Shown here: piece after piece, positions 1-64,000 of the stretch
How the letters are laid out: each line of letters starts with the position of its first letter
Numbering within the stretch: the first letter of the stretch is position 1
Source of the DNA: Escherichia coli
Lineage (GTDB): Bacteria; Pseudomonadota; Gammaproteobacteria; Enterobacterales; Enterobacteriaceae
Assembly: GCF_003018235.1 (NCBI RefSeq)
Contig: NZ_CP027437.1
Strand: one strand, 5' to 3'
Length of the DNA stretch: 64,000 bases
The notes under the pieces: generated by a model
Databases searched by the model: none
Seen by the model: the letters and a program-made list of their open reading frames with translations, nothing else
What the model was told of the DNA's origin: nothing
Position numbers and translations under genes: made by a program

Positions 1-10925: not shown

Positions 10926-11383
10926 CAACTCAGGTCCGCAAAAACGTCATGGATATGTTTATCGATGGCGCGCGCCGTGGCTTTACTATCGCCACCACCA
11001 ACCTGCTGCCAAACGTGGTGATGGCGTTTGTCATCATTCAGGCGCTGAAAATTACCGGCCTGCTCGACTGGGTAGGGCATATCTGTGAACCGGTAATGGC
11101 GCTGTGGGGATTGCCAGGTGAAGCGGCAACCGTCCTTTTAGCCGCATTAATGAGTATGGGCGGCGCAGTCGGTGTTGCCGCCAGTCTGGCAACCGCTGGC
11201 GCATTAACCGGTCACGATGTCACCGTTTTACTGCCCGCGATGTATTTAATGGGCAACCCGGTGCAAAATGTCGGTCGCTGCCTGGGGACAGCCGAAGTGA
11301 ATGCCAAATATTACCCGCATATCATTACGGTCTGCGTGATTAACGCATTGCTGTCGATCTGGGTTATGCAGCTTATTGTTTAA
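10922..11383 (+). CDS. yjiG: Inner membrane protein YjiG (SpmB-like)
   Basis: 153-aa ORF. Its start overlaps the yjiH stop (ATGA), indicating translational coupling. Confidence 0.75.
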   Translation: MTTQVRKNVMDMFIDGARRGFTIATTNLLPNVVMAFVIIQALKITGLLDWVGHICEPVMALWGLPGEAATVLLAALMSMGGAVGVAASLATAGALTGHDVTVLLPAMYLMGNPVQNVGRCLGTAEVNAKYYPHIITVCVINALLSIWVMQLIV

Positions 11384-11395
11384 CAAGGAGTTACC

Positions 11396-12568
11396 ATGAT
11401 TGATTATACCGCAGCCGGTTTTACCCTGCTGCAGGGAGCGCATTTGTATGCGCCGGAAGATCGGGGAGTTTGCGATGTCCTCGTCGCTAACGGCAAAATT
11501 ATCGCCGTTGCCAGTAATATCCCTTCTGACATTGTACCGGACTGCACGGTTGTCGATCTCAGCGGGCAGATCCTCTGCCCAGGTTTTATTGATCAACACG
11601 TTCATTTGATTGGCGGTGGCGGTGAAGCAGGTCCCACGACGCGCACGCCGGAAGTGGCGTTAAGTCGTCTGACGGAAGCGGGCGTCACGTCAGTGGTTGG
11701 TCTGCTCGGCACTGACTCTATCTCTCGTCACCCGGAATCCCTGCTCGCCAAGACCCGTGCGCTCAATGAAGAAGGCATCAGCGCCTGGATGCTGACCGGC
11801 GCTTATCATGTCCCTTCCCGCACCATTACAGGTTCCGTGGAAAAAGACGTGGCGATTATCGATCGCGTGATTGGTGTGAAATGCGCCATCTCTGATCACC
11901 GTTCTGCCGCACCTGACGTTTATCACCTGGCTAATATGGCGGCGGAATCCCGCGTTGGCGGTTTGCTCGGCGGCAAACCTGGCGTCACCGTGTTCCACAT
12001 GGGCGACAGTAAAAAGGCGTTACAGCCTGTCTATGACCTGCTGGAAAACTGCGATGTGCCGATCAGCAAGCTGCTGCCGACCCACGTTAACCGCAACGTT
12101 CCGTTGTTTGAGCAGGCGCTGGAGTTCGCGCGCAAAGGCGGCACCATCGACATCACCAGCAGCATTGACGAACCGGTCGCCCCTGCCGAAGGTATTGCCC
12201 GCGCCGTTCAGGCGGGTATTCCGCTGGCACGCGTCACCCTCAGCTCCGACGGCAACGGTAGCCAACCGTTCTTCGATGATGAAGGGAATTTAACCCATAT
12301 CGGTGTTGCAGGTTTTGAAACGTTGCTGGAAACCGTGCAGGTGCTGGTCAAAGACTATGATTTCAGTATCAGCGATGCCCTGCGCCCGCTCACCAGTAGC
12401 GTAGCCGGTTTCCTTAACCTGAGCGGGAAAGGCGAAATTCTGCCAGGCAATGACGCAGACTTACTGGTCATGACGCCAGAATTGCGCATTGAGCAGGTAT
12501 ACGCTCGCGGCAAACTGATGGTCAAAGACGGCAAAGCCTGCGTGAAAGGAACGTTTGAAACGGCTTAA
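11396..12568 (+). CDS. iadA: Isoaspartyl dipeptidase
   Basis: 390-aa ORF. Amidohydrolase metal-binding HxH motif (IDQHVHLIGGGG). Confidence 0.85.
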   Translation: MIDYTAAGFTLLQGAHLYAPEDRGVCDVLVANGKIIAVASNIPSDIVPDCTVVDLSGQILCPGFIDQHVHLIGGGGEAGPTTRTPEVALSRLTEAGVTSVVGLLGTDSISRHPESLLAKTRALNEEGISAWMLTGAYHVPSRTITGSVEKDVAIIDRVIGVKCAISDHRSAAPDVYHLANMAAESRVGGLLGGKPGVTVFHMGDSKKALQPVYDLLENCDVPISKLLPTHVNRNVPLFEQALEFARKGGTIDITSSIDEPVAPAEGIARAVQAGIPLARVTLSSDGNGSQPFFDDEGNLTHIGVAGFETLLETVQVLVKDYDFSISDALRPLTSSVAGFLNLSGKGEILPGNDADLLVMTPELRIEQVYARGKLMVKDGKACVKGTFETA

Positions 12569-12632
12569 ACGGTTGTCAGCCGCCCGAATGGACGTAGAAT
12601 ACCCGCAAGGGCGGCTGACAGAGTAAAACGTA

Positions 12633-13544
12633 ATGGATGACTGTGGTGCGGTTTTGCATAATATTGAAACAAAATGGCTTTATGATTTTCTGACCCTGGA
12701 AAAATGCCGCAACTTTTCCCAGGCGGCAGTCAGTCGCAACGTCTCGCAACCGGCATTCAGCCGCCGCATCCGTGCACTGGAACAGGCGATTGGCGTTGAA
12801 TTGTTTAACCGCCAGGTGACGCCGCTGCAACTCTCGGAACAAGGGAAAATCTTTCATTCGCAGATCCGCCATCTGTTGCAACAGTTAGAAAGCAACCTGG
12901 CAGAGCTGCGTGGCGGCAGCGATTACGCGCAACGTAAAATCAAGATAGCCGCTGCACACTCTCTTTCCCTCGGTCTGTTACCGTCCATTATCAGCCAGAT
13001 GCCGCCGCTCTTTACCTGGGCGATTGAAGCCATTGATGTTGATGAAGCGGTCGATAAACTGCGTGAAGGGCAAAGTGACTGTATTTTTTCCTTTCACGAC
13101 GAAGATTTGCTGGAAGCGCCGTTTGACCACATTCGCTTATTTGAATCTCAATTGTTCCCCGTCTGCGCCAGTGACGAACACGGAGAAGCACTGTTTACCC
13201 TCGCGCAGCCACACTTTCCGTTACTGAATTACAGCCGCAACTCCTACATGGGGCGATTGATTAATCGCACCCTGACGCGCCACAGCGAGTTAAGTTTCAG
13301 CACCTTTTTTGTCTCTTCGATGAGCGAGCTATTAAAGCAGGTTGCCCTCGACGGCTGTGGGATTGCCTGGCTGCCGGAATACGCCATCCAACAAGAAATT
13401 CGCAGCGGGCAGCTCGTTGTACTGAATCGGGAAGAACTGGTGATCCCGATTCAGGCCTACGCATACAGGATGAACACCCGTATGAATCCCGTTGCCGAAC
13501 GCTTCTGGCGTGAACTGCGCGAACTGGAGATTGTGCTTAGCTGA
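12633..13544 (+). CDS. hypT: LysR-type transcriptional regulator HypT (YjiE)
   Basis: 303-aa ORF. N-terminal LysR HTH ([39 protein letters not shown]). Confidence 0.8.
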
Positions 13545-13929
13545 CATTCTCCAGCGTCGCACTACGCCAACCGCCATTATCCCAGACCAGATCAAACGTT
13601 AGCGGTTCATCGTCGTGGTACAGCATTATCTCAAGGCTGATCGCCAGCGTGTGGCAGTACGCTTCTTTCAAATTGACCTGCAACGCCGCAATCCGTGGCT
13701 CATGAAATAACAGTGCAGAACGCAGCTGACGGCAATACCAGCTCTGAAGATGTTTGTCGCTCTGGTTATGCACTTGCCACTCGGGCATGCCTGAAACAAG
13801 TAATGACGGTAATGCCGAATGAGGAGAATTAAAAAGAGTGAGGAGATCGCTGCATACCGATTTACGCAGCGATGACGTTTTATTGCCTGAAATTTCAGGT
13901 AAAACAGCCTGAAGTGATTGGCGCATCAT
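13537..13929 (-). CDS. iraD: Anti-adaptor protein IraD (RpoS stabiliser)
   Basis: 130 aa from [10 protein letters not shown]. Convergent with and overlapping the hypT 3' end. Confidence 0.75.
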
Positions 13930-14600
13930 TTTGCGCACTCCTGACGTTTAGCAACATATGCGGCTTGCCCTGAACACCGGGCACCACTGTATTGATGCTC
14001 ATTTTCCATAGCCATTCCCTTTTGTTCATTACATCCATGTCAGTCTGAGACAGGCCTGAATCCTGTCAGCAAAGTATAAAACCTTACTTGCCTATGAATA
14101 TCTACTGACTTTTCAGGAAAAAAGTCATGATTTGATAAAAATCATCAAACTCAAAAAAAAACCGCTACTATATTCTGAATATTCCGAATAGTTACGTAGA
14201 TGAAAATACTTGTCACCGCCGCCACTTAATTTCGGTGGGGAATTATTTATTTCCGCATAATCATTCATGCATTATTTGAAACAATTAGTTTGTAAATAAT
14301 ATAAATTGATAACATATCAAATACATCAAAAATACCATTCACAGGCATTATTAATATAGACATCAATATAGCAACATCAAATTCCAATTAGTAATAAGAT
14401 ATGCTTTTAAATTGCATGCAAATAATTTTAAATGAGCGTTTTTTGATACTTTAGAGTGTTTCCCACCCTTTAATATCACTGTGTAGAGTTGATATCACTA
14501 CAACAGAAACATGCATGTCATTTGTTTACTTCTCTTTTTACTACAGAAAAATTTATCTATTTTTCTAAGCATCAGTGAAATACTCATAAAGGTAACTATT

Positions 14601-15431
14601 ATGTCTATGCCATTAAGCAATGCCCTTCAGAGTCAAATTATTACAGATAATCACTTCCTTCATCATCCAAAAGTCGACAATAAGTTAACACGTGAATATG
14701 AATATGCACGCATGGATACGGAAAATATCTATCTTCTGCCTCTTGCTCGTGGCAATAACCATAATTACGATGGAAAAAGCGTTGTCGAAATTAGAAAACT
14801 TAATATTAGCAAACAGTCCTGGCCATTTAATTATGTGACAGAAACATGCAGAGAATTCAATGGTATTACAACAACAGGACGTATGCTCTATCGAAACTTG
14901 AAAATCACCTCAGCTTTAGACGAAATATATGGTGGTATATGTAAAAAGGCGCATGCTGCCACAGAGTTAGCGGAAGGATTACAACTAAATTTATTTATGA
15001 AGAGCCCCTCCGATCCTGTAGAGGACTATACTGTGCATGAAATAACATTAGGCCCTGGCTGCAATGTTCCTGGTTATGCCGGAACCACGATAGGATATAT
15101 TTCAACACTTCCAGTTTCTCAGGCAAAAAGATGGACAAATGAGCAGCCAAGGATTGATATCTATATTGATCAGATAATGACGGTAACAGGGGTAGCAAAT
15201 TCTTCCGGATTCGCCGTTGCCGCATTACTTAATGCTAATATTGATATGGGAAATGACCCAATAATCGGTATAGAAGCCTATCCCGGTACCGCGGAGATCC
15301 ATGCAAAAATGGGGTATAAAGTTATCCCCGGTGATGAAAATGCGCCACTTAAACGTATGACTCTGCAACCGTCATCTCTTCCAGAACTGTTTGAATTAAA
15401 AAATGGTGAATGGAATTATATTGGTAAATAA
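14601..15431 (+). CDS. yjiC: Uncharacterised protein YjiC
   Basis: 276 aa from MSMPLSNALQ. AT-rich gene with a long AT-rich upstream region. Confidence 0.6.
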   Translation: MSMPLSNALQSQIITDNHFLHHPKVDNKLTREYEYARMDTENIYLLPLARGNNHNYDGKSVVEIRKLNISKQSWPFNYVTETCREFNGITTTGRMLYRNLKITSALDEIYGGICKKAHAATELAEGLQLNLFMKSPSDPVEDYTVHEITLGPGCNVPGYAGTTIGYISTLPVSQAKRWTNEQPRIDIYIDQIMTVTGVANSSGFAVAALLNANIDMGNDPIIGIEAYPGTAEIHAKMGYKVIPGDENAPLKRMTLQPSSLPELFELKNGEWNYIGK

Positions 15432-15571
15432 CCACTGAGAAGAATGAGTACTAATATTCAGGTTATACAGATAGTTAAACAATACCCTGCAATTTACAAA
15501 GTAATACTCATTGCAACTTCTTAATTTAAGAAAGCGCAAGGAACGTTTACCCTTGCGCTTATCATAATCAG

Positions 15572-16345
15572 TCAGGCGTCGACTTTATCCAACGGCCATG
15601 AATCAAACAGATAGCCGTCAAAATAAATATCGTCAACGTTCGAGAATTCCAGCAGACGTTGCTTAACGTTTTCCAGATGCTGCCACATTGCCAGCTTCGC
15701 CGCACGGGCATCTTTTTTGATTAACGCGGCGAGGATCTGTTTGTGATCGCCCAACCACTCTTTGCGATACAGGCTGTCATCCAGATGGCTGTGCAACTGG
15801 ATCCACATCGGATTGTTTTCCCGCCACTGCCAGGACTGACGGAATAGCTCCACCAGCATGCTGTTATGCGTCGCTTCGGCAATGGCGAGATGGAACTGCA
15901 TGTCACCACTTTCGCTGCTGCCCGGCGCGCTGGAAGCAAGCTCACGCTCTTCCAGTTGCAATGCCTGACGCATTTTGACGATATCTTCGCGGGTAGCCTG
16001 CAGGGCGGCAAATTCCGCGATGTTACTTTCCAGTAACTGACGCGCCTGTAACAGCTCAAAAGGACCGGCATCATTGCAGACGTTGGCATCCGGACTGTCT
16101 GTGTTGTGGCTGCCTGAGCTATCAAGAACATAAATACCGGCACCCCGGCGCACTTCCACCAGCCCTTTGATCTCCAGCATGATCAGCGCTTCACGTACCA
16201 CCGTCCGCGTGACATCAAGCATTTCTGCAATTTCACGCTCCGGCGGCAGCCGTTCGCCAGGATTGTACGGTGTCTTTATGATCAGATCGCGGATCATCGC
16301 CCCGACTTCCTGGTAAGGTCTTTGCGCAGAGGTGGCAGATTTCAT
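15572..16345 (-). CDS. uxuR: GntR/FadR-family transcriptional repressor UxuR
   Basis: 257-aa ORF. GntR-type HTH (GERLPPEREIAEMLDVTRTVVREALIMLEIKGLVEVRRGAGIYV). Confidence 0.85.
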   Translation of the reverse strand: MKSATSAQRPYQEVGAMIRDLIIKTPYNPGERLPPEREIAEMLDVTRTVVREALIMLEIKGLVEVRRGAGIYVLDSSGSHNTDSPDANVCNDAGPFELLQARQLLESNIAEFAALQATREDIVKMRQALQLEERELASSAPGSSESGDMQFHLAIAEATHNSMLVELFRQSWQWRENNPMWIQLHSHLDDSLYRKEWLGDHKQILAALIKKDARAAKLAMWQHLENVKQRLLEFSNVDDIYFDGYLFDSWPLDKVDA

Positions 16346-16383
16346 GGTGTTGTGTCCGTTAGGTGCGGTTAATCAAATTTTTG

Positions 16384-16420
16384 CCGGATGCGGCGTGAAC
16401 GTCTTATCCGGCCTACAACG
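16384..16420. repeat. REP element
   Basis: gccggatgcggcgtgaacgtcttatccggcctac matches the REP consensus. Confidence 0.7.
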
Positions 16421-16487
16421 GGCAATTTTACGGCACCCGTTAATCTCAAACTATACCATTAGCACTGGAAGTTGGCACGTACAGGTG

Positions 16488-16534
16488 GGCAAAAAAACGA
16501 AAACTGGTCAACCAAATATGCGTTTGATTGACCA
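16488..16534 (-). terminator. Rho-independent terminator downstream of uxuB
   Basis: 13-bp inverted repeat CTGGTCAACCAAA / TTTGATTGACCAG with a 6-nt loop. On the minus strand it is followed by TTTTCGTTTTTTT. Confidence 0.6.
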
Positions 16535-16559
16535 GTAAGTCTGTAGGGTAATCAGTTAG

Positions 16560-18020
16560 TTACAGCGCAGCCACACACTCGCGCGCACCGCGTTCGCACA
16601 GCTGCTGATATGCCGCCGTCACCGCGCCAACAAAGTCGGCATTCTGCGGCAGATCATCGGCAAAAATACCGCTCAGGCCCAGCAGCGCTTTCACGCGGTC
16701 TGCGCCCTGATACTGCGCGTTGATCTTCTGGAACTCCGCCAGCATCGGGTCGACCACGTCAATAGCTTTACCCTGCTCATCCACGCCCTGGGTGTAACGC
16801 ATCCAGCCAGCCACGCCCAGCGCCAGGTGACGCCAGCTACCGCCGTTTTGCAGATGCAGACGCACCGGATCCAGCAGACGCTGCGGTAACTTCTGGCTGC
16901 CGTCCATCGCAATCTGCCAGGTACGGTGACGCAGAGACGGGTTGCTGAAACGCTCGATCAGCAGAGTCGCATAGGCGTTCAGGTCTGTACCTTCCGGCAT
17001 CGACAGCGTTGGCGCTTGTTCCTGCATCATCAGGGCAAAGGCCGCTTTGCGATAATCCGGATTAGTCATGGTGTCGGCAATAGTTTCATAGCCGCCGAGG
17101 TAACCGAGGTACGCCAGGAAAGAGTGGCTGCCGTTCAGCATACGCAGTTTCATCATTTCGAACGGCACAACGTCTGCAACGAACTGTGCGCCCACTTTAT
17201 CCCAGTCCGGGCGACCATTAACGAAGTTATCTTCAATCACCCACTGACGGAACGGTTCGCAGGCAATGGCGCATGGGTCGTAAACACCCAGCTGGTCAGC
17301 AATTTCCTGTAAGGTTTCTGGCGTCGCCGCCGGAACGATGCGGTCAACCATGGTGCACGGGAAGGTGACGTTCTCTTCAATCCATGCCGCCAGCTGTGGA
17401 TCACGCGCCTGAGCCAGCCCCAGAACCGCGACCTTCGCCACATGACCGTTTTCACGCACGTTGTCGCAGGACATCACAGTAAACGCTTTCAACCCTTTTT
17501 CACGACGCAGACGCAAGGCTTCGACGATGTAACCAATCGCGGACTTCGGCGCAGTCGGATTTTCCAGATCGTGCTTGATCAGCGGGTTATTGAGATCCAG
17601 CTGACCGCTTGCCGCATCGGCGCAATAACCTTTCTCTGTGACCGTCAGGGAGACAATCGCCGTCTGCGGACGCGCCATCGCGTTGAGAATACCTTCACAA
17701 CCGTCGATTTCCGGATGCAGGGCTTCTTTCATCGAACCGATAATTTTCAGCTCGGTGCTTTCTGCGCCTTTTTCCGCCACGGTGTACAGCAGTTGCTGTT
17801 TTTTCAGGTTTTCGATCAGCACGCGGTCGTTACCTGGCATCAGGTTAACTTCGCAGATACCCCAGTCGCTGTCGGTGCTTTCCAGCAGATGATGGGTATA
17901 CAGCGCCTGGTGCGCGCGGTGAAACGCCCCGCAACCGAGATGCACAATGCGTGATTCCAGACGAGAATGATCCCATGACGGGCGGGCAACCGGCAGATTG
18001 CTGTCAACAATAGTAGTCAT
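16560..18020 (-). CDS. uxuB: D-mannonate oxidoreductase
   Basis: 486-aa ORF of the mannitol dehydrogenase family. Sits in uxuA-uxuB-uxuR synteny. Confidence 0.85.
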   Translation of the reverse strand: MTTIVDSNLPVARPSWDHSRLESRIVHLGCGAFHRAHQALYTHHLLESTDSDWGICEVNLMPGNDRVLIENLKKQQLLYTVAEKGAESTELKIIGSMKEALHPEIDGCEGILNAMARPQTAIVSLTVTEKGYCADAASGQLDLNNPLIKHDLENPTAPKSAIGYIVEALRLRREKGLKAFTVMSCDNVRENGHVAKVAVLGLAQARDPQLAAWIEENVTFPCTMVDRIVPAATPETLQEIADQLGVYDPCAIACEPFRQWVIEDNFVNGRPDWDKVGAQFVADVVPFEMMKLRMLNGSHSFLAYLGYLGGYETIADTMTNPDYRKAAFALMMQEQAPTLSMPEGTDLNAYATLLIERFSNPSLRHRTWQIAMDGSQKLPQRLLDPVRLHLQNGGSWRHLALGVAGWMRYTQGVDEQGKAIDVVDPMLAEFQKINAQYQGADRVKALLGLSGIFADDLPQNADFVGAVTAAYQQLCERGARECVAAL

Positions 18021-18100
18021 CGTAAACTCCAGAATCCGTCTTCAGAGAGTGACGGCAAGGAAGAAGGAACCGGCACGGCGCGCAGCCATGCCGGTGGATA

Positions 18101-19285
18101 TTAACGGCTAAAGAAAGCGCGCTGGATCGCCAGTTCGACACCGCGAACTTCGGCCAGGCCTTTCAGACGACCAATTGCGGAGTAACCTGGGTTGGTTTTC
18201 TTCTTCAGGTCGTCCAGCATCTGATGACCGTGGTCCGGACGCATCGGGATCAGGTCTTCTTTGCCTTCCGCTTTACGACGGTGTTCTTCTTCAACAATCG
18301 CTTTCACCACTTCGTACATATCAACGTCACCGTTCAGGTGCGCCGCTTCGTGGAAGGTTTTCGGGTTATCTTCACGCATGGTGGAGCGCAGATGGGTGAA
18401 GTAAATGCGCGGACCAAACTGCTTGATCATATCAACCAGATCGTTGTCAGCACGCACGCCGTAGGAACCGGTGCACATGGTGAAACCGTTCGCCATGCTG
18501 TTTACGGTATCAACCATCCACTGCATATCTTCAATGGTGGAAACAATGCGCGGCAGGCCGAGGATCGGGCGCGGCGGATCGTCCGGGTGAACAGCCATAC
18601 GCACGCCGACTTCTTCGGCAACCGGAATAATCGCTTTCAGGAAGACAGCGAAGTTTTCGCGCAGTTTGGCTTTGTCGATATCTTTGTACAGCTCCAGGTG
18701 CTTACGGAACTGGTCGAGGGTATACCCTTCTTCCGCGCCCGGCAGACCGGCAATGATGTTACGGGTCAGACGCGCTTTGTCTTCGTCGCTCATAGTGGCG
18801 AAGCGTTCAGCGGCCTGAGCAATTTCTTCTTCGGTGTAATCCGCTTCCGCGCCTGGACGCTTGAGGATATGCATTTCGAATGCAGCGAATTCGATCTGGT
18901 CGAAGCGCAGAGCTTTGGAGCCGTCTGGCAGCACGTATTCGAGGTCAGTACGGGTCCAGTCGAGCACCGGCATGAAGTTGTAGCACACGGTGCGAATGCC
19001 GCACTGCGCCAGGTTGCGCAGAGTCTGCTGATAGTTAGCGATCCACTGTTCATAGTTGCCAGTGTGGGTTTTGATATCTTCGTGAATTGGCACGCTTTCT
19101 ACGACAGACCATACCAGGCCTGCGTCTTCAACGATCGCCTTGCGTTTGAGGATCTCTTCTACGGACCATACTTCGCCGTTCGGGATATGGTGCAGCGCGG
19201 TAACCACGCCAGTTGCGCCCGCCTGACGGACATCAGCTAAAGAAACCGGATCGTTTGGGCCGTACCAGCGCCAGGTCTGTTCCAT
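18101..19285 (-). CDS. uxuA: D-mannonate dehydratase
   Basis: 394 aa from [14 protein letters not shown]. The track ORF extends 12 codons further upstream. Confidence 0.85.
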
Positions 19286-19446
19286 GATTTTTCCTCTTTC
19301 ACATAGTGGGTTCCACAGCAAAGAGACGTGGAGCCCCGGAGTTGTTTAGGTATCCGGATGAACAACCAGACCGCAGCCGTGGCGTTGCATCGGATGAGAT
19401 GGCGTATAAGTTCTACCTTTTGGTAAGACATGTCAACCCGAAATCT

Positions 19447-19463
19447 AAAATTGGTTAACCACA
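19447..19463. promoter_or_regulatory. Candidate UxuR/ExuR operator (aaaaTTGGTtAACCAca palindrome) in the uxuA-gntP divergent region
   Basis: Palindromic TGGT-N2-ACCA core typical of FadR-subfamily GntR operators, between the divergent uxuA and gntP genes. Confidence 0.5.
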
Positions 19464-19624
19464 TCACAAGAATTTCACTCTCCTGGTTGTTGCTGCAAAT
19501 TGCAGCAAAGGGTAATCGATGGTTATTGATCAGAGGATGTGACATTCATCGCAACAATGGTTGACCAATTTACATAACATGTCGCCCAAAATAACAACGG
19601 TTCAACCAGGTAAGGTAAAACGTT

Positions 19625-20968
19625 ATGCATGTGCTTAACATTCTCTGGGTGGTATTCGGCATTGGTCTGATGCTGGTACTGAATTTGAAGTTCAAAATCA
19701 ATTCAATGGTGGCTTTGTTGGTGGCGGCGCTGTCCGTCGGGATGCTGGCGGGCATGGATTTGATGTCGCTGCTGCACACCATGAAAGCGGGCTTCGGCAA
19801 CACGCTGGGGGAACTGGCTATCATCGTGGTGTTCGGTGCGGTCATCGGTAAATTGATGGTCGACTCCGGCGCGGCGCACCAGATAGCGCATACGCTGCTG
19901 GCGCGTCTCGGTCTGCGCTATGTACAGCTGTCGGTGATTATCATCGGCCTGATTTTCGGTCTGGCGATGTTTTATGAAGTGGCCTTTATCATGTTAGCGC
20001 CGCTGGTTATTGTTATTGCCGCCGAAGCTAAAATTCCGTTCCTGAAACTGGCGATCCCGGCAGTAGCAGCTGCCACTACCGCACATTCACTGTTCCCACC
20101 GCAGCCGGGTCCGGTGGCGCTGGTGAATGCTTATGGCGCGGATATGGGGATGGTTTATATCTATGGCGTACTGGTGACGATCCCAAGTGTCATCTGCGCA
20201 GGTCTGATCCTGCCGAAGTTCCTCGGCAATCTTGAGCGCCCAACGCCATCATTCCTGAAAGCAGATCAACCGGTAGATATGAATAATCTGCCCTCTTTCG
20301 GCGTTTCGATTCTGGTGCCGCTGATCCCGGCGATCATTATGATCTCTACCACCATCGCCAATATCTGGCTGGTAAAAGATACCCCTGCCTGGGAAGTGGT
20401 TAACTTTATCGGTTCCTCGCCGATTGCAATGTTTATTGCGATGGTGGTTGCATTCGTACTCTTCGGCACCGCGCGCGGGCACGATATGCAGTGGGTGATG
20501 AACGCTTTTGAAAGCGCGGTGAAGAGTATTGCAATGGTGATTCTGATCATCGGTGCGGGTGGCGTGCTGAAGCAGACCATCATCGACACCGGCATTGGCG
20601 ACACCATCGGCATGTTGATGTCCCACGGCAATATCTCGCCCTACATCATGGCATGGCTGATCACCGTACTGATTCGTCTGGCGACGGGTCAGGGTGTCGT
20701 TTCGGCGATGACCGCTGCCGGGATTATCAGTGCAGCAATCCTTGATCCAGCAACTGGTCAGCTGGTTGGCGTGAATCCGGCGCTGCTGGTACTGGCGACG
20801 GCTGCGGGTTCCAACACCCTCACCCACATTAACGATGCATCTTTCTGGTTGTTCAAAGGTTACTTTGACCTGTCAGTAAAAGATACGTTGAAAACCTGGG
20901 GTCTGCTGGAGCTGGTCAACTCCGTGGTTGGGCTGATTATTGTGCTGATTATTAGCATGGTAGCGTAA
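19625..20968 (+). CDS. gntP: Fructuronate/gluconate transporter (GntP family)
   Basis: 447-aa hydrophobic ORF of the GntP permease family. Confidence 0.85.
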
Positions 20969-21040
20969 AAGAACACCTGAGCCTGCCATTGGCAGGCTCT
21001 GACTGATGACAAAGTCTAAAAATGTGCCCGGCCAGTCCCC

Positions 21041-21190
21041 TCGCCCCTCCGGGGAGAGGGTTAGGGTGAGGGGAACAGACCAGCAAAGTGCGCTTTGTTT
21101 ATGCCAGATGCGACGCTGACGCGTCTTATCTGGCCTACAAAGGGCTAACGTGCAGGTTTTGTAGGTCTGATAGCGTAGCGCCTCAGGTAC
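21041..21190. repeat. Composite extragenic repeat: GC-rich boxC-like palindrome followed by two inverted REP copies (BIME)
   Basis: cccctcgcccctccggggagagggttagggtgagggg, then gccagatgcgacgctgacgcgtcttatctggcctac and an inverted REP-like copy. The core CCCTCACCCTAACCCTCTCC is shared with 52261-52282. Confidence 0.65.
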
Positions 21191-21217
21191 CAGCATTAGC
21201 AATGCGCTGTAATTTTT

Positions 21218-22120
21218 TTATTGATAAACAAAAGTCACGCCAATAATCGATTGCACATTCCCTGCAGTCACCTGCCCTCCGGTACGTGCGTAATTTGCCG
21301 TTAATCCCAGACTTACCGCCGAAGTCCCTACTGCTCCTAACGATACCGTGTTATTCGCTGGAATAATCGTACCGTTGCGCGTCAACTGTACGCCGACGCC
21401 CTGCGCTGGTGAAAACGACGCGGTATTGGTGAAAATCGAGTTGCCCGCATCTGCGGTTGTGCCGGAGAGGTAATACCCCAGGTTTTGGCTTTTCGCACAA
21501 TAAACGGTAAGAGGAATTGGCACTGAACCAGGGTAGTCCGGCAGAGTAACGGTGACATCACGAGCAGAAACATCACAGCCGCCAGTAGGCACCACCACAT
21601 CATTATTGGCGTAAATATTCCACACAAACTGGAAATCATCGCTGTTATAGTTGTTGGTCTGTCGCAAAATTAGCACGGCAATTAATGAGCCAGCTTTAAT
21701 CGCCACCCCGCCCGCACTGCTCACAGGCGTCAAATAAAGCGCCACCGGCCACGGCTTATCCGTTCTCGAATTATAAACAACCCGCGGCGTTTCGCTGGTG
21801 GTAGGAAATGGATAGCTACTGCCACTATATTTTACGGTCCCGGAAAAATTAGATAACACGCCGCCATAAGCCGAACCTCGTTGCAGTGTGACATAGTCTG
21901 TAATGGTTTCCGGGTAATCGTTATGGCAAAAGATTTGCGTCGAAAGATCCACGACCAGGTTTTGCCCCACATTCACGGCGGGCGCAAGGTTTACATAAAC
22001 ATTGGCGCTGCCACCGCCAATAGGGATAGCGGTGCCATTGGCGGTTTTACAGGCGAATGACCAGGCATTTACCGACCAGCCCATCAGCAGTACAGCAAAC
22101 AGGGTAATAACTCGTTTCAT
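21218..22120 (-). CDS. fimH: Type 1 fimbrial adhesin (mannose-binding)
   Basis: 300 aa from MKRVITLFAVLL. Characteristic FACKTANGTAIPIGGGSANVYVNLAP lectin domain. Confidence 0.95.
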   Translation of the reverse strand: MKRVITLFAVLLMGWSVNAWSFACKTANGTAIPIGGGSANVYVNLAPAVNVGQNLVVDLSTQIFCHNDYPETITDYVTLQRGSAYGGVLSNFSGTVKYSGSSYPFPTTSETPRVVYNSRTDKPWPVALYLTPVSSAGGVAIKAGSLIAVLILRQTNNYNSDDFQFVWNIYANNDVVVPTGGCDVSARDVTVTLPDYPGSVPIPLTVYCAKSQNLGYYLSGTTADAGNSIFTNTASFSPAQGVGVQLTRNGTIIPANNTVSLGAVGTSAVSLGLTANYARTGGQVTAGNVQSIIGVTFVYQ

Positions 22121-22139
22121 TACAATCATCTCTTCGGCT

Positions 22140-22643
22140 TCAGCTGTAGGTATAGGTGATGCTAATCACTGCCTGAATGGTTCCCTGAGTGGCTCCGCCA
22201 TTTACCGTCAATGCTCTGACCTGTAACGGGAAGTGCGCTGATTGTGAGGAATCATCCACCTGAACTGTTTTGGTTGCGCCAGTATTCAATGTGTTGCCAC
22301 TGTCATCCTGTAGCTCTAACTGGATGTTTTGCGCGGTCCCCTGGTTTTTATAATATCCGGTACTGTCGGCTGCCCCGCTGAAGCTGGCGGTGACCCTCGA
22401 CGTTCCCACCGGACAATTAGTCAACTCAAGCGCAACATCATGCCAGGCCGATGCCGCCCCGGCAGACATCAGACTGAAAGAATAAAGATCGCCGAGATCT
22501 ACCGTGGCATTGGTGGTGGAAACCGTGCACGGTTTGGCGACGACCTTACCGTTCACCGTGATGGTGACATCGGCTGCCTGTATCGTCGCACTTGCGAGCG
22601 CCAACATTGCCGCCAATAAATACCCACGTTTGCGCCATTTCAT
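22140..22643 (-). CDS. fimG: Type 1 fimbrial minor subunit
   Basis: 167 aa. Pilin fold with a C-terminal beta-strand motif. Synteny within the fim operon. Confidence 0.9.
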   Translation of the reverse strand: MKWRKRGYLLAAMLALASATIQAADVTITVNGKVVAKPCTVSTTNATVDLGDLYSFSLMSAGAASAWHDVALELTNCPVGTSRVTASFSGAADSTGYYKNQGTAQNIQLELQDDSGNTLNTGATKTVQVDDSSQSAHFPLQVRALTVNGGATQGTIQAVISITYTYS

Positions 22644-22655
22644 GAGCATCTCCAG

Positions 22656-23186
22656 TTACTGATATTCAAGAGTGAAGGTAGCCGTGGCATTGATATGCCC
22701 CGCAGTGACAGGCACCTGTGTCGCCATTAACCGGGCGTAAAAATTCAGCGTATTTGGTTTACCCAGCGTCAGGGTCGTCCACGAAATCGCGGACGATGGA
22801 GCATTAAGGGGTATTTGATTTTGCTGCTCATTCAGAAGCTGTATTCCCAGTCCCGCAGCCGCTGACACCGTATTTTCAAGTGCAAGCAGGTTGGCATTGT
22901 GGCTATCTGCAACGCCAGTAAACCCAACCTTTACGGCAGAAACGGCGTTACCACAGGGTGACAGCAAAATACGAAATGGAACGACAGGAGTCGTCGCGCC
23001 AATGTTGTTAAATTGCTTCGCCGCGTTTTCCATCAGATCAACAGTAAAATTGGTTGATTCAGCGGCCACACTACAGCCGTTATCTCTGACATAGCCGCGG
23101 ATAGTAATCGTGCTATCCGCAGCCAAAGCGCGACTTACCGCCAGCCACAAAAAAGCGCACAGAAGATAAAAAGGTTTGTTTCTCAT
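22656..23186 (-). CDS. fimF: Type 1 fimbrial minor subunit
   Basis: 176 aa. Synteny within the fim operon. Confidence 0.9.
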
Positions 23187-23195
23187 CACGCCCCC

Positions 23196-25832
23196 TTAAC
23201 GACATTCAGCTGATAGCTGGGTTAATAACTGCTGCTGACTCTCTGGTGGCAGTTGATAATTGGCGACACAGTGAGCATTTTCCTCTTCTCCCCATTTCAC
23301 CTGAACTTTTCCCGCTAAAGGCATTCCGCTGAGGTAAACCTGACCATTATCCGCAACAATGCCGCTACTCTGGCTACTCTCTGATGTCACCATCGCCCCA
23401 AACGGCAGCGGCTTATTATTGTGGGTTAGCGTCATGAGCAGTTTTATCCCAACGCGCGCTTTAAACTCTGCTCGCACTATCGCCCCACGAGTGGGAACAA
23501 CGTTAGCGACCGCGTTATCTAAATCGACGTTATCAGCCAGGGTATTGGTATCCAGCGCTACTCTGTTTTCCCGATATTCAGTGGCATAAGGCAGCACGGC
23601 ATAACCGCGCCAGTCGGTACGCACCCCCGTCTGGTTTTCGACTTTTGCATCTTTTGCGCCAGGCGCTTTAACAAGCACCACCGTATCGTTTAACGGCTGC
23701 CCCAGCGTTACGCCATTGGCATGAGCCAGTACCCCACCGCTGACTCCATAATAGAGCTGCTTAATATCATCGCTATGGCTGTAACCGATGTTGGCATTGC
23801 CGTAACCACCGCGATAATTCAGCGTGGCGTAGCCTGTGCTTCCGCTATTACCATCGCCTCCCCCGGCATAGCCGGTTTGCACGCTATAGCTGAGGTTGTT
23901 GTCTTCCAGCAACGTACCGTATACACCGGCCAGATTGGTCATCCGACCGTTGAGATCGTGTGACATGCTGTAGCTGGCACTGGCATGTCGCCACTGAGAT
24001 TTACTGTCAGAACGCAGCCAGTGGCTGAAAGGAATATTGACGTTAAGCGCTAACATCTGATCCCGTCCTTTTTGCCAGGCGTTTTTCGTCAGGCTATAGC
24101 TGAGCGTCCAGTTGATATCTTCGAATGCAGTATTTAAACCAGCCTGGAATTGCTCATCGACATTACTCGTTCCCCAATAAGTTTGATGGCTACCACTCAA
24201 ATACAGTGTTGATGTGCGCCCGAGTTGCTGAGTAACGGTGAGTTGTAATTTCCCGCGTTTGTTATAAGCGAGATTGTAATAGTCGGTGAATTTCGGCTTA
24301 ACCTGAATAACACCATCCTGTGTTTCGATGTTGTAGCCATTCATTCGACTGTATGTTGTATCAGCGAAATTAAAATACCCACTGGTCGAATAACGGTAAC
24401 CCACTAACTGAATATTCGTGCCTGATTCATTGAGCGATTTGTTATAGAGAAAACGCACCGATTGTCCGTCATGCTGACTGTCATCGGGAAGTGTGGAATT
24501 AGCCTGCGTCATATCCACAGACAGAGCGCCCAGTGCCCCCATGTTTTTCCCGATACCGAAATTAAAAGCACGATAACGATCCGCCAGTTGCGTTCCACCA
24601 TATATTGTCCAGCCAGCCGGAAGGCCGTGGAGTAATGTACTCTGGAAAAAGCGAGGTTTTTCCTGCTGCGCATTTCCACTACGGTATTCTCCTGCCGTAA
24701 TGGAATAACGAGTATGTCCTTCCCGTTGCAAAAGCGGGACTGACGAATAGGGTACGGTAAAGATCTGCGTGCTGCCGTCAGCCTCTTTAATCGTTACCTG
24801 CAAGTCACCACTATTACCTGCGGCATAGATATCGTTGATGGTAAAAGGCCCCGGTGGCACCGTACTATTATAAATGTCATACCCATTTTGTTTAATAGTG
24901 ACCTGTGCAGTACCACGAGCAATACCGTGGATCACCGGGGCAAATCCTCTTTGGCTATCGGGTAACATATTGTCATCTGAGGCCAATTGTGCGCCGCGAA
25001 AGTTAATACCATCGAAAATATCGCCCTGGGTATAACCATCACCCAGCGTCAGCCGGGAACGTAACGGAATTATGTCTCGCTCAAGCCAGGTATTGATATG
25101 CTGCCATTTATTTTTGCTACCTGATGAACTGTCGCTACTGTTATAACTCCAGGTGGTATTGTCGCGTAAACGCCACGCACCAATATTTAGCCCACTCTGT
25201 AGGTTTAAATATGCATAATGGCTGTTACTACCAATCCGATTCTGTACACTATTTCCGCTGAAATTATAATTGAGCAAGCCGGCATTAATACCGGGATCCC
25301 ACAACTCAGGAGGAATATATCCACGCGCGCGATTACTCATAAATGCCTGAGGGATCGTCAGGTTGAGTCGCTGCTGACCAACATCTAAATGCGCAGTAGC
25401 GTCATGGATCATTGAGGTTAATGGCACGCAGGCATCATCCGCCAGCAGATTCATACCGGAGACAGAAGCCGTATTCAGCCCCATACTGGCAAGTTGCGCG
25501 CGTGTCAGGCAGGGAACAATCCCTTGTTCACTGTCGCCCGTGTTAAATGTGACATCACGCGTTGCCATATAAGCATTATTCAAATAGATATCGACGCGAT
25601 ACGTCCCTGGCGGTAATTCTTGCCCATTTTCAAAACGCGATAAATCGGCCACAGCCTGGGGATCATCCGCTAAAAAGCGCGGATTAAAATAGAGTTCGGC
25701 AGATGACAAAGGTGCCTGTGCGGCAAAAGCACAGGCGACAAAGAGCCGGACAAAAAGACCAGCCAAACGATGCTTACGAACATGCAAGCATTGTGTGTTT
25801 CGCTGGTAAAGTCTTAAATTCAGATATGACAT
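23196..25832 (-). CDS. fimD: Outer membrane usher
   Basis: 878-aa usher family protein. Confidence 0.95.
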   Translation of the reverse strand: MSYLNLRLYQRNTQCLHVRKHRLAGLFVRLFVACAFAAQAPLSSAELYFNPRFLADDPQAVADLSRFENGQELPPGTYRVDIYLNNAYMATRDVTFNTGDSEQGIVPCLTRAQLASMGLNTASVSGMNLLADDACVPLTSMIHDATAHLDVGQQRLNLTIPQAFMSNRARGYIPPELWDPGINAGLLNYNFSGNSVQNRIGSNSHYAYLNLQSGLNIGAWRLRDNTTWSYNSSDSSSGSKNKWQHINTWLERDIIPLRSRLTLGDGYTQGDIFDGINFRGAQLASDDNMLPDSQRGFAPVIHGIARGTAQVTIKQNGYDIYNSTVPPGPFTINDIYAAGNSGDLQVTIKEADGSTQIFTVPYSSVPLLQREGHTRYSITAGEYRSGNAQQEKPRFFQSTLLHGLPAGWTIYGGTQLADRYRAFNFGIGKNMGALGALSVDMTQANSTLPDDSQHDGQSVRFLYNKSLNESGTNIQLVGYRYSTSGYFNFADTTYSRMNGYNIETQDGVIQVKPKFTDYYNLAYNKRGKLQLTVTQQLGRTSTLYLSGSHQTYWGTSNVDEQFQAGLNTAFEDINWTLSYSLTKNAWQKGRDQMLALNVNIPFSHWLRSDSKSQWRHASASYSMSHDLNGRMTNLAGVYGTLLEDNNLSYSVQTGYAGGGDGNSGSTGYATLNYRGGYGNANIGYSHSDDIKQLYYGVSGGVLAHANGVTLGQPLNDTVVLVKAPGAKDAKVENQTGVRTDWRGYAVLPYATEYRENRVALDTNTLADNVDLDNAVANVVPTRGAIVRAEFKARVGIKLLMTLTHNNKPLPFGAMVTSESSQSSGIVADNGQVYLSGMPLAGKVQVKWGEEENAHCVANYQLPPESQQQLLTQLSAECR

Positions 25833-25898
25833 TATTCCTCCGGTTTAAAATCACCCGGCAGTCAATTCTTTTTATTCAGGCGAAAAATTCCCCCTGCG

Positions 25899-26624
25899 TT
25901 ATTCCATTACGCCTGTCATTTTGGGGGTAAGTGCGCCATAATCATTTATTGTTCGGTAAGTAATATTGCTTCCTGCATCAGAAGGCAATTTAACCGTGCT
26001 TTCGCCCATTGGAGGCACCAATGCATTTTCAAGAACCCGGGTTCCGGCATTCAACTCTGTTACCGTCAGGTAATAGGGTGTCGGGTTAATCAGCGTCAGA
26101 GAATTCGCGCTACGACGAAATCTTAATTTTTCTGCGGCCTGATCGGGTGGCAACGCTAATTTAGCCGGGCGATAGTACAGTTTAATGCGGCTGATAATTG
26201 CGAGCTGTAGCGTATTCTCAGTCAATTTTGATTTATCCATTGACGGAATCGCTTTAACGTTCATCCAGAATAAACTTTCCCGATCCTGTGGCAATTGGTT
26301 ATTTGTTGCATCAAGAATACGCAAGGTATTCTCTTTTTTTCCCTTCATCGCAAACAGAGGAGGCGTCACGATAAAACGACCATCCTTTACACCATCGGCA
26401 TTTTCCACCCATGATTGAATTAAATAGGTGCTATTTTCATCATTATTTGTCACGGCAAGTTGCACTTGTTTTTGCCCTGCCGGATAAATTACGCGAGTCG
26501 CACCTAAGGCCACTCCCGCTTCAGCGCGTCCGGCAACCATCATTGCCATGAACATCAGGATACCTGCCAGCAAGCAGAATGTTATTTCCTGCGATTTCCT
26601 TACATTGACGTTTTTATTACTCAC
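25899..26624 (-). CDS. fimC: Periplasmic chaperone
   Basis: 241-aa PapD-like chaperone. Confidence 0.95.
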   Translation of the reverse strand: MSNKNVNVRKSQEITFCLLAGILMFMAMMVAGRAEAGVALGATRVIYPAGQKQVQLAVTNNDENSTYLIQSWVENADGVKDGRFIVTPPLFAMKGKKENTLRILDATNNQLPQDRESLFWMNVKAIPSMDKSKLTENTLQLAIISRIKLYYRPAKLALPPDQAAEKLRFRRSANSLTLINPTPYYLTVTELNAGTRVLENALVPPMGESTVKLPSDAGSNITYRTINDYGALTPKMTGVME

Positions 26625-26660
26625 TGTCCTGTTCCTGTTATCACATTATCTGCTGAACAA

Positions 26661-27200
26661 TTACTGATAGGTTAAAGAGAACCAGGCCTGGGCATTGGCG
26701 ATGCCGCCAGTAACCCGACGCCCGGTAGCACGATATTTGGCGATGAAATGTAGCGAAGTAGAGCCTGAGTAAAGCCGTTTCCAGTTTGCTGGAGGACGAT
26801 TAATCGGTACGAGGTTTCCTTCATCATCAAATAACGCTACGCCAATATTTGTGGCTATCCCTGGCCCCTCTCCCACGGAAAGCACATCCGGATTTTTACC
26901 ATCCGCGACACCGTGAAACGCCACACCCACACGTTCACTCACCACCGTGCTACATTCCCGTAAATGAATAACAAAAGGCACCGGTGCGCTATCTTCCCCT
27001 ACCGCATGAAACCGGTTACTGCTGATTTGCCCCATATTGACCGTCATTTGTTTATCACCAGCTTCAACTCGGCAAGTTTCCGCAATAATGACGCCCTGAA
27101 ATTGCATATTTCCGCCGGGCAGCGTGGTATTCCATTTATTTCCGGCCAGAGCAAACATTGGCAGCAACGACGCTAATAGAAATAATCTCTTCCTTTTCAT
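26661..27200 (-). CDS. fimI: Fimbrin-like protein FimI
   Basis: 179 aa from [13 protein letters not shown]. The reading frame stays open upstream to 27332, overlapping the fimA 3' end. Confidence 0.8.
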
Positions 27201-27264
27201 CGTTATTTTTATCGCACAAGGGTGGGCATCCCTGCCCGTAATGACGTCCCTGAACCTGGGTAGG

Positions 27265-27813
27265 TTATTGATACTGAACCTTGAAGGTCGCATCCGCATT
27301 AGCTGCGCCAGGGGTTGCGGCACCGGTTGCAAAATAACGCGCCTGGAACGGAATGGTGTTGGTTCCGTTATTCAGGGTTGTTTCTGAACTAAATGTCGCA
27401 CCGTCCAGCGCCAGCGCAGCACCCGTTCTGTCCAGGATCTGCACACCAACGTTTGTTGCGCTACCCGCAGCTGAACTCTGCAGAGCCAGTACATCAGTAT
27501 GCGTAGCATCAATTGCCGTACCTAAGAAGGCAACAGCGGCTTTTGTGGCAACAGTGGTATCGCAATCATTCAGCTGAATGTTAAAACCAACGGCAGAGCT
27601 GGTTGCTCCAGCCTGCTTCAGGCTAGCGGTACGAACCTGCCCTAACTGAACGGTTTGATCAGCAGAGCCTGCATCAACTGCGCAAGCGGCGTTAACAACT
27701 TCCCCTTTAAAGTGAACGGTCCCACCATTTACCGTCGTAGTATCAGCCAGAGCCGCTGCGGAACTGAGGGACAGAGCCGACAGAACAACGATTGCCAGAG
27801 TTTTAATTTTCAT
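27265..27813 (-). CDS. fimA: Type 1 fimbrial major subunit
   Basis: 182 aa from [23 protein letters not shown]. Confidence 0.95.
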
Positions 27814-27932
27814 GCTGCTTTCCTTTAAAAAAACTATTTCTAAATCGACATGGGCAGTCGTTCTGTACACTTTGTTTTGTCAACGAGTTTGACTGCCAAC
27901 ACTGCACAGTTTTCCCCCAAAAGATGAAACAT

Positions 27933-28246
27933 TTGGGGCCATTTTGACTCATAGAGGAAAGCATCGCGCACAAACTTTTTCAGTTTATTTGTTGGCTTAA
28001 TATTCTATTGTTATCTTTATTTATAGATTTTTATATTGCATGAGGTGGTTTTTGGAGAGAAGAATGAGGAAGATGCGTCGAGCCACAGAAACGTTAGCTT
28101 TACATTTGGCGGAGGTGATGTGAAATTAATTTACAAGAGAAATAATTTACATATCAAACAGTTAGATGCTTTTTATCGTTTTTTAATATTTTTATGCTTG
28201 AGAAAAAATACGTAACTTATTTATGATATGGACAGTTTGGCCCCAA
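27933..28246. promoter_or_regulatory. fimS: fimS invertible phase switch (314 bp) flanked by 9-bp inverted repeats TTGGGGCCA; carries the fimA promoter
   Basis: TTGGGGCCA at 27933-27941 and its reverse complement TGGCCCCAA at 28238-28246, between fimE and fimA. Best sigma70-like promoter inside the element is TTGAGA-18bp-TATGAT on the plus strand at 28198-28227, pointing toward fimE. Confidence 0.85.
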
Positions 28247-28293
28247 TTGTCTTGTATTTATTTGTTTTTTAACTTTATTATCAATAAGTTAAA

Positions 28294-28890
28294 TCAAACC
28301 TCTTCTCTTTTTAATTTTTCGTTTATGAGATTATTTCTTTCCCATAATCCGGCAAAACGAGCAGCATTACTGGCGGTATAACGTACAGTATGGCGAATAT
28401 TTCGATGCCCGAGATAATCCTGAATTAAACGGGTATCAGCACCACGCTCCGCCAGTTCATAACCGCAAGCATGCCTTAACATATGAGGATGAGTCTGCGT
28501 TACGGTTCCAGCTTCAATACCGGCATCGCGAATAATGCGATAGGCCTGCTGGCGAGAAAGTCGACTCCCGCGGCGAGAAATAAATATGGCGTCGGTCCGG
28601 TCAGCGCCTTTCCAGTTAGCACGTTCCTGGGTCCAGCGTTCCACGGCTTCACGCTCATCAAAACGTAACGGGTGAACGGTAGAAAATCCGTTCTTCAGTC
28701 GGCGAATATTTATTCGACCTTCATTAAGGTCAAGATCCTGATAATGCAGATCAAGCAGTTCACTAATACGCATCCCATGCCGATATGCCAACAGAATAAG
28801 ACAATAATCTCTGGCTCCCGTTGCCCCGTAACAAACCGCCTGCATCATGGCCTGAACTTCTTTACCGGTAAGATAACGACGTTTACTCAC
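28294..28890 (-). CDS. fimE: Tyrosine recombinase FimE (fim switch ON-to-OFF)
   Basis: 198-aa ORF with a tyrosine recombinase C-terminal catalytic region (HPHMLRHACGYELAERG, LGHRNIRHTVRYT). Confidence 0.9.
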   Translation of the reverse strand: MSKRRYLTGKEVQAMMQAVCYGATGARDYCLILLAYRHGMRISELLDLHYQDLDLNEGRINIRRLKNGFSTVHPLRFDEREAVERWTQERANWKGADRTDAIFISRRGSRLSRQQAYRIIRDAGIEAGTVTQTHPHMLRHACGYELAERGADTRLIQDYLGHRNIRHTVRYTASNAARFAGLWERNNLINEKLKREEV

Positions 28891-29367
28891 AATAGTAGTA
28901 CTCCTGACTGAGATATATTTGAATGAATACCTATAGGAAACCTCAATCGGTCAAAATTAGCCCAATAGATAAAAAGATAACCACACACGAAGTGATGTGG
29001 CTATCAGTCAATTACATTAAATATCATACAAAAATAAAATATCACTGATGTGACAACATCTATTTTCATTGATTTGATTCAATATAACAATAGATTGCAG
29101 TAGATTAACTTCCAGTTGCTTAAAAAATAAAGAAAAAAGTATGAAAACAGGCGAATTTAAGTGATGTGTAAATTTATGAATGATTTTGTTTATTTATTTT
29201 GAAGAATATAAGCCATTGTATTTTGTATGGATATGGTTAACTTAATGTTTATTATGATAATTAAGAATCACACTTACAATAACATCAATTAATAAATGGT
29301 TAATCATTTTTGATATATCGTAAGAATAATGTAGTTTTTAACACCATCCCTGGTATCTCAACTATCT

Positions 29368-29970
29368 CTATAAAACAGCGTGACGCTGTCGTCCTCTGGC
29401 TCTATCCCAGATGCCGTAAAAACGCCCTGCATTGCTGGCGGTATACCAGACAGTATGACGAATATTGCGATGCCCAAGATAATCCTGGATAAGTCGCGTA
29501 TCTATTCCCATATTCGCCAAAGCAAAACCACACGAATGGCGTAACATGTGCGGATGAATCTCCAGTGACAACCCGGCATTACCACCAGAAGTCGAGATAA
29601 TATGGTAAAACTGTTGCCGAGAAAGCGGATTCCCCTTACGTGATAAAAATACCCACTCGCTCTCAGCATGCGGATAAGAAGTACGGATACTCAACCAGTT
29701 TTTTAAAGCCTGAACTTCTTTGTTCAATAGCGGGTGCGTTGTTGAAAAGCCTTTTTTTAATCGATGGATATATATACACTTTGCCTTAAGATCAATATCC
29801 GAAATCCTCAATCGACAAATTTCACTCGCCCGGAAACCATGAATAAAACAAAGCAAAGTCAGACAATAATTACGTGCTGCATGAGGCCCGGTATTTGCTG
29901 CTTTAAGGAGTGATTCGATTTCACTATGGGTCAGGAAGTTCCTTTTTTTGTTATCAGCCTTATTCTTCAT
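29368..29970 (-). CDS. fimB: Tyrosine recombinase FimB (bidirectional fim switch)
   Basis: 200 aa from MKNKADNKKRNFLTHSEIESLL. Paralogue of FimE. Confidence 0.9.
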   Translation of the reverse strand: MKNKADNKKRNFLTHSEIESLLKAANTGPHAARNYCLTLLCFIHGFRASEICRLRISDIDLKAKCIYIHRLKKGFSTTHPLLNKEVQALKNWLSIRTSYPHAESEWVFLSRKGNPLSRQQFYHIISTSGGNAGLSLEIHPHMLRHSCGFALANMGIDTRLIQDYLGHRNIRHTVWYTASNAGRFYGIWDRARGRQRHAVL

Positions 29971-30984
29971 CGTTTTTCCCTTATAATTACAGACGCGCAC
30001 TAGCTGTGCTGGGTTAGCAATAATCCAACATTTTAATCCTGATTATGTTTATAAAAGCGAACGTTTGCTTAATAACTAACGTAAGTGGACCAGTTCTTCT
30101 GAGCGAACTTAAATGGAGTAGCGATAGTTACTTATAATAACTTTGCCATACAAACGCCATGCTCTTGCATGCTATGTACCTTTATATATTTATCAATCTG
30201 ATACGAATCTAATAATAACCCTCATCATTAATGCAACTAATCTTATCTATATATCATGTGATATGTTCTGTAACAAGTAAAATCAACATAAAAAATTCAG
30301 CAAAATTTAATATTCGTTCAACTAGCCGTCTCACATATGACATTATTAGTCAACTGCATTTGCCACAAAATGGCTATTTCATGGAACGCAGTAATTTCTT
30401 AGTGGCTATTATCATGCTAATTCTTAGATCCCTAGCGATTATTCCTGCCTGGTTCGTCAGCTTAGGCCATGAGATTGTTACATTCCTTTTTATCCTGGAG
30501 ATATGGGGGAACGCAGGCGACGCTTTTTCATCTACATCCGTTGGTAAATATGGCTTTGGTCACTACGACTTAAACCTTCCTCAATCACAGCTATTCGCCG
30601 GGCGATACGGCAAACAAACTAAGTGAAACATCATTCTGAAAACACCAACATCAACAAGCCTCTCCAGATCGACATCAGGAGTGACCAGTTACAAGACACA
30701 AACCAAGAAACATATTTCATGATGAGAATTATGCTCAGCCTGATGGCGGGTAAACACTTATTTTCACCAAGCTCACTGAGTTAGCTTGCAAAGCTTTCTT
30801 TGTTTAGATTCTAAATAAATTTTTTATAAAACATATAGTTAGAAGAAAATCTTTAGTTTTTGAAGACCACCGCAAGTGTTCGTCTGGCTTCACATGGCAT
30901 CTGCCTCTTAGAAAAAGATCGACATATTTTGTGACACGAATTGCAAATCTGGTTTTGTTGTATGGATTGCGTGATTTTTGATCT

Positions 30985-31006
30985 GGTATAACAGGTATAA
31001 AGGTGC
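30985..31006. promoter_or_regulatory. NanR operator (GGTATA direct repeats) in the nanC promoter region
   Basis: ctGGTATAacaGGTATAaaGGTGca is a GGTATA-repeat operator like that of the nan regulon. It lies in the 1.45-kb fimB-nanC divergent intergenic region. Confidence 0.6.
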
Positions 31007-31422
31007 ACCACGATAGTCAATGAGACTGGGCATCTCGTAATCTATGGCAAACATCACTTCAGTTCTTTCACATCGGGTGATGAAAATGCACTTCAGTCTG
31101 AAAGGAATATGAAAATGAGATCAACAGACACTCTATTTTATGACTCTGGGTAAAATGGATTGAGTAAGTGATATAGCTTACGAACATTCAAATCAATTAA
31201 ACATCAGAAGAGATTTTATACTCAGGTATTTAATCTGGATCTCTGTTTATTTAAATAATGTGAAAAGAGAATTTTCACAGGAGACCTTATACAAAAAATA
31301 TAAAATAAGCTACCCGTTGCCAAAGACACTATAAGCCTGGCAAAAAATATTACACAACATAAATGCTAATTGTTTATGCGGGCTTTGTATTGCTTTCTGT
31401 ATCCTACAAATGAGTGAAATTT

Positions 31423-32139
31423 ATGAAAAAGGCTAAAATACTTTCTGGCGTATTATTACTGTGCTTTTCGTCACCATTAATTTCTCAGGCTGCGACACTG
31501 GACGTACGTGGTGGATATCGTAGCGGAAGCCATGCCTATGAGACTCGACTCAAAGTCAGTGAGGGATGGCAAAATGGATGGTGGGCAAGCATGGAAAGTA
31601 ATACCTGGAATACCATTCATGATAATAAAAAGGAAAATGCCGCACTCAATGATGTTCAGGTTGAAGTTAATTACGCGATTAAACTTGATGATCAATGGAC
31701 GGTGCGCCCGGGAATGTTAACGCATTTTAGCAGCAACGGTACACGCTACGGACCCTACGTAAAACTGTCCTGGGACGCGACAAAAGATCTTAATTTTGGC
31801 ATTCGCTATCGTTACGACTGGAAAGCTTACCGACAACAAGACTTATCCGGTGATATGTCTCGTGATAACGTTCATCGTTGGGATGGATATGTCACTTACC
31901 ATATTAATAGTGATTTCACCTTCGCATGGCAAACGACGCTATACAGCAAACAGAACGATTATCGCTATGCAAACCATAAGAAATGGGCGACGGAAAATGC
32001 ATTTGTTCTACAATACCATATGACGCCCGATATTACGCCATACATAGAATATGACTACCTTGACCGTCAGGGTGTTTACAACGGCAGAGATAATTTATCG
32101 GAAAACAGTTATCGCATTGGTGTGTCATTTAAACTGTAG
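31423..32139 (+). CDS. nanC: N-acetylneuraminic acid outer-membrane channel (KdgM family)
   Basis: 238 aa from MKKAKILSGVLLLCFSSPLISQA. The track ORF begins at an upstream GTG. Confidence 0.85.
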   Translation: MKKAKILSGVLLLCFSSPLISQAATLDVRGGYRSGSHAYETRLKVSEGWQNGWWASMESNTWNTIHDNKKENAALNDVQVEVNYAIKLDDQWTVRPGMLTHFSSNGTRYGPYVKLSWDATKDLNFGIRYRYDWKAYRQQDLSGDMSRDNVHRWDGYVTYHINSDFTFAWQTTLYSKQNDYRYANHKKWATENAFVLQYHMTPDITPYIEYDYLDRQGVYNGRDNLSENSYRIGVSFKL

Positions 32140-32158
32140 TAGACAGGAGACAGTCACA

Positions 32159-33265
32159 ATGAATAAAACAATAACGGCGCTTGCTATCATAATGGCTTCA
32201 TTTGCCGCAAACGCGTCTGTATTACCGGAAACTCCTGTGCCATTTAAAAGTGGTACCGGAGCAATTGATAACGACACTGTCTACATTGGTTTAGGTAGCG
32301 CAGGTACAGCATGGTACAAGCTGGATACACAGGCCAAAGATAAAAAATGGACAGCGTTAGCTGCATTCCCTGGTGGGCCGAGAGATCAAGCAACCTCTGC
32401 ATTTATTGATGGTAATCTGTATGTGTTTGGCGGCATTGGCAAAAACAGCGAGGGCTTGACTCAGGTATTTAATGACGTACACAAATACAACCCCAAAACC
32501 AATAGCTGGGTTAAATTGATGTCGCACGCGCCGATGGGCATGGCGGGCCATGTGACTTTTGTACACAACGGCAAGGCTTATGTTACTGGCGGTGTTAACC
32601 AGAATATCTTCAATGGCTATTTTGAAGATCTCAACGAGGCTGGAAAAGATTCAACCGCTATAGATAAAATCAACGCCCACTATTTTGACAAAAAAGCAGA
32701 AGATTATTTCTTCAATAAGTTTCTGTTGTCTTTTGATCCCTCAACACAGCAATGGAGTTACGCTGGCGAATCTCCCTGGTACGGAACGGCTGGTGCGGCG
32801 GTTGTGAATAAAGGTGATAAAACCTGGCTTATTAATGGCGAAGCCAAACCAGGATTGCGAACGGATGCCGTATTTGAACTTGATTTCACCGGTAATAATT
32901 TAAAATGGAATAAGCTTGCTCCCGTCTCATCACCAGATGGCGTCGCTGGCGGTTTTGCAGGCATGAGCAATGACTCACTGATATTTGCCGGAGGGGCCGG
33001 ATTCAAAGGGTCACGGGAAAATTACCAAAACGGTAAGAACTATGCGCATGAAGGCCTGAAAAAATCATATAGCACTGATATTCATCTTTGGCATAACGGG
33101 AAATGGGATAAATCTGGTGAATTATCGCAAGGTCGGGCCTACGGAGTATCATTGCCCTGGAATAATAGTTTATTAATTATTGGCGGTGAAACTGCAGGCG
33201 GCAAAGCGGTGACGGATTCAGTTTTAATTTCTGTGAAGGATAATAAAGTCACAGTACAAAACTAA
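32159..33265 (+). CDS. nanM: N-acetylneuraminate mutarotase (Kelch-repeat beta-propeller)
   Basis: 368 aa from MNKTITALAIIMASFAANA, with repeated Kelch-like G(G)xxY motifs. Confidence 0.85.
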   Translation: MNKTITALAIIMASFAANASVLPETPVPFKSGTGAIDNDTVYIGLGSAGTAWYKLDTQAKDKKWTALAAFPGGPRDQATSAFIDGNLYVFGGIGKNSEGLTQVFNDVHKYNPKTNSWVKLMSHAPMGMAGHVTFVHNGKAYVTGGVNQNIFNGYFEDLNEAGKDSTAIDKINAHYFDKKAEDYFFNKFLLSFDPSTQQWSYAGESPWYGTAGAAVVNKGDKTWLINGEAKPGLRTDAVFELDFTGNNLKWNKLAPVSSPDGVAGGFAGMSNDSLIFAGGAGFKGSRENYQNGKNYAHEGLKKSYSTDIHLWHNGKWDKSGELSQGRAYGVSLPWNNSLLIIGGETAGGKAVTDSVLISVKDNKVTVQN

Positions 33266-33329
33266 CGCTTCAGGGTCCCAGTAAAGGGGCCCTGCTATCA
33301 ATTTGTCATTTGTATTACGCGAAAATTAT

Positions 33330-34310
33330 ATGAACGCAATAATATCGCCCGATTATTACTATGTTCTTACCGTTGCTGGTCAGTCTAATGCCATGGCGTA
33401 TGGCGAAGGACTGCCATTACCGGACAGGGAAGATGCGCCTCATCCCAGAATTAAACAATTAGCGAGATTTGCGCATACGCATCCCGGAGGCCCGTCATGT
33501 CACTTTAACGACATTATTCCACTGACTCACTGCCCACACGATGTTCAGGATATGCAGGGTTATCACCATCCTCTGGCAACGAATCATCAAACACAGTACG
33601 GCACCGTTGGCCAGGCACTGCATATTGCACGGAAATTACTGCCCTTTATTCCTGATAACGCAGGGGTTCTCATCGTTCCGTGTTGCCGTGGCGGATCGGC
33701 TTTTACCGCGGGCAGCGAAGGGAAATATTCAGAACGGCACGGAGCCAGCCATGATGCTTGTCGTTGGGGAACGGATACTCCGCTATACCAGGATTTAGTC
33801 AGCAGAACGCGAGCCGCACTGGCAAAAAATCCGCAGAACAAATTCCTCGGCGTATGCTGGATGCAAGGCGAATTTGACTTAATGACCAGTGACTACGCGT
33901 CACACCCTCAACACTTTAATCATATGGTTGAAGCCTTTCGTAGGGAGCTAAAACAATACCATTCTCAGCTTAATAATATTACTGACGCACCGTGGTTTTG
34001 CGGCGATACCACCTGGTACTGGAAAGAAAATTTCCCTCATGCGTATGAAGCTATTTATGGCAATTATCAAAATAATGTTTTAGCCAATATTATTTTCGTC
34101 GACTTCCAGCAACAAGGTGCAAGAGGACTGACGAACGCGCCTGATGAAGATCCAGACGATTTAAGCACGGGATATTACGGTTCAGCGTACCGGTCACCGG
34201 AGAACTGGACGACGGCACTGCGAAGCAGTCATTTCAGCGCGGCAGCCCGTCGGGGGATTATTTCTGACAGGTTTGTAGAAGCAATTTTGCAGTTTTGGCG
34301 CGAAAGGTGA
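33330..34310 (+). CDS. nanS: 9-O-acetyl-N-acetylneuraminate esterase
   Basis: 326 aa from MNAIISPDYYYVLTVAGQSNAMAYG (SGNH-like GQSN motif). Confidence 0.8.
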   Translation: MNAIISPDYYYVLTVAGQSNAMAYGEGLPLPDREDAPHPRIKQLARFAHTHPGGPSCHFNDIIPLTHCPHDVQDMQGYHHPLATNHQTQYGTVGQALHIARKLLPFIPDNAGVLIVPCCRGGSAFTAGSEGKYSERHGASHDACRWGTDTPLYQDLVSRTRAALAKNPQNKFLGVCWMQGEFDLMTSDYASHPQHFNHMVEAFRRELKQYHSQLNNITDAPWFCGDTTWYWKENFPHAYEAIYGNYQNNVLANIIFVDFQQQGARGLTNAPDEDPDDLSTGYYGSAYRSPENWTTALRSSHFSAAARRGIISDRFVEAILQFWRER

Positions 34311-34317
34311 GCGTTCA

Positions 34318-34518
34318 TTAATTTGATTTATTTGCATCCATTAGCGCTTTTAACTGCTCCGGCGTAAACGGTGGTTTGCGTCGGTGCAACATCGCATGGC
34401 AATTAGGGCACACAGGAAGCAAATCATTAACTGGATCCAGCTGGTAATCCTCTTTAATGGCTGAAAGCGGCACCAGGTGATGCACATTAAGCAATTTCAG
34501 AACCGCATGCTCATACAT
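34318..34518 (-). pseudogene. HNH-motif remnant ORF (66 aa), probably the C-terminal fragment of a degraded gene
   Basis: CPNCHAMLH HNH-like motif. Short ORF directly downstream of the 202-aa ORF on the same strand. Confidence 0.4.
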
Positions 34519-34577
34519 ATTTCCCCCTAAGTTTGCTCACTGCCTTTAATTTATGTCACAGGCAATGTAATTCACCT

Positions 34578-34649
34578 GAAGCTCATCTTGAATCTGTCCT
34601 TCTACTTAGTCATTACCCTACTGGCACAACCGACCTCAAGATGAGCTTC
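34578..34649. repeat. Perfect 14-bp inverted repeat GAAGCTCATCTTGA / TCAAGATGAGCTTC separated by 44 bp
   Basis: Direct reading of the sequence. Lies between the 202-aa ORF stop and the HNH remnant. Confidence 0.7.
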
Positions 34650-34655
34650 TTACTT

Positions 34656-35264
34656 TTAACGATGTATCAGAACAATCTTGCGCCGGGAGAATAGCGTTTC
34701 CGCAGACAGCTGGAATTTATATTCCGCGGCCTTCAGCTTTCGCGATTTAAGCATTTTCATCGTGATACCCCTTATTTTCCCTGACTCAACCTGTCTCTTG
34801 ATTTCGCCGGTGCTCAGCATGAGCTGCTTTTGCAAAATCGACAGCAGGCTGACCTGAAACGAACGGGAAATCCTGACGCTAACCTTGACCCATTTGCCGG
34901 GAGAAAGGCTGGCTAACCACTGCTCCTGAATGCGAAAATCAGGCCGACCCGATAGCTCTGCGTTGTTCCGCTTCAGCATCGCGATATCACAGGAAAAATG
35001 TTGAACCGTGGCTGCATCGTTGCTCATCAGCCGGTTATGAAGTTCGCGGTCAATTTTGCTGACGTGCAGGCGCGAAAATAGGGAGATATTCCAGGTGTAA
35101 TCACAGTGTGTGCATTTATAGATACTCCACACGTCCAGCACCTTCTTTTGCGAATTAATCCGAAATGCACCTGATGGCGTGAAGTCCCGTTTAATGTTGC
35201 ATGAAGGGCATCGCTTCGCAATGCGCTGATACCCCACGGGCGTGACGGTCCATGTAACTTTCAT
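34656..35264 (-). CDS. Hypothetical Cys-rich (zinc-finger-like) protein
   Basis: 202-aa ORF with CPSCN...CTHCDYTW motifs. No confident family assignment. Confidence 0.45.
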   Translation of the reverse strand: MKVTWTVTPVGYQRIAKRCPSCNIKRDFTPSGAFRINSQKKVLDVWSIYKCTHCDYTWNISLFSRLHVSKIDRELHNRLMSNDAATVQHFSCDIAMLKRNNAELSGRPDFRIQEQWLASLSPGKWVKVSVRISRSFQVSLLSILQKQLMLSTGEIKRQVESGKIRGITMKMLKSRKLKAAEYKFQLSAETLFSRRKIVLIHR

Positions 35265-35559
35265 AACCTACCTTTTTTAACCCATACAAAACCGGATCCG
35301 TACTGAACGGACCATGGATGTTTATGTATGAAAAATATTTAAGAGATATTTTTCAGAGGGTTAAAAAAAGATTTCCAACTATGCAATCCTGTCGGTGAGC
35401 AAAGAGATATAGCGAGACTATCAAAACGGCAATTATTGGGTATATGAGTTCAATCAATATTCATGATGGTTATGGCTTGTTCTATTGATCTGACACATTA
35501 AACACGGCGCATTAATTTTGTATGTTTTATGAACAACCCAACAACAAAAGGAGCGCGAT

Positions 35560-35811
35560 ATGACACAGCACGAACGGTTTTGTCAGGCCTGCGGAATGCC
35601 GATGTCCGCACCTGATGCGCAGGGGAGTAGCGATAAATACTGTGCATACTGCAGCGATAGCAACGGCAATCTTAAACCCTGGGAAGAGGCGGTATCAGGC
35701 TTGGCCAGCTTCCTTGATTCCTGGCAAAAAGTCGGTCCAGAAGAAGCACAGAAGCGTGCAAAACGTTATCTGACGGCAATGCCTGCCTGGGCTCATAAAG
35801 CGGACGAGTGA
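35560..35811 (+). CDS. Small zinc-ribbon protein (hypothetical)
   Basis: 83-aa ORF with CQACGMP...CAYCSD (CxxC-N-CxxC). Confidence 0.45.
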   Translation: MTQHERFCQACGMPMSAPDAQGSSDKYCAYCSDSNGNLKPWEEAVSGLASFLDSWQKVGPEEAQKRAKRYLTAMPAWAHKADE

Positions 35812-35875
35812 ATAACAAAGTCAGGGTGATTTAGGCAGTCTATCTTCACTCCGCTGATTCCATTAAGGAGAGCCG

Positions 35876-36268
35876 ATGTTTTCTCACATTATGCTTGGAA
35901 CCAACAACCTGCCACGCGCCATTGCATTCTACGATCCGTTGATGGATATGCTGGGGTATCCCCGCGGCGGCAGGAAGAGGAGATCGCATGGTGGGGCGTT
36001 TTCAACGGTAATAACACTACGGCACTGGGTATCAGTAGGCCATTTGATAAACAGGTTGCCACGACCCGAAATGGAGTGATGGTCGCCCTGATTGCGCGTT
36101 CTGCCGAACACATCCAGCAAGTTTCATGTGCTAGCTTTAAATCACGGTGGCACTGACGAGGGAGCACCTGGCCAGCGTCCGCATTACGGCGAAGGGTTCT
36201 ACAGCGCTTACGTCAGAGACACCGATGGCAACAAGCTGGCTTACGTTTATTACACCGCACAATCCTGA
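35876..36268 (+). pseudogene. VOC/glyoxalase-family gene disrupted by frameshifts
   Basis: The N-terminal part MFSHIMLGTNNLPRAIAFYDPLMDMLGYPR is in one frame. The middle (EEEIAWWGVFNGNNTTALGISRPFDKQVATTRNGVMVALIARSAEHIQQV) and C-terminal (HVLALNHGGTDEGAPGQRPHYGEGFYSAYVRDTDGNKLAYVYYTAQS) parts are recovered only by shifting frame. Confidence 0.6.
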
Positions 36269-36512
36269 GAACGATAAAGCGGGGGCCTCAGCGCCCCCAC
36301 CTGAAACTAAACCGATCCCGCAGATGTCAATGAGCGTTGAACGAGTTGATAAATGCCGAGATGTCTGACTGTTTTTACGCCAGAACTCCATGGTGTGACA
36401 ACCATACACATACTCCCTTCTTGACACCTTTAAACCATTTAACCGCATGCCTCTGTCTGCCCTGCAGGGACGGCTGATGCCTGTGTGTTGTCTGGCGGTA
36501 AGGAACAATACT

Positions 36513-36674
36513 ATGTACGCAAAATCCTTTATCGCTCTCGACGGGAATGGTCGTCTGACCGGTGCCCGTACTGCGCAGACCGCCCCTTACGATCGTTATA
36601 CCTGCCACCTCTGCGGTAGCGTGCTGCAATACCATCCTGAATACATCACCGAACGCCCGTGCTTTGAACAGTAA
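36513..36674 (+). CDS. Small hypothetical protein (53 aa)
   Basis: ATG preceded by AGGA. Contains CHLCGS. No family recognised. Confidence 0.3.
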   Translation: MYAKSFIALDGNGRLTGARTAQTAPYDRYTCHLCGSVLQYHPEYITERPCFEQ

Positions 36675-37266
36675 CCAACACACTGACAGAGGGCGGCGAA
36701 AATGCTTTATGCAAATCTTGATGCAAAGGCAGCCAGACGAATTCGTAAGTTACGCTTTTACGTGGCAGATACTCAAAGCAGACTGGCATTGTAGCGACGA
36801 TTGCCACGGTGAACGCTATTGTATGGCATGTAGTACCTGAGACTTCAGCCGCCCAGTAGATATAGCATCATGAAAAAACTGAAATGCTTTCTTGCCAACA
36901 ACTCACTGAGCTAGTATGCCTCCACCGATGTAACAATTAGAGCAAGCGTCAAAGTGCGAAACTGCCCTCACGTAGCTGCAAGTTAACACCAGGAAATCCT
37001 GGTTCAAACACGACCAGCTCTATGTTAGCGGCAAGCAATCGTTGAACTAAACGCATATGCAGCCGGAGATGAAAGTTAGGAAAAAAGCAGAGGCTGATAA
37101 GAATTATGCACGTTGAGCTGGGATCGTAATACCCCACTTAAAATGTACAAGGGGAGTAGTCTAATGATGTTAAATACGAACCTTCAGTATTGTTCATTCA
37201 CCAATTTTCCCATATTCTCTCATCATTAATATTCTCTGCCGAATTTTATAGGGCTAACTCGCTGAA

Positions 37267-37473
37267 ATGAATGACAAAGCTTTAACCTTGAAAGATGTGG
37301 TGGCTTACTTAAAGTTGGCAGAAAAAACAGCGTATAGGTTGACTAGCGAAGGCAAATTGCCGGGATTTAAGGTTGAAGGCTCATGACGCTTCAAACGAGA
37401 GGATTTAGATATGTGGATTGAAGGTCAGAAGACTCAAAGCTACCCGAGTATCACAAAATCCAATCGTGGTTGA
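37267..37473 (+). pseudogene. AlpA/excisionase-type helix-turn-helix regulator gene interrupted by an in-frame TGA
   Basis: MNDKALTLKDVVAYLKLAEKTAYRLTSEGKLPGFKVEGS-stop-RFKREDLDMWIEGQ. The stop at 37384-37386 sits where this family has a conserved Trp (TGG). Confidence 0.6.
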
Positions 37474-37666
37474 TCAAGTGGATAAACATGAAAAGTCGGT
37501 AGCCCTCAAAGGCCACTTGCCACATGCAGTGAAGCAAGCCGTTGTGCAAGCTCTACTGAAAGAAGGTGATATCGCCCGAACGTTGCTCAAGGATCCACAA
37601 GTTATGGCAAGTTATGTTGAGCTGATTTTCGACATGATGAAGCAGAATAAAAATATGAATATCTAA
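37418..37666 (+). CDS. Hypothetical small ORF (TTG start), overlapping the HTH remnant out of frame
   Basis: 82-aa ORF from the track. Non-ATG start and no recognisable motifs. Confidence 0.25.
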   Translation: MKVRRLKATRVSQNPIVVDQVDKHEKSVALKGHLPHAVKQAVVQALLKEGDIARTLLKDPQVMASYVELIFDMMKQNKNMNI

Positions 37667-37708
37667 AAGATTTTGGGCTATCTATTACGTTTTAAAATGA
37701 GATAAATA

Positions 37709-40246
37709 ATGATAAATGACCATGAAGAACTAGAACTTGCTAAAGCTCAGGCAAAAGAAATATGGAAGATCCTTGATTATGTTCGAGGAGCATCACCTAT
37801 ATCTAATTATCGCTCATTAGCGTATTCAATCTTCTTCGTACGCTATCTTCAATCCAATACAGGTCAGCATTTTGAGGCAGAAAGGTTCGACTCTTTTAAT
37901 GTCATCGCCCAGTATTCCTACGATCTTGTAAACTATGCCGTTCAACTTGGATTGATTCATAGCGACGTATCTAAATTCTTAATTTATTATTTAGAAAACA
38001 CACTCCGTTCATTTGTCAATATTGATGAGTCTTTTGTTCGTTATGCAATTAGAGATGGTCTACTCAATAAAACCCCTGCAATAGCGTCGCTTTCTTTATC
38101 AGAACTGGATTTACTTTTTGCCGAGAATGAAGGTAAGTCAGGAGGTGAGTTTTATACCCCTAGAGACGTCAACTTATTGGTTAAAATATTAGGATTGAGT
38201 TATCAACCAAAGTCAATATGTGACCCATTTGCAGGTGCTGGAAACACAGCATTTCCTTTTGCCAATACTGGTATTGAAAAAGTTAGGATTGATACTCAAG
38301 AAATTAATAGAGATGCTTACTTTAAACTAGTAATAAGTAGAGTCATCAGGAAAATAGAAGGTCGAGACTATTTCGGCGATTCCCTATCACAACCATTATA
38401 TCAAGAAAATAAATATGATCTGATAGTTTCTTTCCCACCTTTTGGCATGAAAATTCCTAAAGCCACTCGAAATAATATTTACTATAAAACAAGTAATAAG
38501 TGGCTGGATATTACTGAAATCTTGCCAGAAAGTAGAAGTGATTGGTTTATAACATTATCAATGCTTCCAGCCCTTTCTGAGGGGGGTAAGATACTAGTAG
38601 GTATGTCACTTGGGGCTTTGACAAGAGCAGGCTCTGAGGCAAAGGTTCGTGAGTATTTAGTCTCTCGCGGAATTATCGAACAAGTAATTCTTTTACCTAA
38701 AAATATTTATTACTCTACGGCTATCTCAACTGTACTTCTTGTCCTCAACTCAGGAACAAGTAACATAAATAACAGAAGTATTAAATTTGTAGATGCTTCA
38801 CTGTTTTACGAGCCTGCCCGTGGTCGAAACACCCTCACAACAAAAAATATAAATGAGATCGTAGAGGCTTGTCATAAAGATGGCCGATTTAGTATTAGTT
38901 CATCTCATACCCAAATAGCAAACAGAGACTTTAATTTAGATCCGTCTCTTTATGTACGTAAAGATCTCAAAATCAGTGAGGTTTCTTTAAAAAATTTTAG
39001 AGGATACTCTGACTTTAAAGTTTCGATACATCCTTCTTTAAATGTATTGGTTGGTGAGAACGGCGTCGGGAAAACTTCGATATTAGAAGCATTAGCATGT
39101 GGCCTTGGTCCTTTCCTTACTGCTATGCCTGATGCTAAAGGAAAACTGATAAAAAAATCAGATATCCATATAAGTTCAAAAGGAATCGCAAATTATGCTC
39201 GAATATCGATTGAAACAACATCAAGTTTAAGTTGGGATCTTGTGGCAAAGGGGGTTGATGTTTCCGAGCCCCCTAAGATAGGAACATCAGCATTAACTAG
39301 CTACGCTACTCATCTTGTAGATAGTCAGTCTGAATATCCACTCATTGCTTATTATGGGACTAACCGTGCTCTTACTTCTACCAGTTCTAAAGTTGCAATA
39401 AATCCATTCGAGAAAGAAAATCGTGGGGAAGGTTATGACTTTGCTTTAGATGCTAAAGTTAACTACGGCATCTTAAAGAACTGGTTTTCAAAAATAGAGG
39501 TTGATGAGCTTCGAAAACGTGATGAACTAAAAGACCATAAATTCATTCATCCGGCTAAGAGACTTGTTTCAGAGGCTGTTTACCAGATTGTTGATCGAGC
39601 TACATGCTTGGAGTTCGACAAAAATAGTAACGATGTTATGGTTCATTGGAAAAATGAGCAGGGAGAGTGCGTAAAGCTTACATTGGAACAACTAAGTGAA
39701 GGGTATAGAAATATGGTATCCCTGACCATTGACCTAGTGAGGCGTGCTTATTTACTTAATCCTACCAAACCGAAACCGCTAACAGTTAATGGGATCGTTT
39801 TAATTGATGAAATTGAACTTCACTTGCACCCTAGATGGCAGCAAAAGATTTTAAATGATCTTACTAAGCTGTTTAAGAATATTCAGTTTATTGTCACGAC
39901 ACATAGTCCTCAAGTCTTAACAACAATCAAAGCCGATTGTATCCGTATTGTTTCCGTCAATGCTAACGAAGCAAAATTAGTGACAGGAACTACTACTTAC
40001 GGTTCTGAAAGCTCAAGAATGTTGGAAGATGTTTTAGGTGGTAACAATCGCGCCCAACATCTTGATATTGTTAAAAAACTAAACCGTTATACAGAGTTAG
40101 TAGAGGCCGACAAATGGGATACCGATGAGGCATTAGAACTCAAAAAAGAGTTATATAAATGGGGTGGTCAGACAGAAGACGAGCTTCAAAAATTAGAAAC
40201 TGATATTCGAATTCGCGAGTTCGAGCGTGGCAATGAAAAAGATTAA
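37709..40246 (+). CDS. Fusion protein: N-terminal HsdM-like N6-adenine DNA methyltransferase domain plus C-terminal ABC/AAA_21-type ATPase domain (PtuA-like)
   Basis: 845-aa ORF. Methyltransferase motifs GGEFYTPRDV, ICDPFAGAGNTAF (motif I) and DLIVSFPPFG (motif IV region). ATPase motifs: Walker A VLVGENGVGKTS, signature-like LSEGYRNMVSL, Walker B VLIDEIELHLHP, H-loop FIVTTHSP. Confidence 0.75.
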   Translation: MINDHEELELAKAQAKEIWKILDYVRGASPISNYRSLAYSIFFVRYLQSNTGQHFEAERFDSFNVIAQYSYDLVNYAVQLGLIHSDVSKFLIYYLENTLRSFVNIDESFVRYAIRDGLLNKTPAIASLSLSELDLLFAENEGKSGGEFYTPRDVNLLVKILGLSYQPKSICDPFAGAGNTAFPFANTGIEKVRIDTQEINRDAYFKLVISRVIRKIEGRDYFGDSLSQPLYQENKYDLIVSFPPFGMKIPKATRNNIYYKTSNKWLDITEILPESRSDWFITLSMLPALSEGGKILVGMSLGALTRAGSEAKVREYLVSRGIIEQVILLPKNIYYSTAISTVLLVLNSGTSNINNRSIKFVDASLFYEPARGRNTLTTKNINEIVEACHKDGRFSISSSHTQIANRDFNLDPSLYVRKDLKISEVSLKNFRGYSDFKVSIHPSLNVLVGENGVGKTSILEALACGLGPFLTAMPDAKGKLIKKSDIHISSKGIANYARISIETTSSLSWDLVAKGVDVSEPPKIGTSALTSYATHLVDSQSEYPLIAYYGTNRALTSTSSKVAINPFEKENRGEGYDFALDAKVNYGILKNWFSKIEVDELRKRDELKDHKFIHPAKRLVSEAVYQIVDRATCLEFDKNSNDVMVHWKNEQGECVKLTLEQLSEGYRNMVSLTIDLVRRAYLLNPTKPKPLTVNGIVLIDEIELHLHPRWQQKILNDLTKLFKNIQFIVTTHSPQVLTTIKADCIRIVSVNANEAKLVTGTTTYGSESSRMLEDVLGGNNRAQHLDIVKKLNRYTELVEADKWDTDEALELKKELYKWGGQTEDELQKLETDIRIREFERGNEKD

Positions 40247-41021
40247 TAAGCTAGATGAGCCAAATCGGCTTGGTGTGTTCAAGGCTACTCATCCTAATGC
40301 TTTGTGGGAGAGGGATAAAAACTCAATTGAAGAGGCTTTCCGTTGTTGCATTGCCAGATATCAAGAAACTCTACAACAATTACGTACGGACCAAGGTAAT
40401 TTATGTGCATATTGTGAACAGGATTTAATGTCTGGAACTAATGGGGCATTAGATGACTGCCGTATTGAGCATTTTCATCCGAAATCTAAACGTGAACAGG
40501 GAGAACCTAATTGGGCTTTGGAATGGAGCAATTTGTTAGTTGTTTGCTGTGGCGGAAATCAAAGTAAAGTTGTTAATCCTGGGCAAAGATTTGATGCTGA
40601 TCCCAAAAATTACTCTTGCGATGTACCAAAGAGTGACAAAATTTTAGATACCATTATATTAAATCCACTTAATTTACCTGAATTAAATATCTGGAAGTTT
40701 CATCGTTCTTCGGGGCAAATTTCCGTAAATGAAGATTCCTGTTTAGAATTTGGTATAAGTGTTGAAATGGCACACCAAACAATTAAAGAATTGAATTTAA
40801 ATTCCCCTCGATTAATTAGATTTCGAAAGGCTATTCTAAATAATCTCAACATTTTAATAACAGAAAGGCTGAAGAAGGGACAAACGGTAGAGCAAGCTGT
40901 TAGATTTATTGCCATATCACTCTTTAGAAAAAATGGAGCAGGTGATTGGCCCTCTTTTTTTAGTGCAACACGATATTATTTAGGTCAGCAGGCTGAGCTT
41001 GTTTTAGCCCAACCTATTTAA
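40233..41021 (+). CDS. HNH endonuclease (PtuB/TIGR02646-like), translationally coupled to the upstream fusion gene
   Basis: 262 aa from MKKINKLDEP. HNH motifs CAYCE, CRIEHFHPKS, NLLVVCCGGN. Its start overlaps the 3' end of the upstream gene by 14 nt. Confidence 0.7.
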   Translation: MKKINKLDEPNRLGVFKATHPNALWERDKNSIEEAFRCCIARYQETLQQLRTDQGNLCAYCEQDLMSGTNGALDDCRIEHFHPKSKREQGEPNWALEWSNLLVVCCGGNQSKVVNPGQRFDADPKNYSCDVPKSDKILDTIILNPLNLPELNIWKFHRSSGQISVNEDSCLEFGISVEMAHQTIKELNLNSPRLIRFRKAILNNLNILITERLKKGQTVEQAVRFIAISLFRKNGAGDWPSFFSATRYYLGQQAELVLAQPI

Positions 41022-41040
41022 CATACTTTCAACTAGTTAG

Positions 41041-41063
41041 AGAGGCTGCTTTTGGCAGCCTCT
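41041..41063. terminator. Hairpin between convergent genes (AGAGGCTGC-TTTTG-GCAGCCTCT), likely bidirectional terminator
   Basis: Perfect 9-bp stem with a 5-nt loop in the 60-bp gap between the 3' ends of the convergent genes. Confidence 0.55.
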
Positions 41064-41081
41064 TGCAGAGTGCAGAATCGA

Positions 41082-42515
41082 CTACAGGGGCGATGCTAGC
41101 TCAGAGAACCAAGCGTGAACTGATCTGTAAAATGTGCTGATTGACCAAAACTCACTGCATGCAGCAACTAACAGAATGACCACTAAGAGGATCACTACAG
41201 TAGAAGTCATTCTTTCCACACGGCAGTATGATCCCATCGCATCTTTTACAGGTTGTCTAGCCAGTTCCTGATAATCCAGCTCATCCAGAAATCCGTATAA
41301 TTTAGTTCTCCAGGTGGTTCTAACTCTTTCAAGTAATGAAATTGTTTGCCTATTAATATAGACAGACATTCCATAGGAAATAACTATATAAACCGCGATA
41401 GCACAAAAAACCAAAGCGTAAATATTTTGCAAACCAACTGATTTTACTGCATCCAGACTGTAGCGAATAACCAAGACACTAATTACAAGAGCCATATCTT
41501 TCCATAAGGAAGAGGACAAATCTCGGGATTGCTGAATGATCTTTTGTGTATCTTCAGCCAGCGTTTTCCGCAAATCACCCAAGGATTTCATAGTATCTTT
41601 ACCACCAGTCCTGATATGGGCCTTATACATTAACCGTGCAGACTCCAAAGCTGATGAGAGTCGAAGCATCACTCCCTCACAAAAGTTCAGGTCTGAAGGC
41701 CACTCTCTAGCCAGCTCGCTGGACAAAAACGTATGTTTCAGCTCAGTTTCATTCCCCTCTAGAAAAATCCACTTTGCCGCTTCCTGGATAATATCAAAAG
41801 CAGGTAACGCTGCCGTCTCATCGCCGAATGCTATTTTTCTGGGAGGCTTTCCCGCAAGCCCCACCATCATTTCGTCAGCAAAAAAAAGTTCATTTGCAAA
41901 ACATTTCAGCAACTCTCGGCATCCTAGCAATTTCCATATCTTGATTGCTTCATCAGTCTTCTCACTACAAGTTTCAAGTATCCAAGGGGCAATGGCATCT
42001 GGAGGAAGAAAAGTTGTTGAATAACATTTGATGATACTTTTTGTTACTGAAGGCTTAGTGATAGCTGTTGCATCACCAGCACTCACCGGCTGTATCTCCT
42101 TCCATGGATGCACATACCAACTTATTGTCTGAAAGCCTTCAGTAATAAACAGCCCATAAATATGTTTGTACCGACAGAGTTTGCTATCTTGAAGTAAAAA
42201 AGTGCGCCATCCTTCTAAGGTAAAAAGCCTCAGTATCCCCGGAATTTCATTATAAGTGATGGTAATGTAGTGCTTCTGCCCTGGGACCCCCTCTCTCGGA
42301 TGAATAACATCTCTGCTCTCATCGATAAAAACGATCTTGAGATCTTCCGCATGTACATCCACTATTTCTCCCCATAAATCAAGGGATTCACTATCCATTG
42401 TGGCGGAAATAAAAAGCTTATGGATAGACACCTGCTGGTCCTCTGTGATCACAAGGTCAGATAAATGTCGTGAGTGGCATATAGCCTTACCGATTTTTTC
42501 CAATATCGATATCAT
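41082..42515 (-). CDS. Hypothetical protein with two C-terminal transmembrane helices (membrane-anchored), second gene of a two-gene cassette
   Basis: 477-aa ORF. Hydrophobic stretches LVISVLVIRYSL...IYALVFCAIAVYIVISYGMSVYI and TSTVVILLVVILLVAACSEFW. No recognisable catalytic motif. Confidence 0.5.
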   Translation of the reverse strand: MISILEKIGKAICHSRHLSDLVITEDQQVSIHKLFISATMDSESLDLWGEIVDVHAEDLKIVFIDESRDVIHPREGVPGQKHYITITYNEIPGILRLFTLEGWRTFLLQDSKLCRYKHIYGLFITEGFQTISWYVHPWKEIQPVSAGDATAITKPSVTKSIIKCYSTTFLPPDAIAPWILETCSEKTDEAIKIWKLLGCRELLKCFANELFFADEMMVGLAGKPPRKIAFGDETAALPAFDIIQEAAKWIFLEGNETELKHTFLSSELAREWPSDLNFCEGVMLRLSSALESARLMYKAHIRTGGKDTMKSLGDLRKTLAEDTQKIIQQSRDLSSSLWKDMALVISVLVIRYSLDAVKSVGLQNIYALVFCAIAVYIVISYGMSVYINRQTISLLERVRTTWRTKLYGFLDELDYQELARQPVKDAMGSYCRVERMTSTVVILLVVILLVAACSEFWSISTFYRSVHAWFSELASPL

Positions 42516-43548
42516 CTGTTACCAATCCTGCAGTCACAATTACAATTCGTTTTCGCCCGTCTTCCATATTTTCTACTTCTGGTGCATTGTCTTCATCGTA
42601 GATAATGATTACATCTTCCAATGTTTCCAGTTTTCTCTTCCGGGGCTTCTGAATGTTATCGGGAATGATGCGGAAAGATTCACCTGAAATTCCTAAATCC
42701 TTTATTTTACGAAAAAAATACTTAACCAGAGGGTGTTCTTCCTCCAAAGGACCAAAAATCTGGGTCAACAATGGCAGTGCTTCATCAGTATTAAAATCCT
42801 GTTCGCCATGGCGTAAAGTTTCATAAATTTTGTTTACTCCGCTGCGCTTGATCTCTTCAGGTAGTAAGTTTCGATGCTTTTTATATACATCTTTTAATAC
42901 AGTAACTAGCTTATCGCTGAGCTGAGTTGGGTCATTGACGCGCTTAACCTGTAGAAATCGTTCAAAATAGACAGAGATGTTAGTACGTTTGCTGCGATCT
43001 CGTACGACAACTAATCCGCCCGGCAAATCTTCATTCAGCCGTACCAGTGCGATTTTCTGCATGGCTTCGGCTTTTTTAACGAAACTTTCGCGAAAGCGTT
43101 CGAGTTTAGGTACCTGAAACTCATCTCCTTCAACATCCAGCACATAACGGACTACATCTTCATTGTCATACTTAATCAACGCATACAGTTTCTCATCGTT
43201 GAGTGTATGAAGTTCAAAAAGGAAAAAAACGCCCATACTGGCATTCTTGGTATGGTGGTGAGACTGAAAATCGCTTGCCAATAAGGAGGATTGCTCAGTA
43301 AAGCAGCCGATATCGGTGTCTGCATGTTCCCTGATGATCCTCAGGATTCGCTCTGTATTTGACAACTCCTTAAAATGAAACATATTGCCACTAACTGCAG
43401 ATTTGATACGTTCCAGAAAGAAATCAACATGCTCCGGAGGGGAAATTTCGCTGAGTAAAACAGGGACTTCCAACTCACCGCCAACCACATGAAAAATCAT
43501 CCTTTTTATTGATAATGCATTGATTTCTTCATCCGTTAAAAAACTCAT
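42487..43548 (-). CDS. Hypothetical cytoplasmic protein (353 aa), first gene of the two-gene cassette; weak NdpA/YejK-like resemblance at most
   Basis: ATG start confirmed. Overlaps the downstream ORF by 29 nt. Acidic C-terminus. No confident domain assignment. Confidence 0.5.
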   Translation of the reverse strand: MSFLTDEEINALSIKRMIFHVVGGELEVPVLLSEISPPEHVDFFLERIKSAVSGNMFHFKELSNTERILRIIREHADTDIGCFTEQSSLLASDFQSHHHTKNASMGVFFLFELHTLNDEKLYALIKYDNEDVVRYVLDVEGDEFQVPKLERFRESFVKKAEAMQKIALVRLNEDLPGGLVVVRDRSKRTNISVYFERFLQVKRVNDPTQLSDKLVTVLKDVYKKHRNLLPEEIKRSGVNKIYETLRHGEQDFNTDEALPLLTQIFGPLEEEHPLVKYFFRKIKDLGISGESFRIIPDNIQKPRKRKLETLEDVIIIYDEDNAPEVENMEDGRKRIVIVTAGLVTDDIDIGKNR

Positions 43549-43744
43549 TTTTATTTCTCAATATAGTGTTTATATTTACTACCGTGAGCCATCTTACCTA
43601 AGCGTAGAACGTGGCGGAAAACACGATAACATTATTGCATAGCTTACGGCGTAACTTATCCTCGCCCCAGACAGAATAAACGTCAAAATAAAATAATGAA
43701 AATATGATCGAGACAGCATTAGCTGCCCCGCTTTCTTAGACTTT

Positions 43745-44998
43745 TTACATTATTAGGGCAAAATCAAACGGACTCACCCCCTTCTCCCGATTCGCATCCA
43801 GATAATTTGCCCACCACTGCAGCATCAACCTACGCTCCCCAAGATGTTCCGCCTTATGGATGTATGCCGCCCGCACAGAGCTACGCTCCTGATGGCTCAT
43901 CTGCCGCTCCACTGCATTCCTCGACCACAATCCTGATTCAATAAGTGAACTACAGGCCATCGTCCTGAAACCATGCCCACAGACTTCCGTTTTGGTGTCA
44001 TAGCCCATAACTCGCAAAGCCTTGTTCACCGTATTCTCACTCATCGGCTTATGCGGATCGTGATCGCCCACAAAAATCAGCTCTCGATTTCCATTCATGC
44101 TTTTGATCTTTTCCAAAATAGCTAAGGCCTGCCGCGATAAGGGTACAAGATGGGGAGTTCGCATCTTCGAACCACGCTGAGAATGTTTAACACCGTCCAA
44201 CGGTTCACGCTCACCGGGGATCGTCCACATGGCCGTTTCAAAATCCACTTCTGACCAACGGGCAAAGCGCAGTTCGCTTGAACGGATGAAAACTAACAAA
44301 GTGAGTTCGACAGCCAGTCGAGTTAACGGCCTGCCGGAGTAATGATCAATGCGGTGAAGTAATTCAGGTATGCGGTTAAGCTCCAGAGCCGCACGATGCT
44401 GTCTTTTAGCAGTAGCAACCGCACCGGTAATCTCTTGCGCGGGGTTGTAGTCGATTAAGCCGCTCTGAACGGCAAAGCGCATAATCGCGGTAGTTCGCTG
44501 CTGTAAACGGGCGGCGACTTCAAGACGTCCGGATGACTCCACCGCTTTAATGGGTACAAGAAGATCCCGAGTCTTAAGCTCTGCAATGTTCCGCTTACCG
44601 ATAGCAGCAAAGAGATTATCTTCTAGGCTTTTCAATACACGAGCACTATGCGATGCAGACCACTTCTGATTACTGGCATGCCAGTCTCTGACGACCACTT
44701 CAAACGTTATCGCCTCTTGCTCCTGTTCTACCTTAACCGCTTTCTTGTTTTCACTGGGATCGACGCCGTTCGCTAAAAGCTTACGCGCTTCGTCTCGCCG
44801 CGATCGAGCATCAGCTAACGAAACTTCAGGATACTTCCCTAGCGCCAGCATCTTCTCTTTACCACCGAAACGATAACGAAGCCGCCAGTATTTGGAGCCG
44901 TTAGGGTGAACCAGCAAAACCATGCCTTCACCATCAGTAAGTTTATAGGCTTTTGCTTCAGGCTTTGCCGAACGAACCTTCACATCACTCAGAGCCAT
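43745..44998 (-). CDS. int: P4-family tyrosine integrase
   Basis: 417 aa from MALSDVKVRSAKPEAKAYKLTDGEGMVLLVHPNGSKYWRLRYRFGGKEKMLALGKYP (P4-type integrase N-terminus). Catalytic region HGFRTMA...Y. Lies directly beside the tRNA-Leu 3' end. Confidence 0.9.
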   Translation of the reverse strand: MALSDVKVRSAKPEAKAYKLTDGEGMVLLVHPNGSKYWRLRYRFGGKEKMLALGKYPEVSLADARSRRDEARKLLANGVDPSENKKAVKVEQEQEAITFEVVVRDWHASNQKWSASHSARVLKSLEDNLFAAIGKRNIAELKTRDLLVPIKAVESSGRLEVAARLQQRTTAIMRFAVQSGLIDYNPAQEITGAVATAKRQHRAALELNRIPELLHRIDHYSGRPLTRLAVELTLLVFIRSSELRFARWSEVDFETAMWTIPGEREPLDGVKHSQRGSKMRTPHLVPLSRQALAILEKIKSMNGNRELIFVGDHDPHKPMSENTVNKALRVMGYDTKTEVCGHGFRTMACSSLIESGLWSRNAVERQMSHQERSSVRAAYIHKAEHLGERRLMLQWWANYLDANREKGVSPFDFALIM

Positions 44999-45196
44999 GA
45001 TGAATATCCTTTCAAGGGTTCTGTGTGGGTACAAACATTATCGAACCGGGATATACCCGCAGTTGTACCCGCATCAGTAAGTTGATGTAGATTGAATCAG
45101 GTTGACTTAGGTTGAGTGAAAAAGCGAGGAAAGCCTTGCGGATACTGGATTTCAGGCATAAAAAAAGACCTCAGTTGAGGTCTATTTACATACTTA

Positions 45197-45281
45197 TGGT
45201 GCCGAAGGCCGGACTCGAACCGGCACGTATTTCTACGGTTGATTTTGAATCAACTGCGTCTACCGATTTCGCCACTTCGGC
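45197..45281 (-). tRNA. leuX: tRNA-Leu (anticodon CAA)
   Basis: The minus-strand sequence reads GCCGAAGTGGCGAAATCGGTAGACGCAGTTGATTCAAAATCAACCGTAGAAATACGTGCCGGTTCGAGTCCGGCCTTCGGCACCA (85 nt), with a CAA anticodon loop and a CCA end. Confidence 0.9.
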
Positions 45282-45476
45282 ACTGAAGAGGTATGCGGAA
45301 AACGTTGTGGATTATACCTGTCGCACGCCACCATGCAAGCGCCAGCTTGCTCGCACCTCGCTAAGTGCTGAAATTTTCAGCATTGCATACAGTGATGTGT
45401 AACCTTTGTCACACTCCAGGCACCCCGCCCTGCCATGCTCTACACTTCCCAGACAACACCAGAGAAGGACCAAAAA

Positions 45477-46496
45477 ATGTCGATGATAAAAAGCTATGCT
45501 GCAAAAGAAGCGGGCGGCGAACTGGAAGTTTATGAGTACGATCCCGGTGAACTGAAGCCACAAGATGTTGAAGTGCAGGTGGATTACTGCGGGATCTGTC
45601 ATTCCGATCTGTCAATGATCGATAACGAATGGGGATTTTCACAATATCCACTGGTTGCCGGGCATGAGGTGATTGGTCGCGTAGTGGCGCTCGGGAGTGC
45701 CGCGCAGGATAAAGGTTTGCAGGTCGGTCAGCGTGTCGGGATTGGCTGGACGGCACGCAGCTGCGGGCATTGCGATGCCTGTATTAGCGGTAATCAGATC
45801 AACTGCGAGCAAGGTGCGGTGCCGACGATTATGAATCGCGGTGGCTTTGCCGAGAAGTTGCGTGCGGACTGGCAATGGGTGATTCCACTGCCAGAAAATA
45901 TCGACATTGAATCTGCCGGACCGCTGTTGTGCGGCGGTATCACGGTCTTTAAACCGCTGTTGATGCACCATATCACTGCCACCAGCCGCGTTGGGGTAAT
46001 TGGTATTGGCGGGCTGGGGCATATAGCTATAAAACTTCTGCACGCAATGGGATGCGAGGTGACAGCCTTTAGTTCTAATCCGGCGAAAGAGCAGGAAGTG
46101 CTGGCGATGGGTGCCGATAAAGTGGTGAATAGCCGCGATCCACAGGCACTGAAAGCACTGGCGGGGCAGTTTGATCTCATTATCAACACCGTCAACGTCA
46201 GCCTCGACTGGCAGCCTTATTTTGAGGCGCTGACGTATGGCGGTAATTTCCACACCGTCGGTGCGGTTCTCACGCCGTTGCCGGTTCCGGCCTTTACGCT
46301 GATTGCGGGCGATCGCAGTGTCTCTGGCTCTGCTACCGGCACGCCCTATGAGTTGCGTAAGCTGATGCGCTTTGCCGCCCGCAGCAAGGTTGCGCCGACC
46401 ACCGAACTGTTCCCGATGTCGAAAATTAACGACGCCATCCAGCATGTGCGCGACGGTAAGGCGTGTTACCGCGTGGTTCTGAAAGCCGACTTCTGA
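45477..46496 (+). CDS. ahr: NADPH-dependent aldehyde reductase (zinc-type alcohol dehydrogenase)
   Basis: 339 aa from [14 protein letters not shown]. Zn-ADH motifs GHEVIGRV and GIGGLGH. Confidence 0.85.
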
Positions 46497-46625
46497 TCCC
46501 TTTGCCGGGTGCCTGTCGCCCGGCGTTTAAATCTCTTTGGAAGGCGTCTCGCAATCTGCTGAATTTAGCGGTGAAGAGTGCGCAGCCGTTGCCTATACTC
46601 CAGGCAGGAAACTGGAGGATATCTC

Positions 46626-48128
46626 ATGAGCGAACCCCTGTTAATTGCCCGCACGTCGGACACAGAACTGTTTTTATTGCCGGGAATGGCGAATCGTCAC
46701 GGGCTGATTACTGGCGCAACGGGGACGGGTAAAACCGTTACGCTGCAAAAGCTGGCGGAGTCATTGTCGGAAATCGGTGTTCCGGTGTTTATGGCCGATG
46801 TGAAAGGTGATTTAACGGGAGTTGCGGAGGAAGGTACATCTTCGGAAAAACTGCTCGCAAGGCTTAAAAATATCGGCGTAAATGACTGGCAACCTCATGC
46901 TAATCCGGTGGTGGTGTGGGATATCTTTGGCGAGAAAGGCCACCCAGTGCGGGCGACGGTTTCGGATTTGGGGCCTCTGTTGCTGGCGCGACTGTTGAAT
47001 CTCAACGATGTGCAATCTGGCGTGCTGAATATTATCTTCCGCATTGCGGACGATCAGGGATTGTTGCTGCTCGACTTTAAAGATTTGCGGGCGATTACCC
47101 AGTACATCGGCGATAACGCCAAATCCTTCCAGAATCAGTACGGTAATATCAGTAGCGCATCGGTTGGTGCCATCCAGCGCGGGCTGTTATCGCTGGAACA
47201 GCAAGGCGCGGCGCACTTTTTTGGTGAGCCGATGCTGGATATCAAAGACTGGATGCGTACCGATGCCAACGGTAAAGGCGTTATCAATATCCTCAGCGCC
47301 GAGAAGCTTTATCAGATGCCGAAACTGTACGCCGCCAGCCTGCTGTGGATGCTTTCAGAGTTATATGAACAATTGCCTGAAGCGGGCGATCTGGAGAAAC
47401 CAAAACTGGTGTTTTTCTTCGACGAAGCACATCTGCTGTTTAACGATGCGCCACAGGTACTGCTGGATAAGATTGAGCAGGTGATAAGGCTTATTCGCTC
47501 AAAAGGCGTGGGCGTCTGGTTCGTTTCGCAAAACCCGTCAGATATTCCGGATAATGTGCTCGGACAGCTAGGTAATCGCGTTCAACACGCTTTGCGGGCT
47601 TTTACGCCCAAAGATCAGAAAGCAGTAAAAGCTGCGGCGCAAACCATGCGGGCCAATCCGGCGTTTGATACCGAAAAGGCAATCCAGGAACTGGGGATCG
47701 GCGAGGCGTTAATCTCGTTTCTCGATGCGAAAGGAAGCCCTTCAGTGGTGGAACGGGCGATGGTGATTGCCCCCTGTTCACGAATGGGGCCGGTGACGGA
47801 AGATGAGCGTAATGGCTTGATTAATCACTCCCCGGTGTATGGCAAGTACGAGGATGACGTGGACCGGGAATCCGCCTATGAGATGTTGCAAAAAGGCTTT
47901 CAGGCCAGTACCGAGCAGCAAAATAATCCTCCCGCGAAAGGGAAAGAGGTGGCGGTGGATGACGGTATTCTTGGTGGATTGAAGGATATTTTGTTTGGCA
48001 CTACCGGACCACGCGGCGGGAAGAAAGATGGTGTGGTGCAAACAATGGCGAAAAGCGCCGCCCGCCAGGTGACGAATCAGATTGTGCGTGGGATGTTGGG
48101 GAGTTTGCTGGGGGGGAGAAAAAGGTAA
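46626..48128 (+). CDS. yjgR: DUF853-family P-loop NTPase YjgR
   Basis: 500 aa from [10 protein letters not shown]. Walker A GATGTGKT. Confidence 0.8.
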
Positions 48129-48140
48129 GTCAGGTGCGAT

Positions 48141-48200
48141 TTGTCTTTGCCTGATGCGACGCTGGCGCGCTTTATCATGCCTAAACTACTGCAATATATT
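48141..48200. repeat. REP element plus conserved tail TGCAATATATTGAATTT
   Basis: gcctgatgcgacgctggcgcgctttatcatgcctaa followed by ctgcaatatattgaattt, the same tail as at 9380-9397. Confidence 0.7.
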
Positions 48201-48288
48201 GAATTTTCATGATTTTTCAGGCATGAACGAAGCACACTTTGCTAACAATAATAAAGGGAGCTTTCGCTCCCTTTATTCGTTCATCAGG

Positions 48289-49371
48289 TTACGATTTTCT
48301 CATTAACAGCCACAGGCTGATTAAGAAGAAGCTGGCGCTTGGCAACAGTGCGCCGATGATCGGCGGGATGCCATAAACCAACGTCAGCGGGCCGAAGATC
48401 TGGTCCAGTACGTAGAAGACAAAACCGAAGCTAATACCAGTGACCACACGCACGCCCATCGGTACGCTACGCAGTGGGCCAAAGATGAACGACAGCGCCA
48501 TCAGCATCATCACCGCCACGGATAGCGGCTGGAAGATTTTGCTCCACATGTTGAGCTGATAACGTCCGGCATCCTGACCGCTCGACTTCAGATACTTCAC
48601 ATAGTTGTGCAAACCGCTGATAGAGAGTGCATCCGGGTCCAGCGCCACCACGCCCAGTTTGTCTGGCGTGAGGTTGGTTTTCCAGGTGCCGCTCACCGTC
48701 TGCGAACCGGTGATCTGTTTCGGATTGGTCAAATCAGATTCATCAACCTGCGACAGACGCCAGACTTTATGTTCCGGGTCAAACTTCGCGGTAGCGGCAT
48801 AGCGTACGGATTGCAGACGACGATTCTCGTTAAAGGCATAAATACTGATGCCACCTAACTCTTCGTCACCTTTAACCCGCTCAATGTAGACGAAGTTGTT
48901 GCCATCTTTCGCCCATAAACCTTGCTGGGTAGAGAGCAACGAGCCGCCGTACATCGCCTGCGCACGGTAGTTACGCGCCATCTGCTCGCCCTGCGGCGCG
49001 ACCCATTCACCAATCGCCATCGTCAGCAAGACCAGCGGAATGGCGGTTTTCATCACCGACAGCGCAACCTGCATACGGGTAAAACCAGAAGCCTGCATCA
49101 CCACCAGTTCGCTGCGCTGCGCCAGCATCCCAAGACCAAGCAACGCCCCAAGCAGAGCCGCCATCGGGAAGAAGATTTGCACATCTTTCGGCACGCTCAG
49201 CAAGGTATACATTCCTGCGCCTAACGCGTCGTAACTCCCCTGCCCGGCTTTTTTCAGCTGATCGACAAATTTGATAATGCCCGACAGCGACACCAGCATG
49301 AACAGCGTCATCATGATGGTGGTGAAAATAGTTTTACCGATATAGCGGTCAAGTACGCCAAAAGGTTGCAT
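48289..49371 (-). CDS. lptG: LPS export ABC transporter permease LptG
   Basis: 360 aa from MQPFGVLDRYIGKTIF. Confidence 0.9.
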   Translation of the reverse strand: MQPFGVLDRYIGKTIFTTIMMTLFMLVSLSGIIKFVDQLKKAGQGSYDALGAGMYTLLSVPKDVQIFFPMAALLGALLGLGMLAQRSELVVMQASGFTRMQVALSVMKTAIPLVLLTMAIGEWVAPQGEQMARNYRAQAMYGGSLLSTQQGLWAKDGNNFVYIERVKGDEELGGISIYAFNENRRLQSVRYAATAKFDPEHKVWRLSQVDESDLTNPKQITGSQTVSGTWKTNLTPDKLGVVALDPDALSISGLHNYVKYLKSSGQDAGRYQLNMWSKIFQPLSVAVMMLMALSFIFGPLRSVPMGVRVVTGISFGFVFYVLDQIFGPLTLVYGIPPIIGALLPSASFFLISLWLLMRKS

Positions 49372-50471
49372 CACACCGCTCCTTTACGCGAAAAACTGGC
49401 GCGCAGGCGGCGGACCGGCACGGTGTCCCAAAGGTTGAGAACAATCGCCAAAGCCAGATAAATCAGGTTAACGGTCCACATCCACAGCGTCGGGTCCAGC
49501 TTACCTTTACCACCGTTCGATTTCAGGGAGGTCTGGATCAGGAAGAAAAGTAGATACAGCAGCATGGCTGGCAGCATCGACAGTACGCGTCCCTGACGCG
49601 GGTTAACCACGCTCAGCGGTACGACCATAAGCGCCATCATAAACACGGTGAATACCAACGTGATACGCCAGTTCAGTTCTGCGCGGGCACGATCGGTGTC
49701 AGTGTTCCACAATGTGCGCATGTCCATCTGGTCGGTATCGTTCGGGTCGAGCGCCACCGCCTGGTGACCAATGATCGCCTGATAATCCTGGAAATCCGTA
49801 ATGCGGAAATCACGTAACAGTGCAGTGCCTTCGAAGCGCGTTCCCTGGTTGAGAGTGACGACCTGGGAGCCGTCGCGCAGCTGGGTTAAATGTCCGGAAT
49901 CGGCCACCACCACAGAAGGACGTGCATTACCTTTTGGTCGAATTTGCGCGAGGAACACATCTTTGAAATCGCTGCCGTCAACGCTTTCGATGAACAGCAC
50001 CGAGCTGCCATTAGTCGCTTGCTGGAATTGCCCTTGCGCCAGCGCCGCCATGCCAGGGTTCGCTTTCGCTTCTGCTAACACTTCATCCTGATGACGCGAT
50101 GACCACGGTCCCGCCCACATCACGTTAACCGCCGCGACGATTGCCGTGAATACCGCAAGGATCATTGCCGCTTTCACCAGAACCGCTTTGCTCAGGCCGC
50201 AGGCATGCATTACCGTAATTTCACTTTCGGTATACAGTTTGCCCAGCGTCATCAGCAGCCCGAGGAACAGGCTTAATGGCAGGATAAGCTGCGCCATTTC
50301 CGGCACGCCCAACCCGAGAAGGGAGAGCACCAGATTCGCCGGAATATCGCCGTCAACCGCTGCGCCGAGGATCCTCACTAACTTTTGACAGAAGAAGATC
50401 AAAAGCAAGATGAAGAGTATCGCCAGCTGGCTTTTGAGCGTCTCCCGCACCAGATATCTTATGATTATCAC
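49371..50471 (-). CDS. lptF: LPS export ABC transporter permease LptF
   Basis: 366 aa from MIIIRYLVRETLKSQL. Its stop overlaps the lptG start by 1 nt. Confidence 0.9.
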   Translation of the reverse strand: MIIIRYLVRETLKSQLAILFILLLIFFCQKLVRILGAAVDGDIPANLVLSLLGLGVPEMAQLILPLSLFLGLLMTLGKLYTESEITVMHACGLSKAVLVKAAMILAVFTAIVAAVNVMWAGPWSSRHQDEVLAEAKANPGMAALAQGQFQQATNGSSVLFIESVDGSDFKDVFLAQIRPKGNARPSVVVADSGHLTQLRDGSQVVTLNQGTRFEGTALLRDFRITDFQDYQAIIGHQAVALDPNDTDQMDMRTLWNTDTDRARAELNWRITLVFTVFMMALMVVPLSVVNPRQGRVLSMLPAMLLYLLFFLIQTSLKSNGGKGKLDPTLWMWTVNLIYLALAIVLNLWDTVPVRRLRASFSRKGAV

Positions 50472-50734
50472 TTTAAATACGCCCGTAAAAACTCGTCTTT
50501 TGCAGGATTTTAGCTTGTTTCATGGCTTAAACGTCATTTATTCTCTTGAGTCGTCGAAATCGTCGCTAAGATAATTATACTCAACGGATTCACCTCTCAG
50601 ATTTTGTTCTGACGTGCCAATGCCGTAATAACGTTAAGATTAACACGAAGTCATCGCAACAGCGGACATGAGTTACGAAAGCTTGCAATTCTATCTGTAG
50701 CCACCGCCGTTGTCTTTAAGATTCAGGAGCGTAG

Positions 50735-52249
<1,515 letters not shown>

Positions 52250-52260
52250 GTTTGCGTTTT

Positions 52261-52294
52261 ACCCTCACCCTAACCCTCTCCCTAAGGGAGAGGG
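52261..52294. repeat. GC-rich palindromic extragenic repeat (boxC-like): CCCTCACCCTAACCCTCTCCCtaaGGGAGAGGG
   Basis: 9-bp stem CCCTCTCCC / GGGAGAGGG with a 3-nt loop. The 20-bp core is identical to the inverted copy at 21041-21085. Confidence 0.65.
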
Positions 52295-52382
52295 AACCGA
52301 TCGAGCGCAATAGAAATTCATTGCTCATCTTTCAGGGTGAGGAATGCAGCAATATTTAAATCCACCACAAGAAGCCCCATAT

Positions 52383-52826
52383 ATGAAAAACGCAACGTTC
52401 TACCTTCTGGACAATGACACCACCGTCGATGGCTTAAGCGCCGTTGAGCAGTTGGTGTGTGAAATTGCCGCAGAACGTTGGCGCAGCGGTAAGCGCGTAC
52501 TCATCGCCTGTGAAGATGAAAAGCAGGCTTACCGGCTGGATGAAGCCCTGTGGGCGCGTCCGGCAGAAAGCTTTGTTCCGCATAATTTAGCGGGAGAAGG
52601 ACCGCGCGGCGGTGCGCCGGTGGAGATCGCCTGGCCGCAAAAGCGCAGCAGCAGCCCGCGCGATATATTGATTAGTCTGCGAACAAGCTTTGCAGATTTT
52701 GCCACCGCTTTCACAGAAGTGGTAGACTTCGTTCCTTATGAAGATTCTCTGAAACAACTGGCGCGCGAACGCTATAAAGCCTACCGCGTGGCTGGTTTCA
52801 ACCTGAATACGGCAACCTGGAAATAA
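52383..52826 (+). CDS. holC: DNA polymerase III chi subunit
   Basis: 147 aa from [12 protein letters not shown]. The track ORF starts 13 codons upstream. Confidence 0.85.

Positions 52827-64000: not shown

What the first reader, a model, noticed from the sequence alone, without database searches (positions are those of the whole stretch)
27933..28246. fim phase switch appears captured in the OFF orientation
The 314-bp element is intact with perfect 9-bp inverted repeats. The only good sigma70-like promoter inside it (TTGAGA-18bp-TATGAT at 28198-28227) is on the plus strand and fires outward across the fimE-proximal repeat, away from fimA, which is on the minus strand. That is the arrangement expected for phase-OFF cells, so the sequenced population would be largely non-fimbriate. 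The assignment depends on that hexamer being the true fimA promoter.
Basis: partly seen in the sequence, partly recalled or inferred. Interest (0 to 1): 0.5.

Follow-up and report, generated by a model that had tools for sequence, protein, structure and literature searches.

The report
E. coli fim switch, OFF orientation
This is the well-known invertible promoter switch (fimS) for type 1 fimbriae in E. coli, and it sits in the "OFF" orientation, the same as in the K-12 MG1655 reference genome and about 95% of complete E. coli genomes, so it is correct but ordinary.

Summary
Window 27933-28246 is an intact 314-bp fimS element with perfect 9-bp inverted repeats (TTGGGGCCA / TGGCCCCAA). It lies between fimE and fimA, which are both on the minus strand.

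The OFF call also holds, and it does not depend on the promoter hexamers:
1. The window is collinear with the MG1655 reference, with the UTI89 reference (published as OFF) and with an O157:H7 genome (16-bp deletion, published as locked OFF).
2. Two published PCR/restriction phase assays run in silico give the OFF patterns: BstUI 188+539 and HinfI 198+361. Flipping the element gives the ON patterns.
3. The published Fis-probe primers place the promoter-distal end of the element next to fimA.
4. The C-rich, G-poor stretch expected of the fimE Rho-dependent terminator lies on the fimE-sense strand, as expected for OFF.

The switch looks able to invert. FimB and FimE are 100% identical to the K-12 proteins. 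The same 514-bp allele occurs at 100% identity in the flipped orientation in another genome.

Among 5,426 complete E. coli genomes, 4,451 share this orientation and 244 have the opposite one.

That the sequenced culture was mostly non-fimbriate is a reasonable inference, but one consensus sequence cannot test it. Already known; low interest.

The parts
27933..28246 (.). fimS invertible element, 314 bp, in the phase-OFF orientation
   Evidence: Length and ends. 308 of 314 positions identical to MG1655 fimS in the same orientation. Collinear with the UTI89 and O157 OFF references.
28238..28246 (.). IRL, the fimE-proximal 9-bp inverted repeat (TGGCCCCAA on the + strand)
27933..27941 (.). IRR, the fimA-proximal 9-bp inverted repeat (TTGGGGCCA on the + strand)
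28198..28227 (+). Candidate PfimA: -35 TTGAGA (28198-28203), 18-bp spacer containing a SnaBI site, -10 TATGAT (22-27 of the last decade, 28222-28227). It fires toward IRL and fimE, away from fimA.
   Evidence: Best consensus match, 10 of 12. Hexamers invariant in MG1655, UTI89 and O157, and in the inverted copy in CP026085. The promoter end of the element is inferred from the Fis-probe primers. The transcription start site was not verified here.
28043..28082 (-). C-rich, G-poor 40-nt stretch (17 C, 2 G) on the fimE-sense strand. It is the rut-like part of the Rho-dependent terminator that truncates fimE mRNA only in phase OFF.
   Evidence: Composition: (10 C, 7 G at best if the element were flipped). 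A terminator active only in OFF: PMC2647292. The rut description comes from my own knowledge of Hinde et al. 2005.
28152..28164 (+). IHF consensus match TATCAAACAGTTA inside the element, at the expected position of IHF site II
   Evidence: Pattern WATCAANNNNTTR. One IHF site inside fimS: PMC9993118.
28279..28291 (+). IHF consensus match TATCAATAAGTTA just outside IRL, at the expected position of IHF site I
   Evidence: 'IHF-1 site is adjacent to IRL': PMC9993118.
27965..27968 (.). Unique BstUI site (CGCG). Its position near the fimA end is diagnostic of OFF.
   Evidence: Assay described in PMC9993118.
27946..27950 (.). HinfI site (GACTC), 14 bp inside the fimA-proximal end. Its position is diagnostic of OFF.
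   Evidence: Assays described in PMC4349694 and PMC6765310.
28294..28890 (-). fimE, the ON-to-OFF tyrosine recombinase. Intact, and the protein is 100% identical to K-12 FimE.
29368..29970 (-). fimB, the bidirectional tyrosine recombinase. Intact, and the protein is 100% identical to K-12 FimB.
27265..27813 (-). fimA, the major fimbrial subunit. Intact, with 11 amino-acid differences from K-12 (an ordinary allelic variant). It is disconnected from its promoter in this orientation.
21218..27200 (-). fimI, fimC, fimD, fimF, fimG and fimH, all present as uninterrupted ORFs
   Evidence: Gene order as annotated in GF60.

Best explanation
This is the canonical E. coli type 1 fimbrial phase switch, fimS, sequenced in its phase-OFF orientation.

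The 314-bp segment is inverted by the tyrosine recombinases FimB (both directions) and FimE (ON to OFF, dominant). They cut within the 9-bp inverted repeats, helped by IHF, Lrp and other nucleoid proteins. As sequenced, the fimA promoter sits at the fimE-proximal end and points away from fimA. The fimAICDFGH operon therefore has no promoter, and cells carrying this arrangement make no type 1 fimbriae. In the same orientation, the C-rich rut-like region lies on the fimE-sense strand, so fimE read-through mRNA is terminated by Rho and FimE output is lowered.

Shown here: the identity of the element, its integrity, its orientation, intact recombinase genes, and the same allele in both orientations in other genomes. 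Inferred: that the hexamers are the working promoter, and that most cells of the sequenced culture were OFF. The switch is not locked; the assembly records the majority state of a reversible switch.
For: - Anatomy: a 314-bp element with perfect 9-bp repeats between fimE and fimA.
- Homology: 308 of 314 positions identical to MG1655 fimS, with identical sequence around both repeats.
- Orientation, line 1: collinear with MG1655, with the UTI89 reference (stated OFF in PMC6458436) and with O157:H7 PA8, which carries the 16-bp deletion that locks OFF (PMC6765310).
- Orientation, line 2: in-silico BstUI assay gives 188+539, against the published OFF pattern of 187+539 and ON pattern of 433+293. The in-silico HinfI assay gives 198+361, against published OFF values of 359 or 202/357 and ON values of 489 or 74/485. 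The flipped element gives the ON patterns.
- Orientation, line 3: the Fis-probe primers BSFORBIO and BSREVBIO converge across the fimA-proximal repeat, and that end is described as the promoter-distal end.
- Orientation, line 4: the 40-nt stretch with 17 C and 2 G is on the fimE-sense strand, and the Rho-dependent terminator acts on fimE mRNA only in OFF (PMC2647292).
- Able to invert: FimB and FimE are 100% identical to the K-12 proteins. There is no 16-bp deletion. The identical 514-bp allele is found unflipped in GF60 (H1) and flipped in VCSW7 (H41), both at 100% identity.
- Typical state: 4,451 genomes share this orientation and 244 have the opposite. Shaking overnight cultures are primarily OFF (PMC4349694). 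FimE's ON-to-OFF activity is dominant (PMC2647292).
Against: - No paper in the held library gave the mapped fimA transcription start site or its hexamers in text. That TTGAGA/TATGAT is PfimA rests on position, on conservation and on my recollection of Olsen & Klemm 1994.
- A weaker promoter-like match (9 of 12) on the minus strand at 28157-28128 points toward fimA. Sequence alone does not exclude low-level transcription in OFF, although published lacZ-fusion phenotypes argue against it.
- A single consensus sequence says nothing quantitative about the ON:OFF ratio in the sequenced culture.
- Six SNPs relative to MG1655 lie inside the element. Their effect on Lrp, IHF, H-NS or Fis binding was not tested.
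Confidence: 0.96

Rival explanations
1. The element is actually phase ON. The true fimA promoter would be a different, minus-strand site inside or downstream of the element, and the plus-strand hexamers would be a coincidental match in AT-rich DNA.
For: The consensus scan is not above chance: 3 sites against 2.1 +/- 1.2 in shuffles. One 9-of-12 site (28157-28128, minus strand) does point toward fimA. The transcription start site was not read from any paper.
Against: Two published, experimentally calibrated restriction assays give the OFF fragment sizes for this arrangement and the ON sizes for the flipped one. The window is collinear with the UTI89 reference, which is stated to be OFF, and with the locked-OFF O157 switch. 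The orientation of the rut-like stretch fits OFF.
Confidence: 0.01
2. The switch is permanently locked OFF in this strain, as it is in O157:H7, rather than caught in one state of a working switch.
For: It is in the same orientation as the locked O157 switch. Six SNPs relative to MG1655 lie inside the element, and one A is missing from the A-run between fimE and IRL.
Against: The element is the full 314 bp with no 16-bp deletion. The repeats and their flanks are identical to K-12, and FimB and FimE are 100% identical to the K-12 proteins. Exactly the same 514-bp allele occurs at 100% identity in the flipped orientation in strain VCSW7, so this allele does invert in nature (H41). Trans factors encoded outside the window (IHF, Lrp) could not be checked.
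Confidence: 0.03
3. The orientation is real on the molecule, but it says little about phenotype. The culture may have been a substantial ON/OFF mixture, and the assembler simply reported the majority path or an arbitrarily chosen one.
For: fimS is mixed in most cultures (PMC6458436; PMC6765310 reports about 50% ON under inducing conditions). An assembly collapses this mixture to one orientation. 244 complete genomes were deposited as ON, which shows that culture history decides the outcome.
Against: Standard shaking broth cultures are primarily OFF (PMC4349694) and FimE biases strongly toward OFF (PMC2647292). A majority-OFF population is therefore the default expectation. No read data are available to show otherwise.
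Confidence: 0.15

Closest known systems
E. coli K-12 MG1655 fimS (NC_000913.3, between fimE b4313 and fimA b4314), as deposited
   Same: 314 bp, the same 9-bp repeats, the same orientation, identical flanks around both repeats, 308 of 314 positions identical, and identical FimB and FimE proteins.
   Different: Six SNPs inside the element (window 27969, 28029, 28106, 28108, 28137, 28175). One fewer A in the A-run between fimE and IRL. TTGACA instead of TTTACA between IRR and fimA. The fimA allele differs by 11 amino acids.
UTI89 reference fimS (NC_007946.1), documented as OFF in PMC6458436
   Same: Collinear over the whole fimE-fimA interval, with the same repeats and promoter hexamers.
   Different: Scattered SNPs. 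UTI89 also carries the unlinked recombinase FimX elsewhere in its genome; the window cannot show whether this strain has one.
O157:H7 fimS with the 16-bp deletion (locked OFF)
   Same: Same orientation, repeats and promoter hexamers.
   Different: The O157 element is 298 bp because of a 16-bp deletion next to the promoter, which locks it OFF (PMC6765310). The window element is a full-length 314 bp.
Other Fim-recombinase invertons (hyxS, ipuS) and promoter invertons in general
   Same: The same logic: a promoter on a short segment flanked by short inverted repeats and flipped by a tyrosine recombinase (PMC6458436, PMC6083910).
   Different: Those are distinct loci with different repeats and target genes. 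The element here is fimS itself, not an analogue.

Membership tests
fimS, the type 1 fimbrial phase switch of E. coli | A segment of about 314 bp bounded by perfect 9-bp inverted repeats TTGGGGCCA / TGGCCCCAA | tested here: met
   27933-28246, exactly 314 bp, with exact repeats
fimS, the type 1 fimbrial phase switch of E. coli | Located between fimE and fimA, upstream of fimAICDFGH, with fimB and fimE adjacent | tested here: met
   ORFs and the annotation of matching genomes; FimB and FimE 100% identical to the K-12 proteins
fimS, the type 1 fimbrial phase switch of E. coli | Sequence homology to reference fimS | tested here: met
   308 of 314 positions identical to MG1655; full-length matches at 96-100% identity in 4,451 genomes
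fimS, the type 1 fimbrial phase switch of E. coli | Carries the fimA promoter near one end | tested here: inconclusive
   The best sigma-70 match, TTGAGA-18-TATGAT, lies 11 bp from IRL and is conserved in all references. Published primers label the opposite end as promoter-distal. The transcription start site itself was not verified.
fimS, the type 1 fimbrial phase switch of E. coli | IHF sites: one adjacent to IRL and outside the element, one inside it | tested here: met
   WATCAANNNNTTR matches at 28279-28291 (outside) and 28152-28164 (inside), as described in PMC9993118. This is a consensus match only; binding was not tested.
fimS, the type 1 fimbrial phase switch of E. coli | Actually inverts, that is, it is found in both orientations | tested here: met
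   The identical 514-bp allele occurs unflipped (GF60, H1) and flipped (VCSW7, H41), both at 100% identity. Across all genomes, 4,451 have this orientation and 244 the opposite. Inversion in this particular strain cannot be tested without reads.
Phase-OFF state of fimS | BstUI phase assay (OL4/OL20): OFF gives 539+187, ON gives 433+293 | tested here: met
   In silico: 188+539 as sequenced and 434+293 when flipped; assay from PMC9993118
Phase-OFF state of fimS | HinfI phase assay (Phase_L/Phase_R, 559 bp): OFF gives about 359+200, ON gives about 489+70 | tested here: met
   In silico: 198+361 as sequenced and 481+78 when flipped; assays from PMC4349694 and PMC6765310
Phase-OFF state of fimS | Same arrangement as references shown experimentally to be OFF | tested here: met
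   Collinear with the UTI89 reference (OFF per PMC6458436) and with locked-OFF O157:H7
Phase-OFF state of fimS | Non-fimbriate phenotype and no fimA transcription | not testable with these tools
   Needs agglutination, anti-FimA or RNA data from the sequenced culture

The most novel reading that the evidence does not exclude
The OFF-state arrangement might do more than disconnect fimA. The promoter fires outward across IRL, and its transcript would run antisense into the 3' end of fimE, whose stop codon lies 48 bp beyond IRL. That transcript could add to the Rho-terminator mechanism in lowering FimE in OFF cells. Alternatively, this strain's six fimS SNPs might shift the switching bias. Nothing in the sequence supports either idea specifically. 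The one orientation-specific inverted repeat I found (28213-28228 / 28276-28291) does not fold better than shuffled sequence (z = -0.55).
Probability: 0.05. Interest if true: 0.3.

Novelty: already known. Interest (0 to 1): 0.07.

Why it matters
It matters little beyond correct annotation. fimS is the textbook promoter inversion switch, and OFF is the orientation in the MG1655 and UTI89 reference genomes and in about 95% of complete E. coli assemblies.

Two practical points follow:
- Anyone mapping RNA-seq or transcription-start data to this sequence should expect fimA-promoter reads to appear antisense to the end of fimE.
- The orientation in an assembly reflects how the culture was grown, not a heritable property of the strain.

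Because the switch and both recombinases are intact, the strain should be able to make type 1 fimbriae under inducing conditions.

Tried and rejected
1. I looked for the mapped fimA transcription start site or its hexamers in text and did not find them. I searched for papers containing TTGAGA/TATGAT together with fimA and for papers citing Olsen & Klemm 1994, and checked reviews and fimS papers. Hinde et al. 2005 (PMC1317003) and Thomason et al. 2015 (PMC4288677) are not held. The promoter identity therefore rests on indirect evidence.
2. The consensus promoter scan is not statistical evidence. It found 3 sites against 2.1 +/- 1.2 expected.
3. The 9-mer repeat is not statistical evidence either. 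It is not significant on its own.
4. I tested an orientation-specific inverted repeat, 28213-28228 / 28276-28291 (14 of 16), as a possible RNA hairpin at the fimE 3' end. The fold gave -11.4 kcal/mol and z = -0.55, no better than shuffles, so I rejected it as chance in AT-rich DNA.
5. I looked for a promoter between IRR and fimA. The window has a perfect TTGACA where MG1655 has TTTACA, but there is no -10 partner and the scan found no site there.
6. I considered the locked-OFF idea and rejected it.
7. I did not run a cross-species scan of genome contigs for fimS-like elements. Its cost was not justified for an element already identified.

Full report
**What is there.** On the minus strand the window carries the standard E. 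coli type 1 fimbrial locus. The genes are fimB (29368-29970), fimE (28294-28890), a non-coding gap, fimA (27265-27813), then fimI, fimC, fimD, fimF, fimG and fimH down to 21218, all as uninterrupted ORFs. The flanking genes are uxuAB/gntP on one side and nanCMS on the other, as annotated in matching genomes. Within the fimE-fimA gap, 27933-28246 is exactly 314 bp. It begins with TTGGGGCCA and ends with the exact reverse complement TGGCCCCAA. The repeat finder extends the arms imperfectly to 22 nt.

**Is it more than chance?** Not on the simple statistics. A 9-mer seen twice in 64 kb occurs in 9 of 100 shuffles. The promoter-like count in this AT-rich kilobase is 3, against 2.1 +/- 1.2 in shuffles. 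Homology is what makes the feature real. The 514-bp query (element plus 100 bp on each side) matches full-length in 4,451 of 5,426 complete E. coli genomes. The element is identical to MG1655 fimS at 308 of 314 positions, with identical sequence around both repeats.

**The promoter.** TTGAGA-18-TATGAT at 28198-28227 on the + strand is the best sigma-70 match, at 10 of 12. It is not the only one. Two 9-of-12 matches also exist, one of them on the minus strand at 28157-28128 and pointing toward fimA.

1. *Reference genomes.* In gene direction (fimE to fimA), the window is collinear across the whole interval with three genomes:
   - MG1655 (NC_000913.3).
   - The UTI89 reference. [quoted passage not shown]
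   - O157:H7 strain PA8. [quoted passage not shown]

   An assembly labelled DH5alpha (CP026085) has the element reversed, with the hexamers pointing at fimA.

2. *Published phase assays run in silico*:

   | Assay | As sequenced | Element flipped | Published OFF | Published ON |
   |---|---|---|---|---|
   | OL4/OL20 + BstUI (PMC9993118) | 188+539 | 434+293 | 539+187 | 433+293 |
   | Phase_L/Phase_R + HinfI (PMC4349694; PMC6765310) | 198+361 | 481+78 | 359, or 202/357 | 489, or 74/485 |

   For the BstUI assay both primers match with 0 mismatches.

3. *Fis-probe primers.* The primers BSFORBIO and BSREVBIO converge in the window across the fimA-proximal repeat, at 28048-28029 on the minus strand and 27914-27934 on the plus strand. 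[quoted passage not shown] The promoter-distal end is therefore next to fimA here, and the promoter end is next to fimE.

[quoted passage not shown] The central 40 nt at 28043-28082 read 17 C and 2 G on the fimE-sense strand as sequenced. If the element were flipped, the best stretch would be 10 C and 7 G. This fits a rut-type C-rich, G-poor site engaged in OFF. The rut description itself is my recollection of Hinde et al. 2005, which is not held in the library.

All four lines agree: the window is phase OFF.

**Is the switch functional or locked?**
- FimB and FimE are 100% identical in protein sequence to K-12.
- The element is full length, with no O157-type deletion.
- IHF consensus matches sit where IHF-I (28279-28291, just outside IRL) and IHF-II (28152-28164, inside) are described.
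- The very same 514-bp allele occurs at 100% identity and coverage in both orientations in other genomes: unflipped in GF60 (H1) and flipped in VCSW7 (H41).

This allele therefore inverts in nature, and 'captured in one state of a working switch' is the right description. The effect of the six SNPs relative to MG1655 on regulator binding was not tested.

**How unusual is OFF in an assembly?** It is not unusual. With the as-sequenced query, 4,451 genomes give a full-length match. With the flipped query, 244 do. That is 94.8% OFF and 5.2% ON among the 4,695 genomes that can be oriented. This fits the biology: FimE's ON-to-OFF activity is dominant (PMC2647292), and shaking overnight cultures are 'primarily phase fimOFF' (PMC4349694). 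A consensus sequence cannot quantify the ON:OFF ratio, and no reads are available.

**Mechanism.** The following is established knowledge, applied to this sequence.
- FimB or FimE binds half-sites flanking each 9-bp repeat, with IHF and Lrp bending the DNA, and exchanges strands within the repeats to invert the 314 bp.
- As sequenced, the promoter at the fimE-proximal end fires across IRL, away from fimA, so fimAICDFGH has no promoter.
- The fimE read-through transcript meets the Rho-dependent terminator inside the element, which lowers FimE output.
- A FimB-mediated flip would bring the promoter to about 11 bp inside IRR. That would give a fimA leader of roughly 130 nt.

Shown here are identity, integrity, orientation and evidence that the allele can invert. 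Inferred are promoter function and the state of the population.

**Verdict.** Both the observation and the interpretation are right. This is a textbook element in its commonest recorded state, so novelty is nil and interest is low.

**Side observations.** Beyond nanS the window departs from most genomes. An island of about 11 kb lies between nanS and tRNA-Leu(CAA) leuX (45197-45281), bounded by a P4-type integrase. It encodes an 845-aa protein that fuses an HsdM-like methyltransferase domain to a PtuA-type ATPase, followed by a PtuB-type HNH protein. No reverse transcriptase ORF lies upstream. Only 2 of 5,426 complete genomes carry at least 80% of this island.

Noticed in passing
window 34300-45300: A strain-variable island of about 11 kb lies between nanS and tRNA-Leu(CAA) leuX (45197-45281, minus strand), bounded by a P4-type integrase (43745-45034, minus strand). 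Only 2 of 5,426 complete E. coli genomes hold at least 80% of it: PapM-32-1 from a baboon and CFSAN018748 from swine. leuX itself is relevant to fim, because FimB expression is reported to depend on this tRNA (Ritter et al. 1997, cited).
   Followed up: partly
window 37709-41021 (+): A Septu-like defence gene pair with an unusual fusion. The 845-aa ORF has an N-terminal HsdM-like type I methyltransferase domain (residues about 136-429) joined to a PtuA-type AAA ATPase (residues 420-843; PADLOC 4.7e-106). A PtuB-type HNH protein follows (PADLOC 1.9e-100). RefSeq annotates them as 'N-6 DNA methylase' and 'retron system putative HNH endonuclease'. No reverse transcriptase ORF is seen upstream.
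   Followed up: partly
window 41082-43548 (-): Two island ORFs (477 aa and 353 aa) have no NCBIfam or PADLOC match. In PapM-32-1 the second is annotated as 'nucleoid-associated protein' and the first as hypothetical.
   Followed up: no
window 28213-28228 and 28276-28291: A 14-of-16 inverted repeat joins the -10 region inside fimS to the IHF-I-like site outside IRL, and the two arms are brought together only in the OFF orientation. As RNA on the fimE-sense strand it folds no better than shuffled sequence (z = -0.55), so it is probably chance in AT-rich DNA.
   Followed up: yes
window 27866-27871 (minus strand; between IRR and fimA): The window, UTI89 and O157 read TTGACA, a perfect -35 hexamer, where MG1655 reads TTTACA. 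No matching -10 follows, and the scan reports no promoter there.
   Followed up: partly
L002 (CP026085 'DH5alpha'), locus 1504-1530: This ON-oriented assembly has a 3-bp shortening just inside IRL (TTGGGGCCATTGTCCATAGAGG, where TTGGGGCCATTTTGACTCATAGAGG is expected). Its 4.83-Mb chromosome is larger than expected for a K-12 derivative.
   Followed up: no
window 51296-51490 (-): An Rfam gathering-level match to Ysr276 (Yersinia antisense sRNA family, 185.8 bits) lies within the 503-aa ORF at 50738-52249, which I take to be pepA.
   Followed up: no
E. coli genomes census: 707 of 5,426 complete genomes have no match to the fimS region at all. A further 24 match only partially in either orientation, presumably because of deletions or insertions in the fim regulatory region.
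   Followed up: no

What the first reader, a model, noticed from the sequence alone, without database searches (positions are those of the whole stretch)
29971..31422. Long AT-rich fimB-nanC divergent intergenic region (about 1.45 kb) with a NanR-type GGTATA operator
The large non-coding region carries GGTATA repeats at 30985-31006 near nanC. This is consistent with sialic-acid regulatory input on both nanC and the distant fimB promoter. The six-frame ORF at 30231-30626 inside it is probably spurious.
Basis: partly seen in the sequence, partly recalled or inferred. Interest (0 to 1): 0.25.

Follow-up and report, generated by a model that had tools for sequence, protein, structure and literature searches.

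The report
Known fimB–nanC sialic-acid regulatory spacer
This is the well-studied 1.45 kb E. coli control region between the fimbrial switch gene fimB and the sialic-acid porin gene nanC, with its NanR operator intact; it is real but already known.

Summary
Window 29971-31422 is the 1452 bp spacer between fimB (29368-29970, minus) and nanC (31423-32139, plus). Its GC content is 36%, against 47% for the whole window. It carries GGTATA-ACA-GGTATA-AA-GGTGCA at 30985-31007, directly after a GATC site.

This is the E. coli nanC-fimB regulatory region, present in about 5020 of 5426 complete genomes and 96.5% identical to K-12. The 27-nt core TTGATCTGGTATAACAGGTATAAAGGT is identical to the NanR operators upstream of nanA and nanX. 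The 93-bp NagC/NanR block is identical in 3997 of 5099 genomes. Published anchors fit: the fimB 5' UTR is 271 nt, the SlyA site O_SA1 matches exactly, the NanR operator lies 755 bp upstream of the fimB start site and a second NagC-like site about 480 bp upstream.

NanR most likely represses a nanA-type promoter that reads toward nanC. Together with NagC and IHF it also activates the distant fimB promoter. Sialic acid would therefore switch nanC on and fimbrial switching down.

The ORF at 30231-30626 is longer than chance predicts (p about 0.01) but shows no coding signature, so "spurious" is supported.

Two small additions are mine. The spacer's middle, especially the IHF-like zone, is hypervariable across E. 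coli. The nanC and nanX operators both sit about 415-440 bp from their start codons, unlike nanA (36-58 bp).

The parts
29368..29970 (-). fimB CDS (type 1 fimbria switch recombinase)
   Evidence: RefSeq annotation of the 99.9%-identical genome NRZ14408 and of K-12. Pfam Phage_integrase, 2.2e-58.
29971..30241 (-). fimB 5' UTR (271 nt). Contains the SphI site (30167-30172) and the ops-like element TGGCGTTTGTAT (30149-30160, minus strand).
   Evidence: PMC3911127 gives the UTR length, the SphI site at -203 and the OLE sequence. All three are found at the predicted window positions. pi = 0.021.
30248..30276 (-). fimB sigma-70 promoter: -10 TATATA at 30248-30253 and -35 TTGTTA at 30271-30276; transcription start about 30241
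   Evidence: Positions are inferred from PMC3911127 (the -10 lies immediately upstream of -277 relative to the ORF) and read from the sequence. There are 0 variable columns in 30242-30300 among 14 alleles. The 93-bp probe 30230-30322 is identical in 4201/5047 genomes.
30409..30420 (-). SlyA operator O_SA1 (TTAGCATGATAA)
   Evidence: Exact match to the published site (PMC3173223). It lies 168-179 bp upstream of the inferred start site; the paper gives 167-194.
30231..30626 (+). 131-aa ORF overlapping the fimB promoter and its upstream region. Judged non-coding: an orphan, non-conserved frame.
   Evidence: See the full report.
30710..30734 (.). Candidate NagC operator O_NC2 (ACATATTTCATGATGAGAATTATGC)
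   Evidence: The best ungapped match to the O_NC1 candidate is at an offset of exactly 212 bp. It lies about 480 bp upstream of the fimB start site; PMC3173223 says about 470. The core 30710-30733 is invariant in 14 alleles. Binding was not tested here.
30796..30860 (.). Hypervariable AT-rich zone holding an IHF-like core, AAACATATAGTTA, at 30829-30841
   Evidence: pi = 0.154, 30 of 65 columns variable, 13 haplotypes in 14 alleles. The 93-bp probe is identical in only 3 genomes and detectable in only 1313. The core has 1 mismatch to WATCARNNNNTTR in 10/14 alleles and 2 mismatches in this window. The zone is midway between the two NagC-like sites. IHF placement rests on my recollection of Sohanpal 2007, which could not be read.
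30917..30946 (.). GATC (30917-30920) plus candidate NagC operator O_NC1 (30922-30946), overlapping a CRP-like TGTGAcacgaaTTGCA (30930-30945)
   Evidence: Identical to K-12. Nearly invariant in 14 alleles: two alleles lose this GATC and one has a change inside the site at 30943. The same register holds TGTGA-like sites upstream of nanX and nanA. The CRP pattern alone is not above chance.
30980..31007 (+). GATC (30980-30983) plus the NanR operator GGTATA-ACA-GGTATA-AA-GGTGCA (30985-31007). TGgTATAAC at 30984-30992 doubles as an extended -10 reading toward nanC.
   Evidence: 13 of 14 alleles are identical; one has GGTACA in repeat 2. pi = 0.005. The 93-bp block 30917-31009 is identical in 3997/5099 genomes. 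NanR SELEX on the K-12 spacer: PMC5934670.
30999..31422 (+). Inferred nanC leader (about 424 nt). The nanC-proximal part corresponds to a published H-NS-bound 'promoter island'.
   Evidence: The start site is inferred from the extended -10 and from the CRP-like site centred at -61.5; it has not been verified. The promoter island 4537484_311 nanC/fimB is listed in PMC3661553 and maps to about 31155-31463. pi = 0.02-0.03, close to the neutral proxy.
31423..32139 (+). nanC CDS (sialic-acid-inducible KdgM-family porin), first gene of nanCMS
   Evidence: RefSeq annotation. Pfam KdgM, 1.2e-28.

Best explanation
The region is this strain's allele of the E. coli nanC-fimB regulatory spacer.

A nanA-type promoter module faces nanC. 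It consists of a CRP-like site, an extended -10 and a (GGTATA)2-plus-degenerate-third NanR operator that covers the -10 and the inferred start site. NanR bound there blocks RNA polymerase and so represses nanCMS.

The same NanR complex also raises transcription from the fimB promoter about 755 bp away. It does so together with NagC bound at two sites 212 bp apart (O_NC1 next to the operator, O_NC2 nearer fimB) and an IHF bend between them. SlyA and H-NS act on the promoter-proximal part of the spacer.

Sialic acid releases NanR, and GlcNAc-6-P releases NagC. This induces nanC and lowers FimB, which reduces OFF-to-ON switching of type 1 fimbriae.

Shown here: identity, position and conservation of the sites. 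Taken from the literature on the K-12 allele: protein binding and the direction of the regulatory effects. Inferred: the nanC start site (about 30999) and the CRP and IHF assignments.
For: Synteny with K-12 and 96.5% identity; the spacer is present in about 5020/5426 genomes.

The composite operator occurs once in the window, against 0 in 100 shuffles. Its 27-nt core is identical in the nanC, nanX and nanA promoters, and a TGTGA-like site sits at the same register in all three.

Window 30904-31010 is 100% identical to K-12. pi is 0.005 across the operator, against 0.021-0.028 at third codon positions of the flanking genes. The 93-bp operator block is identical in 78% of genomes, against 66% for a nanC coding probe.

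Distances agree with the papers. The UTR is 271 nt (PMC3911127). O_SA1 matches exactly at -168 to -179 (PMC3173223). The operators lie '760 to 470 bp upstream' in PMC3173223, against 755 and about 480 measured here. The two NagC-like sites align at an offset of 212 bp.

NanR genomic SELEX gives a peak on the nanC/fimB spacer (PMC5934670). NanR binds (GGTATA)2 with a Kd of 25 nM, similar to (GGTATA)3 (PMC8012715). H-NS and RNA polymerase holoenzyme peaks in the spacer are reported in PMC3946193, PMC3661553 and PMC5493296.
Against: No binding or expression data exist for this allele. The primary papers (El-Labany 2003; Sohanpal 2004, 2007; Condemine 2005; Kalivoda 2003, 2013) could not be read. 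As a result, the exact footprints of O_NC1, O_NC2 and IHF and the nanC start site rest on my recollection and on geometry.

The third repeat is degenerate (GGTGCA). The IHF-like core has two mismatches to the consensus in this allele. The consensus promoter scan found no -35/-10 pair at the operator. The CRP-like match is not above chance on its own.
Confidence: 0.9

Rival explanations
1. The ORF at 30231-30626 is a real gene, possibly lineage-restricted. It would encode a small membrane protein transcribed divergently from fimB.
For: An ORF of at least 131 aa arises in only 0.85% of 2000 dinucleotide shuffles of the spacer. Some alleles keep 195-207 aa open, and gene callers predict it in many assemblies. 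The product has hydrophobic stretches after Met51. A published predicted RpoD promoter, TCAACA-17-TTTAAT, faces the same way at 30284-30312 (PMC3946193; sequence).
Against: ORF length in 14 alleles is 131, 135, 105, 88 (K-12) or 73 (O157:H7) aa. Alleles use different frames in the middle, and the stop codon varies. Variable sites by codon phase are 12/17/21, against 3/1/18 for fimB and 2/1/23 for nanC. There is no Pfam hit. HMMER against 1.84 billion representatives finds only E. coli allelic fragments and three repetitive proteins. RefSeq annotates nothing here in any listed genome. No Shine-Dalgarno sequence precedes either ATG. Its 3' half lies in DNA that is only 90-95% identical in most genomes.
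Confidence: 0.04
2. In this allele the operator module works only as the nanC promoter. Long-range activation of fimB is weakened or lost because the IHF-bend zone between the NagC sites has diverged.
For: The IHF-like core has T where 10 of 14 alleles keep A or G, giving 2 mismatches. The zone is the most variable DNA of the locus. The operator module is paralogous to the nanA and nanX promoters and so primarily belongs to nanC.
Against: NanR, both NagC-like sites, both GATC sites, the SlyA site and the fimB promoter are all intact and identical to K-12. By my recollection of Sohanpal 2007, IHF helps NagC but is not needed for NanR activation. IHF tolerates degenerate cores, and the upstream A/T tract is kept.
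Confidence: 0.1
3. Most of the 1.45 kb has no sequence-specific function. It is a decayed or horizontally acquired AT-rich filler silenced by H-NS. Only short islands matter: the fimB promoter with the SlyA site, the two NagC sites and the NanR promoter module. This complements the main explanation rather than replacing it.
For: pi in 30431-30705 is 0.058 and in 30796-30860 is 0.154, which exceeds the third-position pi of fimB and nanC (0.021-0.028). Population probes agree. H-NS binding and a 'promoter island' in the spacer are reported in PMC3661553 and PMC3946193. The stop-poor ORF with locally higher GC (0.41-0.44) could be a gene relic.
Against: No homologue of any ancestral gene was found. 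The spacing between sites may itself be functional, because spacer length is kept within about 1450-1462 bp. Diversity above the neutral proxy needs a further cause.
Confidence: 0.3

Closest known systems
E. coli K-12 nanC(yjhA)-fimB intergenic regulatory region (O_NR, O_NC1, IHF, O_NC2, SlyA/H-NS sites; Blomfield and Plumbridge laboratories)
   Same: Same locus and gene order. Spacer length is 1452 bp here and 1455 bp in K-12, with 96.5% identity. The O_NC1-to-O_NR block (30904-31010), the O_NC2 core, O_SA1 and the fimB promoter are identical.
   Different: About 50 substitutions and 5 single-base indels, concentrated in 30431-30870. The IHF-like core carries A->T at 30834. K-12 has an extra GATC at the position matching 30848-30851. 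The ORF is open here (131 aa) and truncated in K-12 (88 aa).
nanA promoter and (GGTATA)3 NanR operator of nanATEK-yhcH
   Same: The 27-nt core TTGATCTGGTATAACAGGTATAAAGGT is identical, with a GATC directly 5' and a TGTGA-like site about 50 bp upstream at the same register.
   Different: nanA has an exact third GGTATA; nanC has GGTGCA. The nanA operator lies 36-58 bp from its ATG, whereas the nanC operator lies 416-438 bp away. nanA has no divergent partner regulated at long range.
nanXY (yjhBC) promoter and NanR operator
   Same: About 80 bp of paralogous promoter (TTTGTGACA ... GATCTGGTATAACAGGTATAAAGGT). The operator is likewise 412-434 bp upstream of the start codon. There is weak further similarity in the leader (CTGAA-GGA-TA-GAAAATGAG).
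   Different: nanX has an exact third repeat. It lies in the KpLE2-type island, which is absent from this window, and it is not linked to fimB.

Membership tests
NanR operator of the E. coli sialoregulon | At least two direct GGTATA hexamers | tested here: met
   Exact hexamers at 30985-30990 and 30994-30999. PMC8012715 shows that two repeats suffice for high-affinity binding.
NanR operator of the E. coli sialoregulon | Repeats separated by 2-3 nt (PMC3658417) | tested here: met
   The spacers are ACA (3 nt) and AA (2 nt), the same as in nanA and nanX.
NanR operator of the E. coli sialoregulon | Three exact GGTATA repeats, (GGTATA)3, as at nanA | tested here: not met
   The third hexamer is GGTGCA (4/6) in this window, in K-12 and in all 14 alleles. 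This is the normal state of the nanC operator and not a defect of this strain.
NanR operator of the E. coli sialoregulon | Sits in the promoter of a sialic-acid utilisation operon | tested here: met
   It lies upstream of nanC-nanM-nanS. The module is paralogous to the nanA and nanX promoters.
NanR operator of the E. coli sialoregulon | Bound by NanR and released by Neu5Ac | not testable with these tools
   Literature only, for the K-12 allele with an identical operator block: genomic SELEX (PMC5934670). That study reports NanR remaining on this site even with Neu5Ac.
K-12-type nanC-fimB long-range regulatory spacer | Divergent fimB and nanC separated by about 1.4 kb | tested here: met
   1452 bp. 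PMC3946193 quotes 1456-1458 bp for K-12.
K-12-type nanC-fimB long-range regulatory spacer | [quoted passage not shown] | tested here: met
   With the start site at 30241 (271-nt UTR, PMC3911127), the operator centre at 30996 is 755 bp away and the O_NC2 candidate centre at 30722 is 481 bp away.
K-12-type nanC-fimB long-range regulatory spacer | SlyA operator O_SA1, TTAGCATGATAA, 167-194 bp upstream of the fimB start | tested here: met
   Exact match at 30409-30420 on the minus strand, at -168 to -179.
K-12-type nanC-fimB long-range regulatory spacer | GATC (Dam) sites adjacent to the NanR and NagC operators | tested here: met
   GATC at 30980-30983 and 30917-30920. Methylation protection itself cannot be tested here.
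K-12-type nanC-fimB long-range regulatory spacer | IHF site between the two NagC operators | tested here: inconclusive
   An IHF-like core lies at 30829-30841, midway between the NagC-like sites. It has 2 mismatches here and 1 mismatch in 10/14 alleles. The published footprint could not be read.
Protein-coding gene (ORF 30231-30626) | Reading frame and length conserved among alleles | tested here: not met
   Lengths range from 73 to 135 aa in 14 alleles and up to 207 aa in database predictions. The frame switches in the middle.
Protein-coding gene (ORF 30231-30626) | Excess of third-codon-position substitutions | tested here: not met
   12/17/21 by phase, against 3/1/18 (fimB) and 2/1/23 (nanC) in the same alignment.
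Protein-coding gene (ORF 30231-30626) | Homologues beyond the species, or a known domain | tested here: not met
   only E. coli allelic variants and no Pfam family.

The most novel reading that the evidence does not exclude
The middle of the spacer, above all the IHF-bend zone at 30796-30860 between the two NagC sites, is not just unconstrained. It could be a target of diversifying selection, or a mutation or recombination hot spot. Either would re-tune, lineage by lineage or host by host, how strongly sialic-acid and GlcNAc sensing is coupled to fimbrial phase switching. The protein-binding cores on both sides would stay frozen.
Probability: 0.12. Interest if true: 0.45.

Novelty: already known. 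Interest (0 to 1): 0.1.

Why it matters
The region links two host-inflammation signals, sialic acid and GlcNAc, to the decision to make type 1 fimbriae, which are a colonisation and urinary-tract virulence factor. It also links them to uptake of sialic acid through NanC. All known control elements are intact in this allele, so K-12 regulatory knowledge can be transferred to this strain. Nothing here changes the published picture. The hypervariable IHF zone and the shared long leaders of nanC and nanX are modest leads for population-level or mechanistic follow-up.

Tried and rejected
1. Against K-12 alone, 7 of the first 8 substitutions inside the ORF fell on its third codon position, and two indels compensated each other. 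I suspected a real gene. With 14 alleles the phase counts became 12/17/21 and the frame proved unstable, so I rejected this.

2. A cross-species comparison using NanC as query against one genome per species returned only E. coli, plus a 462-bp contaminant contig.

3. An Rfam scan of 29300-32200 at E<=1 found nothing.

4. The consensus promoter scan found no plus-strand promoter at the operator. The nanC promoter is inferred from an extended -10 and from paralogy to nanA.

5. The CRP consensus with up to 2 mismatches gave 23 hits against 27.7 expected in the window. It is not significant alone and is kept only because the same register is occupied in nanA and nanX.

6. There is an inverted repeat between the fimB leader (30175-30186) and the right part of the operator. 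A 12-nt pair in AT-rich DNA is judged to be chance.

7. The mini-ORF in the nanC leader (31109-31153) has 3 non-synonymous and 1 synonymous change among 14 alleles, so it shows no constraint.

8. The primary papers could not be opened. A search for the '212 bp' statement found nothing.

Full report
**What is there.** The window carries the E. coli fim/nan locus in reverse orientation relative to K-12. fimA, fimE and fimB (29368-29970) lie on the minus strand. nanC (31423-32139), nanM and nanS lie on the plus strand. Pfam confirms FimB as a Phage_integrase-family recombinase and NanC as a KdgM-family porin. The spacer 29971-31422 is 1452 bp long with GC 0.360, against 0.471 for the window. At least 80% of it is present in 5020 of 5426 complete E. 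coli genomes. It is 99.9% identical to strain NRZ14408 and 96.5% identical to K-12 W3110. RefSeq annotates no feature in it in any listed genome.

**The repeat.** Two exact GGTATA hexamers lie at 30985-30990 and 30994-30999, followed by GGTGCA at 31002-31007. The spacers are 3 and 2 nt, and a GATC lies at 30980-30983. Single hexamers are common. The composite GGTATANNNGGTATANNGGT occurs once in 64 kb and never in 100 shuffles.

Aligned with the nanX upstream region (from a genome that lacks the spacer) and with the K-12 nanA upstream region, the 27-nt core TTGATCTGGTATAACAGGTATAAAGGT is identical in all three. A TGTGA-like half-site sits about 50 bp upstream at the same register in all three. 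The repeat is therefore the NanR operator embedded in a nanA-type promoter module that faces nanC. The third repeat is exact at nanA and nanX and degenerate at nanC, in every allele examined. Horne et al. showed that (GGTATA)2 binds NanR with an affinity similar to (GGTATA)3, and that one repeat does not bind (PMC8012715).

**Anchoring to published work.**
- PMC3911127 gives fimB a 271-nt 5' UTR, a -10 element just upstream of -277, an SphI site at -203 and an ops-like element TGGCGTTTGTAT. In the window these fall at a start site of about 30241, a -10 TATATA at 30248-30253, SphI at 30167-30172 and the ops-like element at 30149-30160.
- The published SlyA operator O_SA1 (TTAGCATGATAA) matches exactly at 30409-30420, which is -168 to -179. 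The paper gives 167-194.
[quoted passage not shown] Here the operator centre is 755 bp upstream.
- A sequence resembling the one next to the operator (ACATATTT..GA..GAATT) lies 481 bp upstream. The two align best at an offset of exactly 212 bp. That figure is the one I recall from the abstract of Sohanpal 2007, but I could not confirm it in the held library.
- Genomic SELEX places NanR on this spacer in K-12 (PMC5934670). RpoD and RpoS holoenzyme peaks, H-NS binding and a 'promoter island' at the nanC-proximal end are also on record (PMC3946193, PMC5493296, PMC3661553).
- The K-12 allele is 100% identical to this window across 30904-31010, which covers the GATC, the NagC-like site, the spacer, the second GATC and the operator. 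It is also identical across the O_NC2 core.

**Conservation.** I aligned 14 alleles: the window, K-12 and 12 genomes spread over the identity ranking.

| Segment | pi |
|---|---|
| fimB CDS | 0.011 |
| nanC CDS | 0.007 |
| fimB, third codon positions | 0.028 |
| nanC, third codon positions | 0.021 |
| Whole spacer | 0.037 |
| fimB core promoter (30242-30300) | 0 (no variable column) |
| GATC + operator block (30980-31009) | 0.005 |
| Spacer before the operator (30953-30979) | 0.005 |
| 30431-30705 | 0.058 |
| 30796-30860 | 0.154 (13 haplotypes in 14 alleles) |

The 14 alleles were chosen by spacer identity, so I repeated the comparison with 93-bp probes against all genomes.

| 93-bp probe | Identical genomes / genomes with a match |
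|---|---|
| O_NC1-O_NR block (30917-31009) | 3997 / 5099 |
| fimB promoter (30230-30322) | 4201 / 5047 |
| nanC coding segment (31600-31692) | 3333 / 5054 |
| ORF middle (30500-30592) | 85 / 4480 |
| IHF-like zone (30780-30872) | 3 / 1313 |

For the IHF-like zone, about 3700 spacer-bearing genomes are too different for megablast to detect at all. The binding-site islands are thus as conserved as coding DNA or more so, while the DNA between them is exceptionally variable. The diversity of this spacer has already been exploited for host-source biomarkers (PMC11267920).

Within the hot zone, an IHF-like core AAACARNNNNTTA is kept in 10 of 14 alleles while its N positions and flanks vary. This window has T at the R position. 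Natural variants of note are loss of the NagC-side GATC in two alleles and GGTACA in repeat 2 of one allele.

**The ORF.** The 131-aa ORF is longer than expected: an ORF of at least 131 aa appears in 0.85% of 2000 dinucleotide shuffles. Gene callers have predicted it in many assemblies. Every test of coding failed.
- Its length is 131, 135, 105, 88 (K-12) or 73 (O157:H7) aa among 14 alleles. Database versions read the middle in different frames or read through the stop to 195-207 aa.
- Variable sites are spread 12/17/21 over codon phases, against 3/1/18 and 2/1/23 for fimB and nanC in the same alignment.
- There is no Pfam family. An exhaustive HMMER search found nothing but E. coli allelic fragments.
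- Its first 72 codons are intact everywhere only because they overlie the invariant fimB promoter.
- It may be a relic of a lost gene. GC is locally 0.41-0.44, but no ancestor was found.

**Mechanism.** The best-supported reading is the published one. NanR on the operator occludes the nanC promoter. I infer an extended -10 TGgTATAAC at 30984-30992, a start near 30999 and a CRP-like site centred at -61.5 that overlaps the NagC-like site. With NagC at two sites and an IHF bend between them, NanR also stimulates the fimB promoter from 470-760 bp away. SlyA counteracts H-NS nearer that promoter (PMC3173223, PMC5401889). Neu5Ac and GlcNAc-6-P remove the two regulators, which induces nanCMS and lowers FimB-mediated OFF-to-ON switching. 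Binding and regulatory direction come from the literature on an allele whose sites are identical. The nanC start site and the CRP and IHF assignments are my inferences.

**Comparison and verdict.** This is the same system as in K-12, not a relative of it, so its novelty is 'already known'. Two minor points may not have been stated before. One is the extreme population-level variability of the IHF zone between frozen operator islands. The other is that the nanC and nanX operators both sit more than 400 bp from their start codons, while the paralogous nanA operator sits 36-58 bp away. Neither changes the score much.

Noticed in passing
window 30796-30860 (also 30431-30705): The zone between the two NagC-like sites is hypervariable. 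pi is 0.154, against 0.02-0.03 at synonymous-like positions of the flanking genes. A 93-bp probe is identical in 3 genomes and detectable by megablast in only 1313 of about 5100 spacer-bearing genomes. The adjacent operator block is identical in 3997.
   Followed up: partly
window 30985-31422; L003 2534-2968; L018 13432-13490: The NanR operators of nanC and nanX lie about 412-438 bp upstream of their start codons, whereas the paralogous nanA operator lies 36-58 bp upstream. The nanC and nanX leaders share a weak block (CTGAA-GGA-TA-GAAAATGAG). In nanC this block starts a 14-codon mini-ORF (31109-31153, MKMRSTDTLFYDSG) that shows no constraint among 14 alleles.
   Followed up: partly
window 37709-41021 (+), within a leuX island at about 34318-45281: A Septu-like defence pair. 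An 845-aa protein fuses an N6-adenine DNA methyltransferase domain (residues 137-418) to a PtuA ATPase (420-843; PADLOC 5e-106). It is followed by PtuB (40227-41021; 2e-100). The pair lies between nanS and tRNA-Leu(CAA) (45197-45281), next to a tyrosine integrase (43745-45034). This island differs from the one in the otherwise closest genome, NRZ14408.
   Followed up: partly
window 34318-34518 (-) and 34656-35264 (-): Only a 66-aa HNH fragment is open where NRZ14408 has a 217-aa HNH endonuclease. The neighbouring gene is a DUF1062 protein (4e-40). This suggests a rearranged or decayed island edge just past nanS.
   Followed up: no
window 30175-30186 vs 30996-31007: The fimB 5' UTR contains TGTACCTTTATA. 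This is the reverse complement, with one mismatch, of the right part of the NanR operator (TATAAAGGTGCA). It is probably chance in AT-rich DNA, but it would be a candidate looping partner.
   Followed up: no
L014/L015 at window-equivalent 30917; L012 at 30998: Natural variants. Two genomes lose the NagC-side GATC (G->T). One genome has GGTACA in the second NanR repeat.
   Followed up: no
L005 (strain M70), fimB: fimB is truncated by an ISL3-family ISEc53 insertion in a urinary-tract isolate, while the spacer and nanC are kept.
   Followed up: no
L001 (K-12 W3110 RefSeq): Locus tags jump from Y75_RS22510 (nanC) to Y75_RS22525 (fimB). Two tags once assigned inside the spacer are therefore no longer annotated.
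   Followed up: no
L017: A 462-bp, low-coverage contig in a Terrisporobacter petrolearius assembly encodes 99%-identical E. coli NanC. This is almost certainly contamination.
   Followed up: no

What the first reader, a model, noticed from the sequence alone, without database searches (positions are those of the whole stretch)
34311..45281. Integrase island of about 11 kb at the leuX tRNA in place of the large K-12 prophage-like element, carrying decayed genes and the candidate defence cargo
A P4-type integrase lies directly beside the 3' end of tRNA-Leu(CAA). Between it and nanS are two intact cassettes (37.7-43.5 kb), a stop-interrupted excisionase-like HTH gene, a frameshifted VOC-family gene, an HNH remnant and small Cys-rich ORFs. 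In K-12 this tRNA anchors the much larger KpLE2 element, so this strain has a different and compact cargo at the same hotspot. The island looks AT-rich by eye (not computed). I could not locate a direct repeat of the tRNA 3' end marking the distal boundary.
Basis: partly seen in the sequence, partly recalled or inferred. Interest (0 to 1): 0.6.

Follow-up and report, generated by a model that had tools for sequence, protein, structure and literature searches.

The report
Truncated leuX defence island remnant
This is a rare 10.9-kb leftover of a larger mobile island at the well-known leuX tRNA hotspot of E. coli: it can probably no longer excise, and it carries two intact candidate anti-phage gene pairs, one of them an undescribed variant of the Septu system.

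Summary
A full-length P4-type integrase (43745-44998, -) lies 198 nt from the 3' end of tRNA-Leu(CAA) (45197-45281, -). Homology to K-12 stops at the nanS stop codon (34313). K-12 has about 40 kb in this interval; the window has 10.9 kb.

The cargo is accessory: 2 of 5,426 complete E. coli genomes carry it. The locus is the published E. coli defence hotspot #37, so the island as a kind is already known.

New points:
1. It is a remnant. In strain PapM-32-1 the same module is the tRNA-proximal 10.7 kb of a ~23.6-kb island that ends in a 22/23-nt copy of the leuX 3' end. The window has no such copy. Its left edge is an in-frame fusion of a YbaK-like gene start to an HNH gene end, at 34485-34487.
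2. It is mosaic. There is a crossover inside the integrase gene, and a 3.65-kb block is 95.5% identical to a Klebsiella leuX island.
3. Cassette 1 is a Septu-like PtuA/PtuB pair. Its PtuA carries an HsdM-like domain with the catalytic motif changed from NPPF to FPPF. Relatives usually sit directly after a type I restriction operon; here that operon is missing.
4. Cassette 2 has the architecture of Type II PANGU (nucleoid-protein sensor plus membrane effector).

No anti-phage activity was tested.

The parts
45197..45281 (-). leuX, tRNA-Leu(CAA). Its 3'-terminal 23 nt (45197-45219 on the + strand, TGGTGCCGAAGGCCGGACTCGAA) are the inferred attachment core.
   Evidence: ARAGORN and Rfam. The core was defined from the 22/23-nt second copy in PapM-32-1, at L004 ~30976-30998.
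45035..45196 (.). Spacer between the integrase gene and the tRNA. It contains the hairpin-plus-T-run terminator of leuX at about 45160-45185.
   Evidence: Sequence read. The same spacer plus core is duplicated beside the degenerate second integrase of PapM-32-1.
43745..44998 (-). P4-type tyrosine integrase, 417 aa, apparently intact. The gene is mosaic, with a crossover at about 44000.
   Evidence: Pfam Arm-DNA-bind_3, Phage_int_M and Phage_integrase; NCBIfam PRK09692; PHROG 1. Identity to PapM-32-1 is 99-100% up to ~43980 and then 88%.
42487..43548 (-). YejK-like nucleoid-associated protein (NA37 family), 353 aa. Candidate Pag2A-like sensor.
   Evidence: Pfam NA37, E 1.5e-12, over residues 20-337. 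Homologues co-occur with the partner gene in Alpha-, Beta- and Gammaproteobacteria.
41082..42515 (-). 477-aa partner protein: a soluble alpha/beta N-terminal domain, long helices and C-terminal membrane helices. Candidate Pag2B-like effector. It overlaps the NA37 gene by 29 nt.
   Evidence: No Pfam, PADLOC, NCBIfam or PDB match. Hydrophobic segments at 357-388 and 431-463. AlphaFold model with pLDDT 84.6. The same 29-nt overlap occurs in Citrobacter.
40227..41021 (+). PtuB-type HNH endonuclease, 262-264 aa.
   Evidence: PADLOC PtuB, E 2e-100. NCBIfam PtuB and TIGR02646, the latter above its curated cut-off.
37709..40246 (+). 845-aa fusion of an HsdM-like domain (residues 137-418, motif IV FPPF) with a PtuA ABC-type ATPase (residues 420-843).
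   Evidence: Pfam N6_Mtase plus AAA_23, AAA_15 and AAA_21. PADLOC PtuA, E 5e-106. PDB: Septu PtuA 8ee4 and EcoR124 HsdM 7bst. Motif analysis. Invariant Walker A, Walker B, signature and H-loop residues.
37441..37666 (+). 3' remnant of a 146-aa gene that in Klebsiella lies between hsdR and the fusion gene. Position 37441 is the left breakpoint of the block shared with Klebsiella.
   Evidence: blastn to L007 starts at 37441. Translations compared.
37267..37440 (+). HTH_17 ('excisionase family') gene with a nonsense codon at 37384-37386.
   Evidence: Translation. Pfam HTH_17, E 9e-16, after repairing the codon.
35876..36840 (+). Two pseudogenes: a frameshifted VOC-family gene (35876-36268) and a frameshifted zinc-ribbon gene (36514-36840).
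   Evidence: Translations. NCBI annotation of the 99%-identical PapM-32-1 locus. In CFSAN018748 an ISEc31 element interrupts the VOC gene.
34656..35811 (.). Intact DUF1062 gene (34656-35264, -) and an 83-aa zinc-ribbon gene (35560-35811, +). The latter is 83% identical to the yjhY region of K-12 KpLE2.
   Evidence: Annotations. blastn to K-12.
34314..34518 (-). Deletion/fusion junction. The 66-aa ORF (34318-34518) joins the first 11 codons of a YbaK/EbsC-like gene to the last 55 codons of the HNH gene that flanks nanS. The junction is at 34485-34487, with a shared CAT.
   Evidence: Left of 34487 matches the full-length HNH gene of strain ECO8855 (L005). Right of 34482 matches the start of the YbaK-like gene of PapM-32-1 (L004). 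PHROG HNH hits on residues 8-56.

Best explanation
The region is the fixed, tRNA-proximal remnant of a P4-type-integrase genomic island in the leuX defence hotspot of E. coli (hotspot #37).

Inferred history:
1. An island integrated by site-specific recombination into the last 23 nt of leuX. This is inferred from the tandem array in PapM-32-1, which keeps the duplicated core.
2. Its cargo was then reshuffled by homologous and illegitimate recombination rather than by fresh integration. One crossover lies inside the integrase gene at about 44000. A 3.65-kb Septu-like block (37441-41087) is shared at 95.5% with a Klebsiella leuX island and has a sharp breakpoint inside a neighbouring gene.
3. 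A deletion then fused a YbaK-like gene to the HNH gene beside nanS. This removed the distal half of the island together with its attachment-site copy.

The integrase gene looks intact but has no second site to recombine with, so the element should be immobile by excision.

What remains functional are two two-gene cassettes.

(a) A Septu-like PtuA ATPase / PtuB HNH nuclease pair. Its PtuA carries an N-terminal HsdM-like domain that keeps the S-adenosylmethionine pocket but has lost the catalytic Asn. I infer that this domain is a sensor or docking module rather than an enzyme. It might report on type I restriction complexes, on anti-restriction proteins, or on SAM, and so license the nuclease.

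(b) A YejK-like nucleoid protein plus a membrane protein with the architecture of Type II PANGU. In that system the nucleoid protein is reported to leave the degraded chromosome during infection and to activate its partner, aborting the infection.

Shown here: anatomy, distribution, junctions, mosaicism, domain content and motif states. Inferred: the order of events, immobility, and both defence mechanisms.
For: Position and accessory nature:
- The cargo 37200-43740 occurs in 2 of 5,426 complete E. coli genomes.
- K-12 has about 40 kb of different content here.
- The locus is described as hotspot #37, anchored by leuX and an arm-type integrase (PMC12707154, PMC10121019).

Remnant status:
- PapM-32-1 carries the same module (99.6% identical from 34482 to ~44000) as the proximal part of an island whose far end is a 22/23-nt copy of the leuX 3' end. 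That copy is preceded by the same spacer and lies next to a degenerate second integrase.
- The window has no such copy.
- The junction at 34485-34487 joins two truncated genes in frame.
- The HNH piece is common flank, present in 2,480 genomes.

Mosaicism:
- Identity to PapM-32-1 drops from >99% to 88% inside the integrase gene.
- The Klebsiella block runs 37441-41087 at 95.5%.
- Only the 3' part of the 146-aa gene is retained.

Cassette 1:
- PADLOC PtuA 5e-106 and PtuB 2e-100.
- PDB matches to Septu PtuA and EcoR124 HsdM.
- FPPF replaces NPPF/Y in all but 2 of 63 family members checked (those two read LPPF and IPPL); none keeps Asn/Asp/Ser. Motif I and the motif II acidic residue are conserved.
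- A type I hsdMSR operon lies upstream in 6 of 9 distinct contexts, directly abutting the fusion gene in most and overlapping its start in three.

Cassette 2:
- NA37 domain.
- A conserved overlapping pair across three proteobacterial classes, next to P4-type integrases at tRNA-Phe and next to CBASS and AbiJ.
- The architecture matches Pag2A/Pag2B.
Against: - The ancestor cannot have been the PapM-32-1 arrangement itself. PapM-32-1 keeps less of the HNH gene (up to the equivalent of 34423) than the window does (34487). The 'deletion' is therefore inferred from the gene-fusion signature, not from a directly observed parent.
- An intact integrase could still act on a secondary site that I did not recognise.
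- Neither cassette matched its family at curated thresholds. NCBIfam PtuA scores 329 bits against a cut-off of 500, and PtuB 127 against 150.
- I could not compare cassette 2 with the tested PANGU sequences, because they are not available in the held text.
- The N-terminal domain of the 477-aa protein is only mildly acidic (pI 5.6), whereas the paper describes a highly acidic DNA mimic.
- The cassette-1 relatives in Aeromonas and Serratia also lack a nearby type I system. Dependence on a restriction partner is therefore not obligatory.
- No function was tested.
Confidence: 0.8

Rival explanations
1. A complete island that is still mobile. Its distal attachment site would be too short or too diverged to recognise, and the integrase could excise the 10.9 kb as a unit.
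For: The integrase has all domains and catalytic residues. Attachment cores of some islands are short.
Against: - No copy of the tRNA 3' end exists in the window even at relaxed stringency, and no other flanking direct repeat was found.
- The left edge is a fusion of two truncated genes.
- The related island in PapM-32-1 continues 13 kb further before reaching its clear 22/23-nt repeat.
Confidence: 0.06
2. The left junction arose by illegitimate insertion or recombination of an already short module into the HNH gene. On this view the lineage never held the distal half, and nothing larger was deleted.
For: PapM-32-1 cannot be the direct parent, because it keeps a shorter HNH fragment. The locus shows other recombinational breakpoints at 37441 and ~44000.
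Against: The module's left end lies 11 codons into a YbaK-like gene that is complete in PapM-32-1, so the module was cut from a longer element in any case. The 3-nt microhomology fits either process.
Confidence: 0.12
3. A decayed P4-like phage satellite whose defence hotspot survived.
For: The integrase is P4-type. P4-like satellites are reported at hotspot #37.
Against: PHROG, Pfam and NCBIfam searches of all island ORFs found no primase/helicase (alpha), psu, delta, sid, or any other phage or satellite gene apart from the integrase. The extended island in PapM-32-1 has CP4-type content (CbtA/YeeU, RadC, antirestriction, DUF932, YfjJ), not P4 content.
Confidence: 0.03
4. Cassette 1 is a self-contained restriction-modification-like system. 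The N-terminal domain would be an active adenine methyltransferase that marks host DNA, and PtuA/PtuB would cut unmarked DNA.
For: - The AdoMet-binding motif I (DPFAGxG) and the motif II acidic residue are invariant.
- The domain aligns with EcoR124 HsdM at E 3e-29.
- The pair occurs without a nearby type I system in three contexts (and the window).
Against: - Motif IV lacks the Asn/Asp/Ser that contacts the target adenine, in all 63 family members checked.
- There is no HsdM_N domain and no specificity subunit in the cassette.
- In most relatives a complete type I system with its own HsdM sits directly upstream.
Confidence: 0.12

Closest known systems
E. coli defence hotspot #37 at leuX (Hochhauser et al. 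2023, PMC10121019; EcoSal Plus 2025, PMC12707154), including K-12 KpLE2 and the tandem array of strain PapM-32-1
   Same: - The same chromosomal slot between leuX/ahr and nanS.
- The same arm-type (P4-type) integrase at the tRNA end.
- Defence systems as cargo, with replacement of cargo between strains.
   Different: - The cargo combination is rare (2 of 5,426 complete genomes).
- It is compact (10.9 kb).
- It lacks the distal attachment-site copy and all the CP4-type backbone genes that the fuller version in PapM-32-1 keeps.
Septu (PtuA/PtuB) and the PtuAB effectors of type I-A retrons (Ec78/Eco7, Ec83/Eco4)
   Same: - An ABC-type ATPase with conserved Walker A, Walker B, signature and H-loop motifs.
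- It is followed by an overlapping HNH nuclease gene.
- Strong profile and PDB matches.
   Different: - A 420-residue N-terminal extension containing an HsdM-like domain with FPPF in place of NPPF.
- No reverse transcriptase or msr/msd RNA.
- The family usually sits at the end of type I restriction operons. I found no description of this fusion in the paper library.
Guards and decoys built on type I restriction: PrrC with EcoprrI, and Ronin (HsdM/HsdS plus RonA; bioRxiv 10.1101/2023.04.06.535777)
   Same: - A toxic effector is physically or genetically coupled to type I restriction parts.
- Ronin works independently of methyltransferase catalysis, and is likewise found next to DUF4102-type integrases (Pfam Arm-DNA-bind_3 was formerly named DUF4102; from memory) and BREX in E. 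coli.
   Different: - Here the HsdM-like part is fused to the effector's ATPase and is apparently catalytically dead by sequence.
- The effector is PtuAB, not an anticodon nuclease or a small membrane peptide.
- The guard function is only a hypothesis.
Type II PANGU (Pag2A nucleoid-associated sensor plus Pag2B membrane effector; bioRxiv 10.64898/2026.04.06.716658)
   Same: - A two-gene operon: a YejK-like NA37 protein followed by a protein with a soluble N-terminal domain and C-terminal membrane helices.
- Location in defence neighbourhoods.
- A tested example came from E. coli.
   Different: - Sequence relatedness to the tested system could not be checked.
- The N-terminal domain here is only mildly acidic.
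- In Enterobacteriaceae this pair sits directly beside P4-type integrases at tRNA-Leu and tRNA-Phe.

Membership tests
tRNA-anchored integrase genomic island | Tyrosine integrase gene directly beside the 3' end of a tRNA gene | tested here: met
   The integrase is 43745-44998 (-) and the tRNA 3' end is at 45197.
tRNA-anchored integrase genomic island | Direct repeat of the tRNA 3' end at the distal boundary | tested here: not met
   None is present in 64 kb at relaxed stringency. It is present in the fuller relative PapM-32-1 at L004 ~30976-30998.
tRNA-anchored integrase genomic island | Accessory, patchy distribution within the species | tested here: met
   The cargo is in 2 of 5,426 complete genomes. 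Alternative cargo sits at the same site in others.
tRNA-anchored integrase genomic island | Base composition different from the flanks | tested here: met
   Met only for the two cassettes, at 37.4% and 41.4% GC against 47-49% in the flanks. The integrase and the left block are not deviant.
tRNA-anchored integrase genomic island | Functional excisionase or recombination directionality factor | tested here: not met
   The only HTH_17 gene carries a nonsense codon. The HTH gene that follows YfjJ in PapM-32-1 lies in the part missing here.
E. coli defence hotspot #37 | Located at leuX and holding defence genes | tested here: met
   Position. Defence-type cargo. Definition taken from PMC12707154.
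P4-like satellite | Satellite core genes (alpha primase-helicase, psu, delta, sid, cos) | tested here: not met
   No such hits for any island ORF in PHROGs, NCBIfam or PADLOC.
Septu (PtuAB) | PtuA ABC-type ATPase with intact nucleotide-binding motifs | tested here: met
   PADLOC E 5e-106 over residues 420-843. PDB 8ee4 aligned end to end. GENGxGKT, DE, LSxG and the H-loop are invariant. NCBIfam PtuA is below its curated cut-off, 329 against 500 bits.
Septu (PtuAB) | Adjacent PtuB HNH nuclease in the same operon | tested here: met
   PADLOC PtuB E 2e-100. TIGR02646 scores 83.6 against a cut-off of 52. The two genes overlap by 20 nt.
Septu (PtuAB) | Anti-phage activity | not testable with these tools
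   Needs plaque assays.
Type I-A retron | Reverse transcriptase and msr/msd RNA next to PtuAB | tested here: not met
   There is no RT ORF in the island. The only Rfam match is the tRNA.
Type I restriction-modification HsdM | Catalytic motif IV (N/D/S)PP(F/Y/W) | tested here: not met
   The window protein has FPPF at residues 242-245. None of the 63 family members checked keeps N, D or S at the first position: 61 read FPPF, one LPPF and one IPPL. Most of the ordinary HsdM sequences aligned alongside have NPPF or NPPY.
Type I restriction-modification HsdM | AdoMet-binding motif I | tested here: met
   DPFAGAG at residues 172-178; D172, P173, F174, A175, G176 and E198 are invariant.
Type I restriction-modification HsdM | HsdS and HsdR partners encoded alongside | tested here: not met
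   None in the island. They are present upstream in Klebsiella, Shewanella, Undibacterium, Vibrio, Pseudoalteromonas and Moritella relatives.
Type II PANGU | YejK-like nucleoid-associated protein (NA37) | tested here: met
   Pfam NA37, E 1.5e-12, nearly full length.
Type II PANGU | Two-gene operon whose partner has a soluble N-terminal domain and a C-terminal membrane domain | tested here: met
   A 29-nt overlap; hydrophobic segments at 357-388 and 431-463; the model shows an alpha/beta domain followed by long helices.
Type II PANGU | Strongly acidic, DNA-mimicking N-terminal (DMK) domain | tested here: inconclusive
   The pI of residues 1-335 is 5.6, with 47 acidic and 38 basic residues. Surface charge was not computed, and no reference structure was available.
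Type II PANGU | Sequence homology to the tested Pag2A/Pag2B | not testable with these tools
   The sequences are not in the held text and no supplements are held.

The most novel reading that the evidence does not exclude
The HsdM-like domain fused to PtuA is a catalytically dead pseudo-methyltransferase that serves as the sensor of a Septu-type nuclease. It could act in one of two ways. It could dock on, or mimic, a type I restriction complex, so that phage anti-restriction proteins (Ocr, ArdA, Stp-like) release the nuclease. Alternatively it could read the loss of S-adenosylmethionine caused by phage SAM-degrading enzymes. On this reading the family would be a third way of arming PtuAB, beside free-standing Septu and retron-guarded PtuAB, and a fused counterpart of the PrrC and Ronin guard logic.
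Probability: 0.3. Interest if true: 0.7.

Novelty: new member of a known kind. Interest (0 to 1): 0.4.

Why it matters
The island adds little on its own. leuX is already the best-occupied defence hotspot in E. coli.

It is, however, a clean worked example of how such hotspots turn over. Three breakpoints can be placed to within about 250 nt or better: a gene fusion at the left edge, a crossover inside the integrase gene, and a block shared with Klebsiella. Together they show cargo moving by recombination between islands at the same tRNA in different genera, and an island becoming fixed through loss of its far attachment site.

The more useful lead is the cargo. It is a conserved family of about 68 clusters (at 90% identity) of PtuA proteins fused to an HsdM-like domain that has lost its catalytic Asn. 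These usually sit at the end of type I restriction operons. I found no description of this family. If it guards restriction systems, it would link Septu to the decoy/guard theme with an easily testable construct.

The second cassette places a PANGU-like pair directly beside P4-type integrases at two different tRNA genes.

Tried and rejected
- Attachment-site search: I searched the whole window for copies of the leuX 3' end at several lengths and mismatch levels, and for any flanking direct repeat. Nothing was found.
- Phage and satellite genes: PHROGs found only the integrase and generic HNH or methylase families.
- Non-coding RNAs: Rfam found only the tRNA, and no retron RNA.
- The 477-aa protein: no hits in Pfam, PADLOC, NCBIfam, PDB sequences, or Foldseek against the PDB (best Foldseek E 0.027).
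- The NA37 protein against PDB sequences: nothing.
- Plasmid collection: it holds no PtuA fusion, only ordinary PtuA-like ATPases. A few plasmids carry distant NA37 pairs.
It added only one new fusion locus, Moritella L023, so the count of type I-linked contexts stays small at 6 of 9.
- PANGU reference sequences: I could not obtain them.
- Rejected idea: that the HNH fragment is cargo of this island. It is shared by 2,480 genomes that carry other cargo.

Full report
**1. What is there**

The window is E. coli chromosome. The gene order is fim, nanC, nanM, nanS (ORF 33303-34310, +), then the island, then leuX (tRNA-Leu CAA, 45197-45281, -), ahr, yjgR and lptG. Homology to K-12 runs up to 34313, the nanS stop. 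It resumes only in the integrase/leuX/ahr region, at 83% identity. K-12 has about 40 kb (KpLE2) between leuX and nanS. The window has 10,883 nt (34314-45196).

- A three-domain P4-type integrase with its catalytic residues present.
- Four intact ORFs in two cassettes.
- An HTH_17 gene with TGA in place of a Trp codon.
- Frameshifted VOC and zinc-ribbon genes.
- Intact DUF1062 and zinc-ribbon genes.
- An HNH fragment.

Island GC is 42.6% against 47.1% for the window. The deviation is confined to the cassettes, at 37.4% and 41.4% with GC3 down to 0.26.

**2. Accessory and rare, but at a known hotspot**

The whole interval is covered at 80% or more in only 2 of 5,426 complete E. coli genomes. The cargo 37200-43740 occurs in those same two genomes and nowhere else in the collection. 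They are CFSAN018748, from swine, with an extra ISEc31 in the VOC gene, and PapM-32-1, from a baboon.

Other strains hold different content at the same site. Examples are phosphorothioate-dependent restriction enzymes, McrBC, type I systems, AbiE and BREX.

The literature already names this locus defence hotspot #37. It is described as anchored by leuX and an arm-type integrase, and as occupied by defence genes in 97% of isolates (PMC12707154, PMC10121019). As a kind, the island is therefore known.

**3. It is a remnant without a distal attachment site**

No copy of the leuX 3' end exists anywhere in the 64 kb, and no other direct repeat brackets the island.

In PapM-32-1 the leuX-nanS interval is about 45 kb and is a tandem array. 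A degenerate second integrase is followed by the same integrase-tRNA spacer as in the window, and then by TGGTGC-GAAGGCCGGACTCGAA. That sequence matches 22 of the last 23 nt of leuX, after which similarity ends. This marks the far end of a ~23.6-kb tRNA-proximal island.

That island's distal half carries a restriction enzyme, CbtA/YeeU, RadC, an antirestriction protein, DUF932, a GTPase, a reverse transcriptase with a PRTase-like gene, YfjJ, an HTH gene and a YbaK-like gene. The window matches this island only from 34482 rightwards.

Left of 34487 the window matches the 3' end of an HNH gene. That gene is complete next to nanS in strain ECO8855, and part of it is present in 2,480 of 5,426 genomes. 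The two matches overlap in a shared CAT (34485-34487).

The 66-aa ORF at 34318-34518 (-) therefore fuses 11 codons of the YbaK-like gene in frame to 55 codons of the HNH gene. This is the signature of a deletion or illegitimate recombination event that removed the distal part of the island, including its attachment-site copy. CFSAN018748 has the same junction.

One caveat applies. PapM-32-1 keeps less of the HNH gene than the window does, so it is a cousin and not the parent.

**4. Mosaic structure**

Against PapM-32-1 the window is 98.4-100% identical in every 250-nt bin from 34482 to about 43980. Identity then falls to 88% across the 5' kilobase of the integrase gene and recovers at the tRNA. 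A crossover therefore lies inside the integrase gene, and this cargo has moved between integrase alleles by homologous recombination.

Separately, 37441-41087 is 95.5% identical to a Klebsiella pneumoniae island. That island is also inserted at leuX next to a P4-type integrase, although the integrases are only 67% identical in the one ~440-nt stretch that aligns. In Klebsiella this block is preceded by hsdM, hsdS, hsdR and a 146-aa gene. The window keeps only the last ~70 codons of that gene, joined to the broken HTH_17 gene.

The left block (DUF1062, zinc ribbon, VOC) has ordinary GC and an 83%-identical counterpart in K-12 KpLE2.

**5. Cassette 1: a Septu variant with a dead HsdM-like domain**

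The 845-aa protein has two parts. Residues 137-418 are N6_Mtase (Pfam 7e-42). The closest solved relative is EcoR124 HsdM (3e-29). Residues 420-843 are PtuA (PADLOC 5e-106), aligning end to end with Septu PtuA 8ee4. The next gene, overlapping by 20 nt, is PtuB (PADLOC 2e-100; TIGR02646 above its cut-off). There is no reverse transcriptase or retron RNA.

The fusion is a conserved family of about 68 clusters at 90% identity, mostly 839-852 aa. It occurs in Enterobacterales, Vibrionales, Alteromonadales, Aeromonas and Undibacterium.

Across 63 full-length members:
- Motif I (DPFAGxG) and the motif II acidic residue are kept.
- Motif IV reads FPPF in 61 members, LPPF in one and IPPL in one. None keeps Asn, Asp or Ser at the first position. 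Most of the ordinary HsdM sequences aligned alongside read NPPF or NPPY.

From established knowledge of adenine methyltransferases (recalled from memory), the first motif IV residue contacts the target amino group and is required for catalysis in EcoKI. I therefore infer a catalytically dead but SAM-binding domain.

In 6 of 9 distinct genomic contexts a complete type I operon lies upstream, directly abutting the fusion gene in most. The hsdR stop, or that of a short intervening gene, overlaps the fusion start in three of them. These contexts are Klebsiella, Shewanella, Undibacterium, Vibrio, Pseudoalteromonas and Moritella. In Aeromonas, Serratia and the window it stands alone.

I found no description of this fusion in the paper library.

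Published facts about the parts:
- Septu PtuAB is described as degrading DNA.
- Retron-Eco7 PtuAB degrades tRNA-Tyr and is held in check by the RT-msDNA complex.
- PrrC and Ronin are precedents for effectors guarded by type I restriction parts. Ronin works independently of methyltransferase catalysis and is linked to DUF4102-type integrases and to BREX in E. coli. Pfam Arm-DNA-bind_3 was formerly named DUF4102 (from memory), so these may be the same integrase type as here.

My preferred reading is that the HsdM-like domain is the sensor or regulatory module of the nuclease. This is inference only.

**6. Cassette 2: PANGU-like**

The 353-aa protein is an NA37 (YejK-like) nucleoid-associated protein.

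The 477-aa partner overlaps it by 29 nt and has no hit in any profile or structure library. It has C-terminal hydrophobic helices. A confident model (pLDDT 84.6) shows an alpha/beta N-terminal domain followed by long helices.

The two genes co-occur, adjacent and overlapping, in Gamma-, Beta- and Alphaproteobacteria:
- In Citrobacter and relatives they lie directly next to a P4-type integrase (69% identical to this one) at two different tRNA-Phe sites.
- In Bosea they lie next to AbiJ and a CBASS operon.

A 2026 preprint defines Type II PANGU as exactly this architecture: Pag2A, a nucleoid protein, plus Pag2B, with a soluble N-terminal domain and a C-terminal membrane domain. It shows protection against T4, a requirement for both genes, and relocation of the nucleoid protein on infection.

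Architecture and context match. Sequence membership could not be tested, and the N-terminal domain here is only mildly acidic.

**7. Verdict**

The best-supported account is an immobilised, recombinationally assembled remnant of a leuX island that retains two intact candidate abortive-infection cassettes.

The island is a new member of a known kind. The PtuA fusion is the only component that looks undescribed, and it deserves experimental follow-up.

Noticed in passing
window 46496-46578: ahr is followed after 82 nt by yjgR. The idnK and idnDOTR genes that lie next to ahr in K-12 are absent here, as they are in CFSAN018748 and PapM-32-1.
   Followed up: no
P0069 (Photobacterium carnosum, 849 aa): This protein combines a type I specificity-subunit domain (Methylase_S, PF01420) with a PtuA-like ATPase. 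It is a second, independent fusion of a type I restriction part to this ATPase family.
   Followed up: no
L004/L002 (E. coli PapM-32-1, NZ_CP049204.1 4183000-4229700): The leuX-nanS interval is a 45-kb tandem array. It contains BREX-1, a PLD-domain gene, AbiE, a degenerate second integrase with its own attachment-core copy, a reverse transcriptase next to a phosphoribosyltransferase-like gene, and CP4-type backbone genes.
   Followed up: partly
window 45160-45185, and L004 30940-30975: The hairpin-plus-T-run terminator of leuX lies on the island side of the tRNA. It is duplicated, together with the attachment core, beside the degenerate integrase of PapM-32-1. The islands therefore supply the tRNA's terminator.
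   Followed up: partly
window 34578-34591 and 34636-34649: A perfect 14-nt inverted repeat with a 44-nt spacer lies just downstream of the DUF1062 gene. It may be a terminator or a protein-binding site.
   Followed up: no
window 37418-37666: The remnant ORF matches the C-terminal 70 residues of PADLOC candidate PDC-S15 (E 4e-6). The 146-aa gene found between hsdR and the fusion gene in Klebsiella may therefore itself be defence-related.
   Followed up: no
L012 and L014 (Citrobacter and relatives): The same integrase, NA37 and membrane-protein trio sits at two different tRNA-Phe genes. In both cases it is followed by SrfB and virulence-factor-family genes.
   Followed up: partly
L001 (CFSAN018748) and L004 (PapM-32-1) annotations: nanS is annotated as a partial pseudogene in both relatives, and nanM and ahr as frameshifted in CFSAN018748. 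In the window the nanS ORF reads through: 326 aa from the Met at 33330.
   Followed up: no

What the first reader, a model, noticed from the sequence alone, without database searches (positions are those of the whole stretch)
35876..36268. VOC/glyoxalase-family gene broken by two frameshifts
Three segments of one protein are recoverable only by shifting frame, once near the GC-rich tract at about 35965-35975 and once near 36120. This is consistent with decay of island cargo, or with homopolymer sequencing errors.
Basis: seen in the sequence. Interest (0 to 1): 0.3.

Follow-up and report, generated by a model that had tools for sequence, protein, structure and literature searches.

The report
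Dead VOC gene, two frameshifts
This is an ordinary dead gene: a small glyoxalase-type (VOC) enzyme gene in an E. coli genomic island, broken by a real, inherited one-base deletion and a one-base insertion, and already labelled a pseudogene in public annotation.

Summary
Window 35876-36268 (+) is a 393-nt VOC/glyoxalase-family gene. Compared with intact 130-aa orthologues (Salmonella, Klebsiella oxytoca, one metagenome; about 90% nt identity), it lacks one base between 35976 and 35977. It also carries one extra base at 36119-36121. The total length is unchanged, but the 48 codons in between are out of frame, so the ATG frame stops at 36077-36079 after 67 aa.

The sequencing-error alternative is excluded. 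Both indels occur identically in E. coli PapM-32-1, where RefSeq annotates "VOC family protein, frameshifted". They also occur in nine further independent assemblies that form six haplotypes. Neither site is a homopolymer run.

No slippery sequence is present, so programmed frameshifting is very unlikely.

The gene lies at the far end of the leuX tRNA island, between a zinc-ribbon gene that is intact and a DUF7828 gene that is also decayed. Every other E. coli copy I inspected at this locus is also dead, through different lesions: internal stop, 3' truncation, IS truncation, and the K-12 107-nt stub.

dN/dS against intact orthologues is about 0.2, so the inactivation is recent relative to that divergence.

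Verdict: a real, routine pseudogene that is already annotated. Interest is low.

The parts
35560..35811 (+). Intact upstream partner gene, an 83-aa Zn_ribbon_2 protein. It is always found immediately 5' of the VOC gene in orthologous loci.
   Evidence: ORF. Pfam PF12674, E 2.9e-10. The same 83-aa gene precedes the VOC gene in Salmonella, K. oxytoca and a metagenome contig.
35865..35870 (+). Shine-Dalgarno-like AAGGAG, 5 nt upstream of the ATG.
   Evidence: Read directly from the sequence. Inference only: the truncated ORF may still be translated.
35876..35974 (+). VOC pseudogene segment 1: codons 1-33 in the ATG frame.
   Evidence: 28-30 of 33 residues identical to intact orthologues. DNA alignment.
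35975..35977 (+). Frameshift 1: a 1-nt deletion. Codon 34 AAT is reduced to AA, and the missing T falls between 35976 and 35977.
   Evidence: Gap column in the alignments to three intact orthologues and two other E. coli alleles. Shared by L001 and L013-L021.
35977..36120 (+). VOC pseudogene segment 2: codons 35-82, readable only in the -1 frame.
   Evidence: 42-43 of 48 residues identical to intact orthologues in that frame, and 0/49 in the ATG frame.
36077..36079 (+). First premature stop (TGA) in the ATG frame. It ends a 67-aa product; a second TGA lies at 36089-36091.
   Evidence: ORF 35876..36079; translation.
36119..36121 (+). Frameshift 2: a 1-nt insertion (CAGCAAG versus CAGCAG in intact orthologues). 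It returns reading to the ATG frame.
   Evidence: Gap column in all other homologues. Shared by L001 and L013-L021.
36122..36268 (+). VOC pseudogene segment 3: codons 83-130 plus the stop codon, in the ATG frame.
   Evidence: 40-41 of 48 residues identical to intact orthologues.
36513..36850 (+). Downstream neighbour, a DUF7828/Zn_ribbon_11 gene that is also a pseudogene, with several indels relative to the intact 130-aa K. oxytoca orthologue.
   Evidence: blastn to L010:4637-5029 gives 76% identity with gaps of 5, 1, 14 and 9 nt. PGAP calls it 'putative zinc ribbon protein, frameshifted' in PapM-32-1.
45197..45281 (-). tRNA-Leu(CAA), leuX: the integration site of the island that carries the pseudogene.
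   Evidence: ARAGORN and Rfam tRNA. A tyrosine integrase lies next to the tRNA in the near-identical CFSAN018748 region.

Best explanation
A genuine, inherited pseudogene of a 130-aa single-domain VOC (glyoxalase / bleomycin-resistance / dioxygenase superfamily) protein.

The ancestral gene belonged to a conserved block: topAI/yjhX, methyltransferase yjhP, Zn_ribbon_2, VOC, DUF7828. This block lies at the distal end of the E. coli leuX tRNA island.

In this lineage a T was lost from codon 34 and an A was gained after codon 82. The first lesion alone ends translation after 67 aa: 33 native residues plus a 34-residue out-of-frame tail. That product cannot form the VOC fold, so no enzyme is made. 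The second indel restores the original length by chance and has no functional effect.

Shown here: the lesions, their inheritance, homology to intact genes, and the island context. Inferred: loss of function, and that the indels are neutral decay events.
For: - **Indels mapped precisely.** Both are located against three intact 393-nt orthologues. Per-segment identities are 28-30/33, 42-43/48 and 40-41/48, against 0/49 for the middle read in the ATG frame.
- **Family assignment.** The repaired protein matches intact 130-aa VOC proteins over 100% of its length at 85-88% identity, with E as low as 2.6e-73. It reaches Pfam PF00903 (21.3 bits against a cutoff of 20.6). It matches solved VOC structures 4qb5 (E 2e-16) and 4z04 (E 4e-11).
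- **Inheritance.** Both indels are identical in E. coli PapM-32-1, annotated 'frameshifted' by PGAP. They are also identical in nine further assemblies or metagenome contigs from different sequencing runs, giving six haplotypes with 0-5 substitutions. The exact 67-aa truncated product and a near-identical variant are on record from 3 and 40 contigs.
- **Selection.** dN/dS against intact orthologues is 0.19-0.30, so the gene was constrained for most of the divergence. Between the window and PapM-32-1 there are 4 nonsynonymous and 1 synonymous changes.
- **The locus decays repeatedly.** Other E. coli copies carry internal stops (VTB96935v, 14EC033, 19KM1766N), a 3' truncation (XJ23PTE1), an ISEc31 truncation (CFSAN018748) or only a stub (K-12). 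Of 5,426 complete E. coli genomes, 1,770 keep something of the gene, and in the great majority it is only the first 107 nt.
- **Neighbour.** The next gene downstream is also decayed.
Against: - No expression or protein data are available, so loss of function is inferred, not measured.
- A good Shine-Dalgarno sequence and the ATG are retained, so a 67-aa peptide may still be made.
- The post-inactivation substitution counts (4 N : 1 S) are too small to prove relaxed selection.
- The Pfam match of the repaired protein is only just above threshold. Family assignment therefore rests mainly on full-length homology to annotated VOC proteins and to two solved structures.
Confidence: 0.95

Rival explanations
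1. The two frameshifts are sequencing or assembly errors, and the real gene is intact.
For: In principle, single-base indels are the commonest assembly error. The two indels cancel in length.
Against: The same two indels are present in ten other independently sequenced assemblies. These come from SRA runs of different projects, ENA metagenomes and a complete RefSeq genome, and they differ from the window by 0-5 substitutions. Neither site is a homopolymer; both are AA dinucleotides. No intact protein closer than 88% identity exists among 5.8 billion clusters.
Confidence: 0.01
2. Programmed recoding: the ribosome shifts -1 at about 35976 and +1 at about 36120, and so makes a full-length VOC protein.
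For: Length and all three segments are preserved. An SD-like GAGGAG lies next to site 1, and rare Arg codons (AGG, AGA) occur in the ATG frame just after it.
Against: Site 1 has no X_XXY_YYZ slippery heptamer (GGC AGG AAG AGG). Site 2 has no +1 shift-prone codon or stop codon (CAG CAA GTT). Intact orthologues encode the protein in a single frame, so there is no conserved recoding signal. Two separate recoding events in a 130-codon gene have no precedent that I know of. Sister alleles are inactivated by unrelated lesions.
Confidence: 0.01
3. The truncated 67-aa ORF (35876-36079; 33 VOC residues plus a basic out-of-frame tail, RKRRSHGG...) is a retained, functional small protein.
For: The ATG and Shine-Dalgarno sequence are intact. 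The same ORF length is kept in every assembly that carries this allele.
Against: It has no Pfam match. The substitutions inside the 67-aa ORF seen among haplotypes (gene positions 94, 108, 164) all change the residue in that frame: G32S, R36S, G55D. This gives no sign of purifying selection. The ORF end is set by off-frame TGA triplets that already exist in the intact orthologues.
Confidence: 0.03

Closest known systems
RefSeq pseudogene G6Z93_RS20020, 'VOC family protein, frameshifted', E. coli PapM-32-1 (NZ_CP049204.1 4220312-4220704)
   Same: Same allele: 98.5% nt identity, both indels identical, same neighbours (DUF1062, Zn ribbon, decayed DUF7828, methylase, HNH).
   Different: Five substitutions within the gene.
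Intact 130-aa VOC proteins encoded next to a Zn_ribbon_2 gene in Salmonella enterica (P0004), Klebsiella oxytoca (P0003) and a metagenome contig (P0001)
   Same: Orthologous by synteny (Zn_ribbon_2 upstream; DUF7828 downstream in K. oxytoca). Same 393-nt length, about 90% nt identity, and 85-88% aa identity to the repaired translation.
   Different: They have a single open frame. The window copy has -1 and +1 indels and about 16 amino-acid differences.
E. coli K-12 remnant between yjhP and sgcX in the KpLE2 / leuX island region (PGAP: 'VOC family protein; internal stop; incomplete')
   Same: Same locus and the same upstream zinc-ribbon gene. It is also non-functional, and about 1,640 complete E. 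coli genomes carry this 107-nt stub.
   Different: The K-12 type retains only the 5' 107-117 nt and has an internal stop. The window keeps the full length.
Solved VOC-fold proteins PDB 4qb5 and 4z04 (glyoxalase/bleomycin resistance/dioxygenase superfamily proteins, function not named by the depositors)
   Same: Full-length sequence similarity of the repaired protein: residues 1-125, E 2e-16 and 4e-11.
   Different: These are distant relatives, no substrate is known for either of them, and the window gene cannot produce the fold.

Membership tests
VOC superfamily (Pfam PF00903, Glyoxalase/Bleomycin resistance protein/Dioxygenase) | Sequence match to the family profile at or above the curated threshold | tested here: met
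   The repaired translation scores 21.3 bits against a cutoff of 20.6, covering profile positions 3-120 of 121. This is marginal. The unrepaired 67-aa and 58-aa ORFs give no hit.
VOC superfamily (Pfam PF00903, Glyoxalase/Bleomycin resistance protein/Dioxygenase) | Full-length homology to proteins of the family, including ones with solved VOC structures | tested here: met
   100% coverage and 85-88% identity to 130-aa VOC proteins. PDB 4qb5 E 2e-16 and 4z04 E 4e-11 over residues 1-125.
VOC superfamily (Pfam PF00903, Glyoxalase/Bleomycin resistance protein/Dioxygenase) | Paired beta-alpha-beta-beta-beta modules forming a metal or substrate pocket | not tested
   No structure prediction was run. 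It would describe the repaired protein, not anything this locus can encode.
VOC superfamily (Pfam PF00903, Glyoxalase/Bleomycin resistance protein/Dioxygenase) | An uninterrupted reading frame able to encode the domain (a functional member) | tested here: not met
   The ATG frame stops after 67 codons, and the domain is recoverable only across two frame changes.
Pseudogene (inherited, not artefactual) | Frame-disrupting lesions relative to intact orthologues | tested here: met
   A 1-nt deletion at 35976^35977 and a 1-nt insertion at 36119-36121, against three intact orthologues.
Pseudogene (inherited, not artefactual) | The same lesions in independently sequenced relatives | tested here: met
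   Ten other assemblies share both indels, giving six haplotypes. The truncated product is on record from 3 + 40 contigs.
Pseudogene (inherited, not artefactual) | Relaxed selection after inactivation | tested here: inconclusive
   Window against PapM-32-1: 4 nonsynonymous and 1 synonymous changes (omega about 1.2), too few to be significant. Against intact orthologues omega is 0.19-0.30.
Programmed ribosomal frameshift gene | Slippery sequence and stimulatory element at the shift site, conserved among homologues | tested here: not met
   Neither site has a slippery heptamer or shift-prone codon. Homologues are encoded in a single frame.

The most novel reading that the evidence does not exclude
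The 67-aa chimeric ORF created by the first frameshift (33 VOC residues plus a 34-residue arginine-rich out-of-frame tail, with its Shine-Dalgarno sequence intact) is expressed and has acquired a role of its own. That role would explain why the allele persists at full length in dozens of E. coli assemblies.
Probability: 0.03. Interest if true: 0.3.

Novelty: already known. Interest (0 to 1): 0.06.

Why it matters
It matters little. The result confirms that automated annotation ('VOC family protein, frameshifted') is right and that the assembly is accurate at these two sites.

The only mildly useful point is context. The Zn-ribbon / VOC / DUF7828 block is a decaying, conserved landmark at the distal edge of the leuX island. 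It lies next to a slot holding different defence-type cargo in different strains. It could therefore serve as an anchor for finding that variable slot.

Tried and rejected
- **Sequencing error:** rejected. Ten independent assemblies share both indels, and neither site is a homopolymer.
- **Programmed -1/+1 frameshifting:** rejected. There are no slippery motifs, and the orthologues are single-frame.
- **Compensated frameshift giving a full-length variant protein:** rejected. The ATG frame has two TGA stops between the indels (36077, 36089). These off-frame triplets already exist in the intact orthologues.
- **NCBIfam scan of the repaired protein:** no hit.
- **Rfam scan of the whole window:** nothing in or near the gene.
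- **Promoter/terminator consensus scan of 35300-36600:** nothing above the shuffled expectation.
- **Gapped tblastn with the Salmonella protein:** it forced a single-frame alignment through the middle and was uninformative about frames. Per-segment translation was used instead.
- **Antisense ORFs** (35889-36167, 92 aa; 36137-36508, 123 aa): mechanical ORFs with no supporting evidence. Not pursued.

Full report
**Observation**

Window 35876-36268 (+) begins with an ATG that is preceded by AAGGAG at 35865-35870. The ATG frame is open for only 67 codons and stops with TGA at 36077-36079.

Translating the three frames shows VOC-like sequence in the ATG frame at both ends and in the -1 frame in the middle.

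I aligned the DNA with other E. coli alleles and with three intact 393-nt orthologues found through a protein search: Salmonella enterica L008:4001-4393, Klebsiella oxytoca L010:4001-4393 and metagenome contig L012:813-1205. The alignment shows exactly two length differences:
- A deleted T in codon 34 (AAT becomes AA), between 35976 and 35977.
- An inserted base in CAGC[A]AG at 36119-36121.

The identity of each segment to the intact proteins is as follows:

| Segment | Coordinates | Frame | Identity |
|---|---|---|---|
| 1 | 35876-35974 | ATG frame | 28-30/33 |
| 2 | 35977-36120 | -1 frame | 42-43/48 |
| 3 | 36122-36265 | ATG frame | 40-41/48 |
| Middle, misread | between the two indels | ATG frame | 0/49, with two stops |

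**What the gene is**

With the two indels repaired, the 130-aa translation matches intact 130-aa 'VOC family' proteins over its whole length. Identity is 85-88%, and E is as low as 2.6e-73.

The repaired protein reaches the Pfam Glyoxalase model PF00903 just above threshold (21.3 against 20.6 bits). It also aligns over residues 1-125 with two solved VOC-superfamily structures, 4qb5 (E 2e-16) and 4z04 (E 4e-11). NCBIfam has no specific model for it. No substrate is known for this subfamily.

**Real mutation or sequencing error**

Both indels are present, base for base, in E. coli PapM-32-1. There RefSeq/PGAP already annotates the gene as 'VOC family protein, frameshifted'.

The exact 67-aa truncated product is on record from 3 contigs, and a near-identical variant from 40 contigs. 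I fetched nine of these loci, from different SRA, ENA and DDBJ runs and metagenomes. All nine carry both indels. They fall into several haplotypes differing by 0-5 substitutions in the gene, and some have different upstream neighbours.

Neither site is a homopolymer run; each is an AA dinucleotide. The lesions are therefore inherited mutations of some age, not assembly errors.

**Timing and selection**

Against the intact orthologues, dN/dS is 0.19-0.30 at dS of about 0.25-0.30. The gene was therefore constrained over most of that divergence, and the inactivation is comparatively recent.

Between the window and PapM-32-1 there are 4 nonsynonymous changes and 1 synonymous change. This fits neutral drift, but the counts are too few to test.

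No intact protein closer than 88% identity was found among 5.8 billion protein clusters.

**Could it still be decoded?**

The -1 and +1 indels cancel, so the gene keeps its 393-nt length. That does not rescue it, because the ATG frame has TGA codons at 36077 and 36089 between the two sites. These off-frame triplets also exist in the intact orthologues.

Programmed frameshifting would need a -1 event at GGC AGG AAG AGG and a +1 event at CAG CAA GTT. Neither is a slippery or shift-prone sequence, and homologues are encoded in one frame. I reject this reading.

The 67-aa product keeps only 33 native residues and cannot form a VOC domain. This last point is an inference.

**Context**

The window is E. 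coli. It matches E. coli CFSAN018748 at 99.1% over 20 kb.

Read from the tRNA end towards lower coordinates, the region contains:
1. tRNA-Leu(CAA), leuX, at 45197-45281 (-).
2. A tyrosine integrase.
3. A nucleoid-associated protein.
4. A hypothetical gene.
5. An HNH protein (40227-41021).
6. An 845-aa N6-methylase-family protein (37709-40246).
7. Small HTH genes.
8. The decayed DUF7828 gene.
9. The VOC pseudogene.
10. The Zn_ribbon_2 gene.
11. A DUF1062 gene.
12. An HNH fragment.
13. nanS, nanM and nanC, followed by fimB.

The VOC gene is thus at the far end of the leuX island, the position of KpLE2 in K-12. In K-12 the same locus lies between yjhP and sgcX.

In Salmonella and K. oxytoca, the intact gene sits in a conserved block: topAI/yjhX, methyltransferase, Zn_ribbon_2, VOC, then DUF7828 in K. 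oxytoca or an argonaute in Salmonella.

**The locus decays repeatedly in E. coli**

Every E. coli copy I inspected is a pseudogene, but through different lesions:
- Internal stop: VTB96935v, 14EC033, and the more divergent 19KM1766N allele.
- 3' truncation: XJ23PTE1.
- Truncation by ISEc31 at the window equivalent of about 35957: CFSAN018748.
- A 107-117-nt 5' stub with an internal stop: K-12.

Of 5,426 complete E. coli genomes, 1,770 retain something of the gene. At most 13 cover 80% or more of it, and the bulk have only the first 107 nt.

The neighbouring DUF7828/Zn_ribbon_11 gene (36513 to about 36850) is also riddled with indels relative to the intact K. oxytoca orthologue.

**Comparison with the known, and verdict**

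This is a member, in dead form, of the VOC superfamily. It is the same allele as a pseudogene already annotated in RefSeq. Nothing about the lesions, their position or their context calls for a new mechanism.

The finding is real, correctly described and ordinary. Novelty is 'already known', and interest is about 0.06.

The only reading with any novelty is that the 67-aa chimeric ORF is functional. It has no support: there is no family match, and all three substitutions seen within it are nonsynonymous in its frame. I put it at about 3%.

Noticed in passing
window 36513-36850 (+): The gene just downstream (DUF7828/Zn_ribbon_11 family, 130 aa when intact in K. oxytoca) is also a pseudogene. It has gaps of 5, 1, 14 and 9 nt and an early stop after 53 codons. 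PGAP calls it 'putative zinc ribbon protein, frameshifted' in PapM-32-1.
   Followed up: partly
window 37709-41021 (+): An 845-aa 'N-6 DNA methylase' ORF overlaps the start of a 264-aa ORF that PGAP annotates in near-identical strains as 'retron system putative HNH endonuclease'. This is probably the defence-type cargo of this leuX island. I did not scan it against PADLOC.
   Followed up: no
L002 5136-8527; L008 5011-8366; L006 3630-4941; L001 1-1785: Immediately beyond the Zn-ribbon/VOC block, different strains carry different defence-like genes: argonaute/Piwi with a PD-(D/E)XK or DpnII-MboI-type nuclease (E. coli VTB96935v, Salmonella), a TIR-domain protein (XJ23PTE1), and a reverse transcriptase with a phosphoribosyltransferase-like protein (PapM-32-1). 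The decayed block appears to mark the edge of a variable defence-gene slot.
   Followed up: partly
L004 9958-11200 (E. coli CFSAN018748), equivalent to window ~35957 onward: In the otherwise 99% identical CFSAN018748 region, an ISEc31 (IS3 family) element truncates the VOC gene after about 81 nt and replaces the sequence downstream of it. This is an independent inactivation of the same allele.
   Followed up: partly
window 51296-51490 (-): Full-length Rfam match to Ysr276 (RF02850, 'Yersinia sRNA 276', antisense type): 185.8 bits against a gathering score of 100. It is unrelated to the finding.
   Followed up: no
window 34318-34518 (-) and 34656-35264 (-): A 66-aa HNH-endonuclease fragment (annotated 'incomplete, missing N-terminus' in CFSAN018748) lies next to an apparently intact 202-aa DUF1062 gene. 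This is further evidence of gene remnants at this end of the island.
   Followed up: no
window 36280-36300 (+): A GC-rich inverted repeat (GCGGGGGCCTCAGCGCCCCC) lies 12 nt after the VOC stop codon. It has no T-run and the terminator scan did not call it. It may be a remnant transcription terminator or a REP-like hairpin.
   Followed up: no

What the first reader, a model, noticed from the sequence alone, without database searches (positions are those of the whole stretch)
37267..37473. Excisionase-like HTH gene upstream of the defence module inactivated by a single TGG-to-TGA change
The reading frame encodes an AlpA-type HTH protein (MNDKALTLKDVVAYLKLAEKTAYRLTSEGKLPGFKVEGS-stop-RFKREDLDMWIEGQ). 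The stop sits where this family has a conserved Trp. Loss of the excisionase or regulator would lock the island in place and could derepress or deregulate the downstream cassette. Read-through or a sequencing error is an alternative.
Basis: seen in the sequence. Interest (0 to 1): 0.4.

Follow-up and report, generated by a model that had tools for sequence, protein, structure and literature searches.

The report
Inactivated leader regulator of defence operon
A small DNA-binding regulator gene that normally heads a restriction-modification defence operon is cut short here by a real, inherited stop codon, after the restriction genes had already been deleted. It is an ordinary decaying gene, not the island's excision factor.

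Summary
ATG 37267 opens a 68-codon frame with TGA (37384-37386) where 120 of 120 homologues have Trp. It is not a sequencing error. TGA or TAA sits at this codon in every E. coli, Klebsiella and Pantoea assembly I read that carries one of the 39-residue alleles. Close relatives (Klebsiella grimontii, one Logan contig) keep TGG, so TGG is ancestral.

The protein is Pfam HTH_17 and close to NCBIfam MAD1, not AlpA. Sister islands carry a separate genuine AlpA gene, which this window lacks.

In intact relatives this HTH, with a near-invariant upstream promoter-like element, is the first gene of restriction-type operons. Here the operon was hsdM-hsdS-hsdR, followed by a methylase-like::PtuA fusion and PtuB (Septu-like). 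In this island lineage:
- a 6.4-kb deletion with TA microhomology removed hsdMSR;
- it gave the HTH a junk 10-residue tail;
- it left a 62-codon hsdR fragment that RefSeq annotates as a hypothetical protein.

The nonsense change, G37E, I5A and an operator-region change came afterwards. One E. coli sublineage then went from TGA to TAA. The relics evolve without constraint, while the downstream cassette is under strong purifying selection.

Verdict: a pseudogenised regulator. Its effect on cassette expression is plausible but untested, and an effect on island excision is unsupported. Interest is low.

The parts
37190..37222 (+). Conserved promoter/operator-like element upstream of the HTH gene: TTGTTC (37190-37195, -35-like), a 17-nt spacer, TATTCT (37213-37218, -10-like). 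It contains imperfect direct repeats ATTyyCyCA. The E. coli/Klebsiella clade has C->A at 37200.
   Evidence: Near-invariant across E. coli-island, Pantoea, Vibrio and Nitrosomonas loci, while the sequence further upstream cannot be aligned. The 19-nt core (37204-37222) occurs in 49 species genomes, and in 36 of them a MAD1-like HTH ORF starts 23-46 nt downstream. The C->A change at 37200 is shared by all copies with E37 plus the stop, and is absent from the Pantoea and K. grimontii clades. The promoter/operator role is inferred. The consensus scan did not call it, because the -35-like hexamer matches only 3 of 6 positions.
37267..37386 (+). Truncated HTH_17 / MAD1-like ORF: 39 codons plus TGA. 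RefSeq annotates it as WP_097336610.1, 'helix-turn-helix transcriptional regulator'.
37384..37386 (+). Premature stop TGA (followed by C) replacing the invariant Trp40 codon TGG. It is TAA in an E. coli sublineage.
37375..37377 (+). GAA (Glu37) replacing a near-invariant Gly (GGA), a second derived lesion in the wing.
   Evidence: Position 37 is G in 119 of 120 homologues, and the only E is this same allele. It is GGA in L005-L016 and GAA only in the E. coli/Klebsiella clade.
37387..37440 (+). The remaining native HTH coding sequence (codons 41-58), now downstream of the stop. It would encode the second wing strand and the C-terminal helix.
   Evidence: AlphaFold model: strands at 34-36 and 39-41, helix at 44-56, pLDDT 92-95. 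Invariant residues R41 F42 K43 D46 W50 I51.
37441..37473 (+). Non-native tail (YPSITKSNRG plus stop) created by the deletion. It is the 3' end of hsdR read out of frame. The deletion junction is at 37441/37442, with TA microhomology.
   Evidence: blastn: window 37091-37442 = L007 29-380 and window 37441-41036 = L007 6786-10381. Junction sequences. The tail has pLDDT below 50.
37442..37666 (+). 3' remnant of hsdR (the last ~74 codons). The ORF 37478-37666 is annotated in RefSeq as hypothetical protein WP_244578218.1.
   Evidence: Collinear and in frame with the end of the 1071-residue HsdR gene of L007. No family hits apart from a weak PADLOC C-terminal match.
37709..40246 (+). Intact 845-residue fusion. 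The N-terminal part is an HsdM-like N6-methylase domain with motif IV FPPF instead of NPPF. The C-terminal part is a PtuA ATPase.
   Evidence: Pfam N6_Mtase plus AAA_15/21/23. PADLOC PtuA 353.7 bits. pN/pS 0.10-0.14. FPPF is present in all copies, against NPPF in the HsdM of L007.
40233..41021 (+). PtuB HNH endonuclease (Septu partner), intact.
   Evidence: PADLOC PtuB 334.1 bits. NCBIfam TIGR02646. 12 synonymous and 0 nonsynonymous differences from L013.
43745..45034 (-). P4-type tyrosine integrase of the island, next to tRNA-Leu(CAA) at 45197-45281 (-). The island runs from about 34482 to the tRNA.

Best explanation
The ORF is a pseudogenised copy of a MAD1-family (Pfam HTH_17) winged-helix gene.

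In intact relatives this gene, together with a near-invariant promoter/operator-like element just upstream, is the leader gene of restriction-type defence operons. In this island family the operon was HTH, hsdM, hsdS, hsdR, methylase-like::PtuA, PtuB.

The order of events, reconstructed from allele comparisons:
1. A 6.4-kb illegitimate deletion (TA microhomology) removed hsdM, hsdS and all but the last ~74 codons of hsdR. It fused the HTH gene's last sense codon to out-of-frame hsdR sequence.
2. TGG became TGA at the invariant Trp40, most simply once, in an ancestor of the Pantoea, Klebsiella, Lelliottia and E. coli copies of the island.
3. In the E. coli/Klebsiella clade, G37E, I5A and a C->A change in the conserved upstream element followed.
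4. In an E. coli sublineage that also carries an ISEc31 insertion upstream, TGA became TAA.

The 39-residue product lacks the second wing strand and the C-terminal helix, so it is most likely non-functional (inference from the model and from conservation).

The Septu-like cassette stays intact and under constraint. It now lies about 490 nt downstream of the leader promoter-like element, with no predicted terminator between them. If the HTH was an autorepressor, as functionally analogous leader regulators are, its loss leaves that promoter unregulated (inference). The gene has no demonstrable role in island excision.
For: - The stop is real and inherited; TGG is ancestral.
- W40 is invariant and G37 near-invariant.
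- Family assignment: HTH_17 58.1 bits and no Phage_AlpA hit. NF047737 MAD1 76.9 bits and TIGR01764 36.9 bits. PADLOC mad1. Homologues are named MAD1 by NCBI and UniRef.
- Deletion: the blastn breakpoints and junction sequences. Intact loci read HTH-hsdM-hsdS-hsdR-fusion-PtuB.
- Leader role: in all 10 sampled contexts of intact copies the gene is immediately followed by hsdMSR. In 31 species genomes the next gene is N6_Mtase/HsdM (14), Mrr (6-7), ResIII/helicase (5-6), MmeI, another methylase or a reverse transcriptase.
- The upstream element is conserved across genera.
- Relaxed constraint on the HTH: copies linked to hsdMSR show 2 synonymous and 0 nonsynonymous differences. L007 to L013 shows 1 and 5. 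L013 to the window shows 0 and 4. Fisher p = 0.0028.
- Window against L013: the relics (HTH plus hsdR remnant) show 0 synonymous and 6 nonsynonymous differences, against 34 and 9 in the cassette (p = 3.6e-4).
- Single origin is favoured: 2 informative sites join the E. coli and Pantoea clades, and 0 support either alternative.
- Structure: W40 lies in strand 39-41 and the C-terminal helix spans 44-56.
- No terminator is predicted between 37267 and 37709.
- In Pseudomonas MADS, deleting mad1 had limited effect on defence (bioRxiv 10.1101/2023.03.30.534895).
- RptR is a non-homologous leader ORF of a type I restriction-modification island. It represses its own promoter through direct repeats (PMC12255303).
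Against: - No expression or binding data exist for this family, so repressor, activator or another role is unknown.
- The intact allele coexists with the same deletion in K. grimontii and others (15 contigs) and in L005. The deletion alone therefore did not make the gene useless everywhere, or harmful everywhere.
- L005 shows pN/pS of about 0.11 despite carrying the deletion.
- All substitution counts are small, and recombination among island copies is evident. The left flank is 94% identical to L007 and the right flank 98.8%.
- All six changes among the stop alleles I hold fall in codons 1-40 and none in codons 41-69 (p about 0.04). That could hint the stub is not fully neutral.
- UGA followed by C is a weak terminator in E. 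coli (own knowledge: Poole et al. 1995, EMBO J 14:151, listed as reference 13 in PMC9841425). Some full-length protein could therefore be made from the TGA allele.
Confidence: 0.72

Rival explanations
1. Adaptive loss. After the deletion put the Septu-like cassette directly behind the leader promoter, the full-length HTH repressed it. Knocking out the HTH (TGA), then tightening the leaky stop (TAA) and altering the operator (C->A at 37200), were selected to switch the defence cassette on.
For: - The stop alleles are commoner than the intact one among deletion derivatives. The E. coli 39-residue allele alone (P0121) is on 83 contigs, against 7 cluster-listed contigs (15 contigs read) for intact P0127.
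- A second hit landed on the same codon, TGA to TAA, among only 8 differences in 4.2 kb. The chance of that is roughly 0.06-0.2% post hoc.
- pN/pS is at least 1 in this lineage.
- The cassette is under strong purifying selection.
- The operator-region change occurs only in the clade that has the stop.
- For RptR, unregulated expression matters.
Against: - The sampling is dominated by E. coli.
- The TAA sublineage is a single clade that shares an IS insertion, so it counts as one event.
- The intact allele persists with the same cassette in K. grimontii.
- Every observation also fits neutral decay.
- The direction of regulation is unknown.
Confidence: 0.15
2. Leaky stop. UGA-C is read through by tRNA-Trp at a low rate, re-creating the wild-type residue, so the gene still supplies a small dose of full-length regulator.
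For: The stop is UGA followed by C, the weakest E. coli termination context, and tRNA-Trp is the near-cognate reader of UGA (own knowledge: Poole et al. 1995). The downstream frame stays open and unchanged for 28 codons.
Against: - The read-through product would still carry G37E at a near-invariant Gly, plus a non-native tail.
- An E. coli sublineage has TAA, which tRNA-Trp does not read, with no compensating change.
- There is no stimulatory RNA structure after the stop (z = -0.25) and no Rfam hit.
Confidence: 0.06
3. The 39-residue stub (helix-turn-helix without the wing and C-terminal helix) is itself a functional small DNA-binding or dominant-negative peptide.
For: The stub still matches HTH_17 above threshold (31.8 bits). 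It is kept as an ORF in four genera. All changes among the stop alleles fall in codons 1-40.
Against: - It lacks the invariant residues W40-K43, D46, W50 and I51 that form strand 2 and helix 3.
- The changes within the stub hit strongly conserved positions (I5A, G37E, K9E, D3G), which looks like decay rather than conservation.
- No natural family member among the 120 best homologues, or in the 36 genomes, ends here.
Confidence: 0.04
4. One reading: an AlpA-type excisionase or regulator whose loss locks the island in the chromosome.
For: HTH_17 is the 'excisionase family' DNA-binding fold (TIGR01764, 36.9 bits). The gene lies on an integrase-bearing tRNA-Leu island.
Against: - There is no Phage_AlpA hit.
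- Sister islands have a distinct AlpA gene elsewhere, and the window has none.
- The gene is 6 kb from the integrase, and in relatives it is always glued to a restriction-type operon.
- The island's distal part is already missing here, and no att repeat of 13 nt or more was found.
Confidence: 0.02
5. Sequencing or assembly error, or an alternative genetic code.
For: A database protein (P0001) shows W at this position.
Against: P0001 also reads the second TGA as W, and it does not translate from its own contigs under table 11. It is a code-4 gene call on the same TGA allele. TGA or TAA is present in every independent assembly of these alleles that I read, about twenty. The host is E. coli.
Confidence: 0.01

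Closest known systems
MAD1, first gene of the methylation-associated defence system MADS (NCBIfam NF047737; PADLOC mad1; bioRxiv 10.1101/2023.03.30.534895)
   Same: A small HTH_17 protein encoded as the first gene, directly upstream of an HsdM-like methylase in a defence operon. The closest database homologues (75-88% identity) are named MAD1. In MADS it is an accessory, 'widespread regulator' type component, and deleting it had limited effect on defence.
   Different: The restored sequence scores 76.9 bits, just under the 80-bit cut-off. The locus has no MAD3-MAD8. The partners here were a classical type I hsdMSR plus a Septu-like pair. This copy is truncated.
RptR, the RMS-proximal transcriptional regulator of the EPEC type I R-M/DarTG2 island (PMC12255303, PDB 9R2Z)
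   Same: Works alike (inferred). It is a small first ORF of a type I R-M defence island and autorepresses the island promoter through direct repeats. It is widely conserved together with its binding site.
   Different: Not homologous. RptR is 79 residues with a four-helix fold and a TAGCTA site. A search of the PDB with this HTH finds nothing. The operator-like repeats here are ATTyyCyCA.
AlpA / P4-type island regulators and excisionases (Pfam PF05930; TIGR01764 'excisionase family' domain)
   Same: The same broad MerR-like winged-helix superfamily, with a similar size and a GxWRF-like wing motif containing Trp. It occurs on integrase-bearing tRNA islands.
   Different: No PF05930 hit. A genuine AlpA is a separate gene in sister islands (MTEQISLLDDQLVDMRFITKLTGL...). 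This gene travels with restriction operons, not with integrases.
Controller (C) proteins of type II R-M systems and the WYL regulators BrxR/CapW
   Same: A small HTH regulator encoded at the head of a restriction or defence operon (concept as summarised in PMC12255303).
   Different: Different HTH families (XRE-type, WYL). Homology was not tested further here.
Septu (PtuA/PtuB) and retron Ec78-type PtuAB effectors: the downstream cassette
   Same: Strong PADLOC and NCBIfam hits to the PtuA ATPase and the PtuB HNH nuclease.
   Different: PtuA carries a 420-residue N-terminal HsdM-like methylase domain whose catalytic motif IV is FPPF rather than NPPF. There is no reverse transcriptase. In relatives the pair sits at the 3' end of a type I R-M operon.

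Membership tests
Pfam HTH_17 (PF12728) | HMM score above the gathering threshold (27 bits) | tested here: met
   58.1 bits with Trp restored; 31.8 bits for the 39-residue stub.
AlpA (Pfam Phage_AlpA, PF05930) | HMM match to PF05930 | tested here: not met
   No PF05930 hit at E <= 0.01. The true AlpA genes of sister islands do hit PF05930.
AlpA (Pfam Phage_AlpA, PF05930) | Is the island's single AlpA-type regulator gene, travelling with the integrase module | tested here: not met
   The gene is 6 kb from the integrase and co-oriented with, and adjacent to, the defence cassette. In relatives it is always followed by restriction genes. A separate AlpA gene exists in sister islands and is absent from the window.
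Excisionase-family DNA-binding domain (TIGR01764) | Domain-model score above the cut-off (28.8 bits) | tested here: met
   36.9 bits. This is a fold or domain label only.
Excisionase-family DNA-binding domain (TIGR01764) | Directs excision by the cognate integrase | not testable with these tools
   This needs an excision assay. The genomic context argues against it.
MAD1 of MADS (NCBIfam NF047737) | Equivalog score of at least 80 bits | tested here: not met
   76.9 bits for the Trp-restored sequence. The shortfall is narrow, and the derived substitutions (G37E, I5A, A12V) lower the score.
MAD1 of MADS (NCBIfam NF047737) | Part of a MADS operon (MAD6, MAD7 and MAD8 are mandatory in the authors' model) | tested here: not met
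   No MAD family reaches its cut-off in the neighbouring proteins. There is only a 40-bit partial MAD3 hit to the PtuA ATPase, against a cut-off of 420. The authors' model is described.
Leader HTH of restriction-type operons (the subfamily defined here by the HTH plus the 19-nt upstream element) | The conserved element ATTTTCCCWTATTCTCTCA lies 23-46 nt upstream of the start codon | tested here: met
   Window 37204-37222, 44 nt before ATG 37267.
Leader HTH of restriction-type operons (the subfamily defined here by the HTH plus the 19-nt upstream element) | Immediately followed by a restriction or modification gene | tested here: not met
   The hsdM and hsdS genes are gone, and only a 3' fragment of hsdR remains. 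The condition was met ancestrally, as shown by the collinear loci L006-L008, L020 and L021.
Leader HTH of restriction-type operons (the subfamily defined here by the HTH plus the 19-nt upstream element) | Intact ORF with the invariant wing and helix-3 residues (G37, W40-K43, D46, W50, I51) | tested here: not met
   G37E and W40stop.
Septu (PtuA + PtuB), downstream cassette | An adjacent PtuA ATPase and PtuB HNH nuclease | tested here: met
   PADLOC PtuA 353.7 bits and PtuB 334.1 bits.
RptR family | Sequence or fold similarity to RptR (PDB 9R2Z) | tested here: not met
   0 PDB sequence hits at E <= 1. Foldseek against the PDB gives no RptR match. RptR is a 79-residue four-helix protein.

The most novel reading that the evidence does not exclude
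The HTH and its near-invariant 33-nt promoter/operator element form a portable, self-contained regulatory 'leader cassette'. It has been grafted in front of many different restriction-type defence operons (type I, Mrr, type III-like, MmeI, RT-containing) across Gammaproteobacteria and beyond. In this island the allele series TGG, then TGA, then TAA, plus an operator mutation, would record selection to silence that regulator once its cognate R-M genes were deleted, so derepressing an orphaned methylase-like::PtuA-PtuB (Septu-like) module.
Probability: 0.12. Interest if true: 0.5.

Novelty: new member of a known kind. Interest (0 to 1): 0.2.

Why it matters
The main value is in correcting annotation and interpretation.
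- A RefSeq 'helix-turn-helix transcriptional regulator' (WP_097336610.1, 39 residues) and a 'hypothetical protein' (WP_244578218.1) are two relics of one deletion, not functional genes.
- The HTH should not be read as the island's excisionase.
- The locus gives a clean, dated series of decay steps: deletion, nonsense, missense, operator change, second stop mutation. Meanwhile the neighbouring Septu-like cassette stays under strong constraint. This shows that the cassette works without the adjacent type I R-M system.
- The natural TGG, TGA and TAA alleles are ready-made material for testing what MAD1-type leader regulators do. This is still unknown: only a 'limited effect' of deleting mad1 has been reported.

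Tried and rejected
1. Sequencing error. Rejected, because the stop is present in every independent assembly of these alleles that I read.
2. P0001, the '100% identical full-length protein' with W. Rejected as evidence for a TGG allele. It reads both TGAs as Trp and does not translate from its own contigs under table 11. Their DNA has TGA, so it is a code-4 gene call.
3. Selenocysteine or programmed read-through signal. No structure follows the UGA (z = -0.25) and there is no Rfam hit in 36800-37800. The family residue is Trp, and a TAA allele exists.
4. AlpA membership. No PF05930 hit.
5. AlpA elsewhere in the window. tblastn with three sister-island AlpA proteins gave nothing better than E = 2.8.
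6. attL/attR. No repeat of 13 nt or more of the leuX region occurs elsewhere in the window. Shorter or mismatched repeats were not examined.
7. Solved structures. There were no sequence hits. Foldseek gave only weak matches with E about 1 (RacA, BldC, MerR-like), which I treat as a lead only. The AlphaFold model draws residues 8-27 as one helix, which probably merges the two HTH helices.
8. The sigma-70 and terminator consensus scan found nothing decisive.
9. Independent origins of the stop in the Pantoea and E. coli clades. Not excluded, but a single origin is favoured by only 2 informative sites.
10. tblastn with two HsdM queries under-detected the downstream genes in the 49 genome loci. It was replaced by a Pfam scan of the next ORF.
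11. The paper by Poole et al. 1995 could not be opened. The statement about UGA-C rests on my own knowledge.
Full report
OBSERVATION

With Trp restored it scores 58.1 bits, and the 39-residue stub alone scores 31.8 bits, against a gathering score of 27. The stop replaces a residue that is Trp in all 120 best database homologues. One of those, P0001, is this same allele mistranslated. In 36 further species-representative genomes, found independently through a DNA element, the codon is TGG.

NOT AN ERROR, AND TGG IS ANCESTRAL

The window is E. coli. It is 99.99% identical over 20 kb to GCA_023091305.1. Only 2 of 5426 complete E. coli genomes carry this segment. RefSeq annotates the 39-codon ORF in both as WP_097336610.1, 'helix-turn-helix transcriptional regulator'.

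The codon at position 40 in the loci I read:
- TGA in PapM-32-1, in two Logan assemblies, in L027/L029/L032, in three Klebsiella contigs and in three Pantoea or metagenome contigs.
- TAA in CFSAN018748 and three other E. coli assemblies. Where the upstream sequence is present, these share an ISEc31 insertion.
- TGG in the nearest intact alleles. These have GGA GGC TCA TGG where the window has GAA GGC TCA TGA. They are L013-L016 (K. grimontii and others, protein P0127) and L005.

One trap: database protein P0001 looks like a full-length version with W. It also reads the second TGA as W, and it does not translate from its own contigs under table 11. It is a code-4 gene call on the same TGA allele.

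WHAT THE GENE IS

Pfam gives HTH_17 only, with no Phage_AlpA hit. NCBIfam's best hit is NF047737, 'methylation-associated defense system HTH protein MAD1', at 76.9 bits against a cut-off of 80. The generic excisionase-family domain TIGR01764 scores 36.9 bits. PADLOC gives mad1. The closest homologues, at 75-88% identity, are named MAD1 by NCBI and UniRef.

Genomic context decides the question.
- In every sampled locus with an intact copy, the gene is immediately followed by hsdM-hsdS-hsdR and then by a variable second defence module. These are Logan contigs L006-L008, Pantoea L020 and L021, three Vibrio loci, Nitrosomonas and one metagenome.
- In L006-L008, L020 and L021 that second module is the same 845-residue methylase-like::PtuA fusion plus PtuB found in the window.
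- The same islands also carry a separate, genuine Phage_AlpA gene 0.6-3.5 kb upstream.
- The window has no AlpA homologue. Its island is cut short at 34482, next to nanS.

blastn aligns window 37091-37442 to L007 29-380, and window 37441-41036 to L007 6786-10381. About 6.4 kb is therefore missing: all of hsdM and hsdS and all but the last ~74 codons of hsdR.
- The junction is a 2-nt TA microhomology...caaagcTAg in the HTH stop codon, and ...caccatTAcccgag in hsdR.
- The last 10 codons of the quoted frame (YPSITKSNRG) are therefore hsdR sequence read out of frame.
- The 'hypothetical protein' ORF 37478-37666 (WP_244578218.1) is the in-frame C-terminus of HsdR.
- L005, the K. grimontii group, and the Pantoea, Klebsiella and E. 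coli copies all share this junction. The deletion therefore came before the nonsense mutation.

ORDER OF EVENTS

Relative to the intact K. grimontii allele:
- The Pantoea copies have K9E and W40stop.
- The E. coli/Klebsiella copies have I5A, G37E and W40stop. They also have C->A at 37200 in the conserved upstream element.
- G37 is Gly in 119 of 120 homologues and I5 is Ile in 119 of 120.

With L007 and L008 as outgroup, 2 informative sites join the E. coli and Pantoea clades, and none support the alternatives. A single TGG-to-TGA event is therefore the simplest reading, though the support is weak. The TAA alleles form a sublineage.

SELECTION

Nei-Gojobori counts for the HTH:
- among hsdMSR-linked copies: 2 synonymous, 0 nonsynonymous;
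- L007 to L005: 7 and 3;
- L007 to the intact deletion allele L013: 1 and 5;
- L013 to the window: 0 and 4;
- Fisher test on [[9,3],[1,11]]: p = 0.0028.

Between the window and L013, the two relics (HTH and hsdR remnant) show 0 synonymous and 6 nonsynonymous differences. The methylase-like::PtuA gene shows 22 and 9 (pN/pS 0.12), and PtuB shows 12 and 0. The contrast gives p = 3.6e-4.

The regulator and the hsdR fragment therefore evolve without purifying selection, while the Septu-like cassette is still constrained. All counts are small, and recombination between island copies is evident. The left flank is 94% identical to L007 and the right flank 98.8%.

STRUCTURE

An AlphaFold model of the restored protein has mean pLDDT 82.6, and 92-95 over residues 11-50. 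It places W40 in the second strand of the wing (strands at 34-36 and 39-41), followed by a helix at 44-56. The deletion-derived tail is disordered, with pLDDT below 50.

The 39-residue product lacks strand 2 and helix 3, including the invariant residues W40, R41, F42, K43, D46, W50 and I51. That it is non-functional is my inference. No solved structure matches by sequence. Foldseek gives only weak matches (E about 1) to RacA, BldC and MerR-like domains.

A CONSERVED CIS ELEMENT

The 33 nt at 37190-37222 read TTGTTCATTCaCCAATTTTCCCATATTCTCTCA. They are almost invariant upstream of the HTH in E. coli-island, Pantoea, Vibrio and Nitrosomonas loci, while the sequence further upstream cannot be aligned.
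- The element reads as a -35-like TTGTTC, a 17-nt spacer and a -10-like TATTCT. It contains imperfect direct repeats ATTyyCyCA. The promoter/operator role is inferred, and the consensus scanner did not call it.
- An exact-match scan of one genome per species for the 19-nt core found 49 loci.
- In 36 of them an HTH of this subfamily starts 23-46 nt downstream, always with TGG at codon 40.
- Most of the other 13 are non-Proteobacteria, consistent with chance matches.
- The next gene in 31 of these loci is N6_Mtase/HsdM in 14, Mrr_N/Mrr_cat in 6-7 and ResIII/helicase in 5-6. MmeI, another DNA methylase and a reverse transcriptase occur once each.

The HTH plus this element therefore behaves as a portable leader for restriction-type defence operons.

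MECHANISM AND PRECEDENT

Shown:
- the identity of the gene;
- the deletion;
- the ancestral state and the allele series;
- the loss of constraint on the relics, and the continued constraint on the cassette.

Inferred: the HTH binds the conserved repeats and autoregulates the operon promoter. Precedents:
- In Pseudomonas MADS, mad1 is an accessory, regulator-like first gene, and deleting it had limited effect on defence (bioRxiv 10.1101/2023.03.30.534895).
- RptR is an unrelated 79-residue four-helix protein. It is the first ORF of an EPEC type I R-M/DarTG2 island and represses the island promoter through three direct repeats. The island genes could not be cloned downstream of the unregulated promoter (PMC12255303).

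After the deletion, the methylase-like::PtuA-PtuB pair lies about 490 nt downstream of the leader promoter-like element, with no predicted terminator in between. Loss of the HTH would then leave the pair unregulated.

RIVALS

- Adaptive loss, with derepression of the cassette. This is suggested by the second hit on the same codon (TGA to TAA) among only 8 differences in 4.2 kb, by pN/pS of at least 1, by the operator change and by the commonness of the stop alleles. The intact allele coexists with the same cassette in K. grimontii, and every one of these facts also fits neutral decay.
- Read-through of UGA-C by tRNA-Trp would restore the native residue (own knowledge: Poole et al. 1995). It is undermined by G37E, by the TAA sublineage and by the absence of a stimulatory structure.
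- A functional 39-mer, an excisionase role and a sequencing error are all unlikely, for the reasons given above.

COMPARISON AND NOVELTY

The gene is a damaged member of a known family (HTH_17, MAD1-like) on a known kind of island. The downstream cassette is a Septu pair with an unusual N-terminal methylase-like domain. Nothing here is categorically new.

The finding is ordinary: a pseudogene in a decaying defence locus. Its interest is as an annotation correction and as a natural allele series for testing what MAD1-type leader regulators do. The portable leader cassette and the FPPF methylase-like::PtuA fusion are the more interesting by-products.

Noticed in passing
window 37709-40246 (also L006-L008, L010, L013-L021): PtuA (Septu ATPase) is fused to a 420-residue N-terminal HsdM-like N6-adenine methylase domain. 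Its motif I is intact (DPFAGAGN) but its catalytic motif IV is FPPF instead of NPPF. FPPF is conserved in every copy examined, while the neighbouring true HsdM of L007 has NPPF. This may be a non-catalytic DNA- or SAM-sensing domain. The fusion stays under purifying selection (pN/pS about 0.12) even where the adjacent type I R-M system is deleted.
   Followed up: partly
window 37190-37222; loci L036-L082: A near-invariant 33-nt promoter/operator-like element plus a 57-60-residue HTH_17 gene forms a leader cassette. It is found in front of different restriction-type operons (HsdM, Mrr, ResIII/helicase, MmeI, RT) in Vibrio, Photobacterium, Pseudoalteromonas, Alteromonas, Nitrosomonas, Pseudomonas, Marinobacter, Psychrobacter and MAGs. 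I found no description of the cis element in the papers I read.
   Followed up: partly
window 37478-37666: The RefSeq 'hypothetical protein' WP_244578218.1 (62 residues) is the in-frame C-terminal fragment of a deleted HsdR gene, not an independent gene.
   Followed up: yes
P0001 / P0129 (Logan and ENA contigs L003, L004): Public metagenome protein sets contain a 72-residue 'full-length' version of this protein. It arises from translating both in-frame TGAs as Trp (a code-4 gene call on short contigs). This artefact can make a pseudogene look intact.
   Followed up: yes
L001/L030, L031 (about window 35957-36631): The E. coli sublineage with TAA at codon 40 also carries an ISEc31 (IS3-family) insertion about 0.7 kb upstream of the HTH gene. 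Two further TAA contigs (L033, L034) start just downstream of that position, as expected if the assemblies broke at the IS.
   Followed up: partly
window 34482-45322: Compared with sister islands in PapM-32-1 and Klebsiella, the leuX island here lacks the distal segment (YbaK/EbsC, AlpA, YagK/YfjJ and others) and abuts nanS directly. No direct repeat of 13 nt or more of the tRNA-Leu end was found, so the island may already be unable to excise.
   Followed up: partly
L002 1029-3685 (E. coli PapM-32-1, distal part of the same island): A reverse transcriptase family protein sits next to a phosphoribosyltransferase-like protein (PRTase-CE / wHTH-PRTase_assc domains). It is a likely RT-based defence module and is absent from the window.
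   Followed up: no
window 41082-43548 (-): A conserved gene pair lies between PtuB and the integrase in all island copies: a 477-residue protein with no family hit in Pfam, NCBIfam or PADLOC, overlapping a 353-residue NA37 nucleoid-associated-protein homologue. In some copies the first gene is split or shortened (449, 334 or 169+215 residues).
   Followed up: no
window 37212-37220 and 37229-37237: An exact 9-nt direct repeat ATATTCTCT, spaced 17 nt apart, lies just upstream of the HTH start. The first copy is part of the conserved element. The second copy is specific to the deletion-derivative lineage (ATATTATCT in the hsdMSR-intact loci).
   Followed up: partly

What the first reader, a model, noticed from the sequence alone, without database searches (positions are those of the whole stretch)
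37709..41021. Two-gene module: methyltransferase-ATPase fusion coupled to an HNH nuclease (Septu-like with an RM-like domain), candidate undescribed defence system
The 845-aa product joins an HsdM-like N6-adenine methyltransferase domain (GGEFYTPRD, DPFAGAGNT, xPPF region) to an ABC/AAA_21-type ATPase (Walker A GENGVGKTS, LSEGY signature, Walker B LIDEIELHLHP, H-loop TTHSP). The next gene overlaps it by 14 nt and encodes an HNH nuclease (CAYCE, EHFHPKS, VVCCGGN). ATPase plus HNH is the Septu (PtuA/PtuB) logic, but I know of no described Septu with a covalently fused methyltransferase. The architecture suggests a restriction-modification-like system in which an ATPase-HNH effector is coupled to a modification or modification-sensing domain. 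It sits as cargo in a tRNA-linked integrase island, a typical defence-island context.
Basis: partly seen in the sequence, partly recalled or inferred. Interest (0 to 1): 0.9.

Follow-up and report, generated by a model that had tools for sequence, protein, structure and literature searches.

The report
Septu defence with dead-methylase sensor domain
This is a two-gene Septu-type anti-phage system whose ATPase carries an extra domain copied from a restriction-system methylase that has lost its catalytic residue, so it probably works as a built-in sensor, not as a DNA-modifying enzyme.

Summary
ORF1 (37709-40246, 845 aa) is an HsdM-like N6-adenine methylase domain fused to a full PtuA ABC ATPase. 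ORF2 (40233-41021, 262 aa) overlaps it by 14 nt and is a PtuB HNH nuclease. Both lie in a tRNA-Leu/integrase island of E. coli.

The "restriction-modification-like" reading needs correcting. The catalytic Asn of motif IV (NPPF) is Phe here. It is non-Asn in 63 of 64 family members, against Asn in 16 of 16 canonical HsdMs. The SAM-binding motifs stay invariant, and the domain is under purifying selection (dN/dS about 0.09). It is therefore a conserved pseudo-methyltransferase.

The HsdS-binding tail of HsdM is replaced by PtuA. In 8 of 12 independent homologous loci the pair lies next to a type I R-M operon, and those operons belong to at least five unrelated families. Independent analogues exist: HsdS fused to PtuA, and a pseudo-HsdM fused to the HEC-01A ATPase.

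Best reading (inferred): a Septu variant whose fused pseudo-HsdM domain senses phage attacks on type I restriction, either DNA-mimic inhibitors or SAM depletion, and releases PtuAB. I found no paper describing this architecture. It is a new variant of a known kind, and the mechanism is untested.

The parts
37709..40246 (+). Fusion gene (845 aa): HsdM-like pseudo-methyltransferase joined to a PtuA ABC ATPase
   Evidence: ORF and translation. Pfam and PADLOC matches. AF2 model with pLDDT 83.7 that matches PtuA and HsdM structures.
37709..38116 (+). Shortened HsdM N-terminal helical domain (residues 1-136)
   Evidence: No Pfam hit. hhalign of the family profile against canonical HsdM aligns from residue 9 (probability 100%, E 5e-58). 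The AF2 model is all-helical here. dN/dS is 0.25-0.30.
38117..38962 (+). N6_Mtase-fold core (residues 137-418) with intact SAM-binding motifs X, I, II and III
   Evidence: Pfam PF02384, E 7e-42. Aligns to EcoR124 HsdM residues 188-475. Motif table. dN/dS is 0.086-0.16.
38432..38443 (+). Degenerate motif IV: F242-P-P-F245 in place of N-P-P-F/Y
   Evidence: Aligned to NPPY of EcoR124 HsdM. The Asn position is F57/L4/I1/C1/N1 across 64 family members, against N in 16 of 16 canonical HsdMs.
38963..40246 (+). PtuA ABC ATPase (residues 419-845): Walker A 449-457, signature LSEGY 662-666, Walker B 698-708, H-loop 730-734, and the C-terminal PtuB-binding region
   Evidence: PADLOC PtuA E 4.7e-106, full model length. 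Matches PDB PtuA 8ee4 (E 2.7e-40) and Ec83 PtuA (E 3.8e-41). All ATPase motifs are invariant in the family.
40233..41021 (+). ptuB, HNH nuclease (262 aa). The predicted catalytic residue is His80, in EHFHPKS.
   Evidence: PADLOC PtuB E 1.9e-100. TIGR02646 above its cutoff. Aligns to Ec83 PtuB. The His that is mutated to Ala in PDB 9o4a aligns with His80. The HNH core is conserved in the PtuB partners of all 12 homologous loci.
37418..37666 (+). Remnant (C-terminal part) of a 146-aa ORF that separates hsdR from the fusion gene in Klebsiella. It marks the left edge of the shared 3.65-kb block 37441-41087.
   Evidence: Window 37441-41087 is 95.5% identical to Klebsiella L007 7733-11379. Gene table of L007.
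43745..45281 (-). Island anchor: P4-type tyrosine integrase (43745-45034) and tRNA-Leu(CAA) leuX (45197-45281)
   Evidence: ARAGORN. NCBIfam integrase domain. RefSeq annotation.

Best explanation
This is a Septu (PtuA/PtuB) anti-phage system of a previously undescribed sub-type. PtuA carries a covalently fused N-terminal copy of the type I R-M methylase subunit HsdM. That copy keeps its SAM pocket but has lost the catalytic Asn and the base-stacking Phe, has no specificity (TRD) module, and has had its HsdS-binding tail replaced by the ATPase. The domain is therefore a pseudo-enzyme that acts as the system's input sensor.

Proposed mechanism (inferred). In uninfected cells the PtuA-PtuB oligomer is held quiescent, as in canonical and retron-linked Septu. 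The pseudo-HsdM arms act as an integrated bait or guard for type I restriction. When a phage deploys a counter-measure aimed at type I methylase cores, the domain changes state. That counter-measure could be a DNA-mimic inhibitor such as Ocr or ArdA, or SAM destruction by a SAM lyase. The PtuA assembly then rearranges and the PtuB HNH nuclease is released to cut nucleic acid, aborting the infection.

Shown here: domain identities, loss of catalytic residues, retention of SAM motifs, purifying selection, obligatory PtuB partner, and recurrent adjacency to type I R-M.

Inferred: the trigger, the signal transmission and the target of PtuB.
For: 1. Both proteins match full-length Septu components. 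PtuB follows the fusion gene in 12 of 12 homologous loci.

2. The motif IV Asn is F/L/I/C in 63 of 64 family members, against N in 16 of 16 canonical HsdMs. The motif VIII Phe, the EcoKI F345 equivalent that stacks on the flipped adenine (PMC2647291), is His or Tyr in 58 of 64. SAM motifs X, I, II and III match canonical HsdM and are invariant.

3. dN/dS of the MTase core (0.086 against Klebsiella, 0.16 against Aeromonas) is close to that of PtuA (0.07), so the domain is functional rather than decaying.

4. hhalign shows that the family covers HsdM positions 5-473 of 522. The C-terminal HsdS-binding region is replaced by PtuA.

5. In 8 of 12 independent loci the pair lies next to a type I R-M operon. 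In 7 it is downstream of hsdR on the same strand, separated by at most two intervening genes. In Plesiomonas the operon is convergent. For plain PtuA loci the figure is about 5 of 79 (Fisher p 6e-6). The partner operons belong to at least 5 unrelated families, with HsdR 20-31% identical, while the fusions are 45-76% identical.

6. Independent analogues exist. A full HsdS is fused to PtuA inside an hsdM...hsdR operon. A second pseudo-HsdM (SIPPFN) is fused to the HEC-01A ABC ATPase and is followed by DUF4276.

7. Published precedents:
- Ronin uses HsdMS as a decoy for Ocr, ArdA and Aop1, independently of methylase activity (bioRxiv 10.1101/2023.04.06.535777).
- PrrC and PARIS guard R-M (PMC12707154).
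- Retron I-A PtuA couples to its sensor through an N-terminal extension (PMC12819146).
Against: - There is no experiment. The trigger is wholly inferred.
- The E. coli, Aeromonas and Serratia copies have no type I genes within the stretches read. That is 64 kb for the window but only 8-9 kb on each side for Aeromonas and Serratia. Any link to R-M must therefore act in trans or be dispensable. The matching E. coli genome does carry an EcoAI-family hsdRMS about 52 kb away.
- Ocr is normally enclosed by HsdS plus two HsdMs, and there is no HsdS here.
- Strict conservation of the SAM pocket is not required of a pure protein decoy. It fits SAM sensing better, so the two sub-hypotheses are not resolved.
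- The 3' ends of type I operons may simply be favoured landing sites for defence genes.
- The context sample is small (12 loci), and my detection of type I genes near plain PtuA used only phmmer seeds.
- One family member (P0067) keeps NPPF.
Confidence: 0.45

Rival explanations
1. Nucleic-acid or modification-state sensor. The pseudo-HsdM domain still binds DNA and flips a base into a pocket that is now hydrophobic (F242, F245, Y/H334). It would read methylated, hypermodified or unmodified adenine, or simply clamp foreign DNA, and so direct PtuAB nuclease to phage DNA in a type IV-like or R-M-like way.
For: The Asn is replaced almost always by a bulky hydrophobic residue (F57, L4, I1, C1), and by Ile in the independent HEC-01A fusion. 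This suggests a selected pocket rather than random decay. PP and the second aromatic residue are kept. Stand-alone Septu PtuAB nicks DNA (PMC12819146; PMC13376987). Adjacency to type I R-M could supply protective methylation.
Against: There is no TRD or HsdS and no HsdS-binding tail, so there is no evident source of sequence specificity. The neighbouring type I families are unrelated, so a shared methylation mark is unlikely. E. coli DNA already carries Dam and type I m6A, so an m6A reader would risk autoimmunity. The motif VIII stacking Phe is not conserved.
Confidence: 0.2
2. Physical adaptor. The HsdM-like domain docks PtuAB onto the neighbouring type I enzyme (HsdS, HsdM or HsdR). PtuB would then act as a second nuclease of a hybrid complex, or be held in check by it as PrrC is by EcoprrI.
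For: In several loci the reading frames are coupled directly to hsdR (L003, L004, L017, L102). The HsdS-PtuA fusion appears to be the only full-length HsdS of its operon. PrrC-EcoprrI is a precedent.
Against: The fusion lacks the C-terminal HsdM region that contacts HsdS. The same conserved fusion family sits beside at least 5 type I families with 20-31% HsdR identity, which argues against a specific interface. There are stand-alone copies in E. coli, Aeromonas and Serratia. The fusion MTase domain is only 22-27% identical to the adjacent HsdM.
Confidence: 0.12
3. One reading: an R-M-like system in which the fused domain is an active adenine methyltransferase that marks self DNA, while PtuAB restricts unmarked DNA.
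For: The N6_Mtase fold and an intact SAM-binding site. One family member retains NPPF (P0067).
Against: The catalytic Asn is absent in 63 of 64 members, including the window. There is no target-recognition domain. The stacking Phe of motif VIII is lost. In EcoKI the corresponding N266 hydrogen-bonds the target adenine. From general knowledge of the field, not checked here, substitution of this residue abolishes methyl transfer in N6-adenine methylases.
Confidence: 0.05
4. The N-terminal domain has no sensing role tied to restriction. It is a structural or oligomerisation appendage, or an SAM-dependent stabiliser, of an otherwise ordinary Septu that is triggered like canonical PtuAB (by ATP depletion or by a phage structural protein).
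For: Canonical Septu works without any such domain and is regulated by ATP and sensitised by phage tail fibre. Stand-alone copies exist.
Against: This model does not explain the enrichment next to type I R-M, the parallel HsdS-PtuA and pseudo-HsdM-HEC-01A fusions, or the invariant SAM pocket.
Confidence: 0.13

Closest known systems
Septu type I (PtuA ABC ATPase + PtuB HNH nuclease; Doron 2018; structures 8EE4/8EEA)
   Same: A two-gene operon with overlapping reading frames. A full-length PtuA ATPase with all motifs and the C-terminal PtuB-binding region. A PtuB HNH with the catalytic His. PADLOC PtuA and PtuB models hit at E 1e-100 or better.
   Different: Canonical PtuA starts at the ATPase. 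Here about 420 residues of HsdM-like pseudo-methyltransferase precede it. Homologues are strongly associated with type I R-M operons.
Retron type I-A / Septu type II (Ec78/Eco7, Ec83: RT-msDNA + PtuAB)
   Same: PtuAB is the effector and is controlled by an added sensor module. That module couples through the N-terminus of PtuA (NTE; PMC12819146). PtuB here is closest in the PDB to Ec83 PtuB.
   Different: The sensor here is a fused protein domain, not a separate RT-msDNA complex. No RT or ncRNA gene is present in the island. The NCBIfam retron-type PtuA and PtuB models score below their cutoffs.
Ronin (HsdS-HsdM decoy + RonA toxin; Silas et al., bioRxiv 10.1101/2023.04.06.535777)
   Same: Type I methylase components without HsdR are used as bait for anti-restriction proteins. 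Methylase catalysis is not needed. Ronin is often carried on integrase-linked islands in E. coli.
   Different: Ronin keeps separate, catalytically intact HsdM and HsdS, and its effector is a 61-aa membrane toxin. Here only an HsdM-like domain is present, it is catalytically degenerate, and it is fused to an ATPase-nuclease effector. Triggering by anti-restriction proteins is untested here.
PrrC/EcoprrI and PARIS (AriAB): ABC-ATPase-based guards of restriction
   Same: An ABC ATPase paired with a nuclease effector gives back-up immunity when type I restriction is attacked. PrrC is embedded in an hsd operon, and PARIS senses Ocr.
   Different: Neither contains a methylase-derived domain. PrrC depends on physical association with EcoprrI. 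The nucleases differ (an anticodon nuclease or Toprim, against HNH here).
Type I R-M modification subunit HsdM
   Same: The same fold and domain order (N-terminal helical domain plus catalytic domain) and the same SAM-binding motifs. Profile-profile probability 100%. Foldseek hit to 3LKD.
   Different: Motif IV lacks the catalytic Asn. The motif VIII Phe is lost. The N-domain is shortened. The C-terminal HsdS-binding region is replaced by PtuA. In this island there is no cognate HsdS or HsdR.

Membership tests
Septu (PtuAB) | PtuA: an ABC-type ATPase with Walker A, signature, Walker B and H-loop that matches PtuA profiles over its full length | tested here: met
   PADLOC PDLC00278 E 4.7e-106, model positions 1-435 of 436. 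PDB PtuA 8ee4 E 2.7e-40. Foldseek hits 8eea and 9e90. The motifs are invariant in the family.
Septu (PtuAB) | PtuB: an HNH nuclease (TIGR02646 family) encoded immediately downstream | tested here: met
   PADLOC PtuB E 1.9e-100. TIGR02646 83.6 bits against a cutoff of 52.15. 14-nt overlap. The catalytic His aligns with the mutated His of 9o4a. Present in 12 of 12 homologous loci.
Septu (PtuAB) | Confers phage resistance that depends on the ATPase and HNH residues | not testable with these tools
   Needs plaque assays with K455A and H80A mutants.
Retron type I-A (Septu type II) | An adjacent reverse transcriptase and msr/msd ncRNA | tested here: not met
   No RT is annotated or found among the ORFs between the IS3 element and the integrase. 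NCBIfam retron PtuA scores 329 against a cutoff of 500, and PtuB 127 against 150. No Rfam scan for a retron msr ncRNA was run.
Type I R-M HsdM (active N6-adenine methyltransferase) | N6_Mtase fold with the SAM-binding motifs X, I, II and III | tested here: met
   Pfam PF02384 E 7e-42. Motif residues identical to canonical HsdM. hhalign E 5e-58.
Type I R-M HsdM (active N6-adenine methyltransferase) | Catalytic motif IV (N/D/S)PP(F/Y/W) | tested here: not met
   FPPF in the window. Non-Asn in 63 of 64 family members, against Asn in 16 of 16 canonical HsdMs.
Type I R-M HsdM (active N6-adenine methyltransferase) | C-terminal helical region that binds the HsdS coiled coil | tested here: not met
   The alignment ends at HsdM position 473 of 522 and at EcoR124 HsdM 475 of 520. 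PtuA begins at residue ~419. The role of this region is described in PMC2647291.
Type I R-M HsdM (active N6-adenine methyltransferase) | Cognate hsdS and hsdR in the same locus | tested here: not met
   None in the 64-kb window. They are present next to 8 of 12 homologues. An unrelated EcoAI-family hsdRMS lies about 52 kb away in the matching genome.
Ronin-type decoy immunity | HsdM/HsdS-derived bait that is triggered by anti-restriction proteins independently of methylation | not testable with these tools
   Only the architecture is analogous. It needs expression of Ocr, ArdA or Aop1 with the locus.
Ronin-type decoy immunity | The RonA small membrane toxin linked to hsdS-hsdM | tested here: not met
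   There is no hsdS and no separate hsdM in the island. The effector is PtuB HNH.

The most novel reading that the evidence does not exclude
A pseudo-methyltransferase 'integrated decoy'. A catalytically dead, SAM-binding HsdM domain would be fused to a defence ABC ATPase to detect phage sabotage of type I restriction, whether by Ocr/ArdA-type DNA mimics or by SAM-lyase-driven SAM depletion. It would be a portable sensing module that has been recruited independently by at least two ATPase-nuclease systems (PtuAB and HEC-01), with an HsdS-PtuA counterpart. That would be a bacterial analogue of plant NLR integrated decoys and, if SAM is the signal, the first defence gated by the SAM pool.
Probability: 0.3. 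Interest if true: 0.8.

Novelty: new variant of a known kind. Interest (0 to 1): 0.62.

Why it matters
Septu is among the commonest anti-phage systems, yet how stand-alone PtuAB senses infection is poorly understood. A natural variant with a recognisable input domain fused to PtuA gives a concrete, testable trigger hypothesis: anti-restriction proteins or SAM loss.

It also extends the emerging 'guard/decoy' layer of bacterial immunity (PrrC, PARIS, Ronin) to Septu. The parallel fusions (HsdS-PtuA, pseudo-HsdM-HEC-01A) suggest a general design rule in which parts of R-M enzymes are reused as sensors.

There is a practical point too. RefSeq annotates these genes simply as 'N-6 DNA methylase', which is probably wrong as a functional call. 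A profile-based tool that scores only the PtuA and PtuB parts would label the locus plain Septu and overlook the extra domain.

Tried and rejected
- **Active methylase or self-contained R-M.** Rejected on the motif IV and VIII analysis and on the absence of a TRD and of the HsdS-binding tail.
- **Recent duplication of the neighbouring hsdM.** Rejected. The fusion domain is only 22-27% identical to the adjacent HsdM.
- **Co-inheritance as the sole reason for type I adjacency.** Rejected. The partner HsdR families are unrelated (20-31% identity), and fusion similarity and HsdR similarity are discordant. For example, the Moritella fusion is 76% identical to the Shewanella one, while its HsdR is 80% identical to that of Undibacterium.
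- **A decaying pseudogene domain.** Rejected by dN/dS of 0.09-0.16 and by invariant motifs.
- **Plasmid or phage carriage.** No full-length fusion in 72,556 plasmids or 50,697 phage records.
- **A conserved third gene.** The small upstream ORF (37418-37666) is a truncated remnant of a 146-aa Klebsiella ORF and is not conserved in other loci.
- **The genome-contig scan.** Largely wasted. Its patterns fell on the generic PtuA motif, and only one new fusion locus (L017) was recovered. The other 79 loci served as a plain-PtuA control.
- **Island att repeat.** None found between 33 and 45.3 kb. The distal end is probably eroded by the IS3 element.
- **Promoter and terminator scan.** Uninformative: counts were at shuffle level.
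- **Papers not held.** Krishnan et al. 2020 (the ABC ATPase classification) and the Science 2025 retron-Septu paper could not be read. A prior mention of this fusion in either cannot be excluded.


Full report
**1.

The window carries an 845-codon ORF at 37709-40246 (+) and a second ORF ending at 41021. With the ATG at 40233, which RefSeq also uses, the second gene overlaps the first by 14 nt.

Profile searches confirm the three assignments.
- ORF1, methylase part: Pfam N6_Mtase covers residues 137-418 (E 7e-42).
- ORF1, ATPase part: ABC/SMC-type families cover 421-750. PADLOC PtuA models match residues 420-843 over their full length (E 4.7e-106). The PDB sequence search finds PtuA of Septu (8ee4, E 2.7e-40) and of retrons Ec83 and Ec78.
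- ORF2: it matches PADLOC PtuB (E 1.9e-100) and TIGR02646 above its curated cutoff. Its His80 aligns with the His that was mutated to Ala in the Ec83 PtuB structure 9o4a.

An AlphaFold2 model built on 56 homologues (pLDDT 83.7, pTM 0.76) matches solved PtuA structures. It also matches a type I HsdM, 3LKD.

**2. Genomic setting**

The window is E. coli. Window 37000-45300, the stretch compared, is 99.9% identical to strain CFSAN018748. Only 2 of 5,426 complete E. coli genomes carry this stretch. It is anchored at tRNA-Leu(CAA), leuX, at 45197-45281, next to a P4-type integrase at 43745-45034. The far side of the island is eroded:
- a broken AlpA-like HTH gene;
- an IS3 element;
- no att repeat.

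Window 37441-41087 is a 3.65-kb block, 95.5% identical to a Klebsiella pneumoniae island that is also at tRNA-Leu.

**3. The methylase domain is a conserved pseudo-enzyme**

In the alignment to EcoR124 HsdM, the enzyme's catalytic NPPY pairs with FPPF in the query. I compared 64 family members (the window plus 63 full-length clusters) with 16 canonical HsdMs.

| Position | Fusion family (64) | Canonical HsdM (16) |
|---|---|---|
| Motif IV Asn | F 57, L 4, I 1, C 1, N 1 | N 16 |
| Motif VIII aromatic | H 45, Y 13, F 5, L 1 | F 16 |
| SAM motifs X (FYTP), I (DPxxGxG), II (QE), III (D/N) | match the canonical residues; nearly invariant | as expected |

In EcoKI, N266 hydrogen-bonds the flipped adenine, which is sandwiched between F269 (motif IV) and F345 (PMC2647291). 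The base-binding and catalytic pocket has therefore been remodelled, while the cofactor pocket is intact.

The domain is not decaying. dN/dS for the MTase core is 0.086 against Klebsiella and 0.16 against Aeromonas. PtuA gives 0.07-0.08 and PtuB 0.14-0.16.

A profile-profile comparison aligns family residues 9-417 with positions 5-473 of a 522-column HsdM profile (probability 100%, E 5e-58). So the HsdM N-terminal helical domain and the catalytic domain are both present. The C-terminal region that contacts the HsdS coiled coil (EcoKI residues ~470-529) is replaced by PtuA. There is no target-recognition module. An active, sequence-specific modification enzyme is very unlikely.

**4. Distribution**

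The word-indexed search found 68 clusters (at 90% identity) with the same architecture. They come from Klebsiella, Yersinia, Providencia, Pectobacterium, Serratia, Pantoea, Aeromonas, Vibrio, Photobacterium, Shewanella, Pseudoalteromonas, Plesiomonas and Undibacterium, and all are annotated only as 'N-6 DNA methylase'.

An exhaustive HMM search of 1.84 billion representatives with the N-domain profile found four clusters at 50% identity, at 491-641 bits. Apart from a few short fragments of the family itself, scores then fall to 190 bits or less for ordinary methylases. The family is tight and narrowly distributed in Gamma- and Betaproteobacteria. No full-length copy is present in 72,556 plasmids or 50,697 phage records.

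**5. Context of homologues**

PtuB follows the fusion gene in all 12 independent loci examined, and the HNH core is conserved. In 8 of the 12 a type I R-M operon is adjacent.

| Organism (locus) | Arrangement |
|---|---|
| Klebsiella (L006-L010) | hsdM-hsdS-hsdR directly upstream, same strand |
| Pseudoalteromonas (L015/L016) | hsdM-hsdS-hsdR directly upstream, same strand |
| Undibacterium (L003) | hsdM-hsdS-hsdR directly upstream, same strand |
| Moritella (L017) | hsdM-hsdS-hsdR directly upstream, same strand |
| Vibrio crassostreae (L102) | hsdM-hsdS-hsdR directly upstream, same strand |
| Shewanella (L004) | hsdR-ygjP upstream |
| V. parahaemolyticus (L099) | hsdMSR-mcrBC upstream |
| Plesiomonas (L101) | convergent hsdMSR |

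. In several of these loci the stop and start codons overlap.

The E. coli window, Aeromonas caviae, Serratia ureilytica and one short contig lack type I genes nearby. Among 79 plain PtuA loci from the genome scan, only about 5 had type I genes nearby by the same detection method. Fisher's exact test gives p = 6e-6.

The partner operons belong to at least five unrelated type I families, with HsdR 20-31% identical, while the fusions are 45-76% identical to each other. The two similarity patterns are also discordant. The association has therefore arisen repeatedly. It is not simple co-inheritance, and a family-specific docking interface is improbable.

The genome that matches the window carries an EcoAI-family hsdRMS about 52 kb away.

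**6. Parallel architectures**

A Photobacterium carnosum protein fuses a complete HsdS to a PtuA ATPase. It is followed by a PtuB-like gene, inside an hsdM...hsdR operon.

A separate protein, P0093, fuses an HsdM-like domain whose motif IV is SIPPFN to the HEC-01A ABC ATPase. It is followed by a DUF4276 gene. R-M-derived domains with degenerate catalytic motifs have thus been joined to defence ABC ATPases more than once.

**7. Mechanism**

In Septu and retron-linked Septu, PtuA oligomers hold PtuB in a quiescent state. ATP and ADP stabilise that state. An added sensor, RT-msDNA, couples through an N-terminal extension of PtuA (PMC13376987; PMC12819146).

Guards of restriction are established.
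- PrrC is released when Stp inhibits EcoprrI.
- PARIS senses Ocr (PMC12707154).
- Ronin uses HsdMS as a decoy for Ocr, ArdA and Aop1, independently of methylase catalysis (bioRxiv 10.1101/2023.04.06.535777).

Putting these together, I consider one reading most likely (confidence 0.45). The fused pseudo-HsdM domain is the input module of a Septu variant and detects phage counter-measures aimed at type I methylase cores. Two sub-hypotheses remain open.
- **A protein bait for DNA-mimic inhibitors.** Precedent favours this one.
- **A SAM-occupancy sensor that responds to phage SAM lyases.** The invariant cofactor pocket, together with the lost catalytic residues, favours this one.

Rival explanations:
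- a DNA or modification-state reader that uses the remodelled hydrophobic pocket (0.20);
- a domain unrelated to sensing restriction (0.13);
- a physical adaptor onto the type I enzyme (0.12);

**8. Comparison and novelty**

By its defining components this is a member of the Septu family, and a profile-based tool such as PADLOC would probably call it plain Septu. It is not a retron I-A system, because no RT is present and the retron-type NCBIfam models score below their cutoffs. It is not a functional HsdM either, because three defining features fail.

Full-text searches found no description of an HsdM-PtuA fusion. Two potentially relevant papers were not held. I rate the finding as a new variant of a known kind and of moderately high interest. 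The architecture is clear and conserved, it gives a testable hypothesis for how a Septu senses infection, and it extends decoy/guard immunity. The mechanism is inferred only.

Noticed in passing
window 41082-43548 (-): Two overlapping genes lie between ptuB and the integrase. One is a 353-aa NA37/YejK-like 'nucleoid-associated protein' (Pfam PF04245, E 1.5e-12). The other is a 477-aa ORF (449 aa in RefSeq) with hydrophobic C-terminal segments and no Pfam, PADLOC or NCBIfam hit. The region has low GC and shares the island with the Septu variant. It may be an uncharacterised two-gene defence candidate.
   Followed up: partly
L005 6001-9293 (Photobacterium carnosum, P0069): A complete HsdS specificity subunit is fused to a PtuA ATPase (849 aa). 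It is followed by a divergent PtuB-like gene and is embedded between hsdM and hsdR-ygjP. It appears to be a type I R-M/Septu hybrid in which PtuA would be built into the M2S1 core.
   Followed up: partly
L097 752-3639 and L098 913-3800 (metagenomic, P0093): An independent fusion joins an HsdM-like domain with degenerate motif IV (SIPPFN) to the HEC-01A ABC ATPase. It is followed by a DUF4276 gene, and no type I genes lie on the contig.
   Followed up: partly
window ~37269-37390 (+) and ~35400-36600: An AlpA-like HTH gene is interrupted by an in-frame stop. An IS3-family ISEc31 element lies just upstream. Together with the lack of an att repeat, this suggests that the island is a truncated remnant which may have lost an upstream type I R-M operon still present in the Klebsiella version.
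   Followed up: partly
L007 7518-7958 (Klebsiella); remnant at window 37418-37666: A 146-aa ORF with no Pfam hit lies between hsdR and the fusion gene in Klebsiella. Only its C-terminal part survives in E. coli, and that part gives a weak PADLOC hit to the PDC-S15 C-terminus (E 4e-6). Its function is unknown, and it is not conserved in other loci.
   Followed up: partly
L104 29052-38472 (same E. coli genome, about 52 kb from the island): The immigration-control region of the matching genome carries an EcoAI-family hsdR-hsdM-hsdS flanked by DUF262/GmrSD-type and HNH genes and by symE. The host therefore does have a type I system that the Septu variant could guard in trans.
   Followed up: no
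L099 5274-8995 (Vibrio parahaemolyticus): A McrB-like protein with DpnI_C and DUF8425 domains, plus McrC, is inserted between hsdR and the fusion gene. The result is a single same-strand array: type I R-M, type IV McrBC and the Septu variant.
   Followed up: no
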